A stretch of DNA of 64,000 nt from Porphyridium purpureum (Eukaryota), in contig VRMN01000004.1 of the NCBI GenBank assembly GCA_008690995.1, positions 558,001-622,000 of the forward strand, written 5' to 3'. Shown here piece by piece: positions 1-64,000 of the stretch; position 1 is the first letter of the stretch; every line of letters begins with the position of its first letter. The notes under the pieces were generated by a model. The model did not search any database. It was not told where the DNA came from and saw only the letters and a list, made by a program, of their open reading frames with translations. The position numbers and the translations under genes were made by a program.

Positions 1-1018
1 CGCGAAACACACGAGTCGATTCGTCCCCAAACAGAGCCGTATACTCGAACAAGAAATACGTATTGCCCAGAATGGTCTCGATCACAGCATACACGACCGC
101 GCAAAAGATGGCACTGAACATGTACCGGAGCAGGACAGAGACCTCGCGTGCGCGGATCACTTCAAGCTTTAAGAACGGATGAAAGTCGTGCTCAAACTCG
201 GTCACAAAATTCTGCGAGTCGCTACGAAACACTCCTGAAAACCACGAAGCGCGCCGGCTAAGCGAGCTCGTATTCTTTTTCAGATTGCTACCAGCGCCGT
301 CTAGATCACCGTCGACTTCTCTGGGAGAATGGAACGATCCAAATTCCAACAGCTGCCCGGACACATCCTCGCCGTAAGTGCTGCTTGAAACAGCGTCAGT
401 CGCGTGCTCGGGCGGTCCTTCTGGCGCATTTCTTTTAAGCAATGATTTCGAAGGCTCTGCTCGAACACGAGCGCGGTCTTCCACGCGTACAGGGCTCTTT
501 ACAGTTTCGAGCCGCTGCGTATGCGACGCAAAATGCACAGCTGCCGTCGGGTTAGACACAGACGACAGATCTCCGCTAGCACAAAGAGTCGTCCTAGTTT
601 GCTCTGCCTGACTACTAACAGCCGTTGTCCCAGAGCGCACCGCTCCGCCACTGCCATGTTTGAATAAAGGAAACCTGCGCTCAACACCAGGAAGGTCATC
701 ATCGTTCTCGTCAGTGCCCGTCGAGGTCGCCGCGGCCAATACGGCGTTGCGCAATCCCACAAACTCCATTTCTGTCGATGCGTGCGATGCTAATGAGAAC
801 ACGCCACCGGCCTGGGTGACCGAGGAGGACGCGGCAGCTGCAGACCCCCATTCATCTGCCGGCGCGTCGCCGGCTGAGCGCGGCGCCGCCTTGAAGGTGC
901 GTATCCGGCCCAGCGTCGCGGCCATCGGTATGAAATCCAGCGTTGTGCCGCCACTCCTGCTTCGCGCAGTGCCTGTGTCTTGCGAGTGCTCCAGCGCATT
1001 GCTCTCACCGCTCTCCAT
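1..1018 (-). CDS. Partial gene (runs off left edge): long low-complexity N-terminus then a hydrophobic TM segment; membrane protein of unknown function
   Basis: My minus-strand translation from ATG 1018 is open to base 1 (MESGESNALEH...HPFLKLEVIRAREVSVLLRYMFSAIFCAVVYAVIETILGNTYFLFEY...). It is missing from the ORF track because it has no stop in the window. Confidence 0.7.
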   Translation of the reverse strand, partial: MESGESNALEHSQDTGTARSRSGGTTLDFIPMAATLGRIRTFKAAPRSAGDAPADEWGSAAAASSSVTQAGGVFSLASHASTEMEFVGLRNAVLAAATSTGTDENDDDLPGVERRFPLFKHGSGGAVRSGTTAVSSQAEQTRTTLCASGDLSSVSNPTAAVHFASHTQRLETVKSPVRVEDRARVRAEPSKSLLKRNAPEGPPEHATDAVSSSTYGEDVSGQLLEFGSFHSPREVDGDLDGAGSNLKKNTSSLSRRASWFSGVFRSDSQNFVTEFEHDFHPFLKLEVIRAREVSVLLRYMFSAIFCAVVYAVIETILGNTYFLFEYTALFGDESTRVFR

Positions 1019-3365
1019 GCCGGCGCATCCCAGCCGCGGCCCAACGCTCTGCTCCTCCTGCTCGTTGCTGAGTGCCGCGCAAACGAATTGAGACGGTCAA
1101 GATCCCGAGCAACGTGTACACTTAACAAGTGTACCTCCCGGACGCCCGGGAAAAGTGCGACTTGAACAGGCAGCAAGAGTTTCCTGTTTGCATTTTCCTC
1201 ACCCGGTGATCTCTTTCCATGGCCGAAGGGTCGCATTCAGGGGATTCGGAAGCGTAGCAAGACGCGAGAAACGGATAGGGACACGCCACTTGTCTGGCCA
1301 GGATTCAGGCATAGAGGCTCGAAGCCGATGCCGGGCTCCTTGCATGCTAGCGGCTCAAAAGAACGCGCAATATAACGTGCGTTTCGACGTTGACGCAGGC
1401 ACATTTTGAATTGCACCCTGCGCCAAAGTGTCTCGAGCCAGTCGGATGGCACTTCTGAGGCCATGCATAGTCTCAGACTACCGCGTGGCGTCGTACACTT
1501 TGCGCACCATCATCCTCTACGAGTCCTTGATGAGGTTAAAGTCTGGCCAAGACGTTGCTCAGTCTCCGAGCTCCGCATTTTCTTCTGACACAAACTACTT
1601 CAGCAAGCGAATGGTACGCACTAGTAATTTATCATGTGAATAAGTCGGGCTTACGCTTATCATTGTAGGGCGTGGGCCCAGCACAACGTCACCACGAAGC
1701 ACAGAAATGTATTCTGCGGCCGCCAAAATGCCCTGAATAAAAGAAGGTAAACCTTTCCATCCGCAGGCATTGCGCCAAAACCATGCATCCGCCGCCGCTG
1801 GCATGTAGTGCCTGAACATCCGGCATGTTCCCAGCACGCTCAAGCCAATTCCTGTGAAAATCACCCGGCCCGTTCCTATTTGGCTTCCTTTCATCACTGA
1901 GCAGAATTGTGACGAGCGAAGTCCAAAGCTGTCCGTTGCCGGTTGTTGAATGGAAAAAAAAATAAGAGTAGGCCTGTCTCCCTCTTCTGGAGTTCGTGTG
2001 ACCTTCCAGAGTAGACACTACGCGCGCCAGATCAGCTTTCGTAGCGTCCACGGAAGCGTCGGCGTTAGCACTCTTTCGATAGTGATGTCGGCTATTACAT
2101 TGGTCGACGGTGCAAGGTCTCACTCTGCAGCATCCGTCTTTGACATTATGCTGTTCGCGCCGCCTGGAGGAGCAAGTTAAAGTACCGAGCGTCATGGGGC
2201 ACAAAAGCTATTGGATATTCTCTAGAAAGTTGCGGAAGTAAGGAAGTCTGTTTCGACGCAGGAGCACCCGGCAGAGCAGACTGAGTATAAGCTTGAAGCT
2301 GATGTGCGTTGCGTTCGCTGGGAAGAGCGGACACTACGCGAAGCTGGGGTAGGCCAGGCATTCGAAGACGCAAGTATTTTCGTATCGTGGCTGCTGTCCC
2401 CGTTTTCGATGTTTTCCGTTTTCTGCTCACACTAGAACTCGGTCATTGAGGAGTAATTGGCGATCTTCGGACACAGCTTTCCAAAGCAGAAGCGGGCGTG
2501 ATTGGCCTTCCGCTCTAATTCAAGCGCCGCTACCAAGAGAAGAGAGAAGGGACAGGAGACGTTGAATCGAGGGCGTCGTTCCGAAAAAAAAATTTGTTCT
2601 TCAGGGGCACTGAACTTTGAGATCCGCATCGCGTCGCAGCTAAGCTGTCAAAAAGATGAGCTGCTGTCAAGCTCCCAGACCTGGTTGCATCCGAGGCTAC
2701 ATCACTTGCCGTCACGACATACAAGGACGGCCTTGTGCGCAGCCTGTGAGGCGGACTCTGTTTTCCGGGAGCGAGCGCAGGTGCCGCGAAAGAACTGGGA
2801 GACTTGTTCTTCGGAACACGTTCAGTCTAAAACCTTTGTCGTGCGAAACAACGGCAATGAGCACAAAAGGCCAACTTTTGCAGATCAACCACACATTTGT
2901 GGTGGCTTATTGACTACGTATCGTGTAGGGGCTTTTCCCTCGGTCTCTCCGCGCCGCCAAATTCTGCGATACGCGGTTTTGTAGCGCGTAAGAGCCAAGG
3001 TAAAGGATTGGATTTGCATGTTCTTGAGTTTGTTCGTGCTTTCGCGTGCTTGTGAGCTTGCTCGGGACGTACGCAATCAGCTTAAAGCCCAGTCTTTGAC
3101 CACGACGAGTATCCCGGCAGTCACCATCCCACAAATATACCTGGGCAACGTTGTCACGCAGCCCAGCTTTAAATTTTGACGGAACCGGTTTACTGGTTTA
3201 TTGGCTTACTGGATAACTGACTGCTCGAAGTGACCCAAGTCACGGTGCAGGAGTCGCTGCTCATTCTAGACGAAGGGCCGCGAGGGTAGCGTTTGCGCGC
3301 GCATGCTGGACGATGCGGATCGCTCACGCGGACTTGCTGTGTGTGATTGATTTCCTCTGCGCATC

Positions 3366-5399
3366 ATGAAAGACGAAGAGTCGCACAGCAGTGGCTCGGA
3401 AGATGAGACACGGGCGCGAGAGCACGAGCGCTTGGCAGCTCTCCCTCCCCTTCTTGCGTCTCCAGGTACGGCAGGCACGGGTTTGCGCACCGGGTCGAGG
3501 TCCAACGCTGACGATGAAGTTAAACACCAGAAGCTGAGCAGACTCTGGTACCTATCGATTCGCCTTGCGACGCCGTACTGGCGCAACTCGACGCGTGGCA
3601 AGTATCTGTTGCTTTTGGTGGTGCTTCTGAACCTAGCAAAGTCAGGCTTCATCGTTGCATTTTCGTATGCGGGGCGCGACTTCTGGACGGCGATAAGCAA
3701 CCGCCAGGAGACTCTCTTCTACGCGAAGGCGCTGCAAATTTTTGTTCTCATCTGTGTTGCGGTTCCTTTTTTTGTGCTGTATATCTACGCCCGAGACGTG
3801 CTGGTAATGGAGTGGCGGCGCTACATTACATCACAGTTACTACAAGAGTACTTTCACGCACAAGCATTCTACCAAATGGAGAGCACCGCAGGGCCTAGCA
3901 AAGTTGATAACCCAGATCAACGCATTTGCGATGATGTGCGCTCGTTCGTGGAGATTGCGTCCGACCTCTTTTTCACGCTCATGTCGAGTGTGGTGGACTT
4001 TTGCAGCTTTTCGTGGGTGCTAACCAGCATAGCTCCCAAGCTGTATGCAGGTCTCATTGCGTACGCGTTCGCCGGTACCGTGATCTCGTGGTTTGTGGGA
4101 CGAAAGCTGATCCACCTCAATTTTGTGCAGCTGCAGCGCGAGGCAGACTTTCGATATGGATTGGTTCGCGTGCGCGAAAATGCGGAGAGCATTGCCTTTT
4201 ATGGCGGTAACGTGCGGGAAAAGATGGCTCTTGATCAGCGCTTTGCCTCGGCTCTCGAGAATTTCCTCGATGTGCTTCGCTGGACGAGAAATCTTAATTT
4301 CTGGATTTTCTTTTACTCGAACAATATCCAAATTGTGCCGGTGCTCCTCGTTGCGCCAATCTACTTTGCGGGTACCATCGAGCTTGGTTCTCTCAACCAG
4401 GCGCTCGGTGCGTTTAACCACGTGCTCGACTCGCTGAGCCTAATCATCAACAACTTTAAGCGTCTTAGCGCCTTCTCGGCGTCAGTTGATCGGCTGGGCG
4501 ACATGGTCGAATTTTTGGAGAACCCGGCGCGCACTGTAGGTGCAGTAGGTGCGGACCGAGTGGGCCCGCGGGTCTTTTTGAAGGACCAGGATATTGCGGC
4601 TTTGAAAATGGGTAGTGACGACGTTGCTGAGCCAGAACACATTGTGCGCGAGGAAAGTGCACTAGCTGCAGCGCCGCTTAGGATTGACTCTCTGACGCTC
4701 AAAACGCCCGACGACAGCGCGCGTTTCTTGGTGCACCAATTGAGCCTCGAGCTTGCATTGAACCAGAAAATGATGATCGTGGGACCGTCTGGCAGCGGAA
4801 AATCGTCCTTGCTGCGTGCATTAGCCGGACTCTGGAACGCGGGTTCTGGTCGCGTGTTTATTCTGCCGCGAGCTAGTGTCATGTTCCTGCCGCAAAAGCC
4901 ATTTTGCACCCTCGGCACTCTGCGAGACCAGATGATCTATCCGCGCCACGTGGACGAGCTCACCATTGAAGAGCAATTTTCCCTGGCCGGCGACGCGGCT
5001 TTGGCAAACACGCTCGAGCAAGTGGGCCTGGCGGGCCTCGCTGAAAAGTTAGGGGGTTTTGAGGCTTCACGCGACTGGTCTGACGTGCTCTCGACCGGTG
5101 AACAGCAACGCTTGGCATTTGCGCGGCTGCTAATGCGTGCACAATCGGGCCTCACCTCATTCGCCATTCTGGACGAGGCCACTTCGGCGCTGGATAGCGC
5201 TTCGGAGGAGCTTGTGTACTCCCTTCTCCAGCGCCAGCCGAATCTGTTTTACATTAGCGTTGGGCACCGCGTTTCGCTCGCGCAATACCACAACGTCCTC
5301 CTTCGGCTGCTTAATGACGGTGCTGGCTCCTGGGAATTCGAATCCATCACTGAGGAAAAGAAGGCACAGGCCGCTGCGGTTTCGCGTTTCCAGCTTTAA
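3366..5399 (+). CDS. ABC transporter subfamily D half-transporter (ABCD/YddA-like, TMD+NBD)
   Basis: 677 aa. DNPDQRI motif, EADFRYGLVRVRENAESIAFYGG (EAA-type loop), Walker A GPSGSGKSS, signature LSTGEQQR, Walker B ILDEATSALD, H-loop ISVGHR. Confidence 0.93.
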   Translation: MKDEESHSSGSEDETRAREHERLAALPPLLASPGTAGTGLRTGSRSNADDEVKHQKLSRLWYLSIRLATPYWRNSTRGKYLLLLVVLLNLAKSGFIVAFSYAGRDFWTAISNRQETLFYAKALQIFVLICVAVPFFVLYIYARDVLVMEWRRYITSQLLQEYFHAQAFYQMESTAGPSKVDNPDQRICDDVRSFVEIASDLFFTLMSSVVDFCSFSWVLTSIAPKLYAGLIAYAFAGTVISWFVGRKLIHLNFVQLQREADFRYGLVRVRENAESIAFYGGNVREKMALDQRFASALENFLDVLRWTRNLNFWIFFYSNNIQIVPVLLVAPIYFAGTIELGSLNQALGAFNHVLDSLSLIINNFKRLSAFSASVDRLGDMVEFLENPARTVGAVGADRVGPRVFLKDQDIAALKMGSDDVAEPEHIVREESALAAAPLRIDSLTLKTPDDSARFLVHQLSLELALNQKMMIVGPSGSGKSSLLRALAGLWNAGSGRVFILPRASVMFLPQKPFCTLGTLRDQMIYPRHVDELTIEEQFSLAGDAALANTLEQVGLAGLAEKLGGFEASRDWSDVLSTGEQQRLAFARLLMRAQSGLTSFAILDEATSALDSASEELVYSLLQRQPNLFYISVGHRVSLAQYHNVLLRLLNDGAGSWEFESITEEKKAQAAAVSRFQL

Positions 5400-5563
5400 T
5401 TGAAACTCGAATACGCATCCAACAAGACAGTGTCGGCCCCCTAGGCGGTCGCATTGAGTAAAAACTTGCCAAAGTCAAGTCATTAGAGCGAGAAAAGTCT
5501 TCAAACGTATCCTCCTTCTTCGTTCCACGGCATCTTGTTCGTATCTCGGAACGAAACCGAGCA

Positions 5564-6913
5564 TCAGCTCGGGATAATCTGGTTGGGTGCTTCCGGAAGC
5601 AATGGGATGGATGACCGTGACGCTACCGTGGCGTCTTTGCGCGGGCGCCCTCGCTTTGCAGGAAGTTTGGGAACAGACTCCGTCACTCTTTCTGGTCGCA
5701 GCATTAAAGTATGAGCGCCTTGTTCGGCCTCTACAGCAACTGTGTCTGCACTTGGATCATTCGTAGTTTTTTTGGGACGACCTCGTTTTCGATGGACGGG
5801 CGGACTTTCCACGGTCAAAGCCGATTCTGGCTCTCTCACTTTTCTCGGACGACCAGGGCCGCGTTTTTGGGGCACGAGCGATGGCGATCCCGCCAATAAT
5901 GGAGGTGGGCTTGCGGCTACCGAGGTTTCCATCATCTTTGGACGCAACGTACTCATTCCGGAACCGTCAATGTTTCCTGAACCTGAATGCAGCGCGTGAA
6001 CAGAAGGTGCTGAATTCGGCCGCCCCCTCTTCTTTTTCTCTGTCGTCGAAGGATGCCCTAGCACTGAAACTGAATCATATTTTTCACCACTCACAGCGTC
6101 GCCAGGGTCCGGCTTCCTTGTTCCGGGGATGGTCTCGGCGATCATCAGATTATCCTTTTGTCTGTTAGCCAAACCCAGAGCCTCGCCCGGTCGCGTAGGC
6201 GCCAATGGGATTGTCGAGCGTGGAGGTCCCTCACTCGCACGATATGAATACTGAGTAAATCGATTCCGTGCAGTCCGTGGACCTGGAGGCTCGTTGGCTT
6301 TCACGTCACTTGGTGATTTCACAGAGCCAGATGCGCGCAGCAGTGAAGTAGTTAGAACTGAAGTCGCGTCAACCTGCGGAGCCGATGTACTCACTTTCGC
6401 ATGAGTCCCTTTCTTGATTATCCATGGCTCTTGGCTGTCAAGCGGCAGCATGCGCGTAGCATCTTCTGCTTCGGCTCCTTGTTTGAATGCTGCATCTTCA
6501 AGGTGATACGCGGCGATGCCTGGTACATGATCCATATCCGCAGCAGCGAGGTGTGGCGGAACTACCGTCTCATTCTGAGCATAGGCTAGAGTCGTGAGGG
6601 GCGAGTCAGGTACAACTCTCGGCTTGGACTTGCTCCCTGGCGGCCTTCCGCGGGGCCGCTTGCTAATGATGCCCACTCCCGCGCCCGAAATGACGGCGGC
6701 CTGTGCTAGATGCGCGTCCACCGCGACGGGCGCCGTGGCTCCCGCGTTGGTCTTCTGCGTGCTCCCGCGTGGCCTTCCTGGCCCGGGCTTGACGCCCTGC
6801 TCGGGCGCTGACCTTGCCACCATGTGCGTATGTGGTGGGGCCGCCCGTTCAGACGCGCTATCCCCGCACACGCTCCCACCGCCTCTCACCGCCGATCCCG
6901 TCTGTTCTCCCAC
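5564..6913 (-). CDS. Multi-AT-hook DNA-binding protein (HMGA-like, disordered)
   Basis: 449 aa low-complexity ORF with about six GRP motifs: PGRPRG, KRPRGRPP, KKKRGRP, KRGPGRPRK, RKRGRPKK, KRGRPRK. Confidence 0.8.
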   Translation of the reverse strand: MGEQTGSAVRGGGSVCGDSASERAAPPHTHMVARSAPEQGVKPGPGRPRGSTQKTNAGATAPVAVDAHLAQAAVISGAGVGIISKRPRGRPPGSKSKPRVVPDSPLTTLAYAQNETVVPPHLAAADMDHVPGIAAYHLEDAAFKQGAEAEDATRMLPLDSQEPWIIKKGTHAKVSTSAPQVDATSVLTTSLLRASGSVKSPSDVKANEPPGPRTARNRFTQYSYRASEGPPRSTIPLAPTRPGEALGLANRQKDNLMIAETIPGTRKPDPGDAVSGEKYDSVSVLGHPSTTEKKKRGRPNSAPSVHALHSGSGNIDGSGMSTLRPKMMETSVAASPPPLLAGSPSLVPQKRGPGRPRKVREPESALTVESPPVHRKRGRPKKTTNDPSADTVAVEAEQGAHTLMLRPERVTESVPKLPAKRGRPRKDATVASRSSIPLLPEAPNQIIPS

Positions 6914-8374
6914 TTCACATCACCCCGTTCACTCGCCCTTTCGAACAAGCCCAAAAGTCTTTCGACTGCTAATCACACATGCCAGGAGGGCGCGCCAAAT
7001 TTGGACGCTGAACCTGCTGAGATTTGTGTCGTCCCAGTTGTTATCGAGTGAACACGGTGCAAGAGGGTACCCCGTGCCGCAGGCGTGCTTGAGGGCATGA
7101 AGACCTGGAGGCTCCAGTCGTGTCGCCCTCATCGTCCGGGTCTGCGAGTCACTGGTCAGGAGCAAGGTTTCGATCGTTTTTTGGGTGCCGAAGCCTGAGC
7201 CACCAACTGTGCCGATTGAGATTCATGTTCCCTTTTGCTTTCACGAATACTTTTTTATGCAAATATACTTGTGCGTGCGTTGTGTAAGGGTATATTTAGA
7301 GACGCCGCGCCTCTGCTCGAATGTCTCATGACATGGCGGCTCTTCATCACTCAAAACCTTTCACTGCGTGGCGGACAAACATCAACACATCTGTTGAGCT
7401 TTCTGTGCGGAGTTGCAGATAGGCAAGGGTCGACAATGGTGTTTTGATTGGCGTCTGCCATCATGCATTGAAATGTTGAATGTCAGCGGCTTTCTGGTGC
7501 TCCGGCAGCTACGGCGATGATGTCGACTGCGTTCTTCGGTAGAATAGTACTTTAGGTTTTTTTCTTCCTTCTTTCCTGCCTCTTCTGTCCTCGAAAAAGG
7601 CCTGACTGGCTAGTCCGGGCAGAGGCGTCGTCCCGCTTTGTCCCCGTCTCGCGTTGGGAAAAAAAAAGGGCGTCAAAAGAAATAAAACGGAAAATCACTG
7701 TCACTTTTCCGCGTCTAGAAGTTCAGAGAAGCCGAAAAGAATTTTAAATACTCTGGGAAACTCATCAAAGCTTCCAGACGTGGCTCAGTGGATTGACAAA
7801 AACTGGACCTTTCTAGATGAATGAGGTTGAACGGATCACACCGTCTCCTGATTGGCTCAACATTTCGGCGCGACTTCAAGGGAACTGGCTGAGTGGCTCG
7901 ATGAACGTGATCGCCGAGAAAAATCCGTTGCCTGGGAAATCGAACACAAAGTACGAACCGCTCAGAGACAGATTCTCAAATTCGTTGGAACAGGCCCTGT
8001 TCTAGGTTTTGACGCCGAGAATGCGTAAGATACCTCTTCATCATTGCTTCCTCGAAGTACTCTGAGCATTCATGGTATGGCTTCAGATGCTGAGTCGACA
8101 AAACATAATTTGAATCCACACCTTATTCTACTGCAATTCGATCAGCATCCAGGCTTTTTGACGGAGTGATCGGGGCGGAGACACGTTGATGGCTTTAGGC
8201 CGCCTTTCTCCGGCCGCAGATACGGTACTATGTCCAATTTTCGATCACCAACGTGACACGCTTGGTCATCCTTTAATCGATAGCCAAAATTTTGCATCAT
8301 TCTTTTCGCTTCGATCAAAGTGAGGCAAACTTTTTAATTGACTCTGAATAGACTGAAGCAGTCCGCGGCCAAAT

Positions 8375-8631
8375 TGTCGAGGCCCCGGGAAGTTCTTGGA
8401 CCTCTAATCTTTTATTTCTCCTTTTTCTCAAAAACTTCTTCAGCGTTGTCTCTGTCTATTTTTTGCCCATTGGGATACTTAGGCGCTCTTTTATACCCAC
8501 GCGTCGTCTGCCAGGCAGCACCGGCAGTCCTCGAGCTCGACTACCCGGCGGCTCACCGAGAGCGGCCCACTCCGCGGCGGGTTGCTCTGCCTCACCGCGG
8601 CCCACCTGTCTGCAACTCTGACAGTGTTACA
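8375..8631 (-). mobile_element. Possible degenerate LTR (unpaired)
   Basis: The minus strand reads TGTAACA...GGGTATAAAAGAGCGCC...GA-rich tract...TCGACA, the same TG/TATA/GA-rich/CA layout as the ~300-bp LTRs in this window. No TSD or partner LTR was found. Confidence 0.3.
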
Positions 8632-8899
8632 GGTCCGTCTTGTCGCCCTCGGTTCACCACCACCCTCTCGATTTCTCATTCCGCTGCTCTTTTCTCAATA
8701 ACCCGATTCAGGCGCTGCTACAAAATCTCGTGCCTGTCCGCCTCGCAAAAGCCTCCGCTGCGCACGAAGTGGACACGAAACATTTTTTCGATATTTCTTT
8801 TGAAATGCTGCAAATTCATCTGCACTGCTTGGCGTGGACTTGTACGCAAAGTCATACAGACGCAAGTCTTGTATGCAGCGTTTTCTCTTTGCATGAGCT

Positions 8900-9370
8900 G
8901 AAGCGTTTCCCGAATTGAAGGTCGGGACACGAGTTAGGCATGTACTGACTATTGCTGGAGAAACGGATACTTGCTCTACAACCTTCCTTGTTTGCGTACG
9001 AACAAAGCAAGGCCTGGAGCAAGGCGCAAACGTTCACGCCACAGAGAGCCATCGGGTAATGAACAATGAGGTTGAATCATGTCACCTAGGCGTGTTAAAG
9101 GGAAAGCGTTCTTCTTTTCCAGGTTGCACGAACAATGAATTGTTGGAGAAGATTCTGATAGACTGTACAGCTCTGTTTCAGGAGCCAAAGGGAAGTATTG
9201 AGGAGTGAGCAGGGCGGTATGTCACTGAGCACAACATTGAGAAGTCTGAGAAAGTCGACATGGTATACTTCTTGAACCCTGCAGAGCCCAAGGTCGTATG
9301 AGAGACCTCTGATGGTGTATTACAGAACGGACTCATTCAACCGAGCCGATTTCCGTTCGGCGCTCCTTAG
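8900..9370 (+). pseudogene. Decayed Ty3/gypsy pol fragment (PR-RT linker and RT start), related to elements A/D
   Basis: EVESCHLGVLKG..LFQEPKG and VYFLNPAEPKVV*ETSDGVLQNGLIQPSRFPFGAP* align by eye with D pol EVEECYLGVLKG..LFEEPRG and VYRLSPAELKVLRETLDDLLDKGFVQPSQSPFGAP. It carries in-frame stops. Confidence 0.8.
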
Positions 9371-9988
9371 CTGATTGTCTAGGAGAAGTGAGAGGTCGCT
9401 CTGCACCAAACACGCAGGGGTTTGTTAATGGTAGCAGCTCACATACTTTCGAACTTTGGTCTTTCTTTCTTTTTTGGTGCAGATACTACCCCATAATGAT
9501 GACCAAGCCAGAGGCCTACGAGAACACCGAGAGTAACCTGCACAAAAACAACATTCGGCTGCGTGGATTGCACGTATTTGAGTGGCTGCTGCGGCAGGAA
9601 GCCGTGTTGACTCTGACTCTCTTTGGCTAAGCAATGGCGAGAGGCGGGGCGTTTCCGAACCTGGTCAGCTTCTCCGCGACCTCTCCGTTCCACGTGGGCT
9701 CGACCGCGTTGATCGTCGCGCGGATGCTGATGTGTCAAAGACCACAACCCACACGCCGCGTGCCGAACGGGCGGTCCACAGTACACCCACTGAACCCGAC
9801 GCTCGCTCACCCCGCGCATGATCTTCAAACGCGCATTCGCAGCGCAAGTGTTTGTCGCGCAGACAAACGAGAAGTGTGACAAGCTGGGGGCGTTGGAGAA
9901 AGGCGACTGGGCGCTGAGAGGGCGACGTGGGACGCGTCGGTGTGCGTGCGTCGGGAAAGCGTGCGCTGTGTCACATGGTACATAGTGC

Positions 9989-12900
9989 ATGATGGTGCCA
10001 GGAATTTCGGATGGCGAGATGGATGTCGCGGCGGCGGGAGAGGACCCGTCCGCCGCGCGCCTCATGGCTAACGCCGGCTTTGCCGCCGACAACGGCGAGG
10101 ACGACGCCGAAGGACTTGGCGAGGAAATCGCGTACTCCGTGCAGGGTATGGCAGATATTCTCGAGTTTGGCACAGACTTGGAGCGCGAGTTTGTGTTGCG
10201 CGAGGTGCACCGTTTGATTGACTACTGCCACGAGCCCGTGGTCGAGTACGTGCTGCCTGTGATCTTTGACTTTGCAGACTCATGGAATGTCAACTTGCAG
10301 TTCGAGGCTGGCTTTGTCATGGCGAACTTGAGCAAGAAAAAGCTAGACGTTAATCCGGCCTGGATGGTCATCTGCCTCGCGCTGAAAGAGCTTCAGGTCG
10401 TCGAGACGCGCGTGAATCCGGACGACGTGGCTGACTTTTGTGATCTATGGACCGACTCCCTGTGTGCCGCCCTCAGCCAATTCCATGCTTGGGAGGAGAA
10501 CGCACAGCTCAATAACTCTTTCACGGCCACGACGCAACTGACGCCCGAGTTGCAGACGCTCCTCGAGTGGCTGTCTGCACTGGCCGAATCGGAAATCTTG
10601 GACTATCGGAGGTGCTCGGCAAAGCTTCTAGGCGGCATTGCTGCTGAAGCGCCCGCGGGATTCCGGCAGCGCACACTTCTCGGCGTGCTTACCAAGCTAT
10701 TGAGCGATCCTCAACCTCGGGTGGTGTGCGCAGCACTCGAAGCTATTCCGGTCGTCACAAGGCACATGTCACCCACCACATTTGAGGACTTCATTTGGTC
10801 ACCGCTGAATGTGGCGCTCAACTCGTCGGACCTGTTGGTGGCTGGCTCGGCGCTCAAGGCTTTATCAGACATGTGCTCAATGCATCGCGAGGCAGCCATG
10901 TCCCAGGAGGAATGGCGCGCCAATTTAAGCGTCAATTCGCCCTCATCTTTCAGTGCATCGGTAGGTCATGGCTCACACAAGGGATCTGGCCGGCTTCGTT
11001 TGTCTGGCGGTCTTAGTCCATCAGTCGTCACTCCGTCGCAATCGCTCGACTTGTCCAACGTCAGCAACGGCAGTGCTATGTCCACCAGTGGCGCAAAAAT
11101 GTACCAGCCGAACGAGCGTCTCACCAAAATATACGTGCCCGGTGCGTTCCAAAAGCACTACATTTGGGCGCGCTCCAAAACGCTGACGGATCTGCGTGAG
11201 GCGGACGACAGTACGTATGCATTACTTCAAATTGTCGCCGAAGTGTTTGGCGAGCTGATGTACTGCGTGACAGATGTGGCATCCACTTCGTACCGGCGAC
11301 ACGCGTTTAAGGCATACGCCGACCTCAGCACGTGCAACGGCGCAGATGTCCGCCGTTATTGTGCTTACAACTTCCCAGGCATGTGCATCTGTTTTGGCGT
11401 CAAGTATAGCTCCGAGTTAAGCCAATTGGCTGAGCTATTTGCCAAAGACAAGGACGTGGCTGTACGCACCACCTTTGCAGCGGGCTTCCACGAGTCTGTT
11501 CAGGTTCTTGGCGCATTGGGTAAGGCCGAAAAGCTACAGCCCACGCTGATGTTGCTACTCGATGACGTAGACGAGAATGTGCAAAAGGAAATCATTGTAC
11601 ATCTTGCGGAGGTCTTGCCCGTAATTTGGTCGCTTGTCAGCAGCGCACAGGCTGCAAAGCACAATGCGGCTCTGGCTGAAGGACTTGCGTCGTGCGCGGA
11701 GACATCACAATGGCGCACACAAATTCTGCTCATTTCGCAGCTCGAACTGGCGTCCCGCTCTGCGCCGCAAGCTCTAATACAGGAAAGCATCATCCCGCTT
11801 CTGCGGCAGAAGATGAAGTCGTCGTCCATCCACGAAGTACGCCTCACGGCGGCCGCCGCGCTTGTCAAGGTGATTCATTTCGTCGCGGACGCGCAGCAGC
11901 GTCGTCTTCTCATTGAAAAATACTGGACGCTTGAGCCGGGCGCCAAGTACACGCACCGAATGCTGTATGTGCATGCAGGCAGTGTCGCGCTGGATGTGTA
12001 CTCGTGTAAGTCGTATAAGGCTTTATTTGGCACGCGCATGCTCGTCTGCGTCTCGGATTCGCATTCGAGCGTGCGCCTTTTGCTCGCGCGCAGCATGGAG
12101 AAGATGGCATTCTGGTTTCACACAGATCCGATGTTTCAGAGTACCCTGCGAGAACTTCAAGCCGACGCCGATCCTGACGTACGCGACAAGGCACGTCGCA
12201 TTCACCTGCTTACGGTGTCACAGGCGCAGAGCTCGACGATATCGTCCAAGATGCACGCACTCGAGACTAAGAAATTGATGGAAGAGGATCGTTTGTGGGG
12301 CGGCAGCTCGTTGGGCGGTGTCGGATCGAGTGGCACTATCGGCAGCGGCTCCGTGAGTGGAGCCGACGGTGCCGCAATATCGCGAGTGAGCCGCTTCAAG
12401 GCGTGGGTGACTCGCAAGGGCAAGGCGACAGGTGGCAAGGAGAAGAATCAGCTGGAAAAGAGCGTTGAAACTCCGCCGCGCGACAGCTCGCCACGTATAG
12501 TGAAGCCCAAAAGCCGGCGCGGCTCGCGTGGCGGTTCGGCTCCGACGACGCCGCGCAGTAGTTTGGAGGGCGCCATCCGGACGAACTCAATGCAAGGGTT
12601 ATTTGACCGCAGTGACACGCAGAATAGCTCTCGCTCCAATAAGTCTGGAGATATGGACGATGATGATTTGGATGATGACTCGGTGCCTGTGGTGGAAATT
12701 CGCCCTCCTCAGTACTTTGCGCGACCCAGTAGTCCTAGCCCGCCGTCAGCGGCCACCAGCACCTCAAATTCTGTCATCAACTCGAGCAAGAGCAGCAGCA
12801 GTACAATCAACGCTACCGCGAAAAATGAAAGCAGCAGCGCTCCTGTGGTGAAAGTTGCCTCTGGTGGCGAACCACAAGAAGCGGCCGAGAAAAAGGATGC

Positions 12901-14953
12901 GAATAATGCTTCTTCTAGCACCCCGAAAAGTAGCAGCGCTTCAGTACAGAGGCAGGAAGAGAAGAAGAAAGAACCCACAGCAACGGCTGCGGTGGCGGCA
13001 CCGGTGGTGGTCGTGGATCGAAGCAGTGTTCCGAACGAGCGCCGAAAGTCGTTCCGGGAGCAGCATTTTGAGGAGACCAAGAAAGTTCTACCGGCCAAGC
13101 TACCGGCAAACGAGGCACGCCCCAAGCAGCGTAGTTATGTGCCTGGAATGGTGTACTTTCCGGGTGAAGATAGTGGATCTGAATCCTCGCTCGGTGGTAG
13201 TCCACAGGACAGTCCACGTGCCGCTTCGCTCACAGGCAGTCCGCGCGCCGCGGCCGGGGGCGTAGCTGTGTGCTCGCCGCGTCAGAAGCAGCCAGTCAAA
13301 GTTCCTGTGATCCGGCCTCCGCAACGGCCGCTAAATAGTAGTCACGTTGCGAAAAGTCCATCTGGAAGTGCTCTGTCTTCAACATCCAGTGCTGCAGCCA
13401 ATCCAAGCGAGGTAAAAAGTCCAAGGGCGAGGACAGGGTCACCCGCGGTTGTGCCTGTGACGCCGACGGCGGCGACACAGATCCAGAACAAACAATCGGC
13501 AGCACGAGTCATGTCAAGCCAGCAGAACGTGCGAACTGTGACCGGGAGTACTGGGAGCAGTGTGGGCACGCAACCGCCGCCGCGTCAGCAAGTGCCACAA
13601 ACAGGTAGGTTACCCATGGAGCAGCAGCGTGAAAGTTCGCGCGACGCCTTGTCGCCGAGAATGGCGCAGCAGCGCCGAATTTCTGAGAGCCGCAGTGCCT
13701 CTGCACTAAGCGATTCGATGCCAATGGCTGGGACGGCAAGTAGTTCGTCGGCAAAGGGCTCTTTATCATCCGGGACGAAGGTGTCGAATCCTGTTGTTCG
13801 GCAGCCACAGTCAGTGGGTGGCCATAAGCACAGCAGTAGCGCCAGTTTGTCCACCGGTACTCCGTCAGAGTATGCGAAACGCAATCAGCCGGCGGGGACA
13901 CCACCACCGCCGGCAGCCGCGGCCCCCGCAAAGCAGATGCTGTCAAAATCCAGCGGCAATATTAAGTCAAGTGCACGTGCAACGGACGCTGCAAGAAGCA
14001 AGAGTTCAGAGCGTGCAGGTCAAGCACCATCATCGAACAAGACGGTGCCCGGCGGGGCCGCAAACGCAGCATCCCGGGAAAAAGGCACGGAACGATCTGT
14101 GCAGCGCATGCCAGCACATGTTGCAGCCGGTACAGGAACAACCCTTGCCGGGAGTCCGAAGTCATCACAGGCGTCGGCAATAGCCGCAAGCCGTCAACAG
14201 AGCACGGAGCGGTCTTCGGATTCAAATTCAAGGGTGAATGCCGTTATCGCGGGGACTGCAGTGAAAAGTTCTAGCGCATCGTCCTCTGGCAGCAAGATAT
14301 CGAGCACGAGTGCGGGCACGGCTTCGGCAAGACAGCAACCGCAGGTTTCTCAGCAGCAAGCAGCAAAACAGCCCCCGAGCTCAGCAAAGATTGCCAGCAT
14401 TAATGCGAAGTCTGTGACTCCCACACGAGCTTTGCCAGTGAAGCCTGCCGGTGCGCCGCCGCCGCCGTCGAGACCGGGCGGATTGTCGTCAAGTGTGAGA
14501 CAAACACAGGCGTCAACAGTGCCTGCCAAGCCTGCAGGCGTGGCTGCTGTTCGAAACCCTGCGCAACAACCGGGGACCTCACCTGCAAGGCAGCCGAACA
14601 CGACGAATCCGGCAGCCAAGAATCCGACACCAAGCGCTCCCGCTGCGGCCAAGCAGTCGACAATCGCGCAGCCAAAAGCACCCGCCAAAGTCGGATCGCC
14701 CGCGCCTCCTGTGATCACTCAGACCGGTGTCAAGCAGCCCGTGGCCAGGGAACCATCAGCGCCGCTGCAACCCACAAAGCGACAGCAAACAGCAGGACAG
14801 CCGGCAGTCAAGCAACCGACACGACCAACTGCAGGTCCGGGCATCTCATCAAAGCCCAAGCAGAGTCCAAACCCAACCCAAACGCAAAACCAAAATCAGG
14901 ACGCAGCGAAGCCGAAAGTGCATGTAGGCGTGGTGTCGTTCCCAGGTGAGTGA
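9989..14953 (+). CDS. HEAT-repeat protein, PP2A-A / PP4 regulatory subunit (PP4R4/PP4R1)-like, with ~870-aa disordered Ser/Pro/Ala/Gln tail
   Basis: 1654 aa. HEAT-like units (LLSDPQPRVVCAALEAI, DKDVAVRTTFAAGFHE, DSHSSVRLLLAR, DADPDVRDKA) and VRRYCAYNFPGM, which resembles PP4R4/R1. Confidence 0.75.
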   Translation: MMVPGISDGEMDVAAAGEDPSAARLMANAGFAADNGEDDAEGLGEEIAYSVQGMADILEFGTDLEREFVLREVHRLIDYCHEPVVEYVLPVIFDFADSWNVNLQFEAGFVMANLSKKKLDVNPAWMVICLALKELQVVETRVNPDDVADFCDLWTDSLCAALSQFHAWEENAQLNNSFTATTQLTPELQTLLEWLSALAESEILDYRRCSAKLLGGIAAEAPAGFRQRTLLGVLTKLLSDPQPRVVCAALEAIPVVTRHMSPTTFEDFIWSPLNVALNSSDLLVAGSALKALSDMCSMHREAAMSQEEWRANLSVNSPSSFSASVGHGSHKGSGRLRLSGGLSPSVVTPSQSLDLSNVSNGSAMSTSGAKMYQPNERLTKIYVPGAFQKHYIWARSKTLTDLREADDSTYALLQIVAEVFGELMYCVTDVASTSYRRHAFKAYADLSTCNGADVRRYCAYNFPGMCICFGVKYSSELSQLAELFAKDKDVAVRTTFAAGFHESVQVLGALGKAEKLQPTLMLLLDDVDENVQKEIIVHLAEVLPVIWSLVSSAQAAKHNAALAEGLASCAETSQWRTQILLISQLELASRSAPQALIQESIIPLLRQKMKSSSIHEVRLTAAAALVKVIHFVADAQQRRLLIEKYWTLEPGAKYTHRMLYVHAGSVALDVYSCKSYKALFGTRMLVCVSDSHSSVRLLLARSMEKMAFWFHTDPMFQSTLRELQADADPDVRDKARRIHLLTVSQAQSSTISSKMHALETKKLMEEDRLWGGSSLGGVGSSGTIGSGSVSGADGAAISRVSRFKAWVTRKGKATGGKEKNQLEKSVETPPRDSSPRIVKPKSRRGSRGGSAPTTPRSSLEGAIRTNSMQGLFDRSDTQNSSRSNKSGDMDDDDLDDDSVPVVEIRPPQYFARPSSPSPPSAATSTSNSVINSSKSSSSTINATAKNESSSAPVVKVASGGEPQEAAEKKDANNASSSTPKSSSASVQRQEEKKKEPTATAAVAAPVVVVDRSSVPNERRKSFREQHFEETKKVLPAKLPANEARPKQRSYVPGMVYFPGEDSGSESSLGGSPQDSPRAASLTGSPRAAAGGVAVCSPRQKQPVKVPVIRPPQRPLNSSHVAKSPSGSALSSTSSAAANPSEVKSPRARTGSPAVVPVTPTAATQIQNKQSAARVMSSQQNVRTVTGSTGSSVGTQPPPRQQVPQTGRLPMEQQRESSRDALSPRMAQQRRISESRSASALSDSMPMAGTASSSSAKGSLSSGTKVSNPVVRQPQSVGGHKHSSSASLSTGTPSEYAKRNQPAGTPPPPAAAAPAKQMLSKSSGNIKSSARATDAARSKSSERAGQAPSSNKTVPGGAANAASREKGTERSVQRMPAHVAAGTGTTLAGSPKSSQASAIAASRQQSTERSSDSNSRVNAVIAGTAVKSSSASSSGSKISSTSAGTASARQQPQVSQQQAAKQPPSSAKIASINAKSVTPTRALPVKPAGAPPPPSRPGGLSSSVRQTQASTVPAKPAGVAAVRNPAQQPGTSPARQPNTTNPAAKNPTPSAPAAAKQSTIAQPKAPAKVGSPAPPVITQTGVKQPVAREPSAPLQPTKRQQTAGQPAVKQPTRPTAGPGISSKPKQSPNPTQTQNQNQDAAKPKVHVGVVSFPGE

Positions 14954-16211
14954 GTTGTATTGTAGAATATTGACGCCTTCATGCTTTATACGTCCGGTGA
15001 AGCTGAGCGATTAGCACGTGTGCGATGCGCGCGAGGTCACGGTTCGGGATACGTGAATTTTCCTGTAGGGAGGGGAAGCAACACCCAACGTGTTGAAGTG
15101 TCAGCCGTACAATGTCAATAGAAGGTCAGTTACGTGTTACATATTACGATTTTGTCCCGCACGTACAGCCTACGTCCCTCAGGGTTATACGCAGCAGCTG
15201 CGCCGAGGGTTTATCCTTTGCATTTCTTCCTCATTCTGCACAACACGCTATATATCCAAAGACTGACTCTTCGCGTTCGGCGCCGGATGTGCACAGCCAT
15301 TGAAACACCTCAAATCGGAGCCACACAGCTGCAAGAAGTCGAGCGGTTCGCGTTTGGTGACGTGACACTCCTCTTGATATTCATACTGGCTGCCGCACGC
15401 GCCCGTGCATTCGGCCTGAGGAACAGTGAGAAAGCGAAGAACAAGTGCGAAGCTGCCTCTACTGCCGGCCAATGCTTGGTTCATGCTCGTAGCCGGCTCA
15501 CCAAGAGCAGCTATGCGCTTCTCTTTCTGTCGATGCTCAGTGTCAAGGCGGGCATGCTGCGACACGCAATAATCAAGCCAGAACATGAAAAAGAAATCCA
15601 CGCATTTTGTGCCATGCTGTGCGCGTGGTGCATGGACGTCGAGCTGACTTGATCCACGCGAGCCAGACTACCAGGTTGCACGAGTCAGATCAAACTGGTT
15701 GCCATGGTCATACAACACCTGCACAGCCGGGCTTGCATCCCTGTCAAACTCATTGCACAACGCCCCACTCTCGCTCTCGAGGTGAGGTCTGCCGTTGCAC
15801 CGCATGCGAAGGAATCCTGAACCGAAACGCCATCGGCGCGCAGATCTCTCTTTCCGGGCGGAAGTTCAAAGCACTAGGTGTCTGCGTGTCCAGCTGTCCG
15901 TCCTCCGCCAGCCATGTTTCACGCGATGGTTGAAAGTATAGACTCCGTCCTCGTCGCGGACGCCGCCACGGATTCAAACCAGGATAGATGCGACACGGTA
16001 GACCACATCGCATGTGCTGCTGCCGTCGCTTCCACCTTTTCCTCTTTGCTCGCGCGTTGCACAGCTCAAGTTGAACTGCACACAAACCCCGAGCGAGCTC
16101 GCAGACGAGTCGCTTGGTCGTGACCTGTCGTGGACAGGTGATGTGGCGTCCAGCGATGCGAGTGGAGAGGAACGAGGAAAGATTGTTTGCCGGGAATGTG
16201 GATGGGAAAGG

Positions 16212-18551
16212 ATGGCCAGTAGGAAGAAGAGCAGAGCTGCGCATTGGCAGCAGGTGGCTGCGGCACAGGGTGGCGCGGGGGATGAGGGCGTGCGAGCAGG
16301 AGGTGGGGGCGCTCGAGGAGCTTCACGTGACGACGCGTCGCACTGCTTGATTTGTACCAACGAGTCTGATGAGTGGGCGATTGGCAGGTGTAATCATCCG
16401 GTGTGCGCCGAGTGTGTGTTCAGAATGCACGTCCTGTACAATGATACGGCGTGCGTGTTGTGCAAGGCAGCGCTGAGCGATGTAATTGTCATCGGGAACA
16501 CGCCGAATATTGAGCATCTTGACCATTCCCAGCTCATGACTGACTCTCATCTGCAGCAAATGGTGCATGACGAACCGACAAAAATTCGTTTTCAGAACAT
16601 GACCATTGCAAGGAAGTATCAACGGCTACGTGAGCTCAACTGCCCCATTTGTTTTCATGGTTCGACTTCCGGCGGACCTGACTCTACATCCACAGCGGTC
16701 GCACGCTCCCCGCACGCACTGCACGAGCATGTGCGACAAGTCCACTCGCGAGCATTTTGTGAGGTTTGCTTTGATAGCCGGAAGGCTTTTCCTTGCGAGC
16801 AGCTTGTATTTGTGGACGACCGGAGAAATAAGGGCCAGGGAAATGGCTCTACAACGGCGCCTTCGCCTGCGTTGTCGCTCAAACGTCACATCAAAGCGAC
16901 GCATCCAACCTGTCACTTTTGTCGGAAGAATTTTCATGACGACGATGCGCTCTATATGCATCTGCAGCAGGCACACTTTTCATGTTTTATTTGCGAGCGA
17001 CAAGGTATTATGTACAAGTATTACGCACGGTACGAAGCTCTTGCGGCACACTATCGCAAGGAACACTTCATGTGCGAGAGTGAAGAGTGTGTAGGTGTGG
17101 TATTTGAGAACAAGCTTGAGCTGGAGATTCACAACCAAACCACACACCGCGCTGAAGTTAGTCGTGGAGGTGGCGGTCGTCGCACAGGCGTACGCCTCAA
17201 TCTTGCCGACATCAATCGCGCACTTGTGCCTGGACCTGGTACCCATGACCCTCGGGCTTCCGAAGAAATCCGCGCGCAGCGACAGCGCCGCTTCCAGGCG
17301 CGCGATGTTATCTACGCTGACGGCACTGGCGGAGGTCGTGCGCAAAATGGTGCACAACGGCGCCGTGAAACTGAGAGAAACCATCAGACTCAGCGCCCAT
17401 CACACAGTGGTTTACAGCAGCAGCATGCGCAGCAGGGCCAGCAGGCACTCAGTGCGCTTGCGGCTCGCACGAGTGCTCGTACGCTCGAGCCGATGGCGGG
17501 CTTTCACCGGCGGCCGCTACCCGAGTCTACACAAGAGCACGCTGAGCGCAGGCGCGCCTGGGAGAGCATCTTGCGTGTGCAAGGCGATCCCATCAGCGTC
17601 GAGCGCTTTCACGACGCTGTGCGCCGCTTTGAGAGCAGCGAAATCAGCAGTGAGGTTTTCTTTCAGGCCGTCCGGGTTTGTTTTGAACCGAATTGGCTCT
17701 CTCCGATTCTGGCCGAGTTTGCTGCATTGTGTTCGCATGACGATATGCGCACCAGGCTCGAGCTTGTCTGCTATCGCGAACTAGGCCGCGCCGCTATCGA
17801 TGAGGTGTCTTCATCACCTGCAGGCCTCGGAGACACGTTGCCTGCGGTGCACAATGACGACGCGCTCGAGTTTCCTGCACTAGGCAGTAATCAGCCGCCT
17901 GTTCCTGATGGTGCACGCGAGCAACTGCCAGTTCGTGAAAGCGTTGTCGTGGAAACTGCGGAACGAAGAGAATGGGCGGGTCGGGCACGAAACGTAAGGG
18001 AGCTCGATGAGGATCAATTTCCCTCGCTCGTGGGTGACCCTGATCCGAATGAGCGCGTGGGACCTGTTTGGGGCAAGGGCAAGAAAGAAAAGCAGCGAGG
18101 ACGTGGGAAAGCGCCAGCGCCAGCGCCAGACCTCGCACGCTTGTCCATTTCTTCACCTGATGCGTTTCCGTCCTTAAACGGAAATGCTGGCTCGAGTGCC
18201 TCTGGTGCTTCTGGCTCTAGCTCGCCTGCCTTACGGGGAACCGAGGCTCAGGGAGTTCAGACTGCACTGCCCTCATCATCAGGAAGTAGAGCCGGGGCAA
18301 CAGCCGTGGTCGTGGATTCGAACAGATTTCCCGCGCTCGGTGAGGGCGCGAGCGGTGGAAGTGGGAGTAGTGCCAGCAGGCCGGCTGGGCTGGAGCTTCC
18401 TCCGCCGCGCTCACGTGTCGCGTTGGACCTTGGCGCCGAGCAGGCCCGCAGACGCCAAAACGCTGTTCCTCGTATTGGCTCATCCGGGCTGCCGTGGGAG
18501 AAAAAGAAGGTTGAGCAGATGCGAAAACAAGCAAAGGCAGAATTGCAATAG
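16212..18551 (+). CDS. ZNF598: E3 ubiquitin ligase ZNF598/Hel2-like (ribosome quality control)
   Basis: N-terminal RING CLIC...CNHPVCAEC...CVLC, several C2H2 fingers (HPTCHFCRKNFHDDDALYMHLQQAHFSCFIC) and repeated FPAL/FPSL motifs in the tail. First ATG is 16212; the ORF track extends to GTG 16014. Confidence 0.88.
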   Translation: MASRKKSRAAHWQQVAAAQGGAGDEGVRAGGGGARGASRDDASHCLICTNESDEWAIGRCNHPVCAECVFRMHVLYNDTACVLCKAALSDVIVIGNTPNIEHLDHSQLMTDSHLQQMVHDEPTKIRFQNMTIARKYQRLRELNCPICFHGSTSGGPDSTSTAVARSPHALHEHVRQVHSRAFCEVCFDSRKAFPCEQLVFVDDRRNKGQGNGSTTAPSPALSLKRHIKATHPTCHFCRKNFHDDDALYMHLQQAHFSCFICERQGIMYKYYARYEALAAHYRKEHFMCESEECVGVVFENKLELEIHNQTTHRAEVSRGGGGRRTGVRLNLADINRALVPGPGTHDPRASEEIRAQRQRRFQARDVIYADGTGGGRAQNGAQRRRETERNHQTQRPSHSGLQQQHAQQGQQALSALAARTSARTLEPMAGFHRRPLPESTQEHAERRRAWESILRVQGDPISVERFHDAVRRFESSEISSEVFFQAVRVCFEPNWLSPILAEFAALCSHDDMRTRLELVCYRELGRAAIDEVSSSPAGLGDTLPAVHNDDALEFPALGSNQPPVPDGAREQLPVRESVVVETAERREWAGRARNVRELDEDQFPSLVGDPDPNERVGPVWGKGKKEKQRGRGKAPAPAPDLARLSISSPDAFPSLNGNAGSSASGASGSSSPALRGTEAQGVQTALPSSSGSRAGATAVVVDSNRFPALGEGASGGSGSSASRPAGLELPPPRSRVALDLGAEQARRRQNAVPRIGSSGLPWEKKKVEQMRKQAKAELQ

Positions 18552-19676
18552 TACAAGGGTTTTTTTTGCATTCGTTTACAGAAAATCTGCCTCGTTGAAC
18601 GCTGCGACTTTGCGCAGCGCTGCAACGCGCGCGATTCTGGCGAGAACCCGCAAAAGCCGGACTTGCATCCTTGCGCGCTTTCAACCCTGCGCGGTGGGTA
18701 CACCCAGCTGCGCATGGACAACCCGGACATCGCTCACGGCTGAGTGGCTGCTGACACGGCGACGCTTATGCGATGATTGTCGATTTCGTAGCCGGTTTTA
18801 TTGACGTCCTCTTGCGAGCACGCGAATGCTGTATGGCTGGCGTGAATAAGATCTGCTGCTGCCCAGCAAGTGACTCATTATGCAGCTCCAACCACGAACG
18901 AAAGCAACCGAAGAGCAACAGGCAAACTTTGGGCACTGCACGCACTACCGTGCACTGAAAAACGTTTTGCTAGAGGGTACATTGAAGGCGTTTAATAGAG
19001 GAAATCAAGCATTCCATTCCTTTAGAAGACACTGTTCACGATCGTAGATGCGCCGTTTGTCAGAGAAAGTTTCAATGGCACTGGATGATGCACAGATATG
19101 CCAAGGTAACTTGGCCCATACCCTGGCGTGCAAGCAGAGGGTCAACATGCACTGACTCTCCTTCATTGACGCCGAGGCGCAATCCCGTGCAGTGAGATCA
19201 GCCCCCTATCTCCATCATTCACGTGCGAACTCTTTGTGTCAGGTAGCTCGATCATTTTCCCGTGCTATGTGTCTGATACCTGTTGACAAGTAAATATGAT
19301 TGCAGCCCCCCGCATCGAGATGTTGACAAGGCGTTTTGGAGTGTTCGCTCACAGTCGACGACGAGGCAACGACACTCAGTATTAAACACATGTGCTGGCA
19401 TTCGAATAGGCCTTGCCCTTGCTGGATGATTTCGGCTGCTTTTGCTCATGACCTGGCAACATTTTGTCGCGTCCTGTAATGGCCGCACCAAAGGTCGTCC
19501 GGGAAGTATCAAAAACATGGTCGTCTGGCAAAGGTTCTTCATATCATTGTGTTTACTGCCCGTTCGCACCAATCAAGGATACAAGTGTTGGTCGGCTCCG
19601 GCTTCTTTCTTGCTCCGACTTTCTCTACCGTTTCCAATTCAAAGTCCGATTCATCTCATTGGGTTGTTCTTGCTTA

Positions 19677-22415
19677 TTAGTGCTCGCTGTCGGAGCGTGA
19701 CGCAAACTCGTCCTCACTGCTGCTACTTTCAGAGGTCGCGCCGCTGTCACTCGCGCTACCGTTTGTTCCGCACGTGGGCGGCTGAGCAGGAGGCGATGAA
19801 CATGTGCAAGGACAGCATGGACCATTCTCACCGTCAGTTTCCGAGTCGCTGCTTGAGTCTGCACTATTCTCGTCTCCAGTACTGTCCGAGGTACTTTCGC
19901 TGGACCCGGCAGAGAGCATGCTTCTTCGCGCGCTACGAGTCAATGGCTTGCGGGTTCCCACCTTCTTTCTTCCATTCCCAGTTTGTGCTCCACTTTCGCT
20001 GCTCTCGCTATCTCTGTCAGTCTTACTTCCAGTGCTACTGCCGTCTCTGCCAGTCGCAGCAGAGTCACTGTCGCTATCTGACCCATCTGAGCAACTGGTA
20101 CTATCCCGATCAGTACATGGAATGTGTGTAGGCTTTGAAGGCGCGGCGCAGACTGCTCCAACATCGTGCGAAGAACAGCAGGACTTTGGTACTGGCGTCG
20201 GCACTGGCGTTGGACTTGGCGTCGGCACTGGCGTTGGACTTGGCGTCGGCACTGGCGTTGGACTTGGCGTCGGCACTGGCGTTGGACTTGGCGTCGGCAC
20301 TGGCGTTGGACTTGGCGTCGGCACTGGCGTCGGCGCAACATTATCGTTAAAGCCAGAGCATGAAAATGCGAACAGAAATGGGATAGGTTGCCCAAGGAGA
20401 TCAACCCCTGTTGGGTTTACCCAGTACTCGGCAATGCAAACGCTCACGTTCGCTGTTGCCGTGCGACCAAACGAGTCGGTCGCTGTAATTACCGCCGTGT
20501 ACAAGGTCGTACCAAGGCTCAACTTGTACCTTTGATTCTGGTTGTTCGTGTATGTGCGCGCTTTGGATGAAAAACGGTACGTCACAATGTCTGATCCGGC
20601 GCTCTCGCGAACGAACGGTGCCGAATAGGATGCAAGGTACGTCTCATTCTGGGGCTTGAGCGTCGATGGCGCCTTGCTTGTGAAGTCATACGAAATGTCT
20701 ACTTTCACCAAGTCACAGCCTGTAGCGCTCCATGTGTAGTCTACTGAAGCGCCACCGGTCGCATCCAATTGCTTATTTGGAGGCTGCACGGCGATGGTCA
20801 CGGTTGGAAGTACCTCTCCAATGCCAAAGATCTTGTACTTGCACGACCCAAACGACGTGTTTGCCCGGAATGGTGATTCGAAAACTTGAAAGACCGTCTG
20901 CTCCACCGGGTCGGTCGCAGTGCTAGCCAGACGCATCTTTTGGTCGGGCCCACCGCATTCATTCTGAAAGATTGGCTCGAGCGCGGCCGGGCACTGACCG
21001 TCCTTGAGTTGCAACTGGACAACGCCATCGACCTCGCCCAAATAATTGTAAATGGTTGGGTCAAACGTACACGTCTTTTGACTCGGCGTGAAGCTACAGC
21101 GCGTGACCGAGCCTGCCGCTAAGTACAGCGCTGAAGAAAATACAGACGTACCTTCACCGCAGTCGCACACACCCACAGTAAACTGATACACTGTGTTACG
21201 GCGAACAGCTTGTGGGAACGGAGCCGCCAAAAACTTGGACCATCCGAAGCTCTCAATCATAGCATTTGGGCGCGTCAGCTGGCTGCGATAAAAGTCAGGA
21301 TTTGTCTGCAAATTCACATTGCCCACTGACACAGCTCCTTTACCGTCCGGCAGCTGCGCGCGATTGCCGGCGATCGTCTCCGTCACCGGATCCCACAGGG
21401 GCACGTAAGGATAATTAGAATTCTCTTTCGGCAAGCCGAGTTGTACCACACTTATTGCTGCCACATCACTGAACAGAGTGTCCTGGCCGTTGCGACCGTC
21501 GTAAGTAGCGTATTCAGAGGATGCAAACCCAAACTCAAAGTTGAGATCATCTAGCGTCATTCGATCAGCGGCCGGATTGGCATAGTCGCAGACACCGTCC
21601 ACGTTTGGGCACAGATAAAATTGGATGACCGCACACGAGCTAGTGTTCAGCAGCTTCGGGTAAGCGTAATCGCGACCGCACCGCGCGAGAAATGGCGGTG
21701 GGTCACCATTTTGTGCAAACATCGCATCATTTGCTCCGCCGCTCTTATCGCCGTAAACATTATTGCACATTTGTTTGGCGTGCACTCCCTCTGCGGCACC
21801 ACCTGTGCTAAATACAATCATCTTCTCCGATTTGCTAGCGTACTCGTGGCTCTCCAGCGACACCAGCCCAAACCCAATATGGGAGGCCCACTGTGAGCCC
21901 GAGAATCGTATCTCGTGCAAGCTGTCCTCCACGACCAACCACTCGTCCACATCAATGAGTGCGTCAACCACCGTGCGTGCAGAGGTCGGGTAGATCGGGC
22001 TCGGTGTCGAGAAATCGGTTGGACCCGAGCCATACTGTCCGGGGCAGATCTTGGAAGGATTCGCATCCGTAAAGGATGACCACATGCAGTTCCCTTTGGC
22101 GTATTCCTGGCGATCGGCCATGCATTTAAGCTCAAACACGCTATCTGCGGGGGTGATCCCCTTGGATGCTTTTGCCTGTACCAGTGTTTGGTAAAATGCG
22201 TCGCCGGGCTTTGGCCACGCACTGTCCAGGGCACATCCTTTGATACCTACGTTCAGATCCGTCGTATAGCAAATGTTCTCAACTACGACCAGCCGGTCCA
22301 ATTCAGCCTGGCCGAGAGGAGATGCGTGGGTCACGGCCACGACTAGAAACATGACGCTCACCAAAAAGAATTTTGCAGGCGCGACCACGGAGCCGCGCTG
22401 ATCACTTGCTCTCAT
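19677..22415 (-). CDS. Secreted/surface glycoprotein: signal peptide, choice-of-anchor-L-like domain, HYR/Ig-like segment, Pro-Thr linker, Ser/Asp-rich tail
   Basis: 912 aa. Hydrophobic N-terminus [16 protein letters not shown], many Cys, motifs [49 protein letters not shown]...[17 protein letters not shown], and (PTPVPTPS)n. Confidence 0.75.
20188..20334 (-). repeat. Coding 24-bp tandem repeat (PTPVPTPS x5 plus partial)
   Basis: Perfect copies of GGCACTGGCGTTGGACTTGGCGTC on the + strand. Confidence 0.97.
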
Positions 22416-23616
22416 TTTCGAATCTCTTTGTTCCTCTAGCTTGTTGACACGAGTCCCCTCCTAGATCGGGGCCCCTCTAGGGATGACCGGGGCGTGCTGA
22501 AAGGCACCACGGCAAGCTCGTTCAACACTGCTCTTGTCTGCTCTACCTCCTGCCTTTGCCTTCTTCCTGAAGAGTTGACGCACCTTCTGCCGATCACGAT
22601 GAGCCGAACGGCCTTATGTAGACGCATGCCGTAACCTCGCAGCGCGCCGCATCGCGCGGTGCGCAGCCACGGATGAAAGGTACTTCATCATCGTCACGTC
22701 ATCCAAACTGCGTCCCAACGACAAGCCCCCAACCGCGAAAGCCGCTCCTTTGGAAGGTATCGCCGTGCTTTGCCAGGCGGTCACGGCTCGTGGTGCATAG
22801 TTGTCTCCACTTTCAGTCGGCAAAGGCACACGCACCCTGCCTGTTAGGCGGTACGTGGCCGATCACCCAACGAGCTTACATGCAAAGGCACAAGGCGTCC
22901 ATGACGGCGGCTTCACGCAACCGACCGGCCATCCTCTACGTCATCATGAACGCGAGCCAACGCCGAGAAAACCCACGTGATCCGCCTTCATAATCGTTGC
23001 TCGAAAAGCGAGCCTCCGTGTAAATTGAAGAGGGTGCGCTGATTCTGGAACAGCCTTGCTCCGAAAAAAGGGTGAACCGTGATAATCGGTTGGCGGTGGG
23101 GTTGGAAAGAGCAGAAGGATAATTTATTTTACATTTAGAGTTGACACAAGGAGCATGTCACGGCATGCTTTGTTGGCGCCGGTTGACAGGAGATTTGTGG
23201 CAAGCAATAGATCGGAGCTAGTGCGGGGCAAGCATTCTATCGCTGACACCCACGATTCGAAGGAAGCGGAGTAGTGCGCATCCAGCGCAGGTAGTAAAGC
23301 GCTCCAGTTGGCCCCCATGGAAAGGAATGTGGGACACTAGGATAGGCAGAACGGACGCTTGCGTGGCTTTCAGAGGTCGGGCTACAGCGCGAGAGCAATT
23401 GCGTGCCCTGAGAATATTGTTTTCGGATACGTAAAGCCTTAAAATGTGTTGGTTCAAGAAAACGCAAAGTCGATGCTTCAAAGCTCACGAACGCAGGCAA
23501 AAGGATGCTTTATTACATCTCTTGGATAAAATTCGGGCTGAGAATACACATCGTCAAGTTCATGCCGCTCTGCATGTTCGCGGCACAAAAGCAGTCCACA
23601 GCTTGTTTGAAATCAC

Positions 23617-23895
23617 TGTTATCCGCCGACCCCGCGGATACCTAGTCTTGCGGGATCCTTGCTGTGGCCTTGCTGTGGCCTTGCTGTGGCCTTGCTGGAA
23701 CCTTGCTGGAACCTTGCTGGTGCACTGTCATTTTTCTCACAGTGCTACCCGGCGAGCTGGAGAACACGGGGCGGCAGTCTATAAAGGCGTGGAGACCCGC
23801 GAGCAGGCTCGGGGACAGAAAGGAAGAAGAGAGAGAGGTAGCGAAGGGGAGAGAAGAAGGAGAGGGAAAGTAAAAGGAAAAGGAGGTTCATAACA
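23617..23895 (+). repeat. Element A 5' LTR (279 bp; 6 copies of 11-bp CCTTGCTGTGG/CCTTGCTGGAA unit)
   Basis: Direct repeat of 28842-29201; TG..CA termini; TATAAA followed by a GA-rich tract. Confidence 0.96.
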
Positions 23896-23897
23896 TC

Positions 23898-23914
23898 TGG
23901 TATCATCGCTGGTT
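23898..23914 (+). promoter_or_regulatory. Primer-binding site of element A (initiator-Met-tRNA type)
   Basis: TGGTATCATCGCTGGTT begins 2 nt after the LTR; identical at D 41037-41053, and the first 12 nt match B at 30791. Confidence 0.85.
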
Positions 23915-23940
23915 GGACGTGGGGTGTGGGCCTGAGTGGC

Positions 23941-24080
23941 CCCATTGCCTGTGTGGCTTGTTGATTGCCTGTGTGGCTTGCTGGTTGCCTGTGTGGCTTG
24001 CTGATTGCCTGTGTGGCTTGTTGATTGCCTGTGTGGCTTGCTGATTGCCTGTGCGGCTTGTTGATTGCCTGCGTGGCATA
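23941..24080 (+). repeat. 20-bp tandem repeat (~7 copies) in the element A leader
   Basis: Units of (T/C)TGATTGCCTGTGTGGCTTG with minor variants. Confidence 0.93.
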
Positions 24081-24271
24081 CGTCTCAACTTTCGGTCTTC
24101 TGGTGTCGTCGGAACAGTTGGCCAAGAATTTGCATCGTGTGTAACAGGCTCGAGTGTGTGGTACGGGCGATCCTCGGTCTCCCGGTTCGTTGGGTTCAAG
24201 GCATTGCGCACTACCCCGCCGGTTTGAGCGCCCACCTCGAGTGACGTGAAGCGAAGGCATAGCTTGGTTAT

Positions 24272-24568
24272 TGTTATCCGTTCGACCCCAGTCACCTAGA
24301 ACGGTTCGGTTAATCCGAAACCGGTAAGCCGTTAAACCGGCAGACTGTTTAACCGTTTCTAGAAGCTTCTAGAGGTTCCAGAACCTTCTAGACGTGCGCA
24401 GAAATGCCAATTATTTGCATTGTCATTTCTCTTGGCGCCTTGATGTCCCTGGCGGAAGTAAGGGTATAAAAAGGCGACGCGCCTGCCCGGACTAGCCGGT
24501 CAGGTCTTGCTCGGAGACAGAAGAGGTAAGAAGAAGAGAGAGAGAATAAAGGCACAGCATTGGTAACA
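24272..24568 (+). mobile_element. Solo LTR of the element D family inserted in the leader of element A, TSD GTTAT
   Basis: 297-bp near copy of the D LTRs (TGTTATCCGTTCGACC...TGGTAACA). GTTAT at 24267-24271 and 24569-24573; no PBS follows. Confidence 0.95.
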
Positions 24569-24605
24569 GTTATATCTGGGATTTTCACTAGAAGCCAGGG
24601 TAAAG

Positions 24606-25454
24606 ATGGCCTCTACCGGTGCCATGGCGGTAAAGACCGCAAAGCTGATGATGTTTTCCGGGAAGCGAGACCCGATGGAAGTTCAGACGTGGTTGTTTGC
24701 CGCGAAAGGAAGGGTGTATACGCCGCTGGTGGAGCACTGGCGTGAACGCGTGATGATGGACGGGCCAGTCGATGTGGCCGTCCCCCCTGAGATCGAAATG
24801 CGCAGTATCCAGACAGCTGCGACGTATTTCGAGAAAGAAGCACTGACGTGGTGGTTTCTGGTGAATCAGCGACGAGAGGCCCCGCTAACTTGGGCGGAGT
24901 TCGAAGCTGCAGTTCAGGCCCAGTTTTTGCCCGCCGATCACGCACGTCGGGCGCGGGACCGCCTCGCGAGGCTTGAGCAGAAGGGAAGTGTGGCTGCTTA
25001 CGCGTCCTTGTTTCGAGATGTTTTGCTGCAGTGTTCCGACGTTTCGGAAGCCGAAGCCTTGGATCGATTCGTGCGCGGTTTGAAGAAGGATGTGCTGGTA
25101 GAAGTGCTGAAGAGCCGTCCGAAGACACTGATGGACGCTTTCCATGTCGCGTCGGCCGTAGATGACGCCATATTCGCGGCTCGAAACATGCAAAGCCGCT
25201 CTCCTTTCTCCGTGCCACGCACGCAGGTTCGTATTGATCATGATGGACGAGCACCCATGGAGTTGGGGACAGTCACCGGCACCGATAGTACGGAAACGCG
25301 TACATGTTATTTGTGCCGCCGTGTAGGACATATTGCACGCAACTGCCGCGCCGCCCGTGGAAAAATTGAGAACCGCCGTCAATTGCGAACAATTACTGAG
25401 AATGCGAACGAAACGGAGACGGACACCACGGAAGAGGCTCCGGATTTCGAGTAG
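24606..25454 (+). CDS. gag: Element A Gag (retrotransposon gag domain + CCHC zinc knuckle)
   Basis: ALTWW, DRFVRGLK, PMELG, CYLCRRVGHIARNC. Confidence 0.93.
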   Translation: MASTGAMAVKTAKLMMFSGKRDPMEVQTWLFAAKGRVYTPLVEHWRERVMMDGPVDVAVPPEIEMRSIQTAATYFEKEALTWWFLVNQRREAPLTWAEFEAAVQAQFLPADHARRARDRLARLEQKGSVAAYASLFRDVLLQCSDVSEAEALDRFVRGLKKDVLVEVLKSRPKTLMDAFHVASAVDDAIFAARNMQSRSPFSVPRTQVRIDHDGRAPMELGTVTGTDSTETRTCYLCRRVGHIARNCRAARGKIENRRQLRTITENANETETDTTEEAPDFE

Positions 25455-25502
25455 CTCAAATGGATGGGAAAAAGGAGCCCCATTTGAGCAAGACAGTGCT
25501 CC
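25442..25502 (+). promoter_or_regulatory. Putative -1 ribosomal frameshift signal of element A (G_GAT_TTC + stem-loop/pseudoknot)
   Basis: Heptamer at 25442-25448 in gag phase; perfect 10-bp stem GCTCAAATGG (25454-63)/CCATTTGAGC (25480-89); loop GGAGC is complementary to GCTCC (25498-502). pol is in the -1 frame and open from 25400. Confidence 0.7.
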
Positions 25503-28500
25503 AGGCGAGAGTCGGTGCACTGGGGAATGCAAATTACATGATTAGAGTCCAAGGAAGCGTCGACTGTGTAAACCTTCCTTTGTTGCTGGACTCGGGCGCG
25601 TCGCACAACTTCCTCAGTCATCGCATCTTGCGCGGCATTCCACACTTGAAAGATAAGTTTACTTCGCACGGAGGGAGCGTAACCCTTGCAGACGGGAGCT
25701 CCACAAATACCTTTGGTATGGTACAAGGTGTCAAGGTCATGATTGACGGAACCGAACAGAGTATTAACTTTGTCGTGTGCGATCTGAAGGATCAGGACGC
25801 CATCCTGGGAATGGAATGGCTTCGAGCTTCAAACCCAGACATCGACTGGGTGGAAGGACGTGTGCGGCTGAGAAAGAAGGCAAGCTCCGAGAATGTGAAC
25901 ACGAACAAGGTCATTACGCGGAAGGAGCTTCGCCAACTTTTGCGCGGCGAAGGACTGCAAGAATGCTTTCTCGGAGTGCTAAAAACAACATCTGTGAAGG
26001 AAGATTCCGTACGTACGGAGGACACTGAAAAGCTGGTAAGAGAGTTTGAAGGGCTCTTCGAAGAACCGCAAAGCCTTCCCCCAGATCGCAAGGTGAATCA
26101 TACCATCAAGTTGAAAGATGAGAAGCCAGTCAGAGTTGGACGCGTGTACCGCCTGAGCCCAAGTGAACTCGAAGCTTTGCGGGAAAGTCTAAACGACTTG
26201 CTGAAACGAGGATTCATTCGGCCGAGTCGAAGTCCCTTCGGGGCTCCGGTCCTCTTCGTGAAGAAGAAGGACGGGAGCTTGAGAATGTGCGTGGATTATC
26301 GAGCTCTGAATGACGTTACGATCAAGGATCGATATCCCTTGCCGAACATGGAAGAGATGCTCGACCAGCTGAGACACGCAAAGTACTTCTCGAAGCTCGA
26401 CTTATTCTCCGGATACCATCAGATCCTCGTAGAGCCCGATGACGTGAAAAAGACTGCATTCCAAACTCGTTACGGTTTGTTTGAATTTCTGGTGATGCCT
26501 TTCGGGTTATGTAATGCCCCGGCAACATTTCAGAGAACCATGAACGAATTGTTTGCGGACCTGTTGGACACTACAGTCGTTGTCTATCTCGACGACATTC
26601 TGGTCTACACAAAGGACGAAGAATCACACGTGACTGCTCTGAGAGAAGTCTTTTCCAGACTGCAGAAGGCTGGATACAAACTCAAAGGAAAGAAATGCAG
26701 TTTTTTCGTACAAGAAGTCGAGTATTTGGGAAACATCGTTGGGAATGGAGTCATCAAGATGGACCCACGGAAAATTAATGCCCTGAAAGAATGGCCCGAG
26801 CCGAGAACCGTGACGGAATTGAGATCCTTCCTAGGCATGACAAATTGGTTTCGACGTTTTGTGAAAGGATATTCGACGGTAGTAGCACCGTTGACTCAAC
26901 TCCTCCAAAACGTCAAGTCGAAAACACAAATGATTGAATTGAATACGCAGGCGAAAGAGGCGTTTCGCAGTATTATCTGCCACTTATCAGAAGCCCCGGT
27001 GCTAGCTTTGCCGGACCCAGAAAAGCCGTTTGAAGTGTATACGGATCGGTCGGAGGTCGCGGTCGGAGGCTGGCTGGCGCAGGAGAATAGGCCAGTTGCG
27101 TTCACATCCAGAAAGCTCTTGGACGGTGAAACAAGGTACAGTAGTTACGAGGGTGAACTTCTCGCAGTAATTCACTGCCTTAAGGAGTTCAGATGCTATT
27201 TGTATGGGGCCAAGTTCACGCTCCACACCGATCATGAGGCCCTAAAACACCTGCTGACTCAGAAAGAGCTAAACAGTCGCCAAGCACGATGGACAGACTT
27301 CCTCGCCGAATTCGATATCACGATCGACTATGTGAAAGGAAAGTCCAATGTAGTAGCCGATGCGCTTTCGCGCAGACCGCATCTCGGCACCTTGGAGTAC
27401 CAAGTACGTTCGGACGAATTTGGAGTGAACTTTGTAGACTTCAAAGATGAATACGCCAAGGACGAAGACTTCGCGGCGCTGGTCGCGGAAGTACCGGAAC
27501 ACCAAGGTTTTCGACTGAGCAGGGGAATATTATATTTGAAGGGCCGCGTTTGCGTTCCGCAAAAGTTTCGTACTCGTGTGATGGAATTGCATCACGATAT
27601 CCCTGTTGCTGGACACCGTGGAGCCGATACTACGTACGCATCACTGATTCAGCGCTTCTACTGGCCAAAAATGAAGCACGAAGTGAGAAGATTTGTGAAG
27701 ACGTGCCATGCTTGCCAAGTTACGAAATCAGAGAATCGATCTTACGGGCTACTCAAGCCACTTCCCATTGCAGATGGTCCGTGGTTAGACATCGCCATGG
27801 ATTTTGTCACAGAGTTGCCACGCAGTGAAGGGAAGTGCGACGCTATTCTCACTGTAGTGGATCGCTATTCCAAGATGGCTCTCTTCATACCAACCAAGAA
27901 GGAGCTTACCGCCCCGAAGTGCGGCGACTTGTTTGTCAAGCATGTTGTGAGCCGATTTGGCTACCCAAGGTCAATTGTATCGGACAGAGACACACTTTTT
28001 ACTTCGGCATTTTGGCAGCAGCTAAGCAAGCGCGTGGGTATAAACCTCGCGATGTCAACCGCAAATCATCCGCAAACGGATGGACAGACCGAACGAGTCA
28101 ACCGTGTCATCCGAGAAATGCTGAAGATGATGGCAACGAGTACTACCTGGGTTCGAGATCTTCCGCTGTACGAGTTCGCGTACAATTCCGCACCAAGCAG
28201 TTCTACCGGACATGCTCCGTTCAAAGTCGTATACGGCAGAGAACCATGGTATCTACCAGCAGGTGGATGGACGCATGCACAACATGGGCAGACAAAAGAT
28301 TTGGCGAAGCATTGGCATCGTTTATGTCAGGTACAAGAAGAGGTTCGAGACAATCTGGTTGAAGCCCAGCGCCGGATGCAAAAGTTCTTCGACCGTACCA
28401 AAATCAAACGCGGATTCGAAGTTGGCGACCAAGTGCTAATTACGGCACCACAACTGCGACCAGGAAAAGCTAACCTGGAAAGTCAGCGCTTTCTCGGCCC

Positions 28501-28723
28501 CGTACGCATCGTCGAAAAGATCAGCAGTCACGCCTATCGAGTCAAATTGCCGGACGGGTTGACTTGCCATGATGTCTTTCCGATCCAACACATGAAGCCA
28601 TACTACAGTCGAAACGAACGAACTTTAGGGGAAAATGATGAAGAAGTACCCGACCAAGATATCCTTGCGTTAGAGTCCGAACCGGACTTGCTACGACTCA
28701 TTGACCAATCAGACACCGACTAG
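25460..28723 (+). CDS. pol: Element A Pol (protease, RT, RNase H, integrase)
   Basis: LLDSGA protease, YLDD RT, YTDRS..ADALSR RNase H, HHCC and DDE integrase (MDFV, SDRD, GQTER). Uninterrupted; no chromodomain. Confidence 0.97.
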   Translation: MDGKKEPHLSKTVLQARVGALGNANYMIRVQGSVDCVNLPLLLDSGASHNFLSHRILRGIPHLKDKFTSHGGSVTLADGSSTNTFGMVQGVKVMIDGTEQSINFVVCDLKDQDAILGMEWLRASNPDIDWVEGRVRLRKKASSENVNTNKVITRKELRQLLRGEGLQECFLGVLKTTSVKEDSVRTEDTEKLVREFEGLFEEPQSLPPDRKVNHTIKLKDEKPVRVGRVYRLSPSELEALRESLNDLLKRGFIRPSRSPFGAPVLFVKKKDGSLRMCVDYRALNDVTIKDRYPLPNMEEMLDQLRHAKYFSKLDLFSGYHQILVEPDDVKKTAFQTRYGLFEFLVMPFGLCNAPATFQRTMNELFADLLDTTVVVYLDDILVYTKDEESHVTALREVFSRLQKAGYKLKGKKCSFFVQEVEYLGNIVGNGVIKMDPRKINALKEWPEPRTVTELRSFLGMTNWFRRFVKGYSTVVAPLTQLLQNVKSKTQMIELNTQAKEAFRSIICHLSEAPVLALPDPEKPFEVYTDRSEVAVGGWLAQENRPVAFTSRKLLDGETRYSSYEGELLAVIHCLKEFRCYLYGAKFTLHTDHEALKHLLTQKELNSRQARWTDFLAEFDITIDYVKGKSNVVADALSRRPHLGTLEYQVRSDEFGVNFVDFKDEYAKDEDFAALVAEVPEHQGFRLSRGILYLKGRVCVPQKFRTRVMELHHDIPVAGHRGADTTYASLIQRFYWPKMKHEVRRFVKTCHACQVTKSENRSYGLLKPLPIADGPWLDIAMDFVTELPRSEGKCDAILTVVDRYSKMALFIPTKKELTAPKCGDLFVKHVVSRFGYPRSIVSDRDTLFTSAFWQQLSKRVGINLAMSTANHPQTDGQTERVNRVIREMLKMMATSTTWVRDLPLYEFAYNSAPSSSTGHAPFKVVYGREPWYLPAGGWTHAQHGQTKDLAKHWHRLCQVQEEVRDNLVEAQRRMQKFFDRTKIKRGFEVGDQVLITAPQLRPGKANLESQRFLGPVRIVEKISSHAYRVKLPDGLTCHDVFPIQHMKPYYSRNERTLGENDEEVPDQDILALESEPDLLRLIDQSDTD

Positions 28724-28841
28724 TTATGTGAATCTGCCGAGCAGAGGTTTTCTCCCGGTGCGCGGGTTCCTCGAGCTCAGAAAGCAGAAATTATTGTTTT
28801 GCCGGACACTCGTCGAGACGTCGAGTGAAGCCGGGGGGAAA

Positions 28842-29201
28842 TGTTATCCGCCGACCCCGCGGATACCTAGTCTTGCGGGATCCTTGCTGTGGCCTTGCTG
28901 TGGCCTTGCTGTGGCCTTGCTGCGGCCTTGCTGGAACCTTGCTGTGGCCTTGCTGGAACCTTGCTGTGGCCTTGCTGGAACCTTGCTGGAACCTTGCTGG
29001 AACCTTGCTGGAACCTTGCTGGTGCACTGTCATTTTTCTCACAGTGCTACCCGGCGAGCTGGAGAACACGGGGCGGCAGTCTATATAAAGGCGTGGAGAC
29101 CCGCGAGCAGGCTCGGGGACAGAAAGGAAGAAGAGAGAGAGAGGTAGCGAAGGGGAGAGAAGAAGGAGAGGGAAAGTAAAAGGAAAAGGAGGTTCATAAC
29201 A
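28842..29201 (+). repeat. Element A 3' LTR (360 bp; 13 copies of the 11-bp unit)
   Basis: Matches the 5' LTR apart from 7 extra 11-bp units and two 2-bp microsatellite gains (81 bp in total). Confidence 0.96.
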
Positions 29202-30460
29202 ATCACACAGGGAATGGTTTTGAAAACTTACTGAGGCAAGACCTCAGCTGTTCCACCGAAGACATTCAGTATTAATTTTGAAAGGGCTGCATCGGCCACT
29301 TATCATTAGTTTACGTAATCGCATTGAGCAACAGCCGTGCACACTGATGAAAAGGAAGATCGGCCTGAGCGAATCAAACGGCTTCTACATGAGGTGGCTT
29401 GAGTGTGCCGAAGATGTTTAAAGCTCTTGGTCGAGATATTCCGGTACCGGTAAATGCAAGGCTCGTGGTATATTGTATGCAAGAACAACAGTTTGCCTTC
29501 ATCTCACTGAGGATACCGTGACGAATGCAATTATATTTCCATGCCTCGTGATGATGGCGTCCCGGACCATTGTTCAAGTACGAGGCTTGAACCCGGTCTT
29601 TTCGCATCAAAGCGCAAAAGTGCAAAAGGGCGGCCTGCATCGTTGTCTCGTGTCTTATTAAAATATGGATCTTCCAGATTGGCCACCGTAGTCGCCACAG
29701 TTCGATGTCACTGAGAATTGGTCGGGGATGCCAGTGCGCAGCTTGACCGAAGAAAACTAGCAGAAATAGACTTTTCACGAGCTCAGAGGTGCCGTGAAGC
29801 TGGCCTCGAAGAACTTGGGCCAGCCTGTGCTGGACAGCGTGTACGAATCTTTGCCAAGACGCTTCTTCGATTGTCTTGATGTTGCACGGTACTGAGTGTG
29901 AGGCAACATCGATGCCGATTCTTTCGGCAGGTAAGCAATCGCTAAAAGTGGGCTGCGTTCCGTTCAGTTTTGGTCTGTCGGCATATCCTCTTTCCACCAG
30001 ACCCTACCCTTCGAATGCCAAAATGGATCACTTTCTGAGGAAGACTCAGATGTAGGCTTGTCGGTTACCCACTCTGATCGCAGTATATTTTCTCGACACG
30101 TAGCCTGAACAGTCAGCCACCATGATGCTTCACGCTTTTGTGCTCTCTGAGACGAAGAAAAGGTCGAGCCTGGCAGCTTGCGCGGACAGGTTTTTCAGCT
30201 TTGCGGACTGCTTTTGCGTGGCGCTCTCGACTGCTTCACGAATGGAGTTTTAGGATAAGCGCCATTCCTTCTTACATCCTTGATCTTTGACCCGTTCGAC
30301 CGCTTCGAGACTTCTGGGCTAGAGATGGCCTCACGCATGCATTTCGTCAACGGAGCAGAACGCTCTCGATGGATGCAAAATCCATTCGACCAGGCCCAGG
30401 GCCGCCGCTCAAGGTCGCTCAAATCCACGAGTCCCGCAAAATGTCGGTCAAAAGTATTGC

Positions 30461-30789
30461 TGTAAAATAGTCGGACCGTTTCGAAGTGGCGACATAACGG
30501 TCCAGTGCCGCGCAGGCCTATGCGCGCGCATATGGCGGTTTCGGAGCCGTCCTCGCAACGGTCGGGTCGTGCAGAGCCCGTGGCTGGGTGGTAAGGCCCA
30601 CCTCGTCGCCCTGCGCTGCAAAGGCGCGTGCCGGGCTGGCCGGGTGTATAAAAGCAGCCACACCCGACGGCCGTCGCCTGGTTAGCTCTCTCACAAGAGA
30701 AGACGCAAGGAAGAGGAGTAGGAGACAACGAGTAAACGGGTCGTCGGATAGGGACGAAGTTTAGAAAACTCCCCGATTATTCCTTCACA
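30461..30789 (+). repeat. Element B 5' LTR
   Basis: Direct repeat of 47769-48097 with about 7 substitutions counted by eye. Confidence 0.96.
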
Positions 30790-30832
30790 GTGGTATCATC
30801 GCTTCGGTTGACCGGTTTCGGGTGAAGCAGAG

Positions 30833-31633
30833 ATGGAAAACTTGCGACAAGCACTGGTTCCGAGGATGGCGCAGGAGCCGGGAGTGCAGGTGTCGCGGCT
30901 CGACACCTACAATGGGTCGAGGGACGTCATTAAGCTACAGACGTGGCTTTTTGCGGCTGGAGATACAGTGTTTGTGCCCCTCAGGGACGCGGTTGGCGTC
31001 ACCGCCACACGTGACACCGCAGTACGGGCAGCGGCAGAAGCGAAGGCGGTCCGCGTGGCCGCGACGTATCTACGTGGAAGCGCGTTGGTCTGGTGGATTG
31101 CGTTGAGCAGGGCCGGGGACGATCCCGCGGTCTGGGATACGTTTGTTCGCGAGCTGGAGGACCAGTTCACACCTCCCAACGCGGCCCGGGCGGCGTACAA
31201 CGATCTGGCTGCGCTTGTGCAAAAGCACAGCGTGGCGCGTTACATCGACGAGTTCCAGATGTGCATTCTCCGCATCCCTCGTATCACTGAGGACGAGAAG
31301 CTGGACCGCTTCGTTCGAGGTCTTAAGAAGCCACCGAGAGTGGAAGTGCTGAAGTCAGGCGCTACAACAGTAGCTGATGCCATGCGCATCGCACTGTCCG
31401 TGGATTCCGCTTACGCGGATGCCCCGCGGGGAGCGTGCGCGCGGGATGACGGCCCAGTTCCCATGGAGCTGGGTGCAGTTGGATTCTCGACGGCGCAAGG
31501 TGGCGGTACTGACAACGCCCGCAAGGTCAAATGCTGGCGTTGTGGCAAGGCAGGCCACAGGAAGGCCGATTGTCGGGCAAAGGAGGTGGATGAACCGGCG
31601 TCAGGAAAAGCGGGAGCCTCCACGCGGGCATAG
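30833..31633 (+). CDS. gag: Element B Gag (homologous to the gypsy Gags of A and D)
   Basis: SRDVIKLQTWLF, AATYLRGSALVWW, KLDRFVRGLKK, DGPVPMELG, CWRCGKAGHRKADC. Confidence 0.92.
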   Translation: MENLRQALVPRMAQEPGVQVSRLDTYNGSRDVIKLQTWLFAAGDTVFVPLRDAVGVTATRDTAVRAAAEAKAVRVAATYLRGSALVWWIALSRAGDDPAVWDTFVRELEDQFTPPNAARAAYNDLAALVQKHSVARYIDEFQMCILRIPRITEDEKLDRFVRGLKKPPRVEVLKSGATTVADAMRIALSVDSAYADAPRGACARDDGPVPMELGAVGFSTAQGGGTDNARKVKCWRCGKAGHRKADCRAKEVDEPASGKAGASTRA

Positions 31634-32156
31634 CCGGTCTGTCGATGGGGGCGTCCGGGGTAGCGGTCGACGCAGGCCGGAGAATCACGGCGCTGTTCTC
31701 GTCGCCGTGTAGCGTTATGGTGACACTGGATGGCTCTGTTGAGGCGCGAGCGCTCGCTGACAGCGGCGCAAACGCCTGCTTCGTGCGACGAGACGTTGCT
31801 GATGCGATGCATGCTGCACGTGCCGGTGAGGAAAGCGCGTGTTCAGATCCTGGTTTTAGCATTCAGTTGGCGGACGAGTCGAAGACGCATGCCACAGGCA
31901 TGCTACGTGCGCACGTGGAGGTTGGAGAGGTCCCTCTTTTCGGAATTGCTCGCACCCTCCTCACCGCTCATTTCCTCGGTTTAGAGAAGCTGAGCTATGA
32001 TGTGGTTTTGGGAAAACCGTGGCTAGAGGCAGGTTTGCCAAAGCCGGTCGCAGAAGGCGAGGAACAAGCCGCGGAATCGTTGGCGTTGGATGGAGCCCAG
32101 GCCGCGTCGACGCATGAACTCATGCACACGCCCAGGGACCTGTCCTGTGAGGCGTG
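31594..32156 (+). pseudogene. pol: Element B pol part 1: aspartic protease and start of the integrase zinc finger (cut by element C)
   Basis: -1 frame relative to gag, open from 31594. ALADSGANACFV...YDVVLGKPWL, then HELMHTPRDLSCEA. Confidence 0.85.
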
Positions 32157-33202
32157 TGTCACGGGAGTAGCCCGTGTGTTAAGGAAATGATTAAAAATAG
32201 CCATAGTCCGTGGCCGGATACCTGGTCGCGCCGGACCCACTGTACTGTAGGTGTACAAGGGGGCGCGTGGTAGGCCTGAAGGCCCCTTCCCTTAGGGACC
32301 AGACGCGCGATGACCACCCAGTATGGAATGGGTGTACAGCCAGGAGGTGGCTGGAACCTTCTGGAAGGTTCTAGACTCAGCGACAGCAAGGCACTGTACC
32401 TCGGGGGTACAGTGGTCGCGATGGGTATAAAAAGACGCGCGGGTCGGCAACCAAGGGGGGGAGAGGGGGGTCGGGAGACAGAAGGAGTAAGGTGGATCTA
32501 AGTAAAAACAGGTGTATTCAAGGAAGCGTGTTCGGGCCTTGGGTACCTGTTGAGGGAGCGGGGGTACAGCGGGAGTACAGCGGGGGTACGGCGGGGGTAC
32601 GGCGGGAGTACAGCGCGAGCGAGCGAGCGGGGGGTTTAACGGGGAAGGTTCGCGGATGCCCTGGGGTAAGGCGTCATTAGACGGTCCTTGTTCGGAAGTG
32701 GATCCGGGGGTGGTACGTGGGCGGGGGCGGATAAAGGAGTGATAGGCCGTTTGAAGCCGAAAGGTGAGGCAACCTCCTCCGGCTAACCCCGGCTGCCCAC
32801 AACGCCTCCCCGGGTCCCGGATCACCGTAAGGTGTGGCCGAACGGGATCCCGGTTGGGCAGCGGACGCCTGGTTCCCCCGTTACGCGCGTCTTCCGTGTG
32901 TGTGCTTTTGGTTGGCTGTGCCTGCTCCGTGCGTGTGCTCTTGGTTGGCTGTGTCTTTCCCGTGTGTCTGCTCTTGGTTGGTTCTGTCGGTCCCGTGTGT
33001 GGGTGCTCTTGGCTGTTTGCGTGTGAACAGCGTGCGTGAGCGTCGTTGGTTCCGGGTTTCCTGCCTGCCGCAGGTCCAGTTGGCTGCGGGTGTCTTGTGT
33101 TTCCTCTTGGTTGCGTGGATTGTCCAGCTTGTGTGCGTGCGTGTGCCGCTTGGCTTGCTGTTGGGTGTGCCGCTGTGTCCTGGGCCAGCACGGTTCGTGA
33201 CA
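32157..33202 (+). repeat. Element C 5' LTR (1046 bp)
   Basis: Near-identical to 38336-39392 (one 11-bp unit indel and one substitution noticed). TATAAAAA at 32426. Confidence 0.96.
32353..32372 (+). promoter_or_regulatory. Heat-shock element (four alternating nGAAn units) in the element C LTR; copy at ~38532-38551
   Basis: gGAAccTTCtgGAAggTTCt, about 55 bp upstream of the TATA box. Confidence 0.7.
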
Positions 33203-33381
33203 TAATTTCCGGAAATTATCTTCCAGGATTGCGTGGCATCTGACGTTGGTGCGAGAGAGGGTGGGGTGTGGACGTGAGATCGGTCTTGATCTTGGACAAA
33301 CTTGTGTCCACATTCTGATACGTACGGTCACCGAGTGAAGGATTGCGAGAGAGGATTCGGAGCAGGAACGAAGTCGCAAAG

Positions 33382-34323
33382 ATGGTGCGTGGCAGGAAGA
33401 CGACGATGGGCTCAGACGATGCGCGAGAGCACGCGTCCTCGAGCGAGCTGGAACGTGCACAGGCTGGCGCGCTGGCACCAGAGCCGACAATGCCCACGGC
33501 TCGTGGTGACGAGATAGGAAGTCATGGGGTTGTGAGTGTTCAGCAGAAGGAAGAGGGTGTCCCCGCCATTGTGCGCGGCAAGATTCGTTCTCAACTGGGC
33601 CAGGCTATTTGTGACGCGGGCGTGCAGATTGAGAAGGCCGGTGATCCACTTTTTCTGACCGCCAAGATGGTCTGGTTCAATCGCCTGCGTGACATGGGAG
33701 AGGATCCAGACCAACATGTATCCTCGATTGATGCAGTTTTCCGCGGGGTGGGGCTGAGGAAATGCTACGAGGTCCTGTCGGAGTTGCACGGTGCAACAGC
33801 ACAAGAGGCATGGGCGGCTGTGGCTGCTTACTTCTACAACAAGGAGCACGAGCGCGCCCTTCGTGCAGAGCATCACGATGTTGAGTATGTTATTGGCCAG
33901 GACCTAAAGAAATTCGTGGAGGTCCTGGAGGATCGCTGCACGGCTCTGGGAGAATCTGACACTCGCAAGATTGAGGCACTTACGTTGGCGCTTCCGAAAA
34001 ACTCCGAGCTGCGTCGTCAGGCCAGGACGTACGGCATACAGGGGAACTGGACCTTGATGAAGACTGCTCTGTTGGAGGAGGCTGGTCAGTATGGAACCTT
34101 TGGTGCGCTTGGCTCGCAGTACGGTGTAAGGGCAGTGAGGAAGCCCGAGCGCGTGCACCATTTGGGTAACTTTGATGAAGCTGGGCTCCCTGGGTTGAAT
34201 CCTCGCAAGCGACTGGTCAAGTGCTGGGAGTGCCAGGAGCGGGGCCACGTTCGCATGGAGTGCCCAAAGTGGGAGAAAAATAAGAGGCAGAGGACCGAAG
34301 AACGCCAGACAAAAAACGAGTAG
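33382..34323 (+). CDS. gag: Element C Gag (CCHC knuckle)
   Basis: ORF between the LTR and pol; CWECQERGHVRMEC; first ATG at 33382. Confidence 0.85.
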   Translation: MVRGRKTTMGSDDAREHASSSELERAQAGALAPEPTMPTARGDEIGSHGVVSVQQKEEGVPAIVRGKIRSQLGQAICDAGVQIEKAGDPLFLTAKMVWFNRLRDMGEDPDQHVSSIDAVFRGVGLRKCYEVLSELHGATAQEAWAAVAAYFYNKEHERALRAEHHDVEYVIGQDLKKFVEVLEDRCTALGESDTRKIEALTLALPKNSELRRQARTYGIQGNWTLMKTALLEEAGQYGTFGALGSQYGVRAVRKPERVHHLGNFDEAGLPGLNPRKRLVKCWECQERGHVRMECPKWEKNKRQRTEERQTKNE

Positions 34324-34346
34324 CGGGGGGATGCGAAGGCCCCCCG
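34311..34346 (+). promoter_or_regulatory. -1 ribosomal frameshift signal of element C
   Basis: Canonical A_AAA_AAC (34311-34317) in gag phase, 6-nt spacer GAGTAG, 7-bp all-GC stem CGGGGGG/CCCCCCG. pol is in the -1 frame. Confidence 0.9.
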
Positions 34347-34358
34347 GAATCTGAAGAA

Positions 34359-37300
34359 TTGTCGGAGGCAGTCCCACTGGGCTCGTATCCATGGATACAC
34401 GTACAGGCTGAATGGGGAGGTCTGAAGGTTCGGACTACTGCGCTGGTTGATACGGGGGCTTTATCCACGTGGATGAACGACGATTTGGCTGACCGTCTTG
34501 GGCTTCTTCGCAGAAAGACCCACACACAGGCATTGGGCCCAACCAATGAGGTGTTGGGGGAGGCCGAGGAGAGCGTTGCCACAATTTGGGTTGGTGAGGG
34601 AATTCAGTCGGAGGAAAGCGTCCGGATTATGAGGAACCTCGGACCTGATCTCATACTGGGAATGCGTTTTCTTGCCAAGCATGTCAGTTGCTTGATCCCG
34701 GGAAAGGGTCTGGGCCTACGCTCGGGCGGATGGATTACTTTTGTCAACCGAGACGTTTCCAGTGCACAGGAAGCCGTGTGTCATACATGCCTGGAAAGAC
34801 ACAGGATCCTGGGATCGATGTATGAGGAAGCCAAACCCACGGTGCAGTTGGAGGCGGTGCACTATATTGCTGATGGAGCAGAAGTGAAGAAGCGAATCCA
34901 GGCCCTCGAAGAAAAGTATGCAGGTCACAACGAGGCTGTTTGTTCTACCATTGAAGCCAAGATCTTTGAGCATTTGGATGAAGCGCAAAGCAGGGAGATG
35001 AAAGGGCTCTTGAAGAAGTTTTGGGTTCTCTTCCGGCCGGAGCTGGGTAAGACAGACCTCGTCGAGCATACGATTCGCATCAAGCCAGAGCGTTTGGAGG
35101 ATCTCCCCAGGGCAAGGTTACGTCGCAGGGCTCCTGCGGTGACGCAGGCTGAGCGCGAGATGGTGCAAGGGCTGGTCGCCCGAGGAGTGCTGGAGCCGAG
35201 TTTGTCAGATGTGTCGAGCCAGAATGTCATGGTCAAGAAGCCGAATGGCGGCTGGCGTCTGACGACAGACTTCCGAACGCTTAATGATGCGACTGTTAAA
35301 GATCGATATCCCATTCCGGACGTGGGAGAGATGATCGACTGGTTTGCATCGTGGAAGTTCAAGAGTATCCTGGATCTGAAGGATGGCTTCTTCCAAGTCC
35401 CTCTGGCCCCCGAGAGCCGACCATTGACAGCGATTATCACTCCGGACGGGCTGTTTCAATACTGCCGATTACCTCAGGGTTGCTGTAATAGCCCAAGTAC
35501 CTTCCAGCGATTGACAAATACGGTCCTGGGCCCGCTCAGGTACCTGAATGCATTGGTTTACATTGATGATTTGGCAATCGGGACAAAGACGTTTGAAGAG
35601 CACTTGCAAGCGCTGCAGCGGGTGCTGGAGCAATTCTGCGCTGCGGGCTTGGTGTTCTCATTGTCGAAGTGCAGATTTGGGGCTTTAAGGGTCGAGTTTC
35701 TTGGACATGATATCGGCCTGGACGGTATAAGGCCGAGCCAGAGGAAGACGGAGGCTGTGCGAGCATGGCAGGAGCCGAGGAATGCAAAGGAACTGCAGCA
35801 GTTCATTGGGCTCGTGGGGTGGTTCCGCAATTTTATCGAGGGATTTGAGGAAGTCTGCAGGCCTCTTAGGGATGCTATGAAGGGCCTTCAAATCAACGCC
35901 AAAGGAAGCAAGTGGAAGAAATACCCTATGAACTCGGCGGATTGGCAGGCACGATTTGGTGAGCCTCAGAGTCAGGCGCTTCTGTCGCTTCGGGAAGCAC
36001 TCAGTGATCCAGAAACTGGAGATCGAAAGGTTTTGGCTGCATACGACCCAGAAGCAGAGCATACGCTGTGGACAGACGCTTCTAGCACTGGCTTGGGAGC
36101 AATGTTGACGCAGAGGGAGGGCACTGGCGATCGTCCAGTGGCATTTTACTCGAGGCTTCTGAGACCGGCCGAGCAGAACTATACCGTGACGGAGAAGGAG
36201 TGCTTGGCCGCCATTGCAGCCATGGAGCACTTCAGGCATTACTTGTACGGCAAACGATTCGTGCTCATGACTGACCACAGCGCATTGAGCTGGCTCATGA
36301 GGCAAAAGGAGCCTCAAGGTCGGATTGCGCGATGGATTCTCAAGGTACAGGACTTCGACTTCCAGGTTCAGCATCATCCAGGCAAGGCGAATACAGTGGC
36401 AGATGCGCTTTCGCGTCCAGCTGTACGTATGAATGAGGAAGAGGCTCGGGTGGCGAGCGAGAGCAATAAGTCTGAGACTCTCAACAACACGAGCGAAATC
36501 GAGCTCATTGGACTGAATGCTGTTGAGGATGAGGAAGTGAAGCGGGTAGTTCGGTTGGCTGAAATGCTGCAGGAAGAGATTCAGGGTCCAGCTTCGGGGG
36601 CCGATGGGGGTATGGTCCCTGTCACATCGGCCGGAGTGCGAGAGCTGCTGCTTCATACTGGCGAGCATACAGGAGCGAACGATGCGTACACACCACCTTC
36701 GATGGAAGAGATCGTGGCTGCATACGCAGACGACACGGACATTCAGGAACAGTTGAAGAATCTGAAAGCAGACAAGCCCGAATACACGTACCCGGAGTAC
36801 ACCGTTGATGAGGATGGAGTCATCTGGGCTATGCTTCGCGATGAGTCCAGGGTCGTGATACCAAACGCTCTGGTGCAGCGCGTCCTGCATGTGTATCACA
36901 GCACGCCACTTTCAGGGCACCTTGGAATAGGAAAGACTGCAAAGCGGGTCTCGGATGCACGATACTGGTGGACCGGTTGGACGGAAGATGTTCGTCAGTT
37001 TGTTCTTTGTTGCCATGAGTGCTTTTCAAGGAAAACAAAGGCGCCCCCGAGAAGGGCTCGCATGCAAGTCTATCGCGCGGTGAGACGTTTCGAGATTGTC
37101 TCGATAGATGTTCTGAGTATCACACCGACAACAACTCGCGGGCACAGCAAAGTGGTAATCATGGTGGACGCCTTCACAAAGTGGGTTCGTGCCCATGCAG
37201 TCAAGGATGAGACTGCGGCTACACTGGCACGTGTTTTCCTAGACGGTTGGGTGTGCGATTTTGGACCGCCAGAGTCTCTGCTGTCCGACCGGGGACCGGG

Positions 37301-38096
37301 CTTTGTAGCCGACATCCTTTCAAAAATGTGTGAAAATCTGGGTGTAGGACGTATGCTTACGACAGCATACCATCCGCAGACGAACGGGGTTGTGGAGCGC
37401 TTTAACCAGACAGTGTGTCAAATGTTGTCGGCATACGTGTGTGCGAACGGAAAAGACTGGGATCGCTGGTTGCCGGTAATGGTGTATGCGTATAATACAG
37501 CCCGGCATGCATCCACGAAGATGTCTCCGTTTGAACTGTTGTATGGTGAGCCGGCGCGGGACTGGGCAAGTATGGCGGGACCCAGAGCTGTTGAACAAGC
37601 AGATGACCTCGCGAAGAAGCTTGCTGCATGTCACGCCATTGCCAATAAGAATGCGAAGATCGCACAGGATCGGTACACGAAGAACTATGATCGCCGAGTC
37701 AGGGAACATGACTTCAAGCCGGGCGACGTGGTGTACGTTTGGGCGCCGCCTTCAGGAGAAGGGCGCAAGCTGAAAAAGCCGTGGGTAGGACCACTATCCA
37801 TCCTGAGAATGGTCGGGGTTCATGCAGTACTGTGCAGTGAAGGCCATCCTGACGGGAAGTTGGTCCACGTGAACCGGCTTGCTCGGGCCCACAAGGACCT
37901 CCTTGAGGCAAGTGGATCCCAAGTCTTGCAAGGAGAAGACGGCAGCTGGGCTATAGAGGCTATAGCCGGGGATCGGGTTGTGGGCGGACGCCGAGAGTAC
38001 AGAGTTAGATGGCGAGGACTCGGTAAACGTGGGGATACGTGGGAACCTGAGCTCGCATTGCCACCAATGATGGTGGCTGCCTACCGTGACGCGTGA
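34359..38096 (+). CDS. pol: Element C Pol (PR, RT, RNase H, IN, chromodomain); probably made as a Gag-Pol fusion
   Basis: LVDTGA, YIDD, WTDAS..ADALSR, HHCC/DDE, and C-terminal WAIEAIAGDRVVGGRREYRVRWRGLGKRGDTWEPE. Confidence 0.96.
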   Translation: MSEAVPLGSYPWIHVQAEWGGLKVRTTALVDTGALSTWMNDDLADRLGLLRRKTHTQALGPTNEVLGEAEESVATIWVGEGIQSEESVRIMRNLGPDLILGMRFLAKHVSCLIPGKGLGLRSGGWITFVNRDVSSAQEAVCHTCLERHRILGSMYEEAKPTVQLEAVHYIADGAEVKKRIQALEEKYAGHNEAVCSTIEAKIFEHLDEAQSREMKGLLKKFWVLFRPELGKTDLVEHTIRIKPERLEDLPRARLRRRAPAVTQAEREMVQGLVARGVLEPSLSDVSSQNVMVKKPNGGWRLTTDFRTLNDATVKDRYPIPDVGEMIDWFASWKFKSILDLKDGFFQVPLAPESRPLTAIITPDGLFQYCRLPQGCCNSPSTFQRLTNTVLGPLRYLNALVYIDDLAIGTKTFEEHLQALQRVLEQFCAAGLVFSLSKCRFGALRVEFLGHDIGLDGIRPSQRKTEAVRAWQEPRNAKELQQFIGLVGWFRNFIEGFEEVCRPLRDAMKGLQINAKGSKWKKYPMNSADWQARFGEPQSQALLSLREALSDPETGDRKVLAAYDPEAEHTLWTDASSTGLGAMLTQREGTGDRPVAFYSRLLRPAEQNYTVTEKECLAAIAAMEHFRHYLYGKRFVLMTDHSALSWLMRQKEPQGRIARWILKVQDFDFQVQHHPGKANTVADALSRPAVRMNEEEARVASESNKSETLNNTSEIELIGLNAVEDEEVKRVVRLAEMLQEEIQGPASGADGGMVPVTSAGVRELLLHTGEHTGANDAYTPPSMEEIVAAYADDTDIQEQLKNLKADKPEYTYPEYTVDEDGVIWAMLRDESRVVIPNALVQRVLHVYHSTPLSGHLGIGKTAKRVSDARYWWTGWTEDVRQFVLCCHECFSRKTKAPPRRARMQVYRAVRRFEIVSIDVLSITPTTTRGHSKVVIMVDAFTKWVRAHAVKDETAATLARVFLDGWVCDFGPPESLLSDRGPGFVADILSKMCENLGVGRMLTTAYHPQTNGVVERFNQTVCQMLSAYVCANGKDWDRWLPVMVYAYNTARHASTKMSPFELLYGEPARDWASMAGPRAVEQADDLAKKLAACHAIANKNAKIAQDRYTKNYDRRVREHDFKPGDVVYVWAPPSGEGRKLKKPWVGPLSILRMVGVHAVLCSEGHPDGKLVHVNRLARAHKDLLEASGSQVLQGEDGSWAIEAIAGDRVVGGRREYRVRWRGLGKRGDTWEPELALPPMMVAAYRDA

Positions 38097-38335
38097 CCAG
38101 TGGCGGAACCTCGGACACACCGGCCGGGTGGAGGGCCACGTGGACGGACGTCCTCTTCGAGTACTTACGATGCCAAGACGGGCACACGAAGCCGATGGCC
38201 AGTGCACGGGCGACATCGAGCTTGAGACGTGGATGCCGGACGCGTCAAGCATTGGCATGTGCTGTAAGTATGAAGTGACTCTCCGGAAGCTTCGGACCAT
38301 GTGATACCTGACATTGGGAAGCGGAGAGGGTGGGA

Positions 38336-39392
38336 TGTCACGGGAGTAGCCCGTGTGTTAAGGAAATGATTAAAAATAGCCATAGTCCGTGGCCGGATAC
38401 CTGGTCGCGCCGGACCCACTGTACTGTAGGTGTACAAGGGGGCGCGTGGTAGGCCTGAAGGCCCCTTCCCTTAGGGACCAGACGCGCGATGACCACCCAG
38501 TATGGAATGGGTGTACAGCCAGGAGGTGGCTGGAACCTTCTGGAAGGTTCTAGACTCAGCGACAGCAAGGCACTGTACCTCGGGGGTACAGTGGTCGCGA
38601 TGGGTATAAAAAGACGCGCGGGTCGGCAACCAAGGGGGGGAGAGGGGGGTCGGGAGACAGAAGGAGTAAGGTGGATCTAAGTAAAAACAGGTGTATTCAA
38701 GGGAGCGTGTTCGGGCCTTGGGTACCTGTTGAGGGAGCGGGGGTACAGCGGGAGTACAGCGGGGGTACGGCGGGGGTACGGCGGGGGTACGGCGGGAGTA
38801 CAGCGCGAGCGAGCGAGCGGGGGGTTTAACGGGGAAGGTTCGCGGATGCCCTGGGGTAAGGCGTCATTAGACGGTCCTTGTTCGGAAGTGGATCCGGGGG
38901 TGGTACGTGGGCGGGGGCGGATAAAGGAGTGATAGGCCGTTTGAAGCCGAAAGGTGAGGCAACCTCCTCCGGCTAACCCCGGCTGCCCACAACGCCTCCC
39001 CGGGTCCCGGATCACCGTAAGGTGTGGCCGAACGGGATCCCGGTTGGGCAGCGGACGCCTGGTTCCCCCGTTACGCGCGTCTTCCGTGTGTGTGCTTTTG
39101 GTTGGCTGTGCCTGCTCCGTGCGTGTGCTCTTGGTTGGCTGTGTCTTTCCCGTGTGTCTGCTCTTGGTTGGTTCTGTCGGTCCCGTGTGTGGGTGCTCTT
39201 GGCTGTTTGCGTGTGAACAGCGTGCGTGAGCGTCGTTGGTTCCGGGTTTCCTGCCTGCCGCAGGTCCAGTTGGCTGCGGGTGTCTTGTGTTTCCTCTTGG
39301 TTGCGTGGATTGTCCAGCTTGTGTGCGTGCGTGTGCCGCTTGGCTTGCTGTTGGGTGTGCCGCTGTGTCCTGGGCCAGCACGGTTCGTGACA
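38336..39392 (+). repeat. Element C 3' LTR (1057 bp)
   Basis: Direct repeat of 32157-33202. Confidence 0.96.
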
Positions 39393-40715
39393 CGTGCCAG
39401 ACTGGGAAAGAGCGCAGAACGTCTCCCAAACGTTCGGGTGCGCAAGCAGTTCGGCGGTCCGCTATTGAGGTTGATTTAATCGATTCAGGAGCCCGGGAAG
39501 AGGGGTGGTCGCGTGGCGGGGCGCGGTACGTAATGGTCTGCCTTGACCATCGCGACCGCTGGCTCACGGTTCATGCTCTTCGGGAGAACACGGCGGAAGC
39601 GACCGCTCCAGCGTTTATTCGCGGACTGGCAGGACAGTCGTGGCCGGAGGTCGTCAAGACAGACGACGGACGAGAGTTTACTGGGGCGTTCTCGAAAGCT
39701 GTAGTTGAGCACGGTGCGAGGCACGAAGTTGCAGTGCCTCGCCGCCCGAACACGCACGCGCCCGTCGAGTCAATGAATCGGACGCTGTTGGGAGCTGTGA
39801 GAGCCTCTCTTGTTTCCTCTGGTCTCCCTGCGCGCTTTTGGGAGGATGCGACACTGCATTTTGCATTCGTGTGGAACAGGGCCCACAGGCCAAACGGCTC
39901 TCCGCATGAAGCAAGGCATCAGGTGTTGTACCGACAAGACAAGCTGTTGCCGTTTGGGTGCGCGGTTATGTACTTCGACGACGAAGCGTCAAAGTTTGCG
40001 GCAAGGGCTCGCCTGGGCGTGTTGATTCGCTATCACGAAGAATCCGCCATCGTGGTGGTCGACGCGGAGGAGCTGGCAAGCGGGCGGACTCGGGAAATCG
40101 TCACAAGGGATTTCGTACCCCGGCGAGGTGAGTACCCGGCCCGTCGTCTCGGTCTGCGGCCGTTGGGAGAGCGGATATGGCTGGAGGATGAATATGAGGC
40201 AGGCGACGGCCCAGCGGCAGAACTTTGCGGCCGATGTCATAAAAGGCGGGTCACCGCAGTGGCATGTCCTAGGTGCCTGGGAAGAAAGGCGCGCCGGCAT
40301 CGGCGGGATGCGACGTGTGCGATCGGGGCCTGCAGATGCTCGCCAGCCGAAATCCTGAGTCGTGAACGTCGGGTCGCCGCTCGCGCAGAGCGGGAGACGG
40401 GACGGATTTATCAAAGCGAAAAGCGCGAGCGCGAGCGGGCCGCGCGGGCACTGGCGGCGGAAGGCAAGCGAGAGCGTAAGGAACAGAAGAGGGCACGGAG
40501 GGCAGCTGCTGTCCGGCGACGTCCGCAGTCCGCGAGCCTCGTGGAGCCCGCACTCAGGTTGGCTGTACCGAGGTCGACACGGTCTGGCCGTGTTGTTCGG
40601 CAGCCCGGAAAACTCAGCCTGGGGGTCACCGTCGTCGTGCCCCGCAGCGAGGCATTGGGACAGTCGTGCTTCGCGAAGGCACGCACCGTCAAATGTGAAC
40701 GATTGAAAAGGTTCG
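39393..40715 (+). pseudogene. pol: Element B pol part 2: copia-type integrase core, Cys-rich insert and linker
   Basis: IEVDL, GARYVMVCLD, KTDDGREF, VESMNRTL, SGLPARFWEDA, PFGC..SKFAARAR are Ty1/copia integrase hallmarks. Confidence 0.9.
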
Positions 40716-41034
40716 TGTTATCCGTTCGACCCAGTCACCTAGAACGGTTCGGTTAATCCAAAACCGGTAAGCCGTTAAACCGGCAGACCGTTTAACCGTT
40801 TCTAGAACCTTCTAGAGGTTCCAGAACCTTCTAGAGGTTCCAGAACCTTCTAGACGCGCGCAGAAATGCCAATGGTTTGCATTGTCATTTCTCTTGGCGC
40901 CTTGCTGTCCCTGGCGGAAGTAAGGGTATAAAAAGGCGACGCGCCTGCCCGGACTAGCCGGTCAGGTCTTGCTCGGAGAGAGAAGAGGAAGGTAAGAAGA
41001 AGAGAGAGAGAATAAAGGCACAGCATTGGTAACA
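40716..41034 (+). repeat. Element D 5' LTR (319 bp)
   Basis: Differs from the 3' LTR only by a 1-bp and a 4-bp indel, as far as seen. Confidence 0.96.
40800..40854 (+). promoter_or_regulatory. Tandem heat-shock elements (3 x TTCnnGAAnnTTC, 21-bp period) in the D LTR; also at ~45992-46046, and 2 units in the solo LTR
   Basis: TTCtaGAAccTTCtagaggTTCcaGAAccTTCtagaggTTCcaGAAccTTC upstream of TATA 40927. Confidence 0.68.
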
Positions 41035-41603
41035 TTTGGTATCATCGCTGGTTACCTGGGGTTGCTCTAAGGTTCTCTTAGAGTTTCTCTGGGGTTGCCT
41101 GGGTGGGAGAGTCTGCGGGTAAGGGGGTTCGAGTAAGTCGATCCGGAGGGTGCGACGGGTGGAAGCGGGTCTCAGTCTTGGCTGTACGATAGGCCTAGGC
41201 CTTGACGGCGGACTCGCTCTCTGCCTTAGCACGTATTAGTAGGCAAGAGCCGTAACGGTCAGCCTTCACTAGGATTCATCCTAGTGTCGCACGACCACCT
41301 TTGCGAAGGTAGGCGCCGAACACCTCCATACAAGATCGCATCTATAATCCCCGCCCCAGTGCAAAGGCCCGGGCCGCTCCCCATCCAGCGCAACAGAGGA
41401 GGATTGCTGTGTGCTTTGTTGTTTGTGCGTGAGAAGATTGCTGTGTGCGTGTGTGTGCGTGAGAGGACCGCTTCGTGTGTCGATTTGTGGTCGTGAGGGC
41501 GACCGAGCCCGTTCGTGTTGCGCGCAGCTGTTGGAGAAAGTGAGCATCGGAGGCTTGCTGTTCGTGTTGTCGTGATCGTTGAGCGTGCTTGTGCCCAGGA
41601 AGC

Positions 41604-42410
41604 ATGGAGATTGATTCGGAGACGCTGGGACCACGTGGCCCGAAGGAGGCCCGTCTGATGAAGTTCGACGGGAAGCGTGACCTTCTGGTTGTGAAGACGT
41701 GGTTGTTCCAGGCGAGAAAGAAGATCTTGGGCCGGTTGTTGGAGAGCATCCACCCGGACGATTTGGAGAAACGTCTGCTTGCGGAGAGGCGTGCTGTGGA
41801 CTTGGCTTCTGACTATTTCGAGGGAGAGGCGCTTCATTGGTGGGTTCTAAACTGCGAACGCTACCCGCAGGAGATCCCCACGACGTGGAATGATTTTGCT
41901 GCCCTCGTGAGTGCTCGGTTCACGCCGCAGGATTCGATCAGGCGTGCAAGGGACAAGTTGACGCGTCTTTCGCAGAAAGGCCCGGCCCATGCGTATGTGG
42001 CGGCTTTTCAGGACGCGGCACTTGTGATTCCGGACTTGTCGGACGCAGAAATGATGGACCGCTTTGTGAGGGGTCTGAAGCCCGAGGTCCGCTTGGAAGT
42101 GTACAAGCGAGGAGTGAGTACGTTCGCGGAGGCTGCGCAGGTGGCGGTGGTCGTGGACGACGCCATTCATGCGACCCGCGGCGTGCGTGATTCAAGTGTG
42201 AGGACGCCATTTTTCGGTCGTGCAGCGCAGGAAGGACCCGTCCCAATGGAGTTGGGACATGTGCAGGGTCAGAGGCATGTTCGTACCGAGATCAAGTGCT
42301 GGAATTGTGGAAAGCCGGGGCACATCGCCAGGAAGTGTCCCGAGGCAAAGAAGACTATCCACCAGCTGGAGGGAGACTCGCTGGAGTCGAAAAACGAGGA
42401 GCTCGAGTAG
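41604..42410 (+). CDS. gag: Element D Gag
   Basis: ALHWW, DRFVRGLK, PMELG, CWNCGKPGHIARKC; first ATG at 41604. Confidence 0.93.
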   Translation: MEIDSETLGPRGPKEARLMKFDGKRDLLVVKTWLFQARKKILGRLLESIHPDDLEKRLLAERRAVDLASDYFEGEALHWWVLNCERYPQEIPTTWNDFAALVSARFTPQDSIRRARDKLTRLSQKGPAHAYVAAFQDAALVIPDLSDAEMMDRFVRGLKPEVRLEVYKRGVSTFAEAAQVAVVVDDAIHATRGVRDSSVRTPFFGRAAQEGPVPMELGHVQGQRHVRTEIKCWNCGKPGHIARKCPEAKKTIHQLEGDSLESKNEELE

Positions 42411-45400
42411 AGAGGTTCCTCGGACAGTCAGAGGGAAAGGAGGCTCGCAGACGTTACGAGACCTCTAGGGGCGGCAATGGAGACCGCTGTGGTGGCCTTG
42501 GTAAGCCAAGGTCTGGCTGTCCGACGCCTTGTGGGCGAAACTCGAGCGCAAATCAGCCCGTGATCAAGGAACTTGGAGGAATGGGAGCTGCCATGCTTCT
42601 TCGAGTTCGAGGAAAAGTGCACAAGTCCGACGGAGAGGCCACGTTTTTGATTGACAGTGGCGCGACGGACAACTTTATGAGCGTGGACTTTGTGCTGAAA
42701 TCCGACGGCCTGAAGCAGAAGGCGTCGTGGAAGAGAGATCATGTGACCCTGGCAGACGGGTCTGTATTGGAGACAGCCGGAGAAGTCTCCAATGTCAAGT
42801 TTGAACTGAGCGATGGGTACTCAGGGGCCGCTAACTTTGCCATTTGCCGGATTGCGGGACAAGACGCAATCTTGGGCATGGAGTGGCTGAAGCGGGAGAA
42901 CCCAGTGATTGATTGGCAGTCTGGCATGTTGGCCTACGGAGAGAAGAAGGCCTGGAGCATGACGCAGATGCTGGTGCCACGGAAAGAGCTCCGTCGGCTG
43001 TTGAAGAGTCAAGAGGTAGAAGAGTGCTACCTCGGCGTGCTGAAAGGAAGGGAGGAGCCCTGTTCAGTGGAGCGCAAAGAAGCTGACTCTGTGAGAAAGA
43101 TGCTCAATGATTTCGAAAATCTGTTCGAGGAGCCGCGAGGGCTGCCTGAGAGCCGAACAGTGGAGCATGTGATCAGGCTGAAAGATGAGAAGCCTGTGAG
43201 AGTGGGCAGGGTCTACCGACTGAGCCCTGCGGAGTTGAAAGTCCTCCGAGAGACTTTGGATGACTTACTGGACAAAGGATTCGTCCAGCCGAGTCAGAGC
43301 CCGTTTGGAGCACCCGTGCTGTTCGTGAAGAAGAAAGACGGCAGCATGAGGATGTGCGTCGATTATCGGGCGTTGAACGACGCAACTGTGAAGGACCGGT
43401 ATCCGTTGCCGAACATGGATGAGTTGCTGGATCGACTGGGCGCAGCTCACTGTTTCTCAAAGTTGGATTTGGCATCGGGATACCACCAGTTGCGTGTTCG
43501 GAGAGAGGACGTGCCGAAGACCGCGTTCCAGACCAGGTACGGACAGTTCGAGTTCCGTGTGATGCCGTTTGGTCTTTGCAACGCGCCGGCAACATTTCAG
43601 AGGGCCATGAACGAGCTGTTTGCAGATCTGCTGGACAAGACCGTCATTGTCTACTTGGACGATATTTTGGTCTTTACGAAGGATAGGCAGTCGCACGGCG
43701 AGGTCCTGAAGGAAGTGTTGTCGCGCTTGCAAAAGGCGGGGTATCGGTTGAAGCGCAAGAAGTGCAGCTTCTTCGTTTCTGAAGTCGAATACCTGGGGAA
43801 CATTGTCGGCAACGGTTGCGTGAAGATGGATCCACGGAAGGTGGAAGCTTTGAGAGATTGGCCAGTGCCAAAGACGGTGACGGAGTTGAGATCCTTTTTG
43901 GGAATGACAAACTGGTTTCGCAGGTTTGTCAAAGGATACTCTACCGTGGTGGCGCCGCTGACTTCGCTGTTGCAGCACGCAAAGTCGAAGAAGCAGCTGA
44001 TCGAACTGGGAGATGAAGGCAAGTCGGCCTTCAAGAAGATTGTGGGGATGTTGACGGAAGCGCCGGTGTTGGCCTTGCCAGACCCTGAAAAGCCATTCGA
44101 GGTGTACACAGACCGCTCCGAAGTCGCGGTGGGGGGATGGCTGGCACAGGAAGGCAGACCGGTCGCGTTTACGTCAAGGAAGCTGCTGGACCGAGAGACC
44201 AGGTACAGCAGCTATGAAGGTGAGCTCATGGCCGTCATTCACTGTCTGCGAGAGTTTCGACCTTATCTGTACGGGGCAAAGTTTGTGCTTCATACAGATC
44301 ATGAGGCGTTGAAACATTTGATGACGCAGAAGGAGCTGAATGGCCGGCAAGCACGGTGGCTGGACTTTTTAGCCGAGTTTGATATCACAATCGACTACGT
44401 GAAGGGAAAGTCGAACGTGGTAGCCGATGCTTTGTCGAGGAAGCCGGAGTTGCACGCGCTAGAGTACCAAGTTCGGTGTGATGAATTTGGTACGGCTTTC
44501 CAGGCATTCGTGGGTTCGTACTCGAGTGACCCAGACTTTGGTACTTTGATGGGAGATTTACCGACCCACCAAGGTTTTCGAACCGAAGCTGGGCTCTTGT
44601 ACTTGAGGAATCGCGTTTGCGTGCCGAGGAAGTTCAGAGAGCGTATCATGCAGCTCCACCACGATATCCCGACAGCAGGGCACCGTGGAGCGGACACAAC
44701 TTATGCATCTTTGATAACTCGCTTCTACTGGCCAAAGATGAAGCGAGACGTGAGCCGTTTTGTGAAGACTTGTCACGAGTGCCAAGTGACAAAGTCAGAG
44801 AATCGGTCGTTTGGAAAGCTGAAGCCCTTGTCGATCCCAGAAGGACCTTGGGTCGACATCTCGATGGACTTTGTGACGGAGCTGCCTCGGAGCGAAGGCA
44901 GCTGTGATGCAATCATGACTGTGGTGGATCGCTATTCGAAGATGGCGCTGTTTATCCCGACGCGCAAGGACTTGACAGCAAAACGTTGTGCTGACTTGTT
45001 CGTGAAGCACGTCGTGAGCCGTTTCGGATACCCCAAGTCAATTGTATCGGACCGAGATCCGCTGTTTACGTCCACGTTTTGGCAGCAGTTGAGCAAGCGG
45101 GTGGGCATGAAGTTGGCTATGTCTACCGCCAACCACCCGCAGACTGATGGCCAAACTGAGCGAGTGAACCGGGTGATTCGGGAAATGCTCAAGTTAATGG
45201 CGACGAATAGTGGCTGGGTGCGAGACTTGCCGTTGTACGAGTTTGCGTACAACTCTGCACCAAGCAGTGCCACTGGATTCGCGCCGTTCAAAGTGGTATA
45301 TGGAAGGGATCCTTGGTTTCCACCGAGCGAAGGGTGGAGGCCTGCGCGCGACGGACAGACAAAGGACATGGCGGAGCACTGGTTTCGCCTGTGCAAAGTC

Positions 45401-45787
45401 CATGAAGAAGTCCGCGACAATTTGATCGAAGCCCAGGGGAGAATGCAGAAGTTCTTCGATCGACGCAAGGATGCCCGGGAGTTTCAAGTTGGTGATCAAG
45501 TGTTGGTCACGGCGCCGCAACTGCGGCCGAACAAGAGTGATTTGGAGGCACCAAAGTTTCTTGGTCCGGTGCCTGTCATTGAGAAGGTAAGCTCGCATGC
45601 TTACCGAGTGATTTTGCCCGAGGGTGTGGCTTGTCATGATGTTTTTCCGATCCAACATCTGAAGCCATACTATGGACGCGAAGACTACATGGCAGGGGAA
45701 AATGATGAAGAAGTACCCGACGACCTGCCAACGTCCGATTCTGAGCCAGACTTGTTGAAAATTATCGAAGAGTCTGACTCTGAATGA
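42296..45787 (+). CDS. pol: Element D Pol (PR, RT, RNase H, IN); -1 frame overlapping gag, candidate slip site G_AAA_AAC at 42389-42395
   Basis: LIDSGA, YLDD, RNase H and DDE integrase; collinear with and highly similar to A Pol. Confidence 0.97.
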   Translation: MLELWKAGAHRQEVSRGKEDYPPAGGRLAGVEKRGARVERFLGQSEGKEARRRYETSRGGNGDRCGGLGKPRSGCPTPCGRNSSANQPVIKELGGMGAAMLLRVRGKVHKSDGEATFLIDSGATDNFMSVDFVLKSDGLKQKASWKRDHVTLADGSVLETAGEVSNVKFELSDGYSGAANFAICRIAGQDAILGMEWLKRENPVIDWQSGMLAYGEKKAWSMTQMLVPRKELRRLLKSQEVEECYLGVLKGREEPCSVERKEADSVRKMLNDFENLFEEPRGLPESRTVEHVIRLKDEKPVRVGRVYRLSPAELKVLRETLDDLLDKGFVQPSQSPFGAPVLFVKKKDGSMRMCVDYRALNDATVKDRYPLPNMDELLDRLGAAHCFSKLDLASGYHQLRVRREDVPKTAFQTRYGQFEFRVMPFGLCNAPATFQRAMNELFADLLDKTVIVYLDDILVFTKDRQSHGEVLKEVLSRLQKAGYRLKRKKCSFFVSEVEYLGNIVGNGCVKMDPRKVEALRDWPVPKTVTELRSFLGMTNWFRRFVKGYSTVVAPLTSLLQHAKSKKQLIELGDEGKSAFKKIVGMLTEAPVLALPDPEKPFEVYTDRSEVAVGGWLAQEGRPVAFTSRKLLDRETRYSSYEGELMAVIHCLREFRPYLYGAKFVLHTDHEALKHLMTQKELNGRQARWLDFLAEFDITIDYVKGKSNVVADALSRKPELHALEYQVRCDEFGTAFQAFVGSYSSDPDFGTLMGDLPTHQGFRTEAGLLYLRNRVCVPRKFRERIMQLHHDIPTAGHRGADTTYASLITRFYWPKMKRDVSRFVKTCHECQVTKSENRSFGKLKPLSIPEGPWVDISMDFVTELPRSEGSCDAIMTVVDRYSKMALFIPTRKDLTAKRCADLFVKHVVSRFGYPKSIVSDRDPLFTSTFWQQLSKRVGMKLAMSTANHPQTDGQTERVNRVIREMLKLMATNSGWVRDLPLYEFAYNSAPSSATGFAPFKVVYGRDPWFPPSEGWRPARDGQTKDMAEHWFRLCKVHEEVRDNLIEAQGRMQKFFDRRKDAREFQVGDQVLVTAPQLRPNKSDLEAPKFLGPVPVIEKVSSHAYRVILPEGVACHDVFPIQHLKPYYGREDYMAGENDEEVPDDLPTSDSEPDLLKIIEESDSE

Positions 45788-45906
45788 CTTGGGAATTGTG
45801 AGAAGTTTGCTAGGCAGAGGTTTTCTCCCGGAGCGCGGGTTCCTCGAGCCAAGAATGCAACTTAGTTTGAAGTCTCGCCGAGACGTCGAGCCAAGAGGGG
45901 GGGAGA

Positions 45907-46222
45907 TGTTATCCGTTCGACCCCAGTCACCTAGAACGGTTCGGTTAATCCAAAACCGGTAAGCCGTTAAACCGGCAGACCGTTTAACCGTTTCTAGAAC
46001 CTTCTAGAGGTTCCAGAACCTTCTAGAGGTTCCAGAACCTTCTAGACGCGCGCAGAAATGCCAATGGTTTGCATTGTCATTTCTCTTGGCGCCTTGCTGT
46101 CCCTGGCGGAAGTAAGGGTATAAAAAGGCGACGCGCCTGCCCGGACTAGCCGGTCAGGTCTTGCTCGGAGAGAGAAGAGGTAAGAAGAAGAGAGAGAGAA
46201 TAAAGGCACAGCATTGGTAACA
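45907..46222 (+). repeat. Element D 3' LTR (316 bp)
   Basis: Direct repeat of 40716-41034. Confidence 0.96.
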
Positions 46223-47773
46223 GTTCGGCACTTGGAACCCGATTCCAATCTCCTTTGAATCAGCGAGGGCGGACCCTTCGGCTACCTTTGTCAACGCACA
46301 TTTCATTTACGCAATGAAACACGCGGAGTGCGACGTCGACAAGAGGATTGCAAAGGTTCGGCTGGTTGCGGCTGGCAACAATTTGCGTGATGTGGGGGGC
46401 GCGCTAACTCATCAGGACGTGCCATACGCAGCCCCGGCAAGCCTTGCGTCACTTCGTGTCACCGTGGCGCTTGCGGCTGCTCGCGGGCACAGTGTGGCAA
46501 AGCTAGACGTGACATCCGCATACCTACAGGTCCAACTCGGAGGACCGCCGGTATTCGTTCGACTGCCGAAGGAGCTTCCTGAGTCGCGAGATGGAGTATA
46601 TAGGCTGGAGAAGGCGCTGTATGGCCTCGAGCGCTCTGGTGCGGACTTCATAGCGGAGACCTCGAAGAAGCTACAAGCCCAGGGATGGCGTGAGGTTGCT
46701 CAGTCGTTGTTCGTACGCGATAGTACCACACTGTTGGCATACGTTGACGACTTTCTTTTGACCGGAGAGCAAGAAAGTGTGCGGCGTGCGATTTACAGAA
46801 ATTGTATGAGTTTGACAACGAGCCGGTTTTCTTGGAAGAAGATGCGCCACTCGTTTTCTTGGGAATAACTCTGCGACTGACCGCGGATTGGGTGCAGCTA
46901 GACCACACAGAGTATGCGCGCTACGCGTCACGGAACGCCTCTACGGGGCCCATGCGCAGGAAGGGACCGAGAACGCCGGACGTGGAGCCGGCCGTGGAGG
47001 AGTTCGAGGAGTCATTCGAAGATGACGGGCGAGCTCGCAAGGTCATTGGAGCTCTGCTTTGGCTTTCGCGTACAACTCGGCCGGATATTGCGCGTGCAAC
47101 GGCGCGAGTGGCTCGCTTTGTGGACAACTGGACACTCGGTGCGAGTCGCTTGCTCAAAAGACTCGAGGAGTATGTGTTGTGCAACCCCATCAGCGTGATT
47201 CGGTACCCCAGGCAACGAGTGATCGACAGCAGTTGCCGGGTTATCGCGTTCAGTGACTCAGACTTCGCGGGCGATTCTGCTGCAAAAGCGCGCAGTACAA
47301 GCGGGGCTGCATTTTTCTTGGAATTGGGCGGCGCAAGGTATCTCGTGGACTGGTCGAGCGGGCTCCAGCGAGCTGTGTCCACAAGCTCAGCGGAGGCGGA
47401 GCTTGTGGCGTTAGCGTCGGCTTGCAAGACAGTGTTCGCCGTCTTGGAAAGTCTACCGGAGCAAGACGGCACCAAGGTCGAGGTGGGTTCGGACAGTGCG
47501 GCGGCTTTGGGCGCCGTGCGCCGTGGATGGTCTGCAAAACTCGCGCATGCGCGCAGGACGCAAAGGGTCTGTGTCTCGTGGCTTCACGATCTGGAGGAGC
47601 AGCAGGGCTTCGTCTTCGTGTGGGTTCCTTCCGGGCGCAACGCCGCGGATATTTTCACCAAGAGCTTCGGTCCACTCGAATTCTTGCGTAAGATTGGGCT
47701 GTTGGAGAACGAACGGGTCTTTAGCAATAAGCTGGAGGAGGCGGCGAGCCCGGCTTCGATGGGGGCGCTGTAA
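46223..47773 (+). pseudogene. pol: Element B pol part 3: copia-type RT and RNase H, with a frameshift near 46790
   Basis: KVRLVAAG, LDVTSAYL, LEKALYGLERSG, YVDD; then in the shifted frame TRPDIA, FSDSDFAGD, STSSAEAE, ADIFTK. The stop lies inside the 3' LTR. Confidence 0.93.
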
Positions 47774-48097
47774 AATAGTCGGACCGTTTCGAAGTGGCGA
47801 CATAACGGTCCAGTGCCGCGCAGGCCTATGCGCGCGCATACGGCGGTTTCGGAGCCGTCCTCGCAACGGTCGGGTCGTGCAGAGCCCGTGGCTGGGTGGT
47901 AAGGCCCACCTCGTCGCCCTGCGCTGCAAAGGCGCATGCCGGGCTGGCGGGGTGTATAAAAGCAGCCACACCCGACGGCCGTCGCCTGGGTAGCTCTCTC
48001 ACAAGAGAAGACGCAAGGAAGAGGAGTAGGAGACAACGAGTAAACGGGTCGTCGGATAAAGACGAAGTTTAGAAAGCTCCCCGATTATTCCTTCACA
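47769..48097 (+). repeat. Element B 3' LTR
   Basis: Direct repeat of 30461-30789. Confidence 0.96.
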
Positions 48098-49342
48098 GTA
48101 TTGCGATCATTTCCAAAAGATAACGTTTCTGTGTTTGACTCCGGAAGCCAAGGGCCTTTCCAGGAAGCATAATCCATGTTAGGTCAGCACGATTTAAAGT
48201 CGGATTCTCAGACGCACATCACACAGAGTGCGAAGCCAGGGCCGACGGCGGGTAAGGCAGGCTGAAGAATATGGAAAATGCAAACCACGTTCGCTCCGGG
48301 AAGTTCACGGCTTTCCTGGACCATGAAAAACTAACGAAATATCGTTGGGTGTCGACATTGACGGCGCCAATTTTCCGAAATCCCGGTCCCATCGTTAACG
48401 GCGTAGTGGGCGGCGCGGGATCTTTCATTGCCAACATTTCAACGCCTGATAGCGAACGCCAGCAAAAAGATCAAGTGACGAGTTCATTCACTACTCTGTG
48501 CCTCGGAGAACAACTTGCTCGTACACCCGGCCCAAACGATCCGCCGGGAGAAGAAGAAATGACCCAAGTCATTTTACGCCTGGGAACGGGTAGCCAACCT
48601 CGGCCTAAACCCAAGCTTCGTTTACTGTTGCCAAATCATGGGCAAGACGGCAACAATGCTTCTTGCCTGCTTGTCCGCAAGTGTCTCCACCATCGACTCC
48701 GCCGCAAGTTCAACGAGATAGAGGACTTGCAACGGGTAAGCAACCAATGTTGAGACGTTGTCCGCGTGCTTGAAGAATCGCAACGCTGCAACGCGAAATT
48801 AGAATGCACAAGCTCAGCGTTCAGGGCGACTGCGGTAATTACTTATGCCGCACTACTTGAAGAGTGGTTACACCGACGATTTTTTTTCCTTGACCGCTGA
48901 TTCAGGCTACTCTACTGCCTTTTTCCGAAGAAGAACAACAAGAAGAACGCTTGGATGTGTGTGATAAAGTGGTGCGTGAATCAGCAGCCAGACTCGTGGA
49001 AAACCCGGGTTGCCACACGTGAGTCGCTCCTGTTCCGCGCTCGTTGCTGCATGGCCGAGACTACAACGAGTGCCGAACGACCACCGCTCCATCGCCACCT
49101 AACACGCTGCCGGCAAACGCCAATGCGGTTCGCTCGGGTGTTCACTGAACTGTACTTCGGAGATTGAGATTGAGTGGCGCGGTGCGCGGCGGGGAGGGCT
49201 AGTGTGGGGCGAGGGAGGAGAGCGGGGACGAGGAGGGGCTGCTGCGCTGGTGGACGAGTGCGCGGCGTGTGGAGGCGTGGGGTGGGCTGTTCTCGATCTG
49301 GATCTCGAACTCCGCCGCCGGACATACTCTGGGAAACACAAG

Positions 49343-50203
49343 ATGTCGGCTGGGTTTGCGTGGGGGTGCGTCGCAGCAGTGCAGAGCTCGGCGAGCGTGA
49401 GGACAGCGGCGTGTGTCACGCAGCGATCGTGTGGGTTTGTTGCGCGGAGGCGCGTGACCGTGGCCGTGCGGCCCGCGGCGTCTGCCAAGAGCGTCATGAT
49501 GGCTGACGTCGAGGAGCTCAAAAAGGTCGTCGGGTACAAGAGCGTGGATGATTACGTGAGTTCCGGTATGGTGGTCGGCCTGGGGACGGGCTCAACGGCC
49601 TACTTTGCTGTGGAGCGCCTCGGCCAGAAACTGGCTTCGGGTGAATTGAAGGACGTTGTCGCGATCCCCACGTCGCTTCGTACAAAGGAACAGGCAGAGT
49701 CGCTCAACATCCCGCTGGTCACTTTGGACACTCACCCAAAGCTTGACGTCGCGATTGATGGCGCTGATGAGGTCGACCCAGCGTTGAATCTCGTCAAGGG
49801 CCGTGGTGGCGCGCTGCTGCGTGAGAAGATGGTTGAGGTCATGGCCGATAAGTTCATTGTTATTGTTGATGACTCCAAACTCGTCGACGGGCTCGGTATT
49901 AGCGGCGCCATGCCGGTCGAGGTCACGCCGTTTTGCTGGGAGTTCACGCTGAATCGCCTCAAGCAGGCAAAGTCGCTGACTGGGTGTGATGCCAAGCTTC
50001 GCATGGCTGACGGGAAACCGTACGTCACGGACAATGATAACTACATTGTCGACCTTTACTTCACGGAGCCCATCAAGGACGCCCAGGCCGCGGCTACTGA
50101 GATTAACAGTATGGTGGGCGTCGTTGAGCATGGCTTGTTCTTGGATATGACGACTGCGGTTCTCATTGCGGGCAAGAATGGAGTAGAAGTCAAGCTGAAA
50201 TAA
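49343..50203 (+). CDS. rpiA: Ribose-5-phosphate isomerase A, likely plastid-targeted
   Basis: GLGTGSTA, DGADEVD, KGRGGALLREK, GVVEHGLF. Ala/Ser/Arg-rich leader from ATG 49343 (MSAGFAWG...). Confidence 0.96.
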   Translation: MSAGFAWGCVAAVQSSASVRTAACVTQRSCGFVARRRVTVAVRPAASAKSVMMADVEELKKVVGYKSVDDYVSSGMVVGLGTGSTAYFAVERLGQKLASGELKDVVAIPTSLRTKEQAESLNIPLVTLDTHPKLDVAIDGADEVDPALNLVKGRGGALLREKMVEVMADKFIVIVDDSKLVDGLGISGAMPVEVTPFCWEFTLNRLKQAKSLTGCDAKLRMADGKPYVTDNDNYIVDLYFTEPIKDAQAAATEINSMVGVVEHGLFLDMTTAVLIAGKNGVEVKLK

Positions 50204-50247
50204 ATTTCGCGGTAGTGATTCTGCAGTACGCTCAGAAATGAAGAAGA

Positions 50248-51156
50248 CTAGGCCTTCCATGTCACTGGGAAGTCTTCGTCTGGTAGTGTCACATCCGCGG
50301 CACTCGTACACGCTTCACTGTTTGGCGCAGTGATGTATGGCTTCCAGAGCTGGCTGTACTGCGCGTCTGCCCTGAAGCGGACATTTGCAGGTACGAAGTG
50401 CATCCCCAATCCTCTCCTGGGCTTTGTCGAACTCTGATTTTTCCCACTTCCGTGCCATGTTCGTCCATCATGCACTGCGATTCCTCCTGCTGTCATCCCA
50501 GCGAGCGACGCAAGCTTAATGTGCTCTTCTGCAATTCCGGCATGTCGCGCGGCGCGCACCAGTATTTCCCAGCCTCGATCCGAGTTGAAGAACTGCTTGG
50601 CGGCGCCTTGACGAGCGTCCGAGACAGCAGACTGCCAGACATGAGAGCCCCTGACGTACTCCAGCGGTCCGACTTCTTCGTCCATGTCGTCAAGCGCGAC
50701 CCACACGGTTGCAACATCCGAAGGGTCGAACATGAAATAAGGCGAGTCGCGATGAAATGCCAAGGGTGGAGCACCTGCTGGCTTCATCCAGACCTGGTCC
50801 TGCGCGAGACGCGCACCACCGTGCACGGGATTATCCCATCCTGCCAAATGGGCCACAATCTCACCGAGCCACTCGCTTGTGGCAAGGGCGCGAAACTCGG
50901 AGTCACACTTGTGCACGTTCACCACTTGGATGACTTTGGTGCTGCACTTTCGCTGCCGTTGTTGCGAGCTCCGCGAGTCAAGCTCCACTGGTGGAGCCTT
51001 GTCCGGTGCGCAGCCTCGATCATAACGGCCATCTAGCACATGCGCCAAGTGCAATTTTAATGCGTCCACCCGCTCACGATTCAGAAACTGCTGTGAATCC
51101 AACACCACAAAGCCATCACGAACAAACTGCTCGCGTAGGGCCTCGCGAGCCGCCAT
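50248..51156 (-). CDS. Phytanoyl-CoA dioxygenase (PhyH) family Fe(II)/2OG oxygenase
   Basis: FVRDGFVV, FHRDSPY (HxD), TVWVALDD, GPLEYVRGSH, HDGRTWHGSGKN..PRR. First ATG at 51156. Confidence 0.9.
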   Translation of the reverse strand: MAAREALREQFVRDGFVVLDSQQFLNRERVDALKLHLAHVLDGRYDRGCAPDKAPPVELDSRSSQQRQRKCSTKVIQVVNVHKCDSEFRALATSEWLGEIVAHLAGWDNPVHGGARLAQDQVWMKPAGAPPLAFHRDSPYFMFDPSDVATVWVALDDMDEEVGPLEYVRGSHVWQSAVSDARQGAAKQFFNSDRGWEILVRAARHAGIAEEHIKLASLAGMTAGGIAVHDGRTWHGSGKNQSSTKPRRGLGMHFVPANVRFRADAQYSQLWKPYITAPNSEACTSAADVTLPDEDFPVTWKA

Positions 51157-51410
51157 ACATTCCTGCTCTCCGGCCGGCTTGCTCAGGTAAGGTATCAGTC
51201 GCTCGGCGACCACAAGACCGAGATATTTGCGGCGCCTTGCATGTATTTCCAGATAGGAAGCCTTTTCACGCTCGAGTTCGCGTCACTCTCAAACATCAGA
51301 AAACGACGTCACTTGCTTGACCACTTCGAAGTGCGGACGTCGACGGCGACTTGAGGTTGGAAGGGCGAGACGGAGAGGCAGCGCGAAAGACAAGCAGGTG
51401 TGCACTAGAA

Positions 51411-52007
51411 ATGATGGCTTTCCTAGCGCCTGCGCACTGGAACCACGCGAATTCGCGCACGCATGAGCGGGACGTGGGAAAGTGCCCATGTGTTGGTCAG
51501 AGCGGAGGTGGGGTGAGGAAAACGCACAGCGCGGCTCTGTGGATGGCGTCATCGTCGTCATCTTCGTCGTCATCTTCAGCAGCGTCAGGTGCGAGGGTGA
51601 GAACGACTGGAGAGACGGCGAGCAGTGGGAGCGCAAATGCGCGCCGATACAATGTGACGGTTCACGACCCAAAGAAAAATGCGACATACTCTGTCCAGGT
51701 GCCTGAGGATCGCTACATCTGGCACGCGATGGAGGAGCAAGGGTACGATATCCCGGCATCGTGCAGGCACGGTTGCTGCACGACATGCGCCGTCAGGATT
51801 GAGTCAGGCGCCGTCCAGCAGGACCAGGCTCTAGGTTTGCTACGTGAAATGCGTGACCAGGGTTACGCGCTGCTGTGCGTGTCGTACCCAAAGTCCGACA
51901 TCGTCGCAACGCTTCAGGATGAGGACGAGGTCTACATCAAGCAATTCGGCGGTACTTTTGAACAGGGCGGGAAAGAATGGGGTGGTGTTTTTCTCGATGA
52001 GGACTAG
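51411..52007 (+). CDS. Plant-type 2Fe-2S ferredoxin with C-terminal extension (FdC2-like), transit peptide
   Basis: CRHGCCTTC...YALLCVSYP, tail QDEDEVY, Ser-rich N-terminal leader. Confidence 0.88.
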   Translation: MMAFLAPAHWNHANSRTHERDVGKCPCVGQSGGGVRKTHSAALWMASSSSSSSSSSAASGARVRTTGETASSGSANARRYNVTVHDPKKNATYSVQVPEDRYIWHAMEEQGYDIPASCRHGCCTTCAVRIESGAVQQDQALGLLREMRDQGYALLCVSYPKSDIVATLQDEDEVYIKQFGGTFEQGGKEWGGVFLDED

Positions 52008-52394
52008 ACATGTGCTCGACTTGAGGCAACGCGCACGGGAAGCAAAACTGTAGACATATGCTGCAAGCCATGACCCTTGTTGGCATGGATGCTGAATTAC
52101 AGCCTCGTTTTATGGTTGATGGAATACTCGTAGACCTGCGGACTTCCCTGAGTTGCATCAGTAATGGTGCTTTCAGTTACCTTCTCGGGCGCGACGTCAC
52201 GCTTTCTGCTCTCTGACGCTTTCATCTAGGAAGCCGTCCACCACCAGAGGCACGGGCTTAAGGAGCTTTCGGGGTAAATACTTGTCTGCTTCGGCGGCAC
52301 GCGCAATCGTACCATACTTTACCATTGGTCCTCTTCACTTGTTCTTCGACACGGACGAAACAGTAGCAGAAGAAAAACAAAAAAAAAACAAAAA

Positions 52395-55300
52395 TTAGAC
52401 TATGTTGTGCAAGAAAGAGCTGGGATCCTCATGTTCGCCGGCTGCGTCACCATCCGGCTCGTTCTCAGTGACCTTGGATATCGAACTTGGAGAGAATACC
52501 TTCTCCGAAGGATTCAAGATTGCAGAAGAATTGACCATGGGGGATTGAAGATCGCTCTGGCTCACGTCGAGCTCGTTCAATAATTTGGTAAGATTCGTTT
52601 GCTTCCTTGTCGCTTTCTTCAACTGCATGGACACCTCTGTTTGCAGAGCCGCCTTGAGCATGTTCTGCTCCGCAATGTCGTTCGGATCAAACGCGTTGAA
52701 TTCAACCCACTGCGCGTTATACCCGCTACCACTGGCCTCCACAAACTTGACCATGTGCTCTCGGTAAGAGCCCATCAAGTGCGGAAGCGCGTGGCTACCG
52801 TGGAAGAGAGTCATGTCCGCAAATACAGGGTCGATGATTAGATTGCCGCCTTCGTCGACGAGCACGGCGCGCGGAACGTGCTCGTAATGCTCCCACGTAT
52901 CCTTCGGATTGTTGGTGATGAAATCGTCCTTGTTGACCACACGCCATGAGTGCGGCACAAGGACTGAGAAGCGACGCGCAAACGCACGATTTCCCACTTT
53001 CGGGCTGCCATATGTGTACAATGAGATGCGATTCTTGGGCAGCTCCAAATGGAGCGCAAGATCAAATGCACAAAGCGTAGCTAATGCACCACCCAGCGAA
53101 TGGCCCGTTACAAATAAGCGCGGATGCTTGGTCATGAAACGTCCCTCTGATCCAAAAAGTTCCGTTACGAGAAGCTGCACGTCAGCACGCATCGCGTCAT
53201 ACGCCCTGGCGAAGCCGCGATGGACTCGCGGCTTCTTCTGCCCTAATTGTGGTCTTTTCCATTTGCTCTCGAGCCACTCGGGGCCTACTACCGGTGTGTG
53301 GTCTACTTGCAAGACCTGTGCATTCACCTTCCAGTTGGCACTAGTGACAGTGCCGCGGAACGCCACGATCACGGACTCATTGTTATACGCTATCGCGTAC
53401 ACCAGATCGTGGTTTTCTAGTCCTGTGCGCACTAGTCTATGAAGCTTCCATCCCTTCTCGCTTAGATCATGTTCAAAAACAGCGTGAATCACAGGGTCGT
53501 CCAAATACACAAGCCAGCTTAAATCAAAACAAATGACATTCTCTGACATCACAAACTTGCTCACTGGGTTCATGCGCATGCCCGTGTTCGGATCACGCGT
53601 AGCCTCCCACTTCAGAGGCACACTGACCGACTGGAAGAGTACGCCGGTGCTTTCACGCGACATATTTGAATCGCGTGCCAGCCCACCAAGATCCCTAAAG
53701 CTTTCGGAGCCCACGAAAGAGTTGTGCATATCCTCGTCGCCGCCCACCAGCGTAAGTACCTGCTTTTCCAGCCAGCTCGGCTTGTACCGCGACGGCATGG
53801 ACAAGTACATCTCTAATAGCGAGAAGAGCGTGTATGCCAGTTTGATGCCGAAGCGACCATAATACGGCATGTTGAGTACTTCGGCGGTCTTCACTTCATT
53901 CGCGACAATCGGGTCCGATCCCACAAGGACCATACCTTGTGGTACAAGCGGAGAACATACTAGAGTCGTGATGGTGAGCGCGCTTACGTACACAAAGATC
54001 CCACGGAATGTCCAGAACGCTTGCAGGTGTTTTTGGCGCACACGCATGTACGGAATTTGGGAATTTTTGCGGCTCGAGTAGTAGTAGTTCGCCATGTATG
54101 CGACGACAATCAGCACATTGAGCGCCCCAAACACATTGGCCACAATCACCGTCTTGTCGTTCGAGTCCGCCCGTGTCAGCGTGATCCACGAGACGAACAG
54201 CTGGGGCGAGAACTCGACGCGAGCAATTATTTGGCACGTGACCTGTGCAGCGAACACAACGAGGTTTGGTACCACACGCCATGCGTAGAAAGACCACGAG
54301 TACGGATCGTCTAGCGATTCGCCCCGGCTGATGGAGCCGAGCTTGAGTGCAAAATACGTTGAGAACGAGGAGGTTGTCACTGCGGACATGACGTACCGAA
54401 AGATGATTAATCCCCTCGTAGCGTCAGCAGAAATATGTGACGATGTGAATTGCACTCGGTCTAAATTGAGTGCTGGATTATTCCAAAGAATATCCACTGG
54501 AAGCAGAAAAACCAGGGTCCAGAGAAAATCGCCGCGGTACACATGATCCTTATAGTAGCCAATCCAAGCCTGCCGCAACCCGATGATCCACGCAACCAGC
54601 ATCACAAAACAGCAAAACGATATTCCGACAAAGTTCACATACTCAGTGACCGTAAAACTGGTCACGTTGCAGCCATTCTCCAGGCTGCAACCCGCCTGTG
54701 GCCATCTGTTGCGAGTCATGCCTGTGACAGCCGCCTCAAAGACCACAAAGACAATGAACGTCACCAACTGCATCATGTCGATGGAAAATTTGATTGTCGC
54801 ATTGATCGACTCCAGCCGATTTTGTCGTTGGCGCTCTGACGCCTCGAGATCGAGCACTCCGACGAGGTTCTGCACATTCGGATTCAGAATGCGCTCCATC
54901 GGACGCCCGCCCGCACGCATCGGCGTTTTCAGAAAGTTCTTCATGTCCATGGTGCTACCAGATTCTCCGTGCGACTTGAACAGGAAGTCTTTCAGAGCCG
55001 GTTCATTCTTTCTACTTGGACTGCTAGGTGCGGAGTGTGACTCATGTTGCGGCGTTTGTTCTGGGTCGGTACTCGGCTTTGATTTAAAATTGCCTTTCTT
55101 CAGGGAAATACGCAGTGCTTCCTCGACCGACGCGCCGCCCCTTTTGTCCTTCTTATCTGCGTGTTTGAGCATTTCATAGACAGCCGGGCCCTTCCCGGGC
55201 GGCGAGACCACGCCGGCGCGCGGTGCTGCTCTCGCCGGGGGCGTGACTGCTGCGGGCGTGACGCCGTCGCCCATATGCTTTATCTTTTCCGGTGGCGCGC

Positions 55301-55430
55301 TTGCTGACAGCATTGCTGGCACTGTAGGTTTCATCTTCTCCATATCCCCAGACGAAAGGACCATTTGCGGTACGTTACTCCCGCCTCCCTTGTCGCTGTA
55401 CGCGTTCAGATTGCCACTGTCGTTGTCCAT
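52395..55430 (-). CDS. Multi-pass membrane class 3 lipase
   Basis: 1011 aa. Several hydrophobic helices, then VAFRGT, VHRGF, TGHSLGGALA, YTYGSPKVGN, RVVNKDD. Confidence 0.9.
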   Translation of the reverse strand: MDNDSGNLNAYSDKGGGSNVPQMVLSSGDMEKMKPTVPAMLSASAPPEKIKHMGDGVTPAAVTPPARAAPRAGVVSPPGKGPAVYEMLKHADKKDKRGGASVEEALRISLKKGNFKSKPSTDPEQTPQHESHSAPSSPSRKNEPALKDFLFKSHGESGSTMDMKNFLKTPMRAGGRPMERILNPNVQNLVGVLDLEASERQRQNRLESINATIKFSIDMMQLVTFIVFVVFEAAVTGMTRNRWPQAGCSLENGCNVTSFTVTEYVNFVGISFCCFVMLVAWIIGLRQAWIGYYKDHVYRGDFLWTLVFLLPVDILWNNPALNLDRVQFTSSHISADATRGLIIFRYVMSAVTTSSFSTYFALKLGSISRGESLDDPYSWSFYAWRVVPNLVVFAAQVTCQIIARVEFSPQLFVSWITLTRADSNDKTVIVANVFGALNVLIVVAYMANYYYSSRKNSQIPYMRVRQKHLQAFWTFRGIFVYVSALTITTLVCSPLVPQGMVLVGSDPIVANEVKTAEVLNMPYYGRFGIKLAYTLFSLLEMYLSMPSRYKPSWLEKQVLTLVGGDEDMHNSFVGSESFRDLGGLARDSNMSRESTGVLFQSVSVPLKWEATRDPNTGMRMNPVSKFVMSENVICFDLSWLVYLDDPVIHAVFEHDLSEKGWKLHRLVRTGLENHDLVYAIAYNNESVIVAFRGTVTSANWKVNAQVLQVDHTPVVGPEWLESKWKRPQLGQKKPRVHRGFARAYDAMRADVQLLVTELFGSEGRFMTKHPRLFVTGHSLGGALATLCAFDLALHLELPKNRISLYTYGSPKVGNRAFARRFSVLVPHSWRVVNKDDFITNNPKDTWEHYEHVPRAVLVDEGGNLIIDPVFADMTLFHGSHALPHLMGSYREHMVKFVEASGSGYNAQWVEFNAFDPNDIAEQNMLKAALQTEVSMQLKKATRKQTNLTKLLNELDVSQSDLQSPMVNSSAILNPSEKVFSPSSISKVTENEPDGDAAGEHEDPSSFLHNIV

Positions 55431-56526
55431 GCTGGCGAAGTAGTTTAGACGCCCACTTCATCAGAGCCCCGCACCTCCCCGCCGCGGTGAAAAGCGTACA
55501 CCGGCAACCCCCCTTGTCCTTCTCACATGCACTACTCCCACATCTACCTTTCTTGTGTCTCACGCCGCGCAATCTCCTGTTGGAACAAGCCAGCGGAGCC
55601 ACACCTCTATTTCCTCCGGCGCGATGAGCCAACCCAATTCAGTGGACGTGGCGACCAATCGCGCGGCGCCGTTCTCCCCGCCACCCAAGAACACCGCCCG
55701 AAACCAAGATCGCTACGTGTTCTCCCGGGCAAGCTGTCTCGCTCTGCGGCGCGTGTCTGTGCGAGCCTGGTTTGTACTGTCGTTCACCGTGCGCGCGCGT
55801 CTGTGCCCTCCACCATCGCTCCGTTGTACACCGCGTATCGACGCACACGCAGCCACGACTGTTACCCTCCGACTCCTCCCAACGCCGTCAGCCGCTGCCA
55901 CCACCTTCATTTATTCGGCGCTCCATATCAAAACGCTACGATTTTCAATACAAACGCAGTGAGGCGCACGCGCGTCTGGGTTTCTGGCGTGGCGTGTCGC
56001 TCCACGCAAAGTGCTGAGACGCGCCAGTTGAAAGCGTGGAGCGCACGCCGTCTCGCGGACAAGCCACATCAGCGTCGACGATGAGGACGAGGAGGACGAC
56101 GAAGGAACAGCACACGCAAAGGTCAATCGCGCGCACAGCGCAGAGCCTTCCTTGAAAGCGGCGCCGTCTCAAAGCGAGGCATGACGATTGGTGAAACCGT
56201 CCCATACGCGCCGATGCGGCAGCGTGTGGTGACACGTGTGACGCATGTGTGTGCTTGTGTGCGTTCAACAGAAACGTCGCTCCAGCGAGGTTTCCGGCGA
56301 ATAGGGCAAGCAAGTTTATCTCACCTAGTGTTCCGGTTGCTGAACGAATAGGCTTTCCAACCCGCACTCAGCACCGGCATCCGCCGCGGCCGCCACGCTC
56401 TGCGAAGCGCTGCAGACGCCAGCCTCACAGAGACACCTACACTCTCTTTCCCCTCGTCATCTCACATCCATCCTGACCTAACCCTGCAAACCGAACCGCC
56501 ACACTTCTCAGCGTAACGGTCCTTAT

Positions 56527-56595
<69 letters not shown>
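56527..56595. repeat. Heptamer tandem array (CCGGTTT)x~10
   Basis: Perfect array read directly. Confidence 0.95.
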
Positions 56596-56687
56596 GGGGT
56601 GAATAATTCACAGGTCCCTCAGACGGCTAACACTTAACGGTTCATGTTTGACGGTTCACGTTTGACCTTTAACGGTTGAATGAAACG

Positions 56688-56757
56688 GGCTAACGGCTAA
56701 CGGCTAACGGCTAACGGCTAACGGCTAACGGCTAACGGCTAACGGCTAACGGCTAAC
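56688..56757. repeat. Heptamer tandem array (TAACGGC)x~10
   Basis: Perfect array read directly; extra TAACGG copies at ~56514, 56635 and 56670. Confidence 0.95.
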
Positions 56758-57054
56758 TGCAACCCGGATTGGCGGTGCCGGGCGTGAATTGGAATGGCAT
56801 GGAGCGCGAGATTCTTGCGCAGGTACAGTGAAACTTGAAGGAGCCGGCTCTATGTAAAACGAGGCGGGTTTAGTATGGACGGACGCGCACGGACGGAGCG
56901 TGTACGTGGGTACAGCTCGGAGCGAGTGTGCGGGTGTATCGCGGCGGGGGGGAAACGGGGAGCGGGAAGGTAAGACAAGCGGAAGGTGTGGCGGTGTAGG
57001 TGGGTGGGGGTGGGCTGGATCGGCGACAGGGGCTTGCACGCGCGGGTGATAAGC

Positions 57055-58320
57055 ATGGAGACAAGCTCGTTGCTGGGGCTGAAGCCCAGCAGGAGGCGGC
57101 CGGCCGGCAATGTGGGGTTCGAGGAGGACGTGGGCTCGATGATCAAACGCAACGGCTCGATGATCCTCAATGGGAAAGGCTTTGCCCTGCACACCGGGCT
57201 GGAGGGGTACTGGAGCCCGCCGCTGTCGTATCTCCTCTTCTTCACGCCGTTCGCGTTGGCGTGGGGCTGGATGGAGTGGAACCCCACAGTCACCTTTGCG
57301 CTGTGCTTCCTGTCGCTCATCCCGCTCGCCCTCGTCCTGGGCACCGCCACCGAGGATATCGCGCTCTACTCGAATGATACCATCGGTGGCCTGCTCAACG
57401 CAACCTTTGGGAACGCCGTCGAGATGATCATCGCAGTTCAGGCACTCAGGCAAGGATTCACCGACCTCGTGCAGGCCACCTTGCTGGGTTCGATCTTGAG
57501 CAACCTGCTGCTCGTGCTCGGGTGCTCGTTTTTGTTTGGCGGCCTGATTTACAAGACTCAGCGTATCAGCCGTGTTGTCGTGTCCAGTGTCTCAACAGTG
57601 CTTGCCGTGGTCGTGTTTGGCTTTGCCTGTCCGGCCGTCCTCAGCGAAACAACCAAGGGATCCCAGGCGCCCGTCGATGCAATGTCGCTAATCACCTCTA
57701 TTGCGTTGCTCGTGATCTATGCGCTTTATCTTTTCTTTCAGTTGGTCACGCATGTCGCATACTTCAATGCCGGCGTTGAAGGCGATTCTCCGCAGGTTCT
57801 TAATGGCGTGGTAGCCGACATGCCCGCCGATGATGCCGACGGGGGTTCTGAGCAGCCCAAGGTTGCACTGCCTATCGCGTGTGGGATCCTTCTTGGTAGC
57901 TGTCTGGTCGTCGCTTGGGTCTCGGAGTACTTGGTAGATTCCGTGGACGCATTTGCGTCTAACGTGGGCCTTCCTCCCCGCTTTGTGACGCTGATCTTGT
58001 TACCGATTGTTGGCAACGCCGCCGAGCACTTCTCGGCGGTCACCGTCGCCATGAAGAACAAGTTGGATCTAAGCGTCGGCATTGCGCTGGGCTCGAGCAT
58101 TCAGATTGCGATTTTTGTGGGGCCATCGCTAGTCATTCTTAGTTGGATCTGTGGCTGGAAACACCTCACGCTTGATTTTGACATGTTCCCGACTGTCCTC
58201 GTCGTCGCGTCCGTCTGGCTCGTCAATATCATGATTCGTGACTTTGAGGCCAACTGGTTTGAAGGTGCGATTCTGTGCGTGACGTACTTTGTCATCGCAG
58301 CGTTCACATTTGTGGTGTGA
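57055..58320 (+). CDS. CAX: Ca2+/H+ exchanger (CAX family)
   Basis: Alpha repeats GGLLNATFGNAVE and LLPIVGNAAEH; GSILSNLLLVLG; GSSIQIA; many TM helices. First ATG at 57055. Confidence 0.95.
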   Translation: METSSLLGLKPSRRRPAGNVGFEEDVGSMIKRNGSMILNGKGFALHTGLEGYWSPPLSYLLFFTPFALAWGWMEWNPTVTFALCFLSLIPLALVLGTATEDIALYSNDTIGGLLNATFGNAVEMIIAVQALRQGFTDLVQATLLGSILSNLLLVLGCSFLFGGLIYKTQRISRVVVSSVSTVLAVVVFGFACPAVLSETTKGSQAPVDAMSLITSIALLVIYALYLFFQLVTHVAYFNAGVEGDSPQVLNGVVADMPADDADGGSEQPKVALPIACGILLGSCLVVAWVSEYLVDSVDAFASNVGLPPRFVTLILLPIVGNAAEHFSAVTVAMKNKLDLSVGIALGSSIQIAIFVGPSLVILSWICGWKHLTLDFDMFPTVLVVASVWLVNIMIRDFEANWFEGAILCVTYFVIAAFTFVV

Positions 58321-58462
58321 TCGAGAACGAGGACCGGGCAGGAGGCGTACTACGTCTCGCCATTCGCAGAGTTAGCCAGATTATGATTTTATTTTTTCTT
58401 GGCGTTTCTTATTTGGGGAAAATGGAAAAGAAAGTGCATGCGAATTCGCAGCGCCAGCAGAG

Positions 58463-59074
58463 TCATTGTGTAAATTTTAAGCACCGCGTCTCGTCGTGCG
58501 TCACGCCACACTGCACTGTGCAGAAGCGCGACCCGCAGCGCACGCACGTGTACGGAGCCTGGAAGCCGCACACCGAACAGATTCGGCGCGCCGGAAAGCG
58601 AGAGGGGAGCGCTCGCGCATGCTCATAAGTGCACTCCGTGGTCCCCTCAACTGCTGCTCGCTTGGCTTCTTCCGCCAGCACAAGGTCCAATGGCACATTG
58701 AACGCCTCAATGGCGCGGCGCACTGGCTGTTTTTGCCTCGACGGCTGCTTCTTTTGTGTGGTTGAGACACTGGCTGCTTTCGACGGTTTGCTATTTGCCT
58801 TGCTCTTTTTCTTGCTCTTTCCCACGATGGCCCCGACCACCGCATCGTCCGAGTAGTCGTCCTCACTGGCATGGTCGGGCTCGTACTCGTCGTCGTTTTC
58901 GCCAGCGGCAACCACGTCGTCGCTCTCAAGCGCGTCCAGGCGCCGTTGGCGCGCCTCAAGACGCGCTGACTCGTCCACTTGCGCAAGCAGGACACGGGGC
59001 GCTATTTTCCGCTTGCGCTTGCGCGAATTGCGCTCGGCGGCGGCCGCCGCTGCTGCCGCGGCGGCCTCATCCAT
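58463..59074 (-). CDS. SWC6: SWR1 complex subunit 6 (zf-HIT; SWC6/ZNHIT1/Vps71)
   Basis: RRLDALESDD and C-terminal PARRICSVCGFQAPYTCVRCGSRFCTVQCGVTHDETRCLKF. Confidence 0.9.
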   Translation of the reverse strand: MDEAAAAAAAAAAERNSRKRKRKIAPRVLLAQVDESARLEARQRRLDALESDDVVAAGENDDEYEPDHASEDDYSDDAVVGAIVGKSKKKSKANSKPSKAASVSTTQKKQPSRQKQPVRRAIEAFNVPLDLVLAEEAKRAAVEGTTECTYEHARALPSRFPARRICSVCGFQAPYTCVRCGSRFCTVQCGVTHDETRCLKFTQ

Positions 59075-59160
59075 TCCCTTTCAAAGCGCCGTTGAGCCTG
59101 AAAGCAACGTGCCGACACAGATGTTTGTGGGCCTGATGAGAGAGTGAGATTTATAGCAAA

Positions 59161-60186
59161 TTAAAGAAGATGTTCTGCGCTCATTCGTGCATGGAGCGCG
59201 GCGCCAAGCATGGCCGGAGAATGCACCACCGTCACGTCGGCGGCTTCCAGTGCCTTGATTTTGTCCGTGGCAGTGCCCTTTCCACCGGCGATGATTGCTC
59301 CAGCATGACCCATGCGCCGCCCGGGGGGCGCCGTGAGGCCAGCAATGAAGGAGACGACGGGCTTCTTCACAGGCGATGCCAGCAGAAACTCAGCCGCCTG
59401 TTCCTCGGCCTGCCCACCAATCTCACCGATCAGAATGATGCCCTTGGTGGCGTCGTCTGCCAGAAACATTTCGAGACAATCAATGAAATTGGTACCATTG
59501 AACGGATCGCCACCGATGCCCACGCAAATGGACTGCCCGAGTCCGACCTGCGTGGTCTGATTGACGGCCTCGTACGTGAGCGTGCCCGAACGCGATACCA
59601 CACCTATGGAACCTGGCATGTGCACATGTCCGGGCATGATGCCGATCTTGCACTCGCCTGGTTTGATGATCCCAGGGCAGTTTGGTCCGATCAGACGACT
59701 CTTTGTCGAAGCCTTTAGCAACGACTTGACGCGCACCATATCCTTTTGGGGAATACCCTCCGTGATGGTTACAATAAGGGGCATTTCAGCCTCGATCGCC
59801 TCCTCAATTGCGGCGGCAGCGCCTGCCGGTGGCACAAAAATGACTGATGCGTTCGCGCCGGTCTGGGACATGGCGTCACGCACGCTCCCAAACACCGGCC
59901 GGTCCAAATGCCTTTCGCCCGCGCGCTTCGGGTTCGTACCGCCCACTACATTGGTGCCGTACTCGATGGCTTGCGTCGCATGAAACGTGCCTTGCTTTCC
60001 CGTAAAGCCCTGCACCAGCACCTTTGTATTTTTGTCGACATATGGCGGCGGCCGAGCCATGGCGCTGCCCATATACCGCACATCCTGGGTGCGCCCAGAC
60101 CCGGACCAAGCCACACGAGCGATCAAGGCTTCGCGCACCGATCGTGCTCCAAGCACGCGCGATCCGCATCGCATCACGCTCGCCAT
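59161..60186 (-). CDS. SUCLG1: Succinyl-CoA ligase alpha subunit, mitochondrial
   Basis: [38 protein letters not shown] (phospho-His). Arg-rich presequence from ATG 60186. Confidence 0.97.
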
Positions 60187-60372
60187 GCCACCTCGCACCC
60201 GGTGTAAAATAGCGCGCGCAACCCGTCTTCCCCTCCCCCGTCTGGCGAACTGCTGCTGATTCGCTGTTCGCAAACGCACGTTCACGACTCCCAATCAGGA
60301 CGGAACGGACAAAGATGCAGCTGCAACAGATTTACACAACGTGGTTAGGGAGAGAGGGAGAGTTGGGAGGAC

Positions 60373-62133
60373 TCACGACTGGAGCTTTCGCACGACAAGT
60401 TCGATGCGCGCATCAGCGCCCGGACGGATGCGCGCGCTGACGTCGAGCGACAGCTTGCCCTGATCGCGGAGCTCACTCACAATCTGTTGGACCCGTTCTA
60501 GGTTTTCGGCGGTCGGCGCGGCCTGCGCGTACGGAGCGACAAGACGCTGTAACTCGGCCAATTCGTCTTCTTGGTTATTTGAAAAGATCGAAGTTGATGC
60601 GGTGCTCCCAGTTCGCATCTCCGAAGCAGACCCGGCGCCCTGGCCATCGTTCTCGGCTGAACCGGCGAGCGACGAGGACGGTTCCGACCCTCCATCTCCA
60701 CCCGTAGGTACAATCTCAATGGACAAATATTGTGCTCCGTCTTGCGGATCCTGCCGCAGAAATGCGTCTAATGCCATGGTTAGCTCTCCAGACTGTTTCC
60801 GTGCCGTAATCAGTTCTCTAACTCGCGCTAGCAGATTCTCATCGGCCGAAGGCCCGCTGGGTCCAGCACCCTGCGCCTCCGCGGAACCTGAGCCCGAAGG
60901 ATGCGACGACGCCACTAGCTCGGCTATGGCAGCATGCAAGTTTCTCAGCTGCATTTCCGCATTACCGAATTTGTGCAGAATCTGCTCGCCTACGCCCAGC
61001 TTGGTTTCAGGAGCAGACTCGGAAGAAGCCTTTCGCTGCGCGGTTGGAGGAGCTATGGACAGCATTGCACGCAATATAGTAGGCTGAGCAGCACTCAGCA
61101 TGCTGTTGGCCACCCAGTATACCAGTACTCCAGACGGAAGCGCGGCGTATAAGGGGAATAGCAAAAGAATCGAGCCTTGGATCCCGACCTTGAGCAAGTC
61201 CGTGGCCTCTGGCGAGCGCAAAAACTGCCACACTTGAGACATGGTACTTCGTGAGGCTTGTTCAGCAGATAGTCTTTCGACGTCCGCAGGCGAATACGGT
61301 GCGGTCTGCTGTGATCTTCTGTTGCTACGCTCATTGCCTCCGACTGAATATGAGGGCGATGGCACTGGCGTTGCCTCCACCGCTGCGAGCGGCCGGATGC
61401 TTCGCTCGATTTGCAGCAGCAATAAAAAGGTGTTCAGAGCCGGTAAGACGTATGAAACGTCCATGGCGGTGAGGTCCGAAAAGTCGCCAAACCCGCCTAT
61501 CCGAAGGCCGAGCTCTATCTGCTGCTCATCCGATAGCGCGGCATTTGGATTTAGCCGATCTTTCACACCACCTTCGTAGAAACCGATTTGCGGTGCAATC
61601 GTGGGCGTCGCGCAGACCGACCGAACAGCGAGAACAGCGCTCAGGAAAAACGGAACTTGAAAGAATGGCATCCACGGAAACAACGATATTTTTGACAGTC
61701 CATACTGTCGGAACAGCTCGTCGCGCATTCTCCTCATTGCCACTTTTCTTTGCTGAGGTGAGTCCGCCGGCATGCTGCCGGAAATGCGAGCGATGCCGCG
61801 CAGCTCGCTCTGAACCATGGCAACCTTTTGGCCAGCGCGAGCAAAAGATACTGTGAGCGGTAGCAGGCATATCCTGAGCCCGAGAGCAAAGGCTGAGAAC
61901 GTAAGCACCCATGAGCCGTCGCCCGAATAACCTGGCACGTTTCTTTCTGCCTTGCCGATGATCGCGGCGGGGCCAAGCGAAGGATCTGGAGTGAACAACG
62001 GCACGTGGACGTATTCGCGCGTCTTGAGTAGCGCCGTGCGCATCCAGCCCACTGGTGTTACACAAGCCCACGCGTCAGAAATCCGCGCGCGCCATCCAGG
62101 CTCGCCCATCGCTTGCCCCGCACTTTCGCTCAT
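60373..62133 (-). CDS. Oxa1/YidC/Alb3-family membrane insertase with extended C-terminus
   Basis: LRICLLPL, PFFQVPFFLS..VR, DLTAMDVSYVLP, LPSGVLVYWVANS...Q. Confidence 0.85.
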   Translation of the reverse strand: MSESAGQAMGEPGWRARISDAWACVTPVGWMRTALLKTREYVHVPLFTPDPSLGPAAIIGKAERNVPGYSGDGSWVLTFSAFALGLRICLLPLTVSFARAGQKVAMVQSELRGIARISGSMPADSPQQRKVAMRRMRDELFRQYGLSKISLFPWMPFFQVPFFLSAVLAVRSVCATPTIAPQIGFYEGGVKDRLNPNAALSDEQQIELGLRIGGFGDFSDLTAMDVSYVLPALNTFLLLLQIERSIRPLAAVEATPVPSPSYSVGGNERSNRRSQQTAPYSPADVERLSAEQASRSTMSQVWQFLRSPEATDLLKVGIQGSILLLFPLYAALPSGVLVYWVANSMLSAAQPTILRAMLSIAPPTAQRKASSESAPETKLGVGEQILHKFGNAEMQLRNLHAAIAELVASSHPSGSGSAEAQGAGPSGPSADENLLARVRELITARKQSGELTMALDAFLRQDPQDGAQYLSIEIVPTGGDGGSEPSSSLAGSAENDGQGAGSASEMRTGSTASTSIFSNNQEDELAELQRLVAPYAQAAPTAENLERVQQIVSELRDQGKLSLDVSARIRPGADARIELVVRKLQS

Positions 62134-62253
62134 ACATCCACACGCCTTGCCGTGTGCACATGCATGCGCTTTCTGTCACTTCAGAGACTGGAACATGAAC
62201 GAGTGCTCGCAAGCGCGTGGGCGTCGGTGGATCGCGAGGCGCCGGCCTTTGAA

Positions 62254-62943
62254 ATGATGAAGAGTGGGTTCGACGAGGGCCTCCTGGAAGAACGGCTGGC
62301 GGAGGCAATGGTGCAGCTGATTGAGGATAGTGCGAACCCGGCATTTGGTAGGTGAATGTTGAATTTGACATGAGAAGTACCCCACGTGCGTGCCCGTTCC
62401 ATGCTCACGTAGATGACTCGCCCGTCGAAGGGCGATCGCGTTTACGATAAGCATGCTGCATGGCTCGCGAGGACTATTGACGCTGATCGAAACTGGTGCA
62501 TGCTTCGCTTTGATTGTTGCTGCTTTTGATTCCAAACGCGTGCAGTGAGCAAAGTTTGTCATCTTGCGGGAACGAACGATCCCCGTGAGCTGCGCGCACG
62601 TATTCTAGCAGTTTTGAGGTCGCATCACCTGGAGGGGGCGACTCCTGCTCACGTGACGACGTGGTCTGGAATTCAAGACGCAACCGTTGCTGAAGTTGGA
62701 CGGGGCGAGACGACTGGTCTATGTGACCATGCTAATATTGCAAACCATATGCAGAATGATGCGGGCCTCAAGCATAAACAAGATTCATTTTTGGCAGACG
62801 CCGAAACAGAACGTGTAGCATGCACGTCAAATGGTAGAGAGCCAGCTATCTGTACTAGCGTGATTCCGGACACAAGCGTGACTTCCGTGCTTGTCTTTAC
62901 GGCAGAGCCTGTGGACTCGACTTTTGCTCACAAGCCGGTGTGA
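62254..62943 (+). CDS. Possible two-exon hypothetical protein (intron 62348-62545)
   Basis: A GTAGGT donor after TTTG (62347) and a TGCAG acceptor (62545) join ORFs 62113-62355 and 62545-62943 in frame (..NPAF-V-SKVCH..). No recognisable domain. Confidence 0.3.
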
Positions 62944-63407
62944 TATTATCTACCACGAAGTTTGGCGCGCGTTTCCCTTCAGCTAAAACGTGTCCCTATC
63001 CTGAGAAAGCATCTAGGAAACTTGAAACCAATGCGCTACGTCTGCCGATAAGCGTTCGAGGCGTGTGGAGAGCTACGGAAGAGGCGGTTTTTGTGTGAAG
63101 ATGATATGGTCTCGATTCATAAGAACTGACGTCAAAGAAGTAAAAGGACGATTGAATATTTGTACAACACAGGCAACAAAGCACTCATGATTAGATCTGA
63201 CTTGGATGGAACAAGACACTCTCGACTTTGAACGCAACACAACAAGACGAACAGCGGGAGGAGGAATGAGACACACATAGCAAGGAATGGTCATACTGCA
63301 GGAACCGGAAAAATCAAAAGCTTGGGCACGTGTGGAGCCAGGTCTGCCAGCAACACCCTCCAATGGTGAACATGCTACTAGAAACGCAAAGCATGCACAA
63401 CATAGGC

Positions 63408-64000
63408 TCACTTGCCATGCTTTGGCATGACCTGACAAGCGCCGAGTAATTCCTCAAGATCTTTCGCTTGTTCATTGAGGACCTTGAGTTTTTTCTCGTA
63501 GCTCTGCTTGAGCCTAGCTTTTTCAGCAGGATCCATTTTGCCTATCTTCTTGAGCTGCTTCTCCTTCTTTGCGGGTCCGCCGACACCGGGAATAAGCGCC
63601 ATCAGTTTGTGACTAAATGTTTCGTGCTCCTTCTCTTCCTCTTCTCCTTTCTTCTCGGCACTAACACCCGTCGTGGCCGCTGCCGCCGCCGCAGCAGCAG
63701 GCTTTTCCGGTGTTTGAGCCGGTGTATCCGCCGGAGTCACCATCTCCACAGGAGAGCCCTTCTCTGCTTCGTCGCCAAATTTAACCCCTTCATCCATATC
63801 TACTGGCGCCTGGTGTATTCCCGGTTTCTGTTCTTCGACGGACTCCTGCTCTTCGGCCGACTCTTCGACGGGGTCGTGCTCCTCGCTCCCCTGTTCGGCG
63901 TGTTCCTCCTCCTCGGACGGCTGCTCTGGCTCCTGCACGTCTGGCACAGGTTCGGTCTCTTCCTCTACGCAAACCCTCGGCTCAGGTCCTTCCTCGAGCC
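63408..64000 (-). CDS. Partial gene (5' end beyond window): Glu-rich protein with basic C-terminal coiled coil
   Basis: The frame of ORF 63408-63947 stays open to the window edge; E/P-rich, then EKARLKQSYEKKLKVLNEQAKDLEELL. Confidence 0.7.
   Translation of the reverse strand, partial: LEEGPEPRVCVEEETEPVPDVQEPEQPSEEEEHAEQGSEEHDPVEESAEEQESVEEQKPGIHQAPVDMDEGVKFGDEAEKGSPVEMVTPADTPAQTPEKPAAAAAAAATTGVSAEKKGEEEEKEHETFSHKLMALIPGVGGPAKKEKQLKKIGKMDPAEKARLKQSYEKKLKVLNEQAKDLEELLGACQVMPKHGK

Follow-up and report, generated by a model that had tools for sequence, protein, structure and literature searches.

A Porphyridium purpureum retrotransposon lineage that very probably joins a Ty3/gypsy Gag and protease to Ty1/copia enzymes

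Can the particle of one retrotransposon superfamily be joined to the enzymes of the other? The taxonomy that separates Pseudoviridae from Metaviridae assumes that the capsid, the protease and the enzymes travel together. Element B, an LTR retrotransposon of the single-celled red alga Porphyridium purpureum, raises this question. It spans positions 30461-48097 of the window, the whole stretch of 64,000 nucleotides analysed here. Its limits, its insertions and its neighbour A are these:

23617..29201, + strand: neighbouring element A, gypsy, target duplication ATCAC
30454..30460: left target duplication of B, GTATTGC (or, with the LTR taken to start at 30460, TATTG at 30455-30459), repeated at 48098-48104
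30461..30789, + strand: 5' LTR of B, 329 bp, 322/329 identical to the 3' LTR
32157..39392, + strand: nested element C, gypsy, with a chromodomain integrase (IN)
40716..46222, + strand: nested element D, gypsy
47758..47765, + strand: polypurine-tract-like GATGGGGG
47769..48097, + strand: 3' LTR of B, 329 bp

The earlier note had proposed an element of about 4885 bp between matching 329-bp LTRs, and these boundaries hold. Without C and D, and with one copy of each of their duplications, B measures 4885 bp. Its flanking duplication is GTATTGC (7 bp) with TG..CA ends, or TATTG (5 bp) with CTG..CAG ends. The LTRs of C (~1050 bp) present one mismatch and one 11-nt gap, and CGTG (4 bp) lies on both sides. 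The LTRs of D (319 and 316 bp) have no mismatches and 5 gap positions, with GTTCG (5 bp) on both sides. C and D are insertions younger than B. Their excision with one CGTG and one GTTCG restores the reading frame, as claimed. At the C joint, 563 nt give 2 mod 3 and meet an offset of 2. At the D joint, 1 mod 3 meets an offset of 1.

The 5' part of the element contains the following features:

30791..30803, + strand: primer binding site (PBS) TGGTATCATCGCT, 13-nt core
30833..31633, + strand: gag, 266 aa, Ty3/gypsy-type capsid with a PMELG motif and a CCHC knuckle
31594..32156, + strand: pol piece 1, gypsy-type protease (PR; DSG at 31759-31767) and the start of the IN zinc finger
31603..31609, + strand: candidate -1 frameshift site A GGA AAA, inside the 40-nt gag/pol overlap
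from 32113, + strand: short IN zinc finger H-x3-H-x6-C-x2-C

The Gag of B matches the Pfam families Retrotrans_gag (5e-16), Ty3_capsid (1e-13) and zf-CCHC. The copia-type Gag, Retrotran_gag_2, was not found in B by Pfam at E 0.1. In HHalign, the chimeric Gag reached 99.95% against gypsy Gag and 52.5%, with 12% identity, against copia Gag. It does not group with ordinary copia. Six copia-linked Gags form a starred clade with those of A and D (support 95/91 and then 97/92, in two trees), within a set holding 5 other rows with verified gypsy pol. The Gags of A and D are the nearest gypsy relatives of the B Gag. The motifs that the earlier note had aligned between them are all present. As direct donors, A and D are ruled out, since 34-39% identity makes them cousins. 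A capsid fold search recovered the Copia capsid 8vvw (E 0.012) and Ty3 (0.0098) without separating the superfamilies. Another Gag search ('longer') returned 3 matches, which are weak as evidence.

B also shares the 13-nt core TGGTATCATCGCT with A (at 23898) and D (at 41037), as had been noted. Judged by tRNA features, it probably matches an initiator methionine tRNA. No tRNA gene lies within the window. The pol gene is in the -1 frame in B, again as noted, and likewise in all four elements (A, B, C and D). The copy in sequencing run X11 reads G at 31603 (G GGA AAA). RNA folding gave no significant hairpin 3' of the candidate slippery site (z -1.2).

The gypsy-like pattern reported for the PR is present, with a Pfam match below the cut-off (Asp_protease_2, 4.8e-4). 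A copia-type protease (Pol_BBD) was not found in B by Pfam, PR HMMs or HHalign. All six chimeric PRs scored 15.7-45.7 bits with the gypsy-PR HMM, a profile of 3 sequences, versus 4.7-11.8 with the copia-PR HMM. HHalign likewise favours gypsy: 98.6% versus 91.4% for the chimeric PR, and 96.9% versus 67.0% for the B-clade PR alone. The PR tree is weakly resolved (support 83).

The rest of pol lies between and beyond the two insertions:

39397..40715, + strand: pol piece 2, copia-type IN core, SH3-like domain and the start of RT
40226..40339, + strand: Cys-rich motif, 7 Cys and 1 His, after the IN core
46228..46868, + strand: pol piece 3a, copia RT (KALYGL at 46611, YVDD at 46740)
46748..47773, + strand: pol piece 3b, last part of RT with copia RNase H (RH; TRPDI, SDSDFAG, ADIFTK)

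This half had been described as carrying Ty1/copia motifs in copia order, and every quoted motif was found, in the order PR-IN-RT-RH. The IN core has its acidic residues at D 39473, D 39662 and E 39767, the last two separated by 34 residues, and a structural model supports a retroviral-type integrase core. The Pfam matches of the IN (rve 1e-5, SH3_retrovirus 3e-3) are both below the cut-off. In the tree, B falls on the copia side with support 100, against three gypsy INs. The RT matches RVT_2 at 6e-15 versus RVT_1 at 0.036. An RT-RH tree sets B apart from gypsy (support 100). For that tree, the motif rule missed 14 of 65 chosen rows. A second, quick tree includes 11 of these and 3 others, extracted by HMM. 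The Cys-rich motif has no Pfam match, and the structural model of the IN gave no fold for it. It is present in 21 of the 247 proteins of the comparison set, none of them a canonical copia, and marks the lineage that would have donated pol.

The claim of one continuous pol frame needs correction. The frames are congruent at both joints, but the RT changes frame shortly after YVDD (ORF 46221-46868, then 46748-47773), owing either to a genuine mutation or to a mistake in the assembly. With this frameshift and the insertions of C and D, this copy is probably non-autonomous.

Uninterrupted copies exist in contigs from X10 and X11, short-read (not long-read) assemblies of two other sequencing runs. 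A 2162-nt contig of X11 aligns without gaps to 30778-32156 (57 differences) and continues into 39393-40179 (15 differences), so it carries Gag-PR-IN without C. The C-free joint of X10 and the D-free joints of X10 and X11 agree in 28, 26 and 30 of 30 letters. These contigs support the reconstructed junctions. Of the X11 differences listed, 23/51 are synonymous, where ~26% would be expected (p 0.0025), and none creates a stop, which points to apparent purifying selection on the hybrid lineage. The family is transcribed in sense: RNA run X22 has sense reads over 31146-32115 at a depth of ~9-20. The depth of B relative to its flank is ~3.0 (X11), 1.9 (X2) and 1.6 (X1), ratios that are not copy numbers.

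The same link between Gag-PR and IN-RT recurs in diverged families, besides the X11 contig. Five more P. purpureum families join such a Gag to a copia-type pol, and their RT-RH are 32-51% identical. In P0176, P0190, P0037/P0181 and P0038/P0183, a single gene model contains Ty3_capsid, Retrotrans_gag and RVT_2. The accession numbers of the Gags P0003 and P0002 directly adjoin those of the copia pols P0028 and P0030, and P0179 combines a gypsy PR with RVT_2. These proteins are gene models, which may join frames or skip inserts, as P0001 and P0026 of the window do.

Nine metagenomic loci carry a B-like Gag: 5 have a gypsy RT, 1 has only a gypsy PR and 3 are too short. A copia pol was beside this Gag in none of the nine. 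The IN and RT-RH trees place B in a copia branch, and the PRs of the metagenomic members of this branch are copia-like (97.0% to copia and 4.1% to gypsy in HHalign). The pol donor would be this divergent branch, with its short IN zinc finger and its unannotated Cys-rich IN domain. A homologue search with the P0176 pol scored 7994 candidates and gave 50 matches, most of which are ordinary copias. The plant gene model P0234 is the sole one of the 50 with Ty3_capsid and RVT_2, and it also carries RVT_1. The viral contigs searched held no relatives.

We consider it very probable that the B lineage unites a Ty3/gypsy Gag-PR with a Ty1/copia IN-RT-RH. The two likely came together in a single ancient template switch close to the PR/IN boundary, with an A/D-type gypsy and a divergent copia as the parents. 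The proposal of an inter-superfamily recombinant lineage is thus upheld. The mixed architecture is common to related algal families, and therefore a single old recombination is likely. The event is old. B is not a recent local recombinant: its Gag is only 34-39% identical to those of A and D, and five further families share the architecture. A recent origin from A or D was rejected: apart from the PBS and some weak stretches in Gag (best E 0.017), B has no DNA likeness to A, C or D.

A rather unlikely alternative is that Porphyridium copia pols captured a gypsy Gag-PR more than once, and that modules also moved the reverse way, placing a canonical copia Gag-PR-IN on the RT-RH of this lineage. 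The free RT-RH trees place the chimeric families in two groups, with the P0037/P0038 group apart from those of B and P0179. Moreover, the P0179 PR is 36-37% identical to those of A and D, and the B PR is 27% identical to that of A. P0186, P0188 and P0243/P0107 have Retrotran_gag_2, Pol_BBD and a canonical-type IN, with an RT-RH inside a starred 14-row clade of Porphyridium type (97). However, the Gag tree (81/74 and 87/79) and the IN tree (SH-aLRT 90-93) each give one chimeric clade, neither of them starred; our trees were built without named GyDB/REXdb references (GalEa, CoDi, Ty1). The AU test does not reject RT-RH monophyly of the chimeric families (p 0.52), nor the placement of P0186/P0188/P0107 with canonical copia (p 0.09).

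The absence of any recombination is very improbable and largely refuted. B would then be a deep copia branch with an ancestral Gag-PR that resembles gypsy, or the Gag donor to A and D. The capsid fold is common to Copia and Ty3, and an unrooted tree has the chimeric Gags together on one side of a single branch. Nevertheless, the capsid (CA) of B is 41% identical to that of A, above the 35% between A and P0005, another gypsy Gag (almost the same as that of gypsy locus L001), and copia Gags align at 12% identity only. Besides their copia-like PRs, the non-Porphyridium members of the IN/RT branch have no match to Ty3_capsid. An accident or assembly chimera confined to this locus, with a gypsy 5' half and a copia 3' half, has next to no probability, although the locus is densely packed with nested repeats and carries an RT frameshift: both halves lie together between matching LTRs and within one target duplication, DNA likeness to A, C and D is restricted as described, and the Gag-PR-IN contig of another run and the same layout in diverged families refute it.

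B resembles Ty1/copia in its PR-IN-RT-RH order, its RVT_2-type RT, its copia RNase H ending in ADxxTK and the SH3_retrovirus domain of its IN. It differs in lacking the Retrotran_gag_2 Gag and the Pol_BBD protease, in its shortened IN finger (H-x3-H-x6-C-x2-C) and in its added Cys-rich IN domain. With Ty3/gypsy of the A/D lineage, it shares the Ty3_capsid Gag, the gypsy-type PR, the 13-nt PBS core and the -1 frame of pol. However, its IN lies ahead of RT, and its IN, RT and RH are not gypsy.

Among published elements, GalEa-like elements are reported from Porphyridium cruentum, and the cited passages give as their marks a DTGC protease, an HX4HX30CX2C finger and the PBS TGGTAGCAGAGC (PMC3587641). 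B has DSGA, H-x3-H-x6-C-x2-C and TGGTATCATCGCT instead of these marks. For PyRE10G of Porphyra yezoensis, the title of the paper names the IN, not Gag-PR, as gypsy-like, and the distinction from B is drawn from that title. Gmr1-like elements, like B, combine gypsy-type parts with an IN that precedes RT, as described in passages of PMC3587641 and PMC2774666. Nevertheless, these are gypsy elements with reordered domains, while the IN, RT and RH of B are copia by profile and tree. The CoDi-A copias of diatoms also add a module, a chromodomain, to the C-terminus of a copia IN. The module of B is Cys-rich with no Pfam match, and the passages of PMC2774666 on CoDi-A report no gypsy Gag-PR. The sources retrieved in our literature search hold no description of a gypsy Gag-PR/copia pol hybrid. 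The closest red-algal precedent is PyRE10G, which by its title concerns the integrase.

Intact members of the lineage would build a gypsy-like particle, whose capsid might co-package with resident gypsy elements, as the earlier note suggested. Gag-Pol would arise through a -1 frameshift, a trait handed down by the gypsy parent, and priming may use the same tRNA as in A and D. The gypsy protease would process Pol, and the copia enzymes would carry out reverse transcription and integration. The copy in the window was subsequently struck by C and D.

The REXdb survey, in its cited passages, left out any element showing 'signs of chimerical origin', regarding it as a likely misprediction (PMC6317226). 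The B lineage exposes a blind spot of such filtering.

A wider reading, which we put forward tentatively and regard as doubtful in its entirety, takes these observations together. The border between gypsy and copia would not be sealed, and Gag-PR and IN-RT-RH would be exchangeable cassettes. Porphyridium would harbour a living, radiated hybrid lineage, a second product of swapping (a canonical copia Gag-PR-IN on the RT-RH of this lineage) alongside gypsy relatives that use an identical primer site and are able to share its capsids. The CTG..CAG ends would be left untrimmed, the new Cys-rich IN domain would serve in targeting, and the same hybrid would have arisen independently in other eukaryotes.

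A diversified and transcribed lineage, apparently under purifying selection, that pairs the particle of one superfamily with the enzymes of the other shows that the two halves can stay compatible over long times. It offers a natural system for studying how a Pol of copia type is cut by a gypsy protease and how the integrase gets packaged.

The LTR-element cluster lies on the + strand at 23.6-48.1 kb, within a gene-dense window. Element B is an LTR retrotransposon of this cluster, and two gypsy elements, C and D, are nested in its pol.

30461-30789, + strand: B 5' LTR, 329 bp
32157-39392, + strand: element C, inside B pol, with CGTG at both sides
40716-46222, + strand: element D, inside B pol, with GTTCG at both sides
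47769-48097, + strand: B 3' LTR, 329 bp, 322 bases identical to the 5' LTR

The matching LTRs and the length expected in the earlier note are both found, as B without C and D measures 4885 bp. Its claim of a single pol frame holds in part. The frame is congruent over both joints, but it shifts in RT shortly 3' of YVDD in the assembled sequence. The LTR pairs of C (1 mismatch and one 11-nt gap) and D (0 mismatches, 5 gap positions) are near-identical. Thus, C and D are younger than B, as the nesting demands. The Porphyridium purpureum protein that its source names FVE85_2862 is 100% identical to B Gag over 246 aa. Two public gene models at the locus, P0001 and P0026, bridge frameshifts via predicted introns, which join gag to PR and the D LTR to B RT. 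These introns are probably not real splice products.

All five LTR pieces between 23600 and 48100 have the same orientation, with a steady positive GC skew and gene-dense surroundings. The leader of A, the neighbouring gypsy element, contains a D-family solo LTR (24272-24568, TSD GTTAT) just 5' of the gag of A. A degraded D-like fragment is on the - strand near 7.6-8.4 kb (7563-8371). Element C presents a perfect 16-bp palindrome (33203-33218) directly after its 5' LTR, where the tRNA primer site is expected. Its IN bears a chromodomain, and RNA-read depth on its LTR is about 3000. A 927-aa ORF (19680-22460, - strand) contains a long Pro/Thr/Ser repeat, with 12-nt units at 20162-20353, and has no Pfam match.

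Two other sequencing runs contain B-family sequence without the insertions. A 2162-nt contig of run X11 corresponds to 30778-32156 (57 differences, no gap) followed by 39393-40179 (15 differences). It passes from 32156 to 39393, so Gag, PR and IN are contiguous in a copy without C. The C-free joint also occurs in run X10, and the D-free joint (40715 to 46228) in both. The C-free joint in X10 and the D-free joints in X10 and X11 match at 28, 26 and 30 of 30 letters, respectively. Thus, the joints proposed from removing C and D exist in runs from two studies (five of the 24 listed runs were compared). Among 51 listed X11 differences, synonymous changes number 23 (expectation about 26%, p 0.0025), and no stop codon arises. 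Raw RNA reads of run X22 cover 31146-32115 at a depth of about 9-20. Nearly all have one orientation, which is that of sense RNA given a usual stranded library.

Another X11 contig (13021 nt) matches the left flank to 30460 and then continues for about 8 kb. Such a contig is consistent with a strain in which this site lacks B. In other B-family insertions, matching starts at 30460 (C) in at least 3, 4 and 4 contigs of X11, X1 and X2, and ends at 30790-30791 (G) among the matches listed. This suggests CTG..CAG termini and a TSD of 5 bp for B, in place of TG..CA termini and a 7-bp TSD. Further copies of the B family have LTRs inserted in them, D-family-like at 31158 (X11) and A-family-like at 30512-30516 (X2). 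So, gypsy elements struck the B family repeatedly.

The earlier note called Gag and PR gypsy-type, and their profiles agree. B Gag matches Pfam Retrotrans_gag (5e-16) and Ty3_capsid (1e-13), with no Retrotran_gag_2 match. B PR matches Asp_protease_2 below cut-off (4.8e-4), with no Pol_BBD match. Thirteen Gags, A and D among them, were combined into a profile, which matches Ty3 Gag, dArc1/2 and PEG10 in the PDB; it reaches the Copia VLP protein through the zinc knuckle only. Gypsy-derived capsids rank first for the Gag fold model (pLDDT 79.5). The Copia capsid matches too, so the fold is not diagnostic of superfamily. In profile-profile comparison, Gags of the chimeric families (gypsy-type Gag/PR joined to copia-type pol) score 99.95% against gypsy Gag (41% identity) and 52.5% against copia Gag (12% identity). 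For PR the values are 98.6% and 91.4%. All six chimeric PRs score higher on the gypsy-PR HMM (3 sequences) than on the copia-PR HMM (25 sequences).

In the Gag CA tree, the six copia-linked Gags group with A and D in a starred clade (95/91 with 28 rows, 97/92 with 21 rows). Gags with verified gypsy pol fall outside it. The Gag profile found nine metagenomic loci. Five have gypsy RT (60-64% to A), one has gypsy PR only, and the sequence of three is too short to tell; copia pol occurs in none of the nine. This gives the direction of transfer, with Gag-PR derived from gypsy. In all five with RT, its frame is -1 relative to gag.

The remaining enzymes are copia-type, as had been read from their motifs. 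B RT matches RVT_2 (6e-15), and IN matches rve and SH3_retrovirus, both below cut-off. IN and RT-RH (reverse transcriptase plus RNase H) trees place B on the copia side, yet outside canonical copias. Two markers define its branch: a short N-terminal IN finger, H-x3-H-x-P-x4-C-x2-C, and, at 40226-40339 beyond the IN core, a Cys-rich motif common to metagenomic relatives. Of 247 proteins examined, 21 carry the Cys-rich motif, none of them a canonical copia. This motif has no Pfam match and probably binds zinc. In the same region, proteins P0032, P0033 and P0039 of related families show weak Myb-like matches. The Cys-rich motif and the Myb-like stretches are candidate integration-targeting modules. 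Metagenomic members of the branch have no Ty3_capsid match, and their PRs are copia-like (97.0% to copia versus 4.1% to gypsy). Since B has a gypsy PR, the breakpoint lies between PR and the IN finger.

The B RT-RH end was searched against 1.8 billion representatives, and its closest true relatives are P. purpureum proteins. Five families besides B pair a Ty3-type Gag with copia pol. Therefore, the link does not depend on one copy; the X11 contig also joins Gag and PR to IN.

Families related to B, by protein record
P0176; P0190; P0037/P0181; P0038/P0183/P0184: Ty3-type Gag and copia pol, as single gene models, which can join frames
P0003 + P0028: Ty3-type Gag and copia pol, adjoining by consecutive accession numbers
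P0179: further family, copia pol with a gypsy PR (no Gag seen)

RT-RH identities of the other families to B are 51, 49, 47, 38, 33 and 32%, so the lineage is old. The simplest explanation is a single origin (Gag clade at 87/79, IN clade at 90-93, RT-RH monophyly AU p 0.52). These nodes are all unstarred, and the chimeric group falls apart in unconstrained RT-RH trees. In P. purpureum, P0186, P0188 and P0107/P0243 combine canonical copia Gag-PR-IN with RT-RH inside B's clade. They may represent a second module swap, for which the AU test is not significant (p 0.09).

The mixed architecture, the family spread and the transcription were seen directly. From established LTR-element biology, the hybrid would arise by template switching between two RNAs co-packaged in one particle. 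Gypsy would provide the 5' half (PBS, gag, frameshift, PR) and copia the 3' half (IN-RT-RH, PPT). Two features noticed earlier and present in B fit a gypsy-derived 5' half: the PBS core common to B, A and D, and the -1 frame of pol. The gag/pol overlap contains A GGA AAA, for which the copy of run X11 has G GGA AAA, and folding found no significant RNA structure 3' of it. Co-packaging of B with A or D today is possible, and should not be assumed at 34-39% Gag identity.

Among papers listed from the open full-text literature, which excludes subscription journals, Repbase and GyDB, no title or opening of an abstract describes gypsy Gag-PR on copia pol, and a direct phrase search gave no paper. 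Comparison drew on PMC2806351, PMC2836005, PMC2774666, PMC5445492, PMC3587641, PMC6317226 and PMC5776459. The Porphyra element PyRE10G is classed as GalEa-like in PMC3587641, whose GalEa marks are absent from B. B differs from Ty3/gypsy in domain order and RT. Its enzymes are of the Ty1/copia type, whereas its Gag and PR fail copia tests. The inter-superfamily recombinant lineage suggested earlier is supported, and five further families share the mixed layout. B very probably represents a hybrid lineage, which would be filed as Ty1/copia if judged by its enzymes alone.
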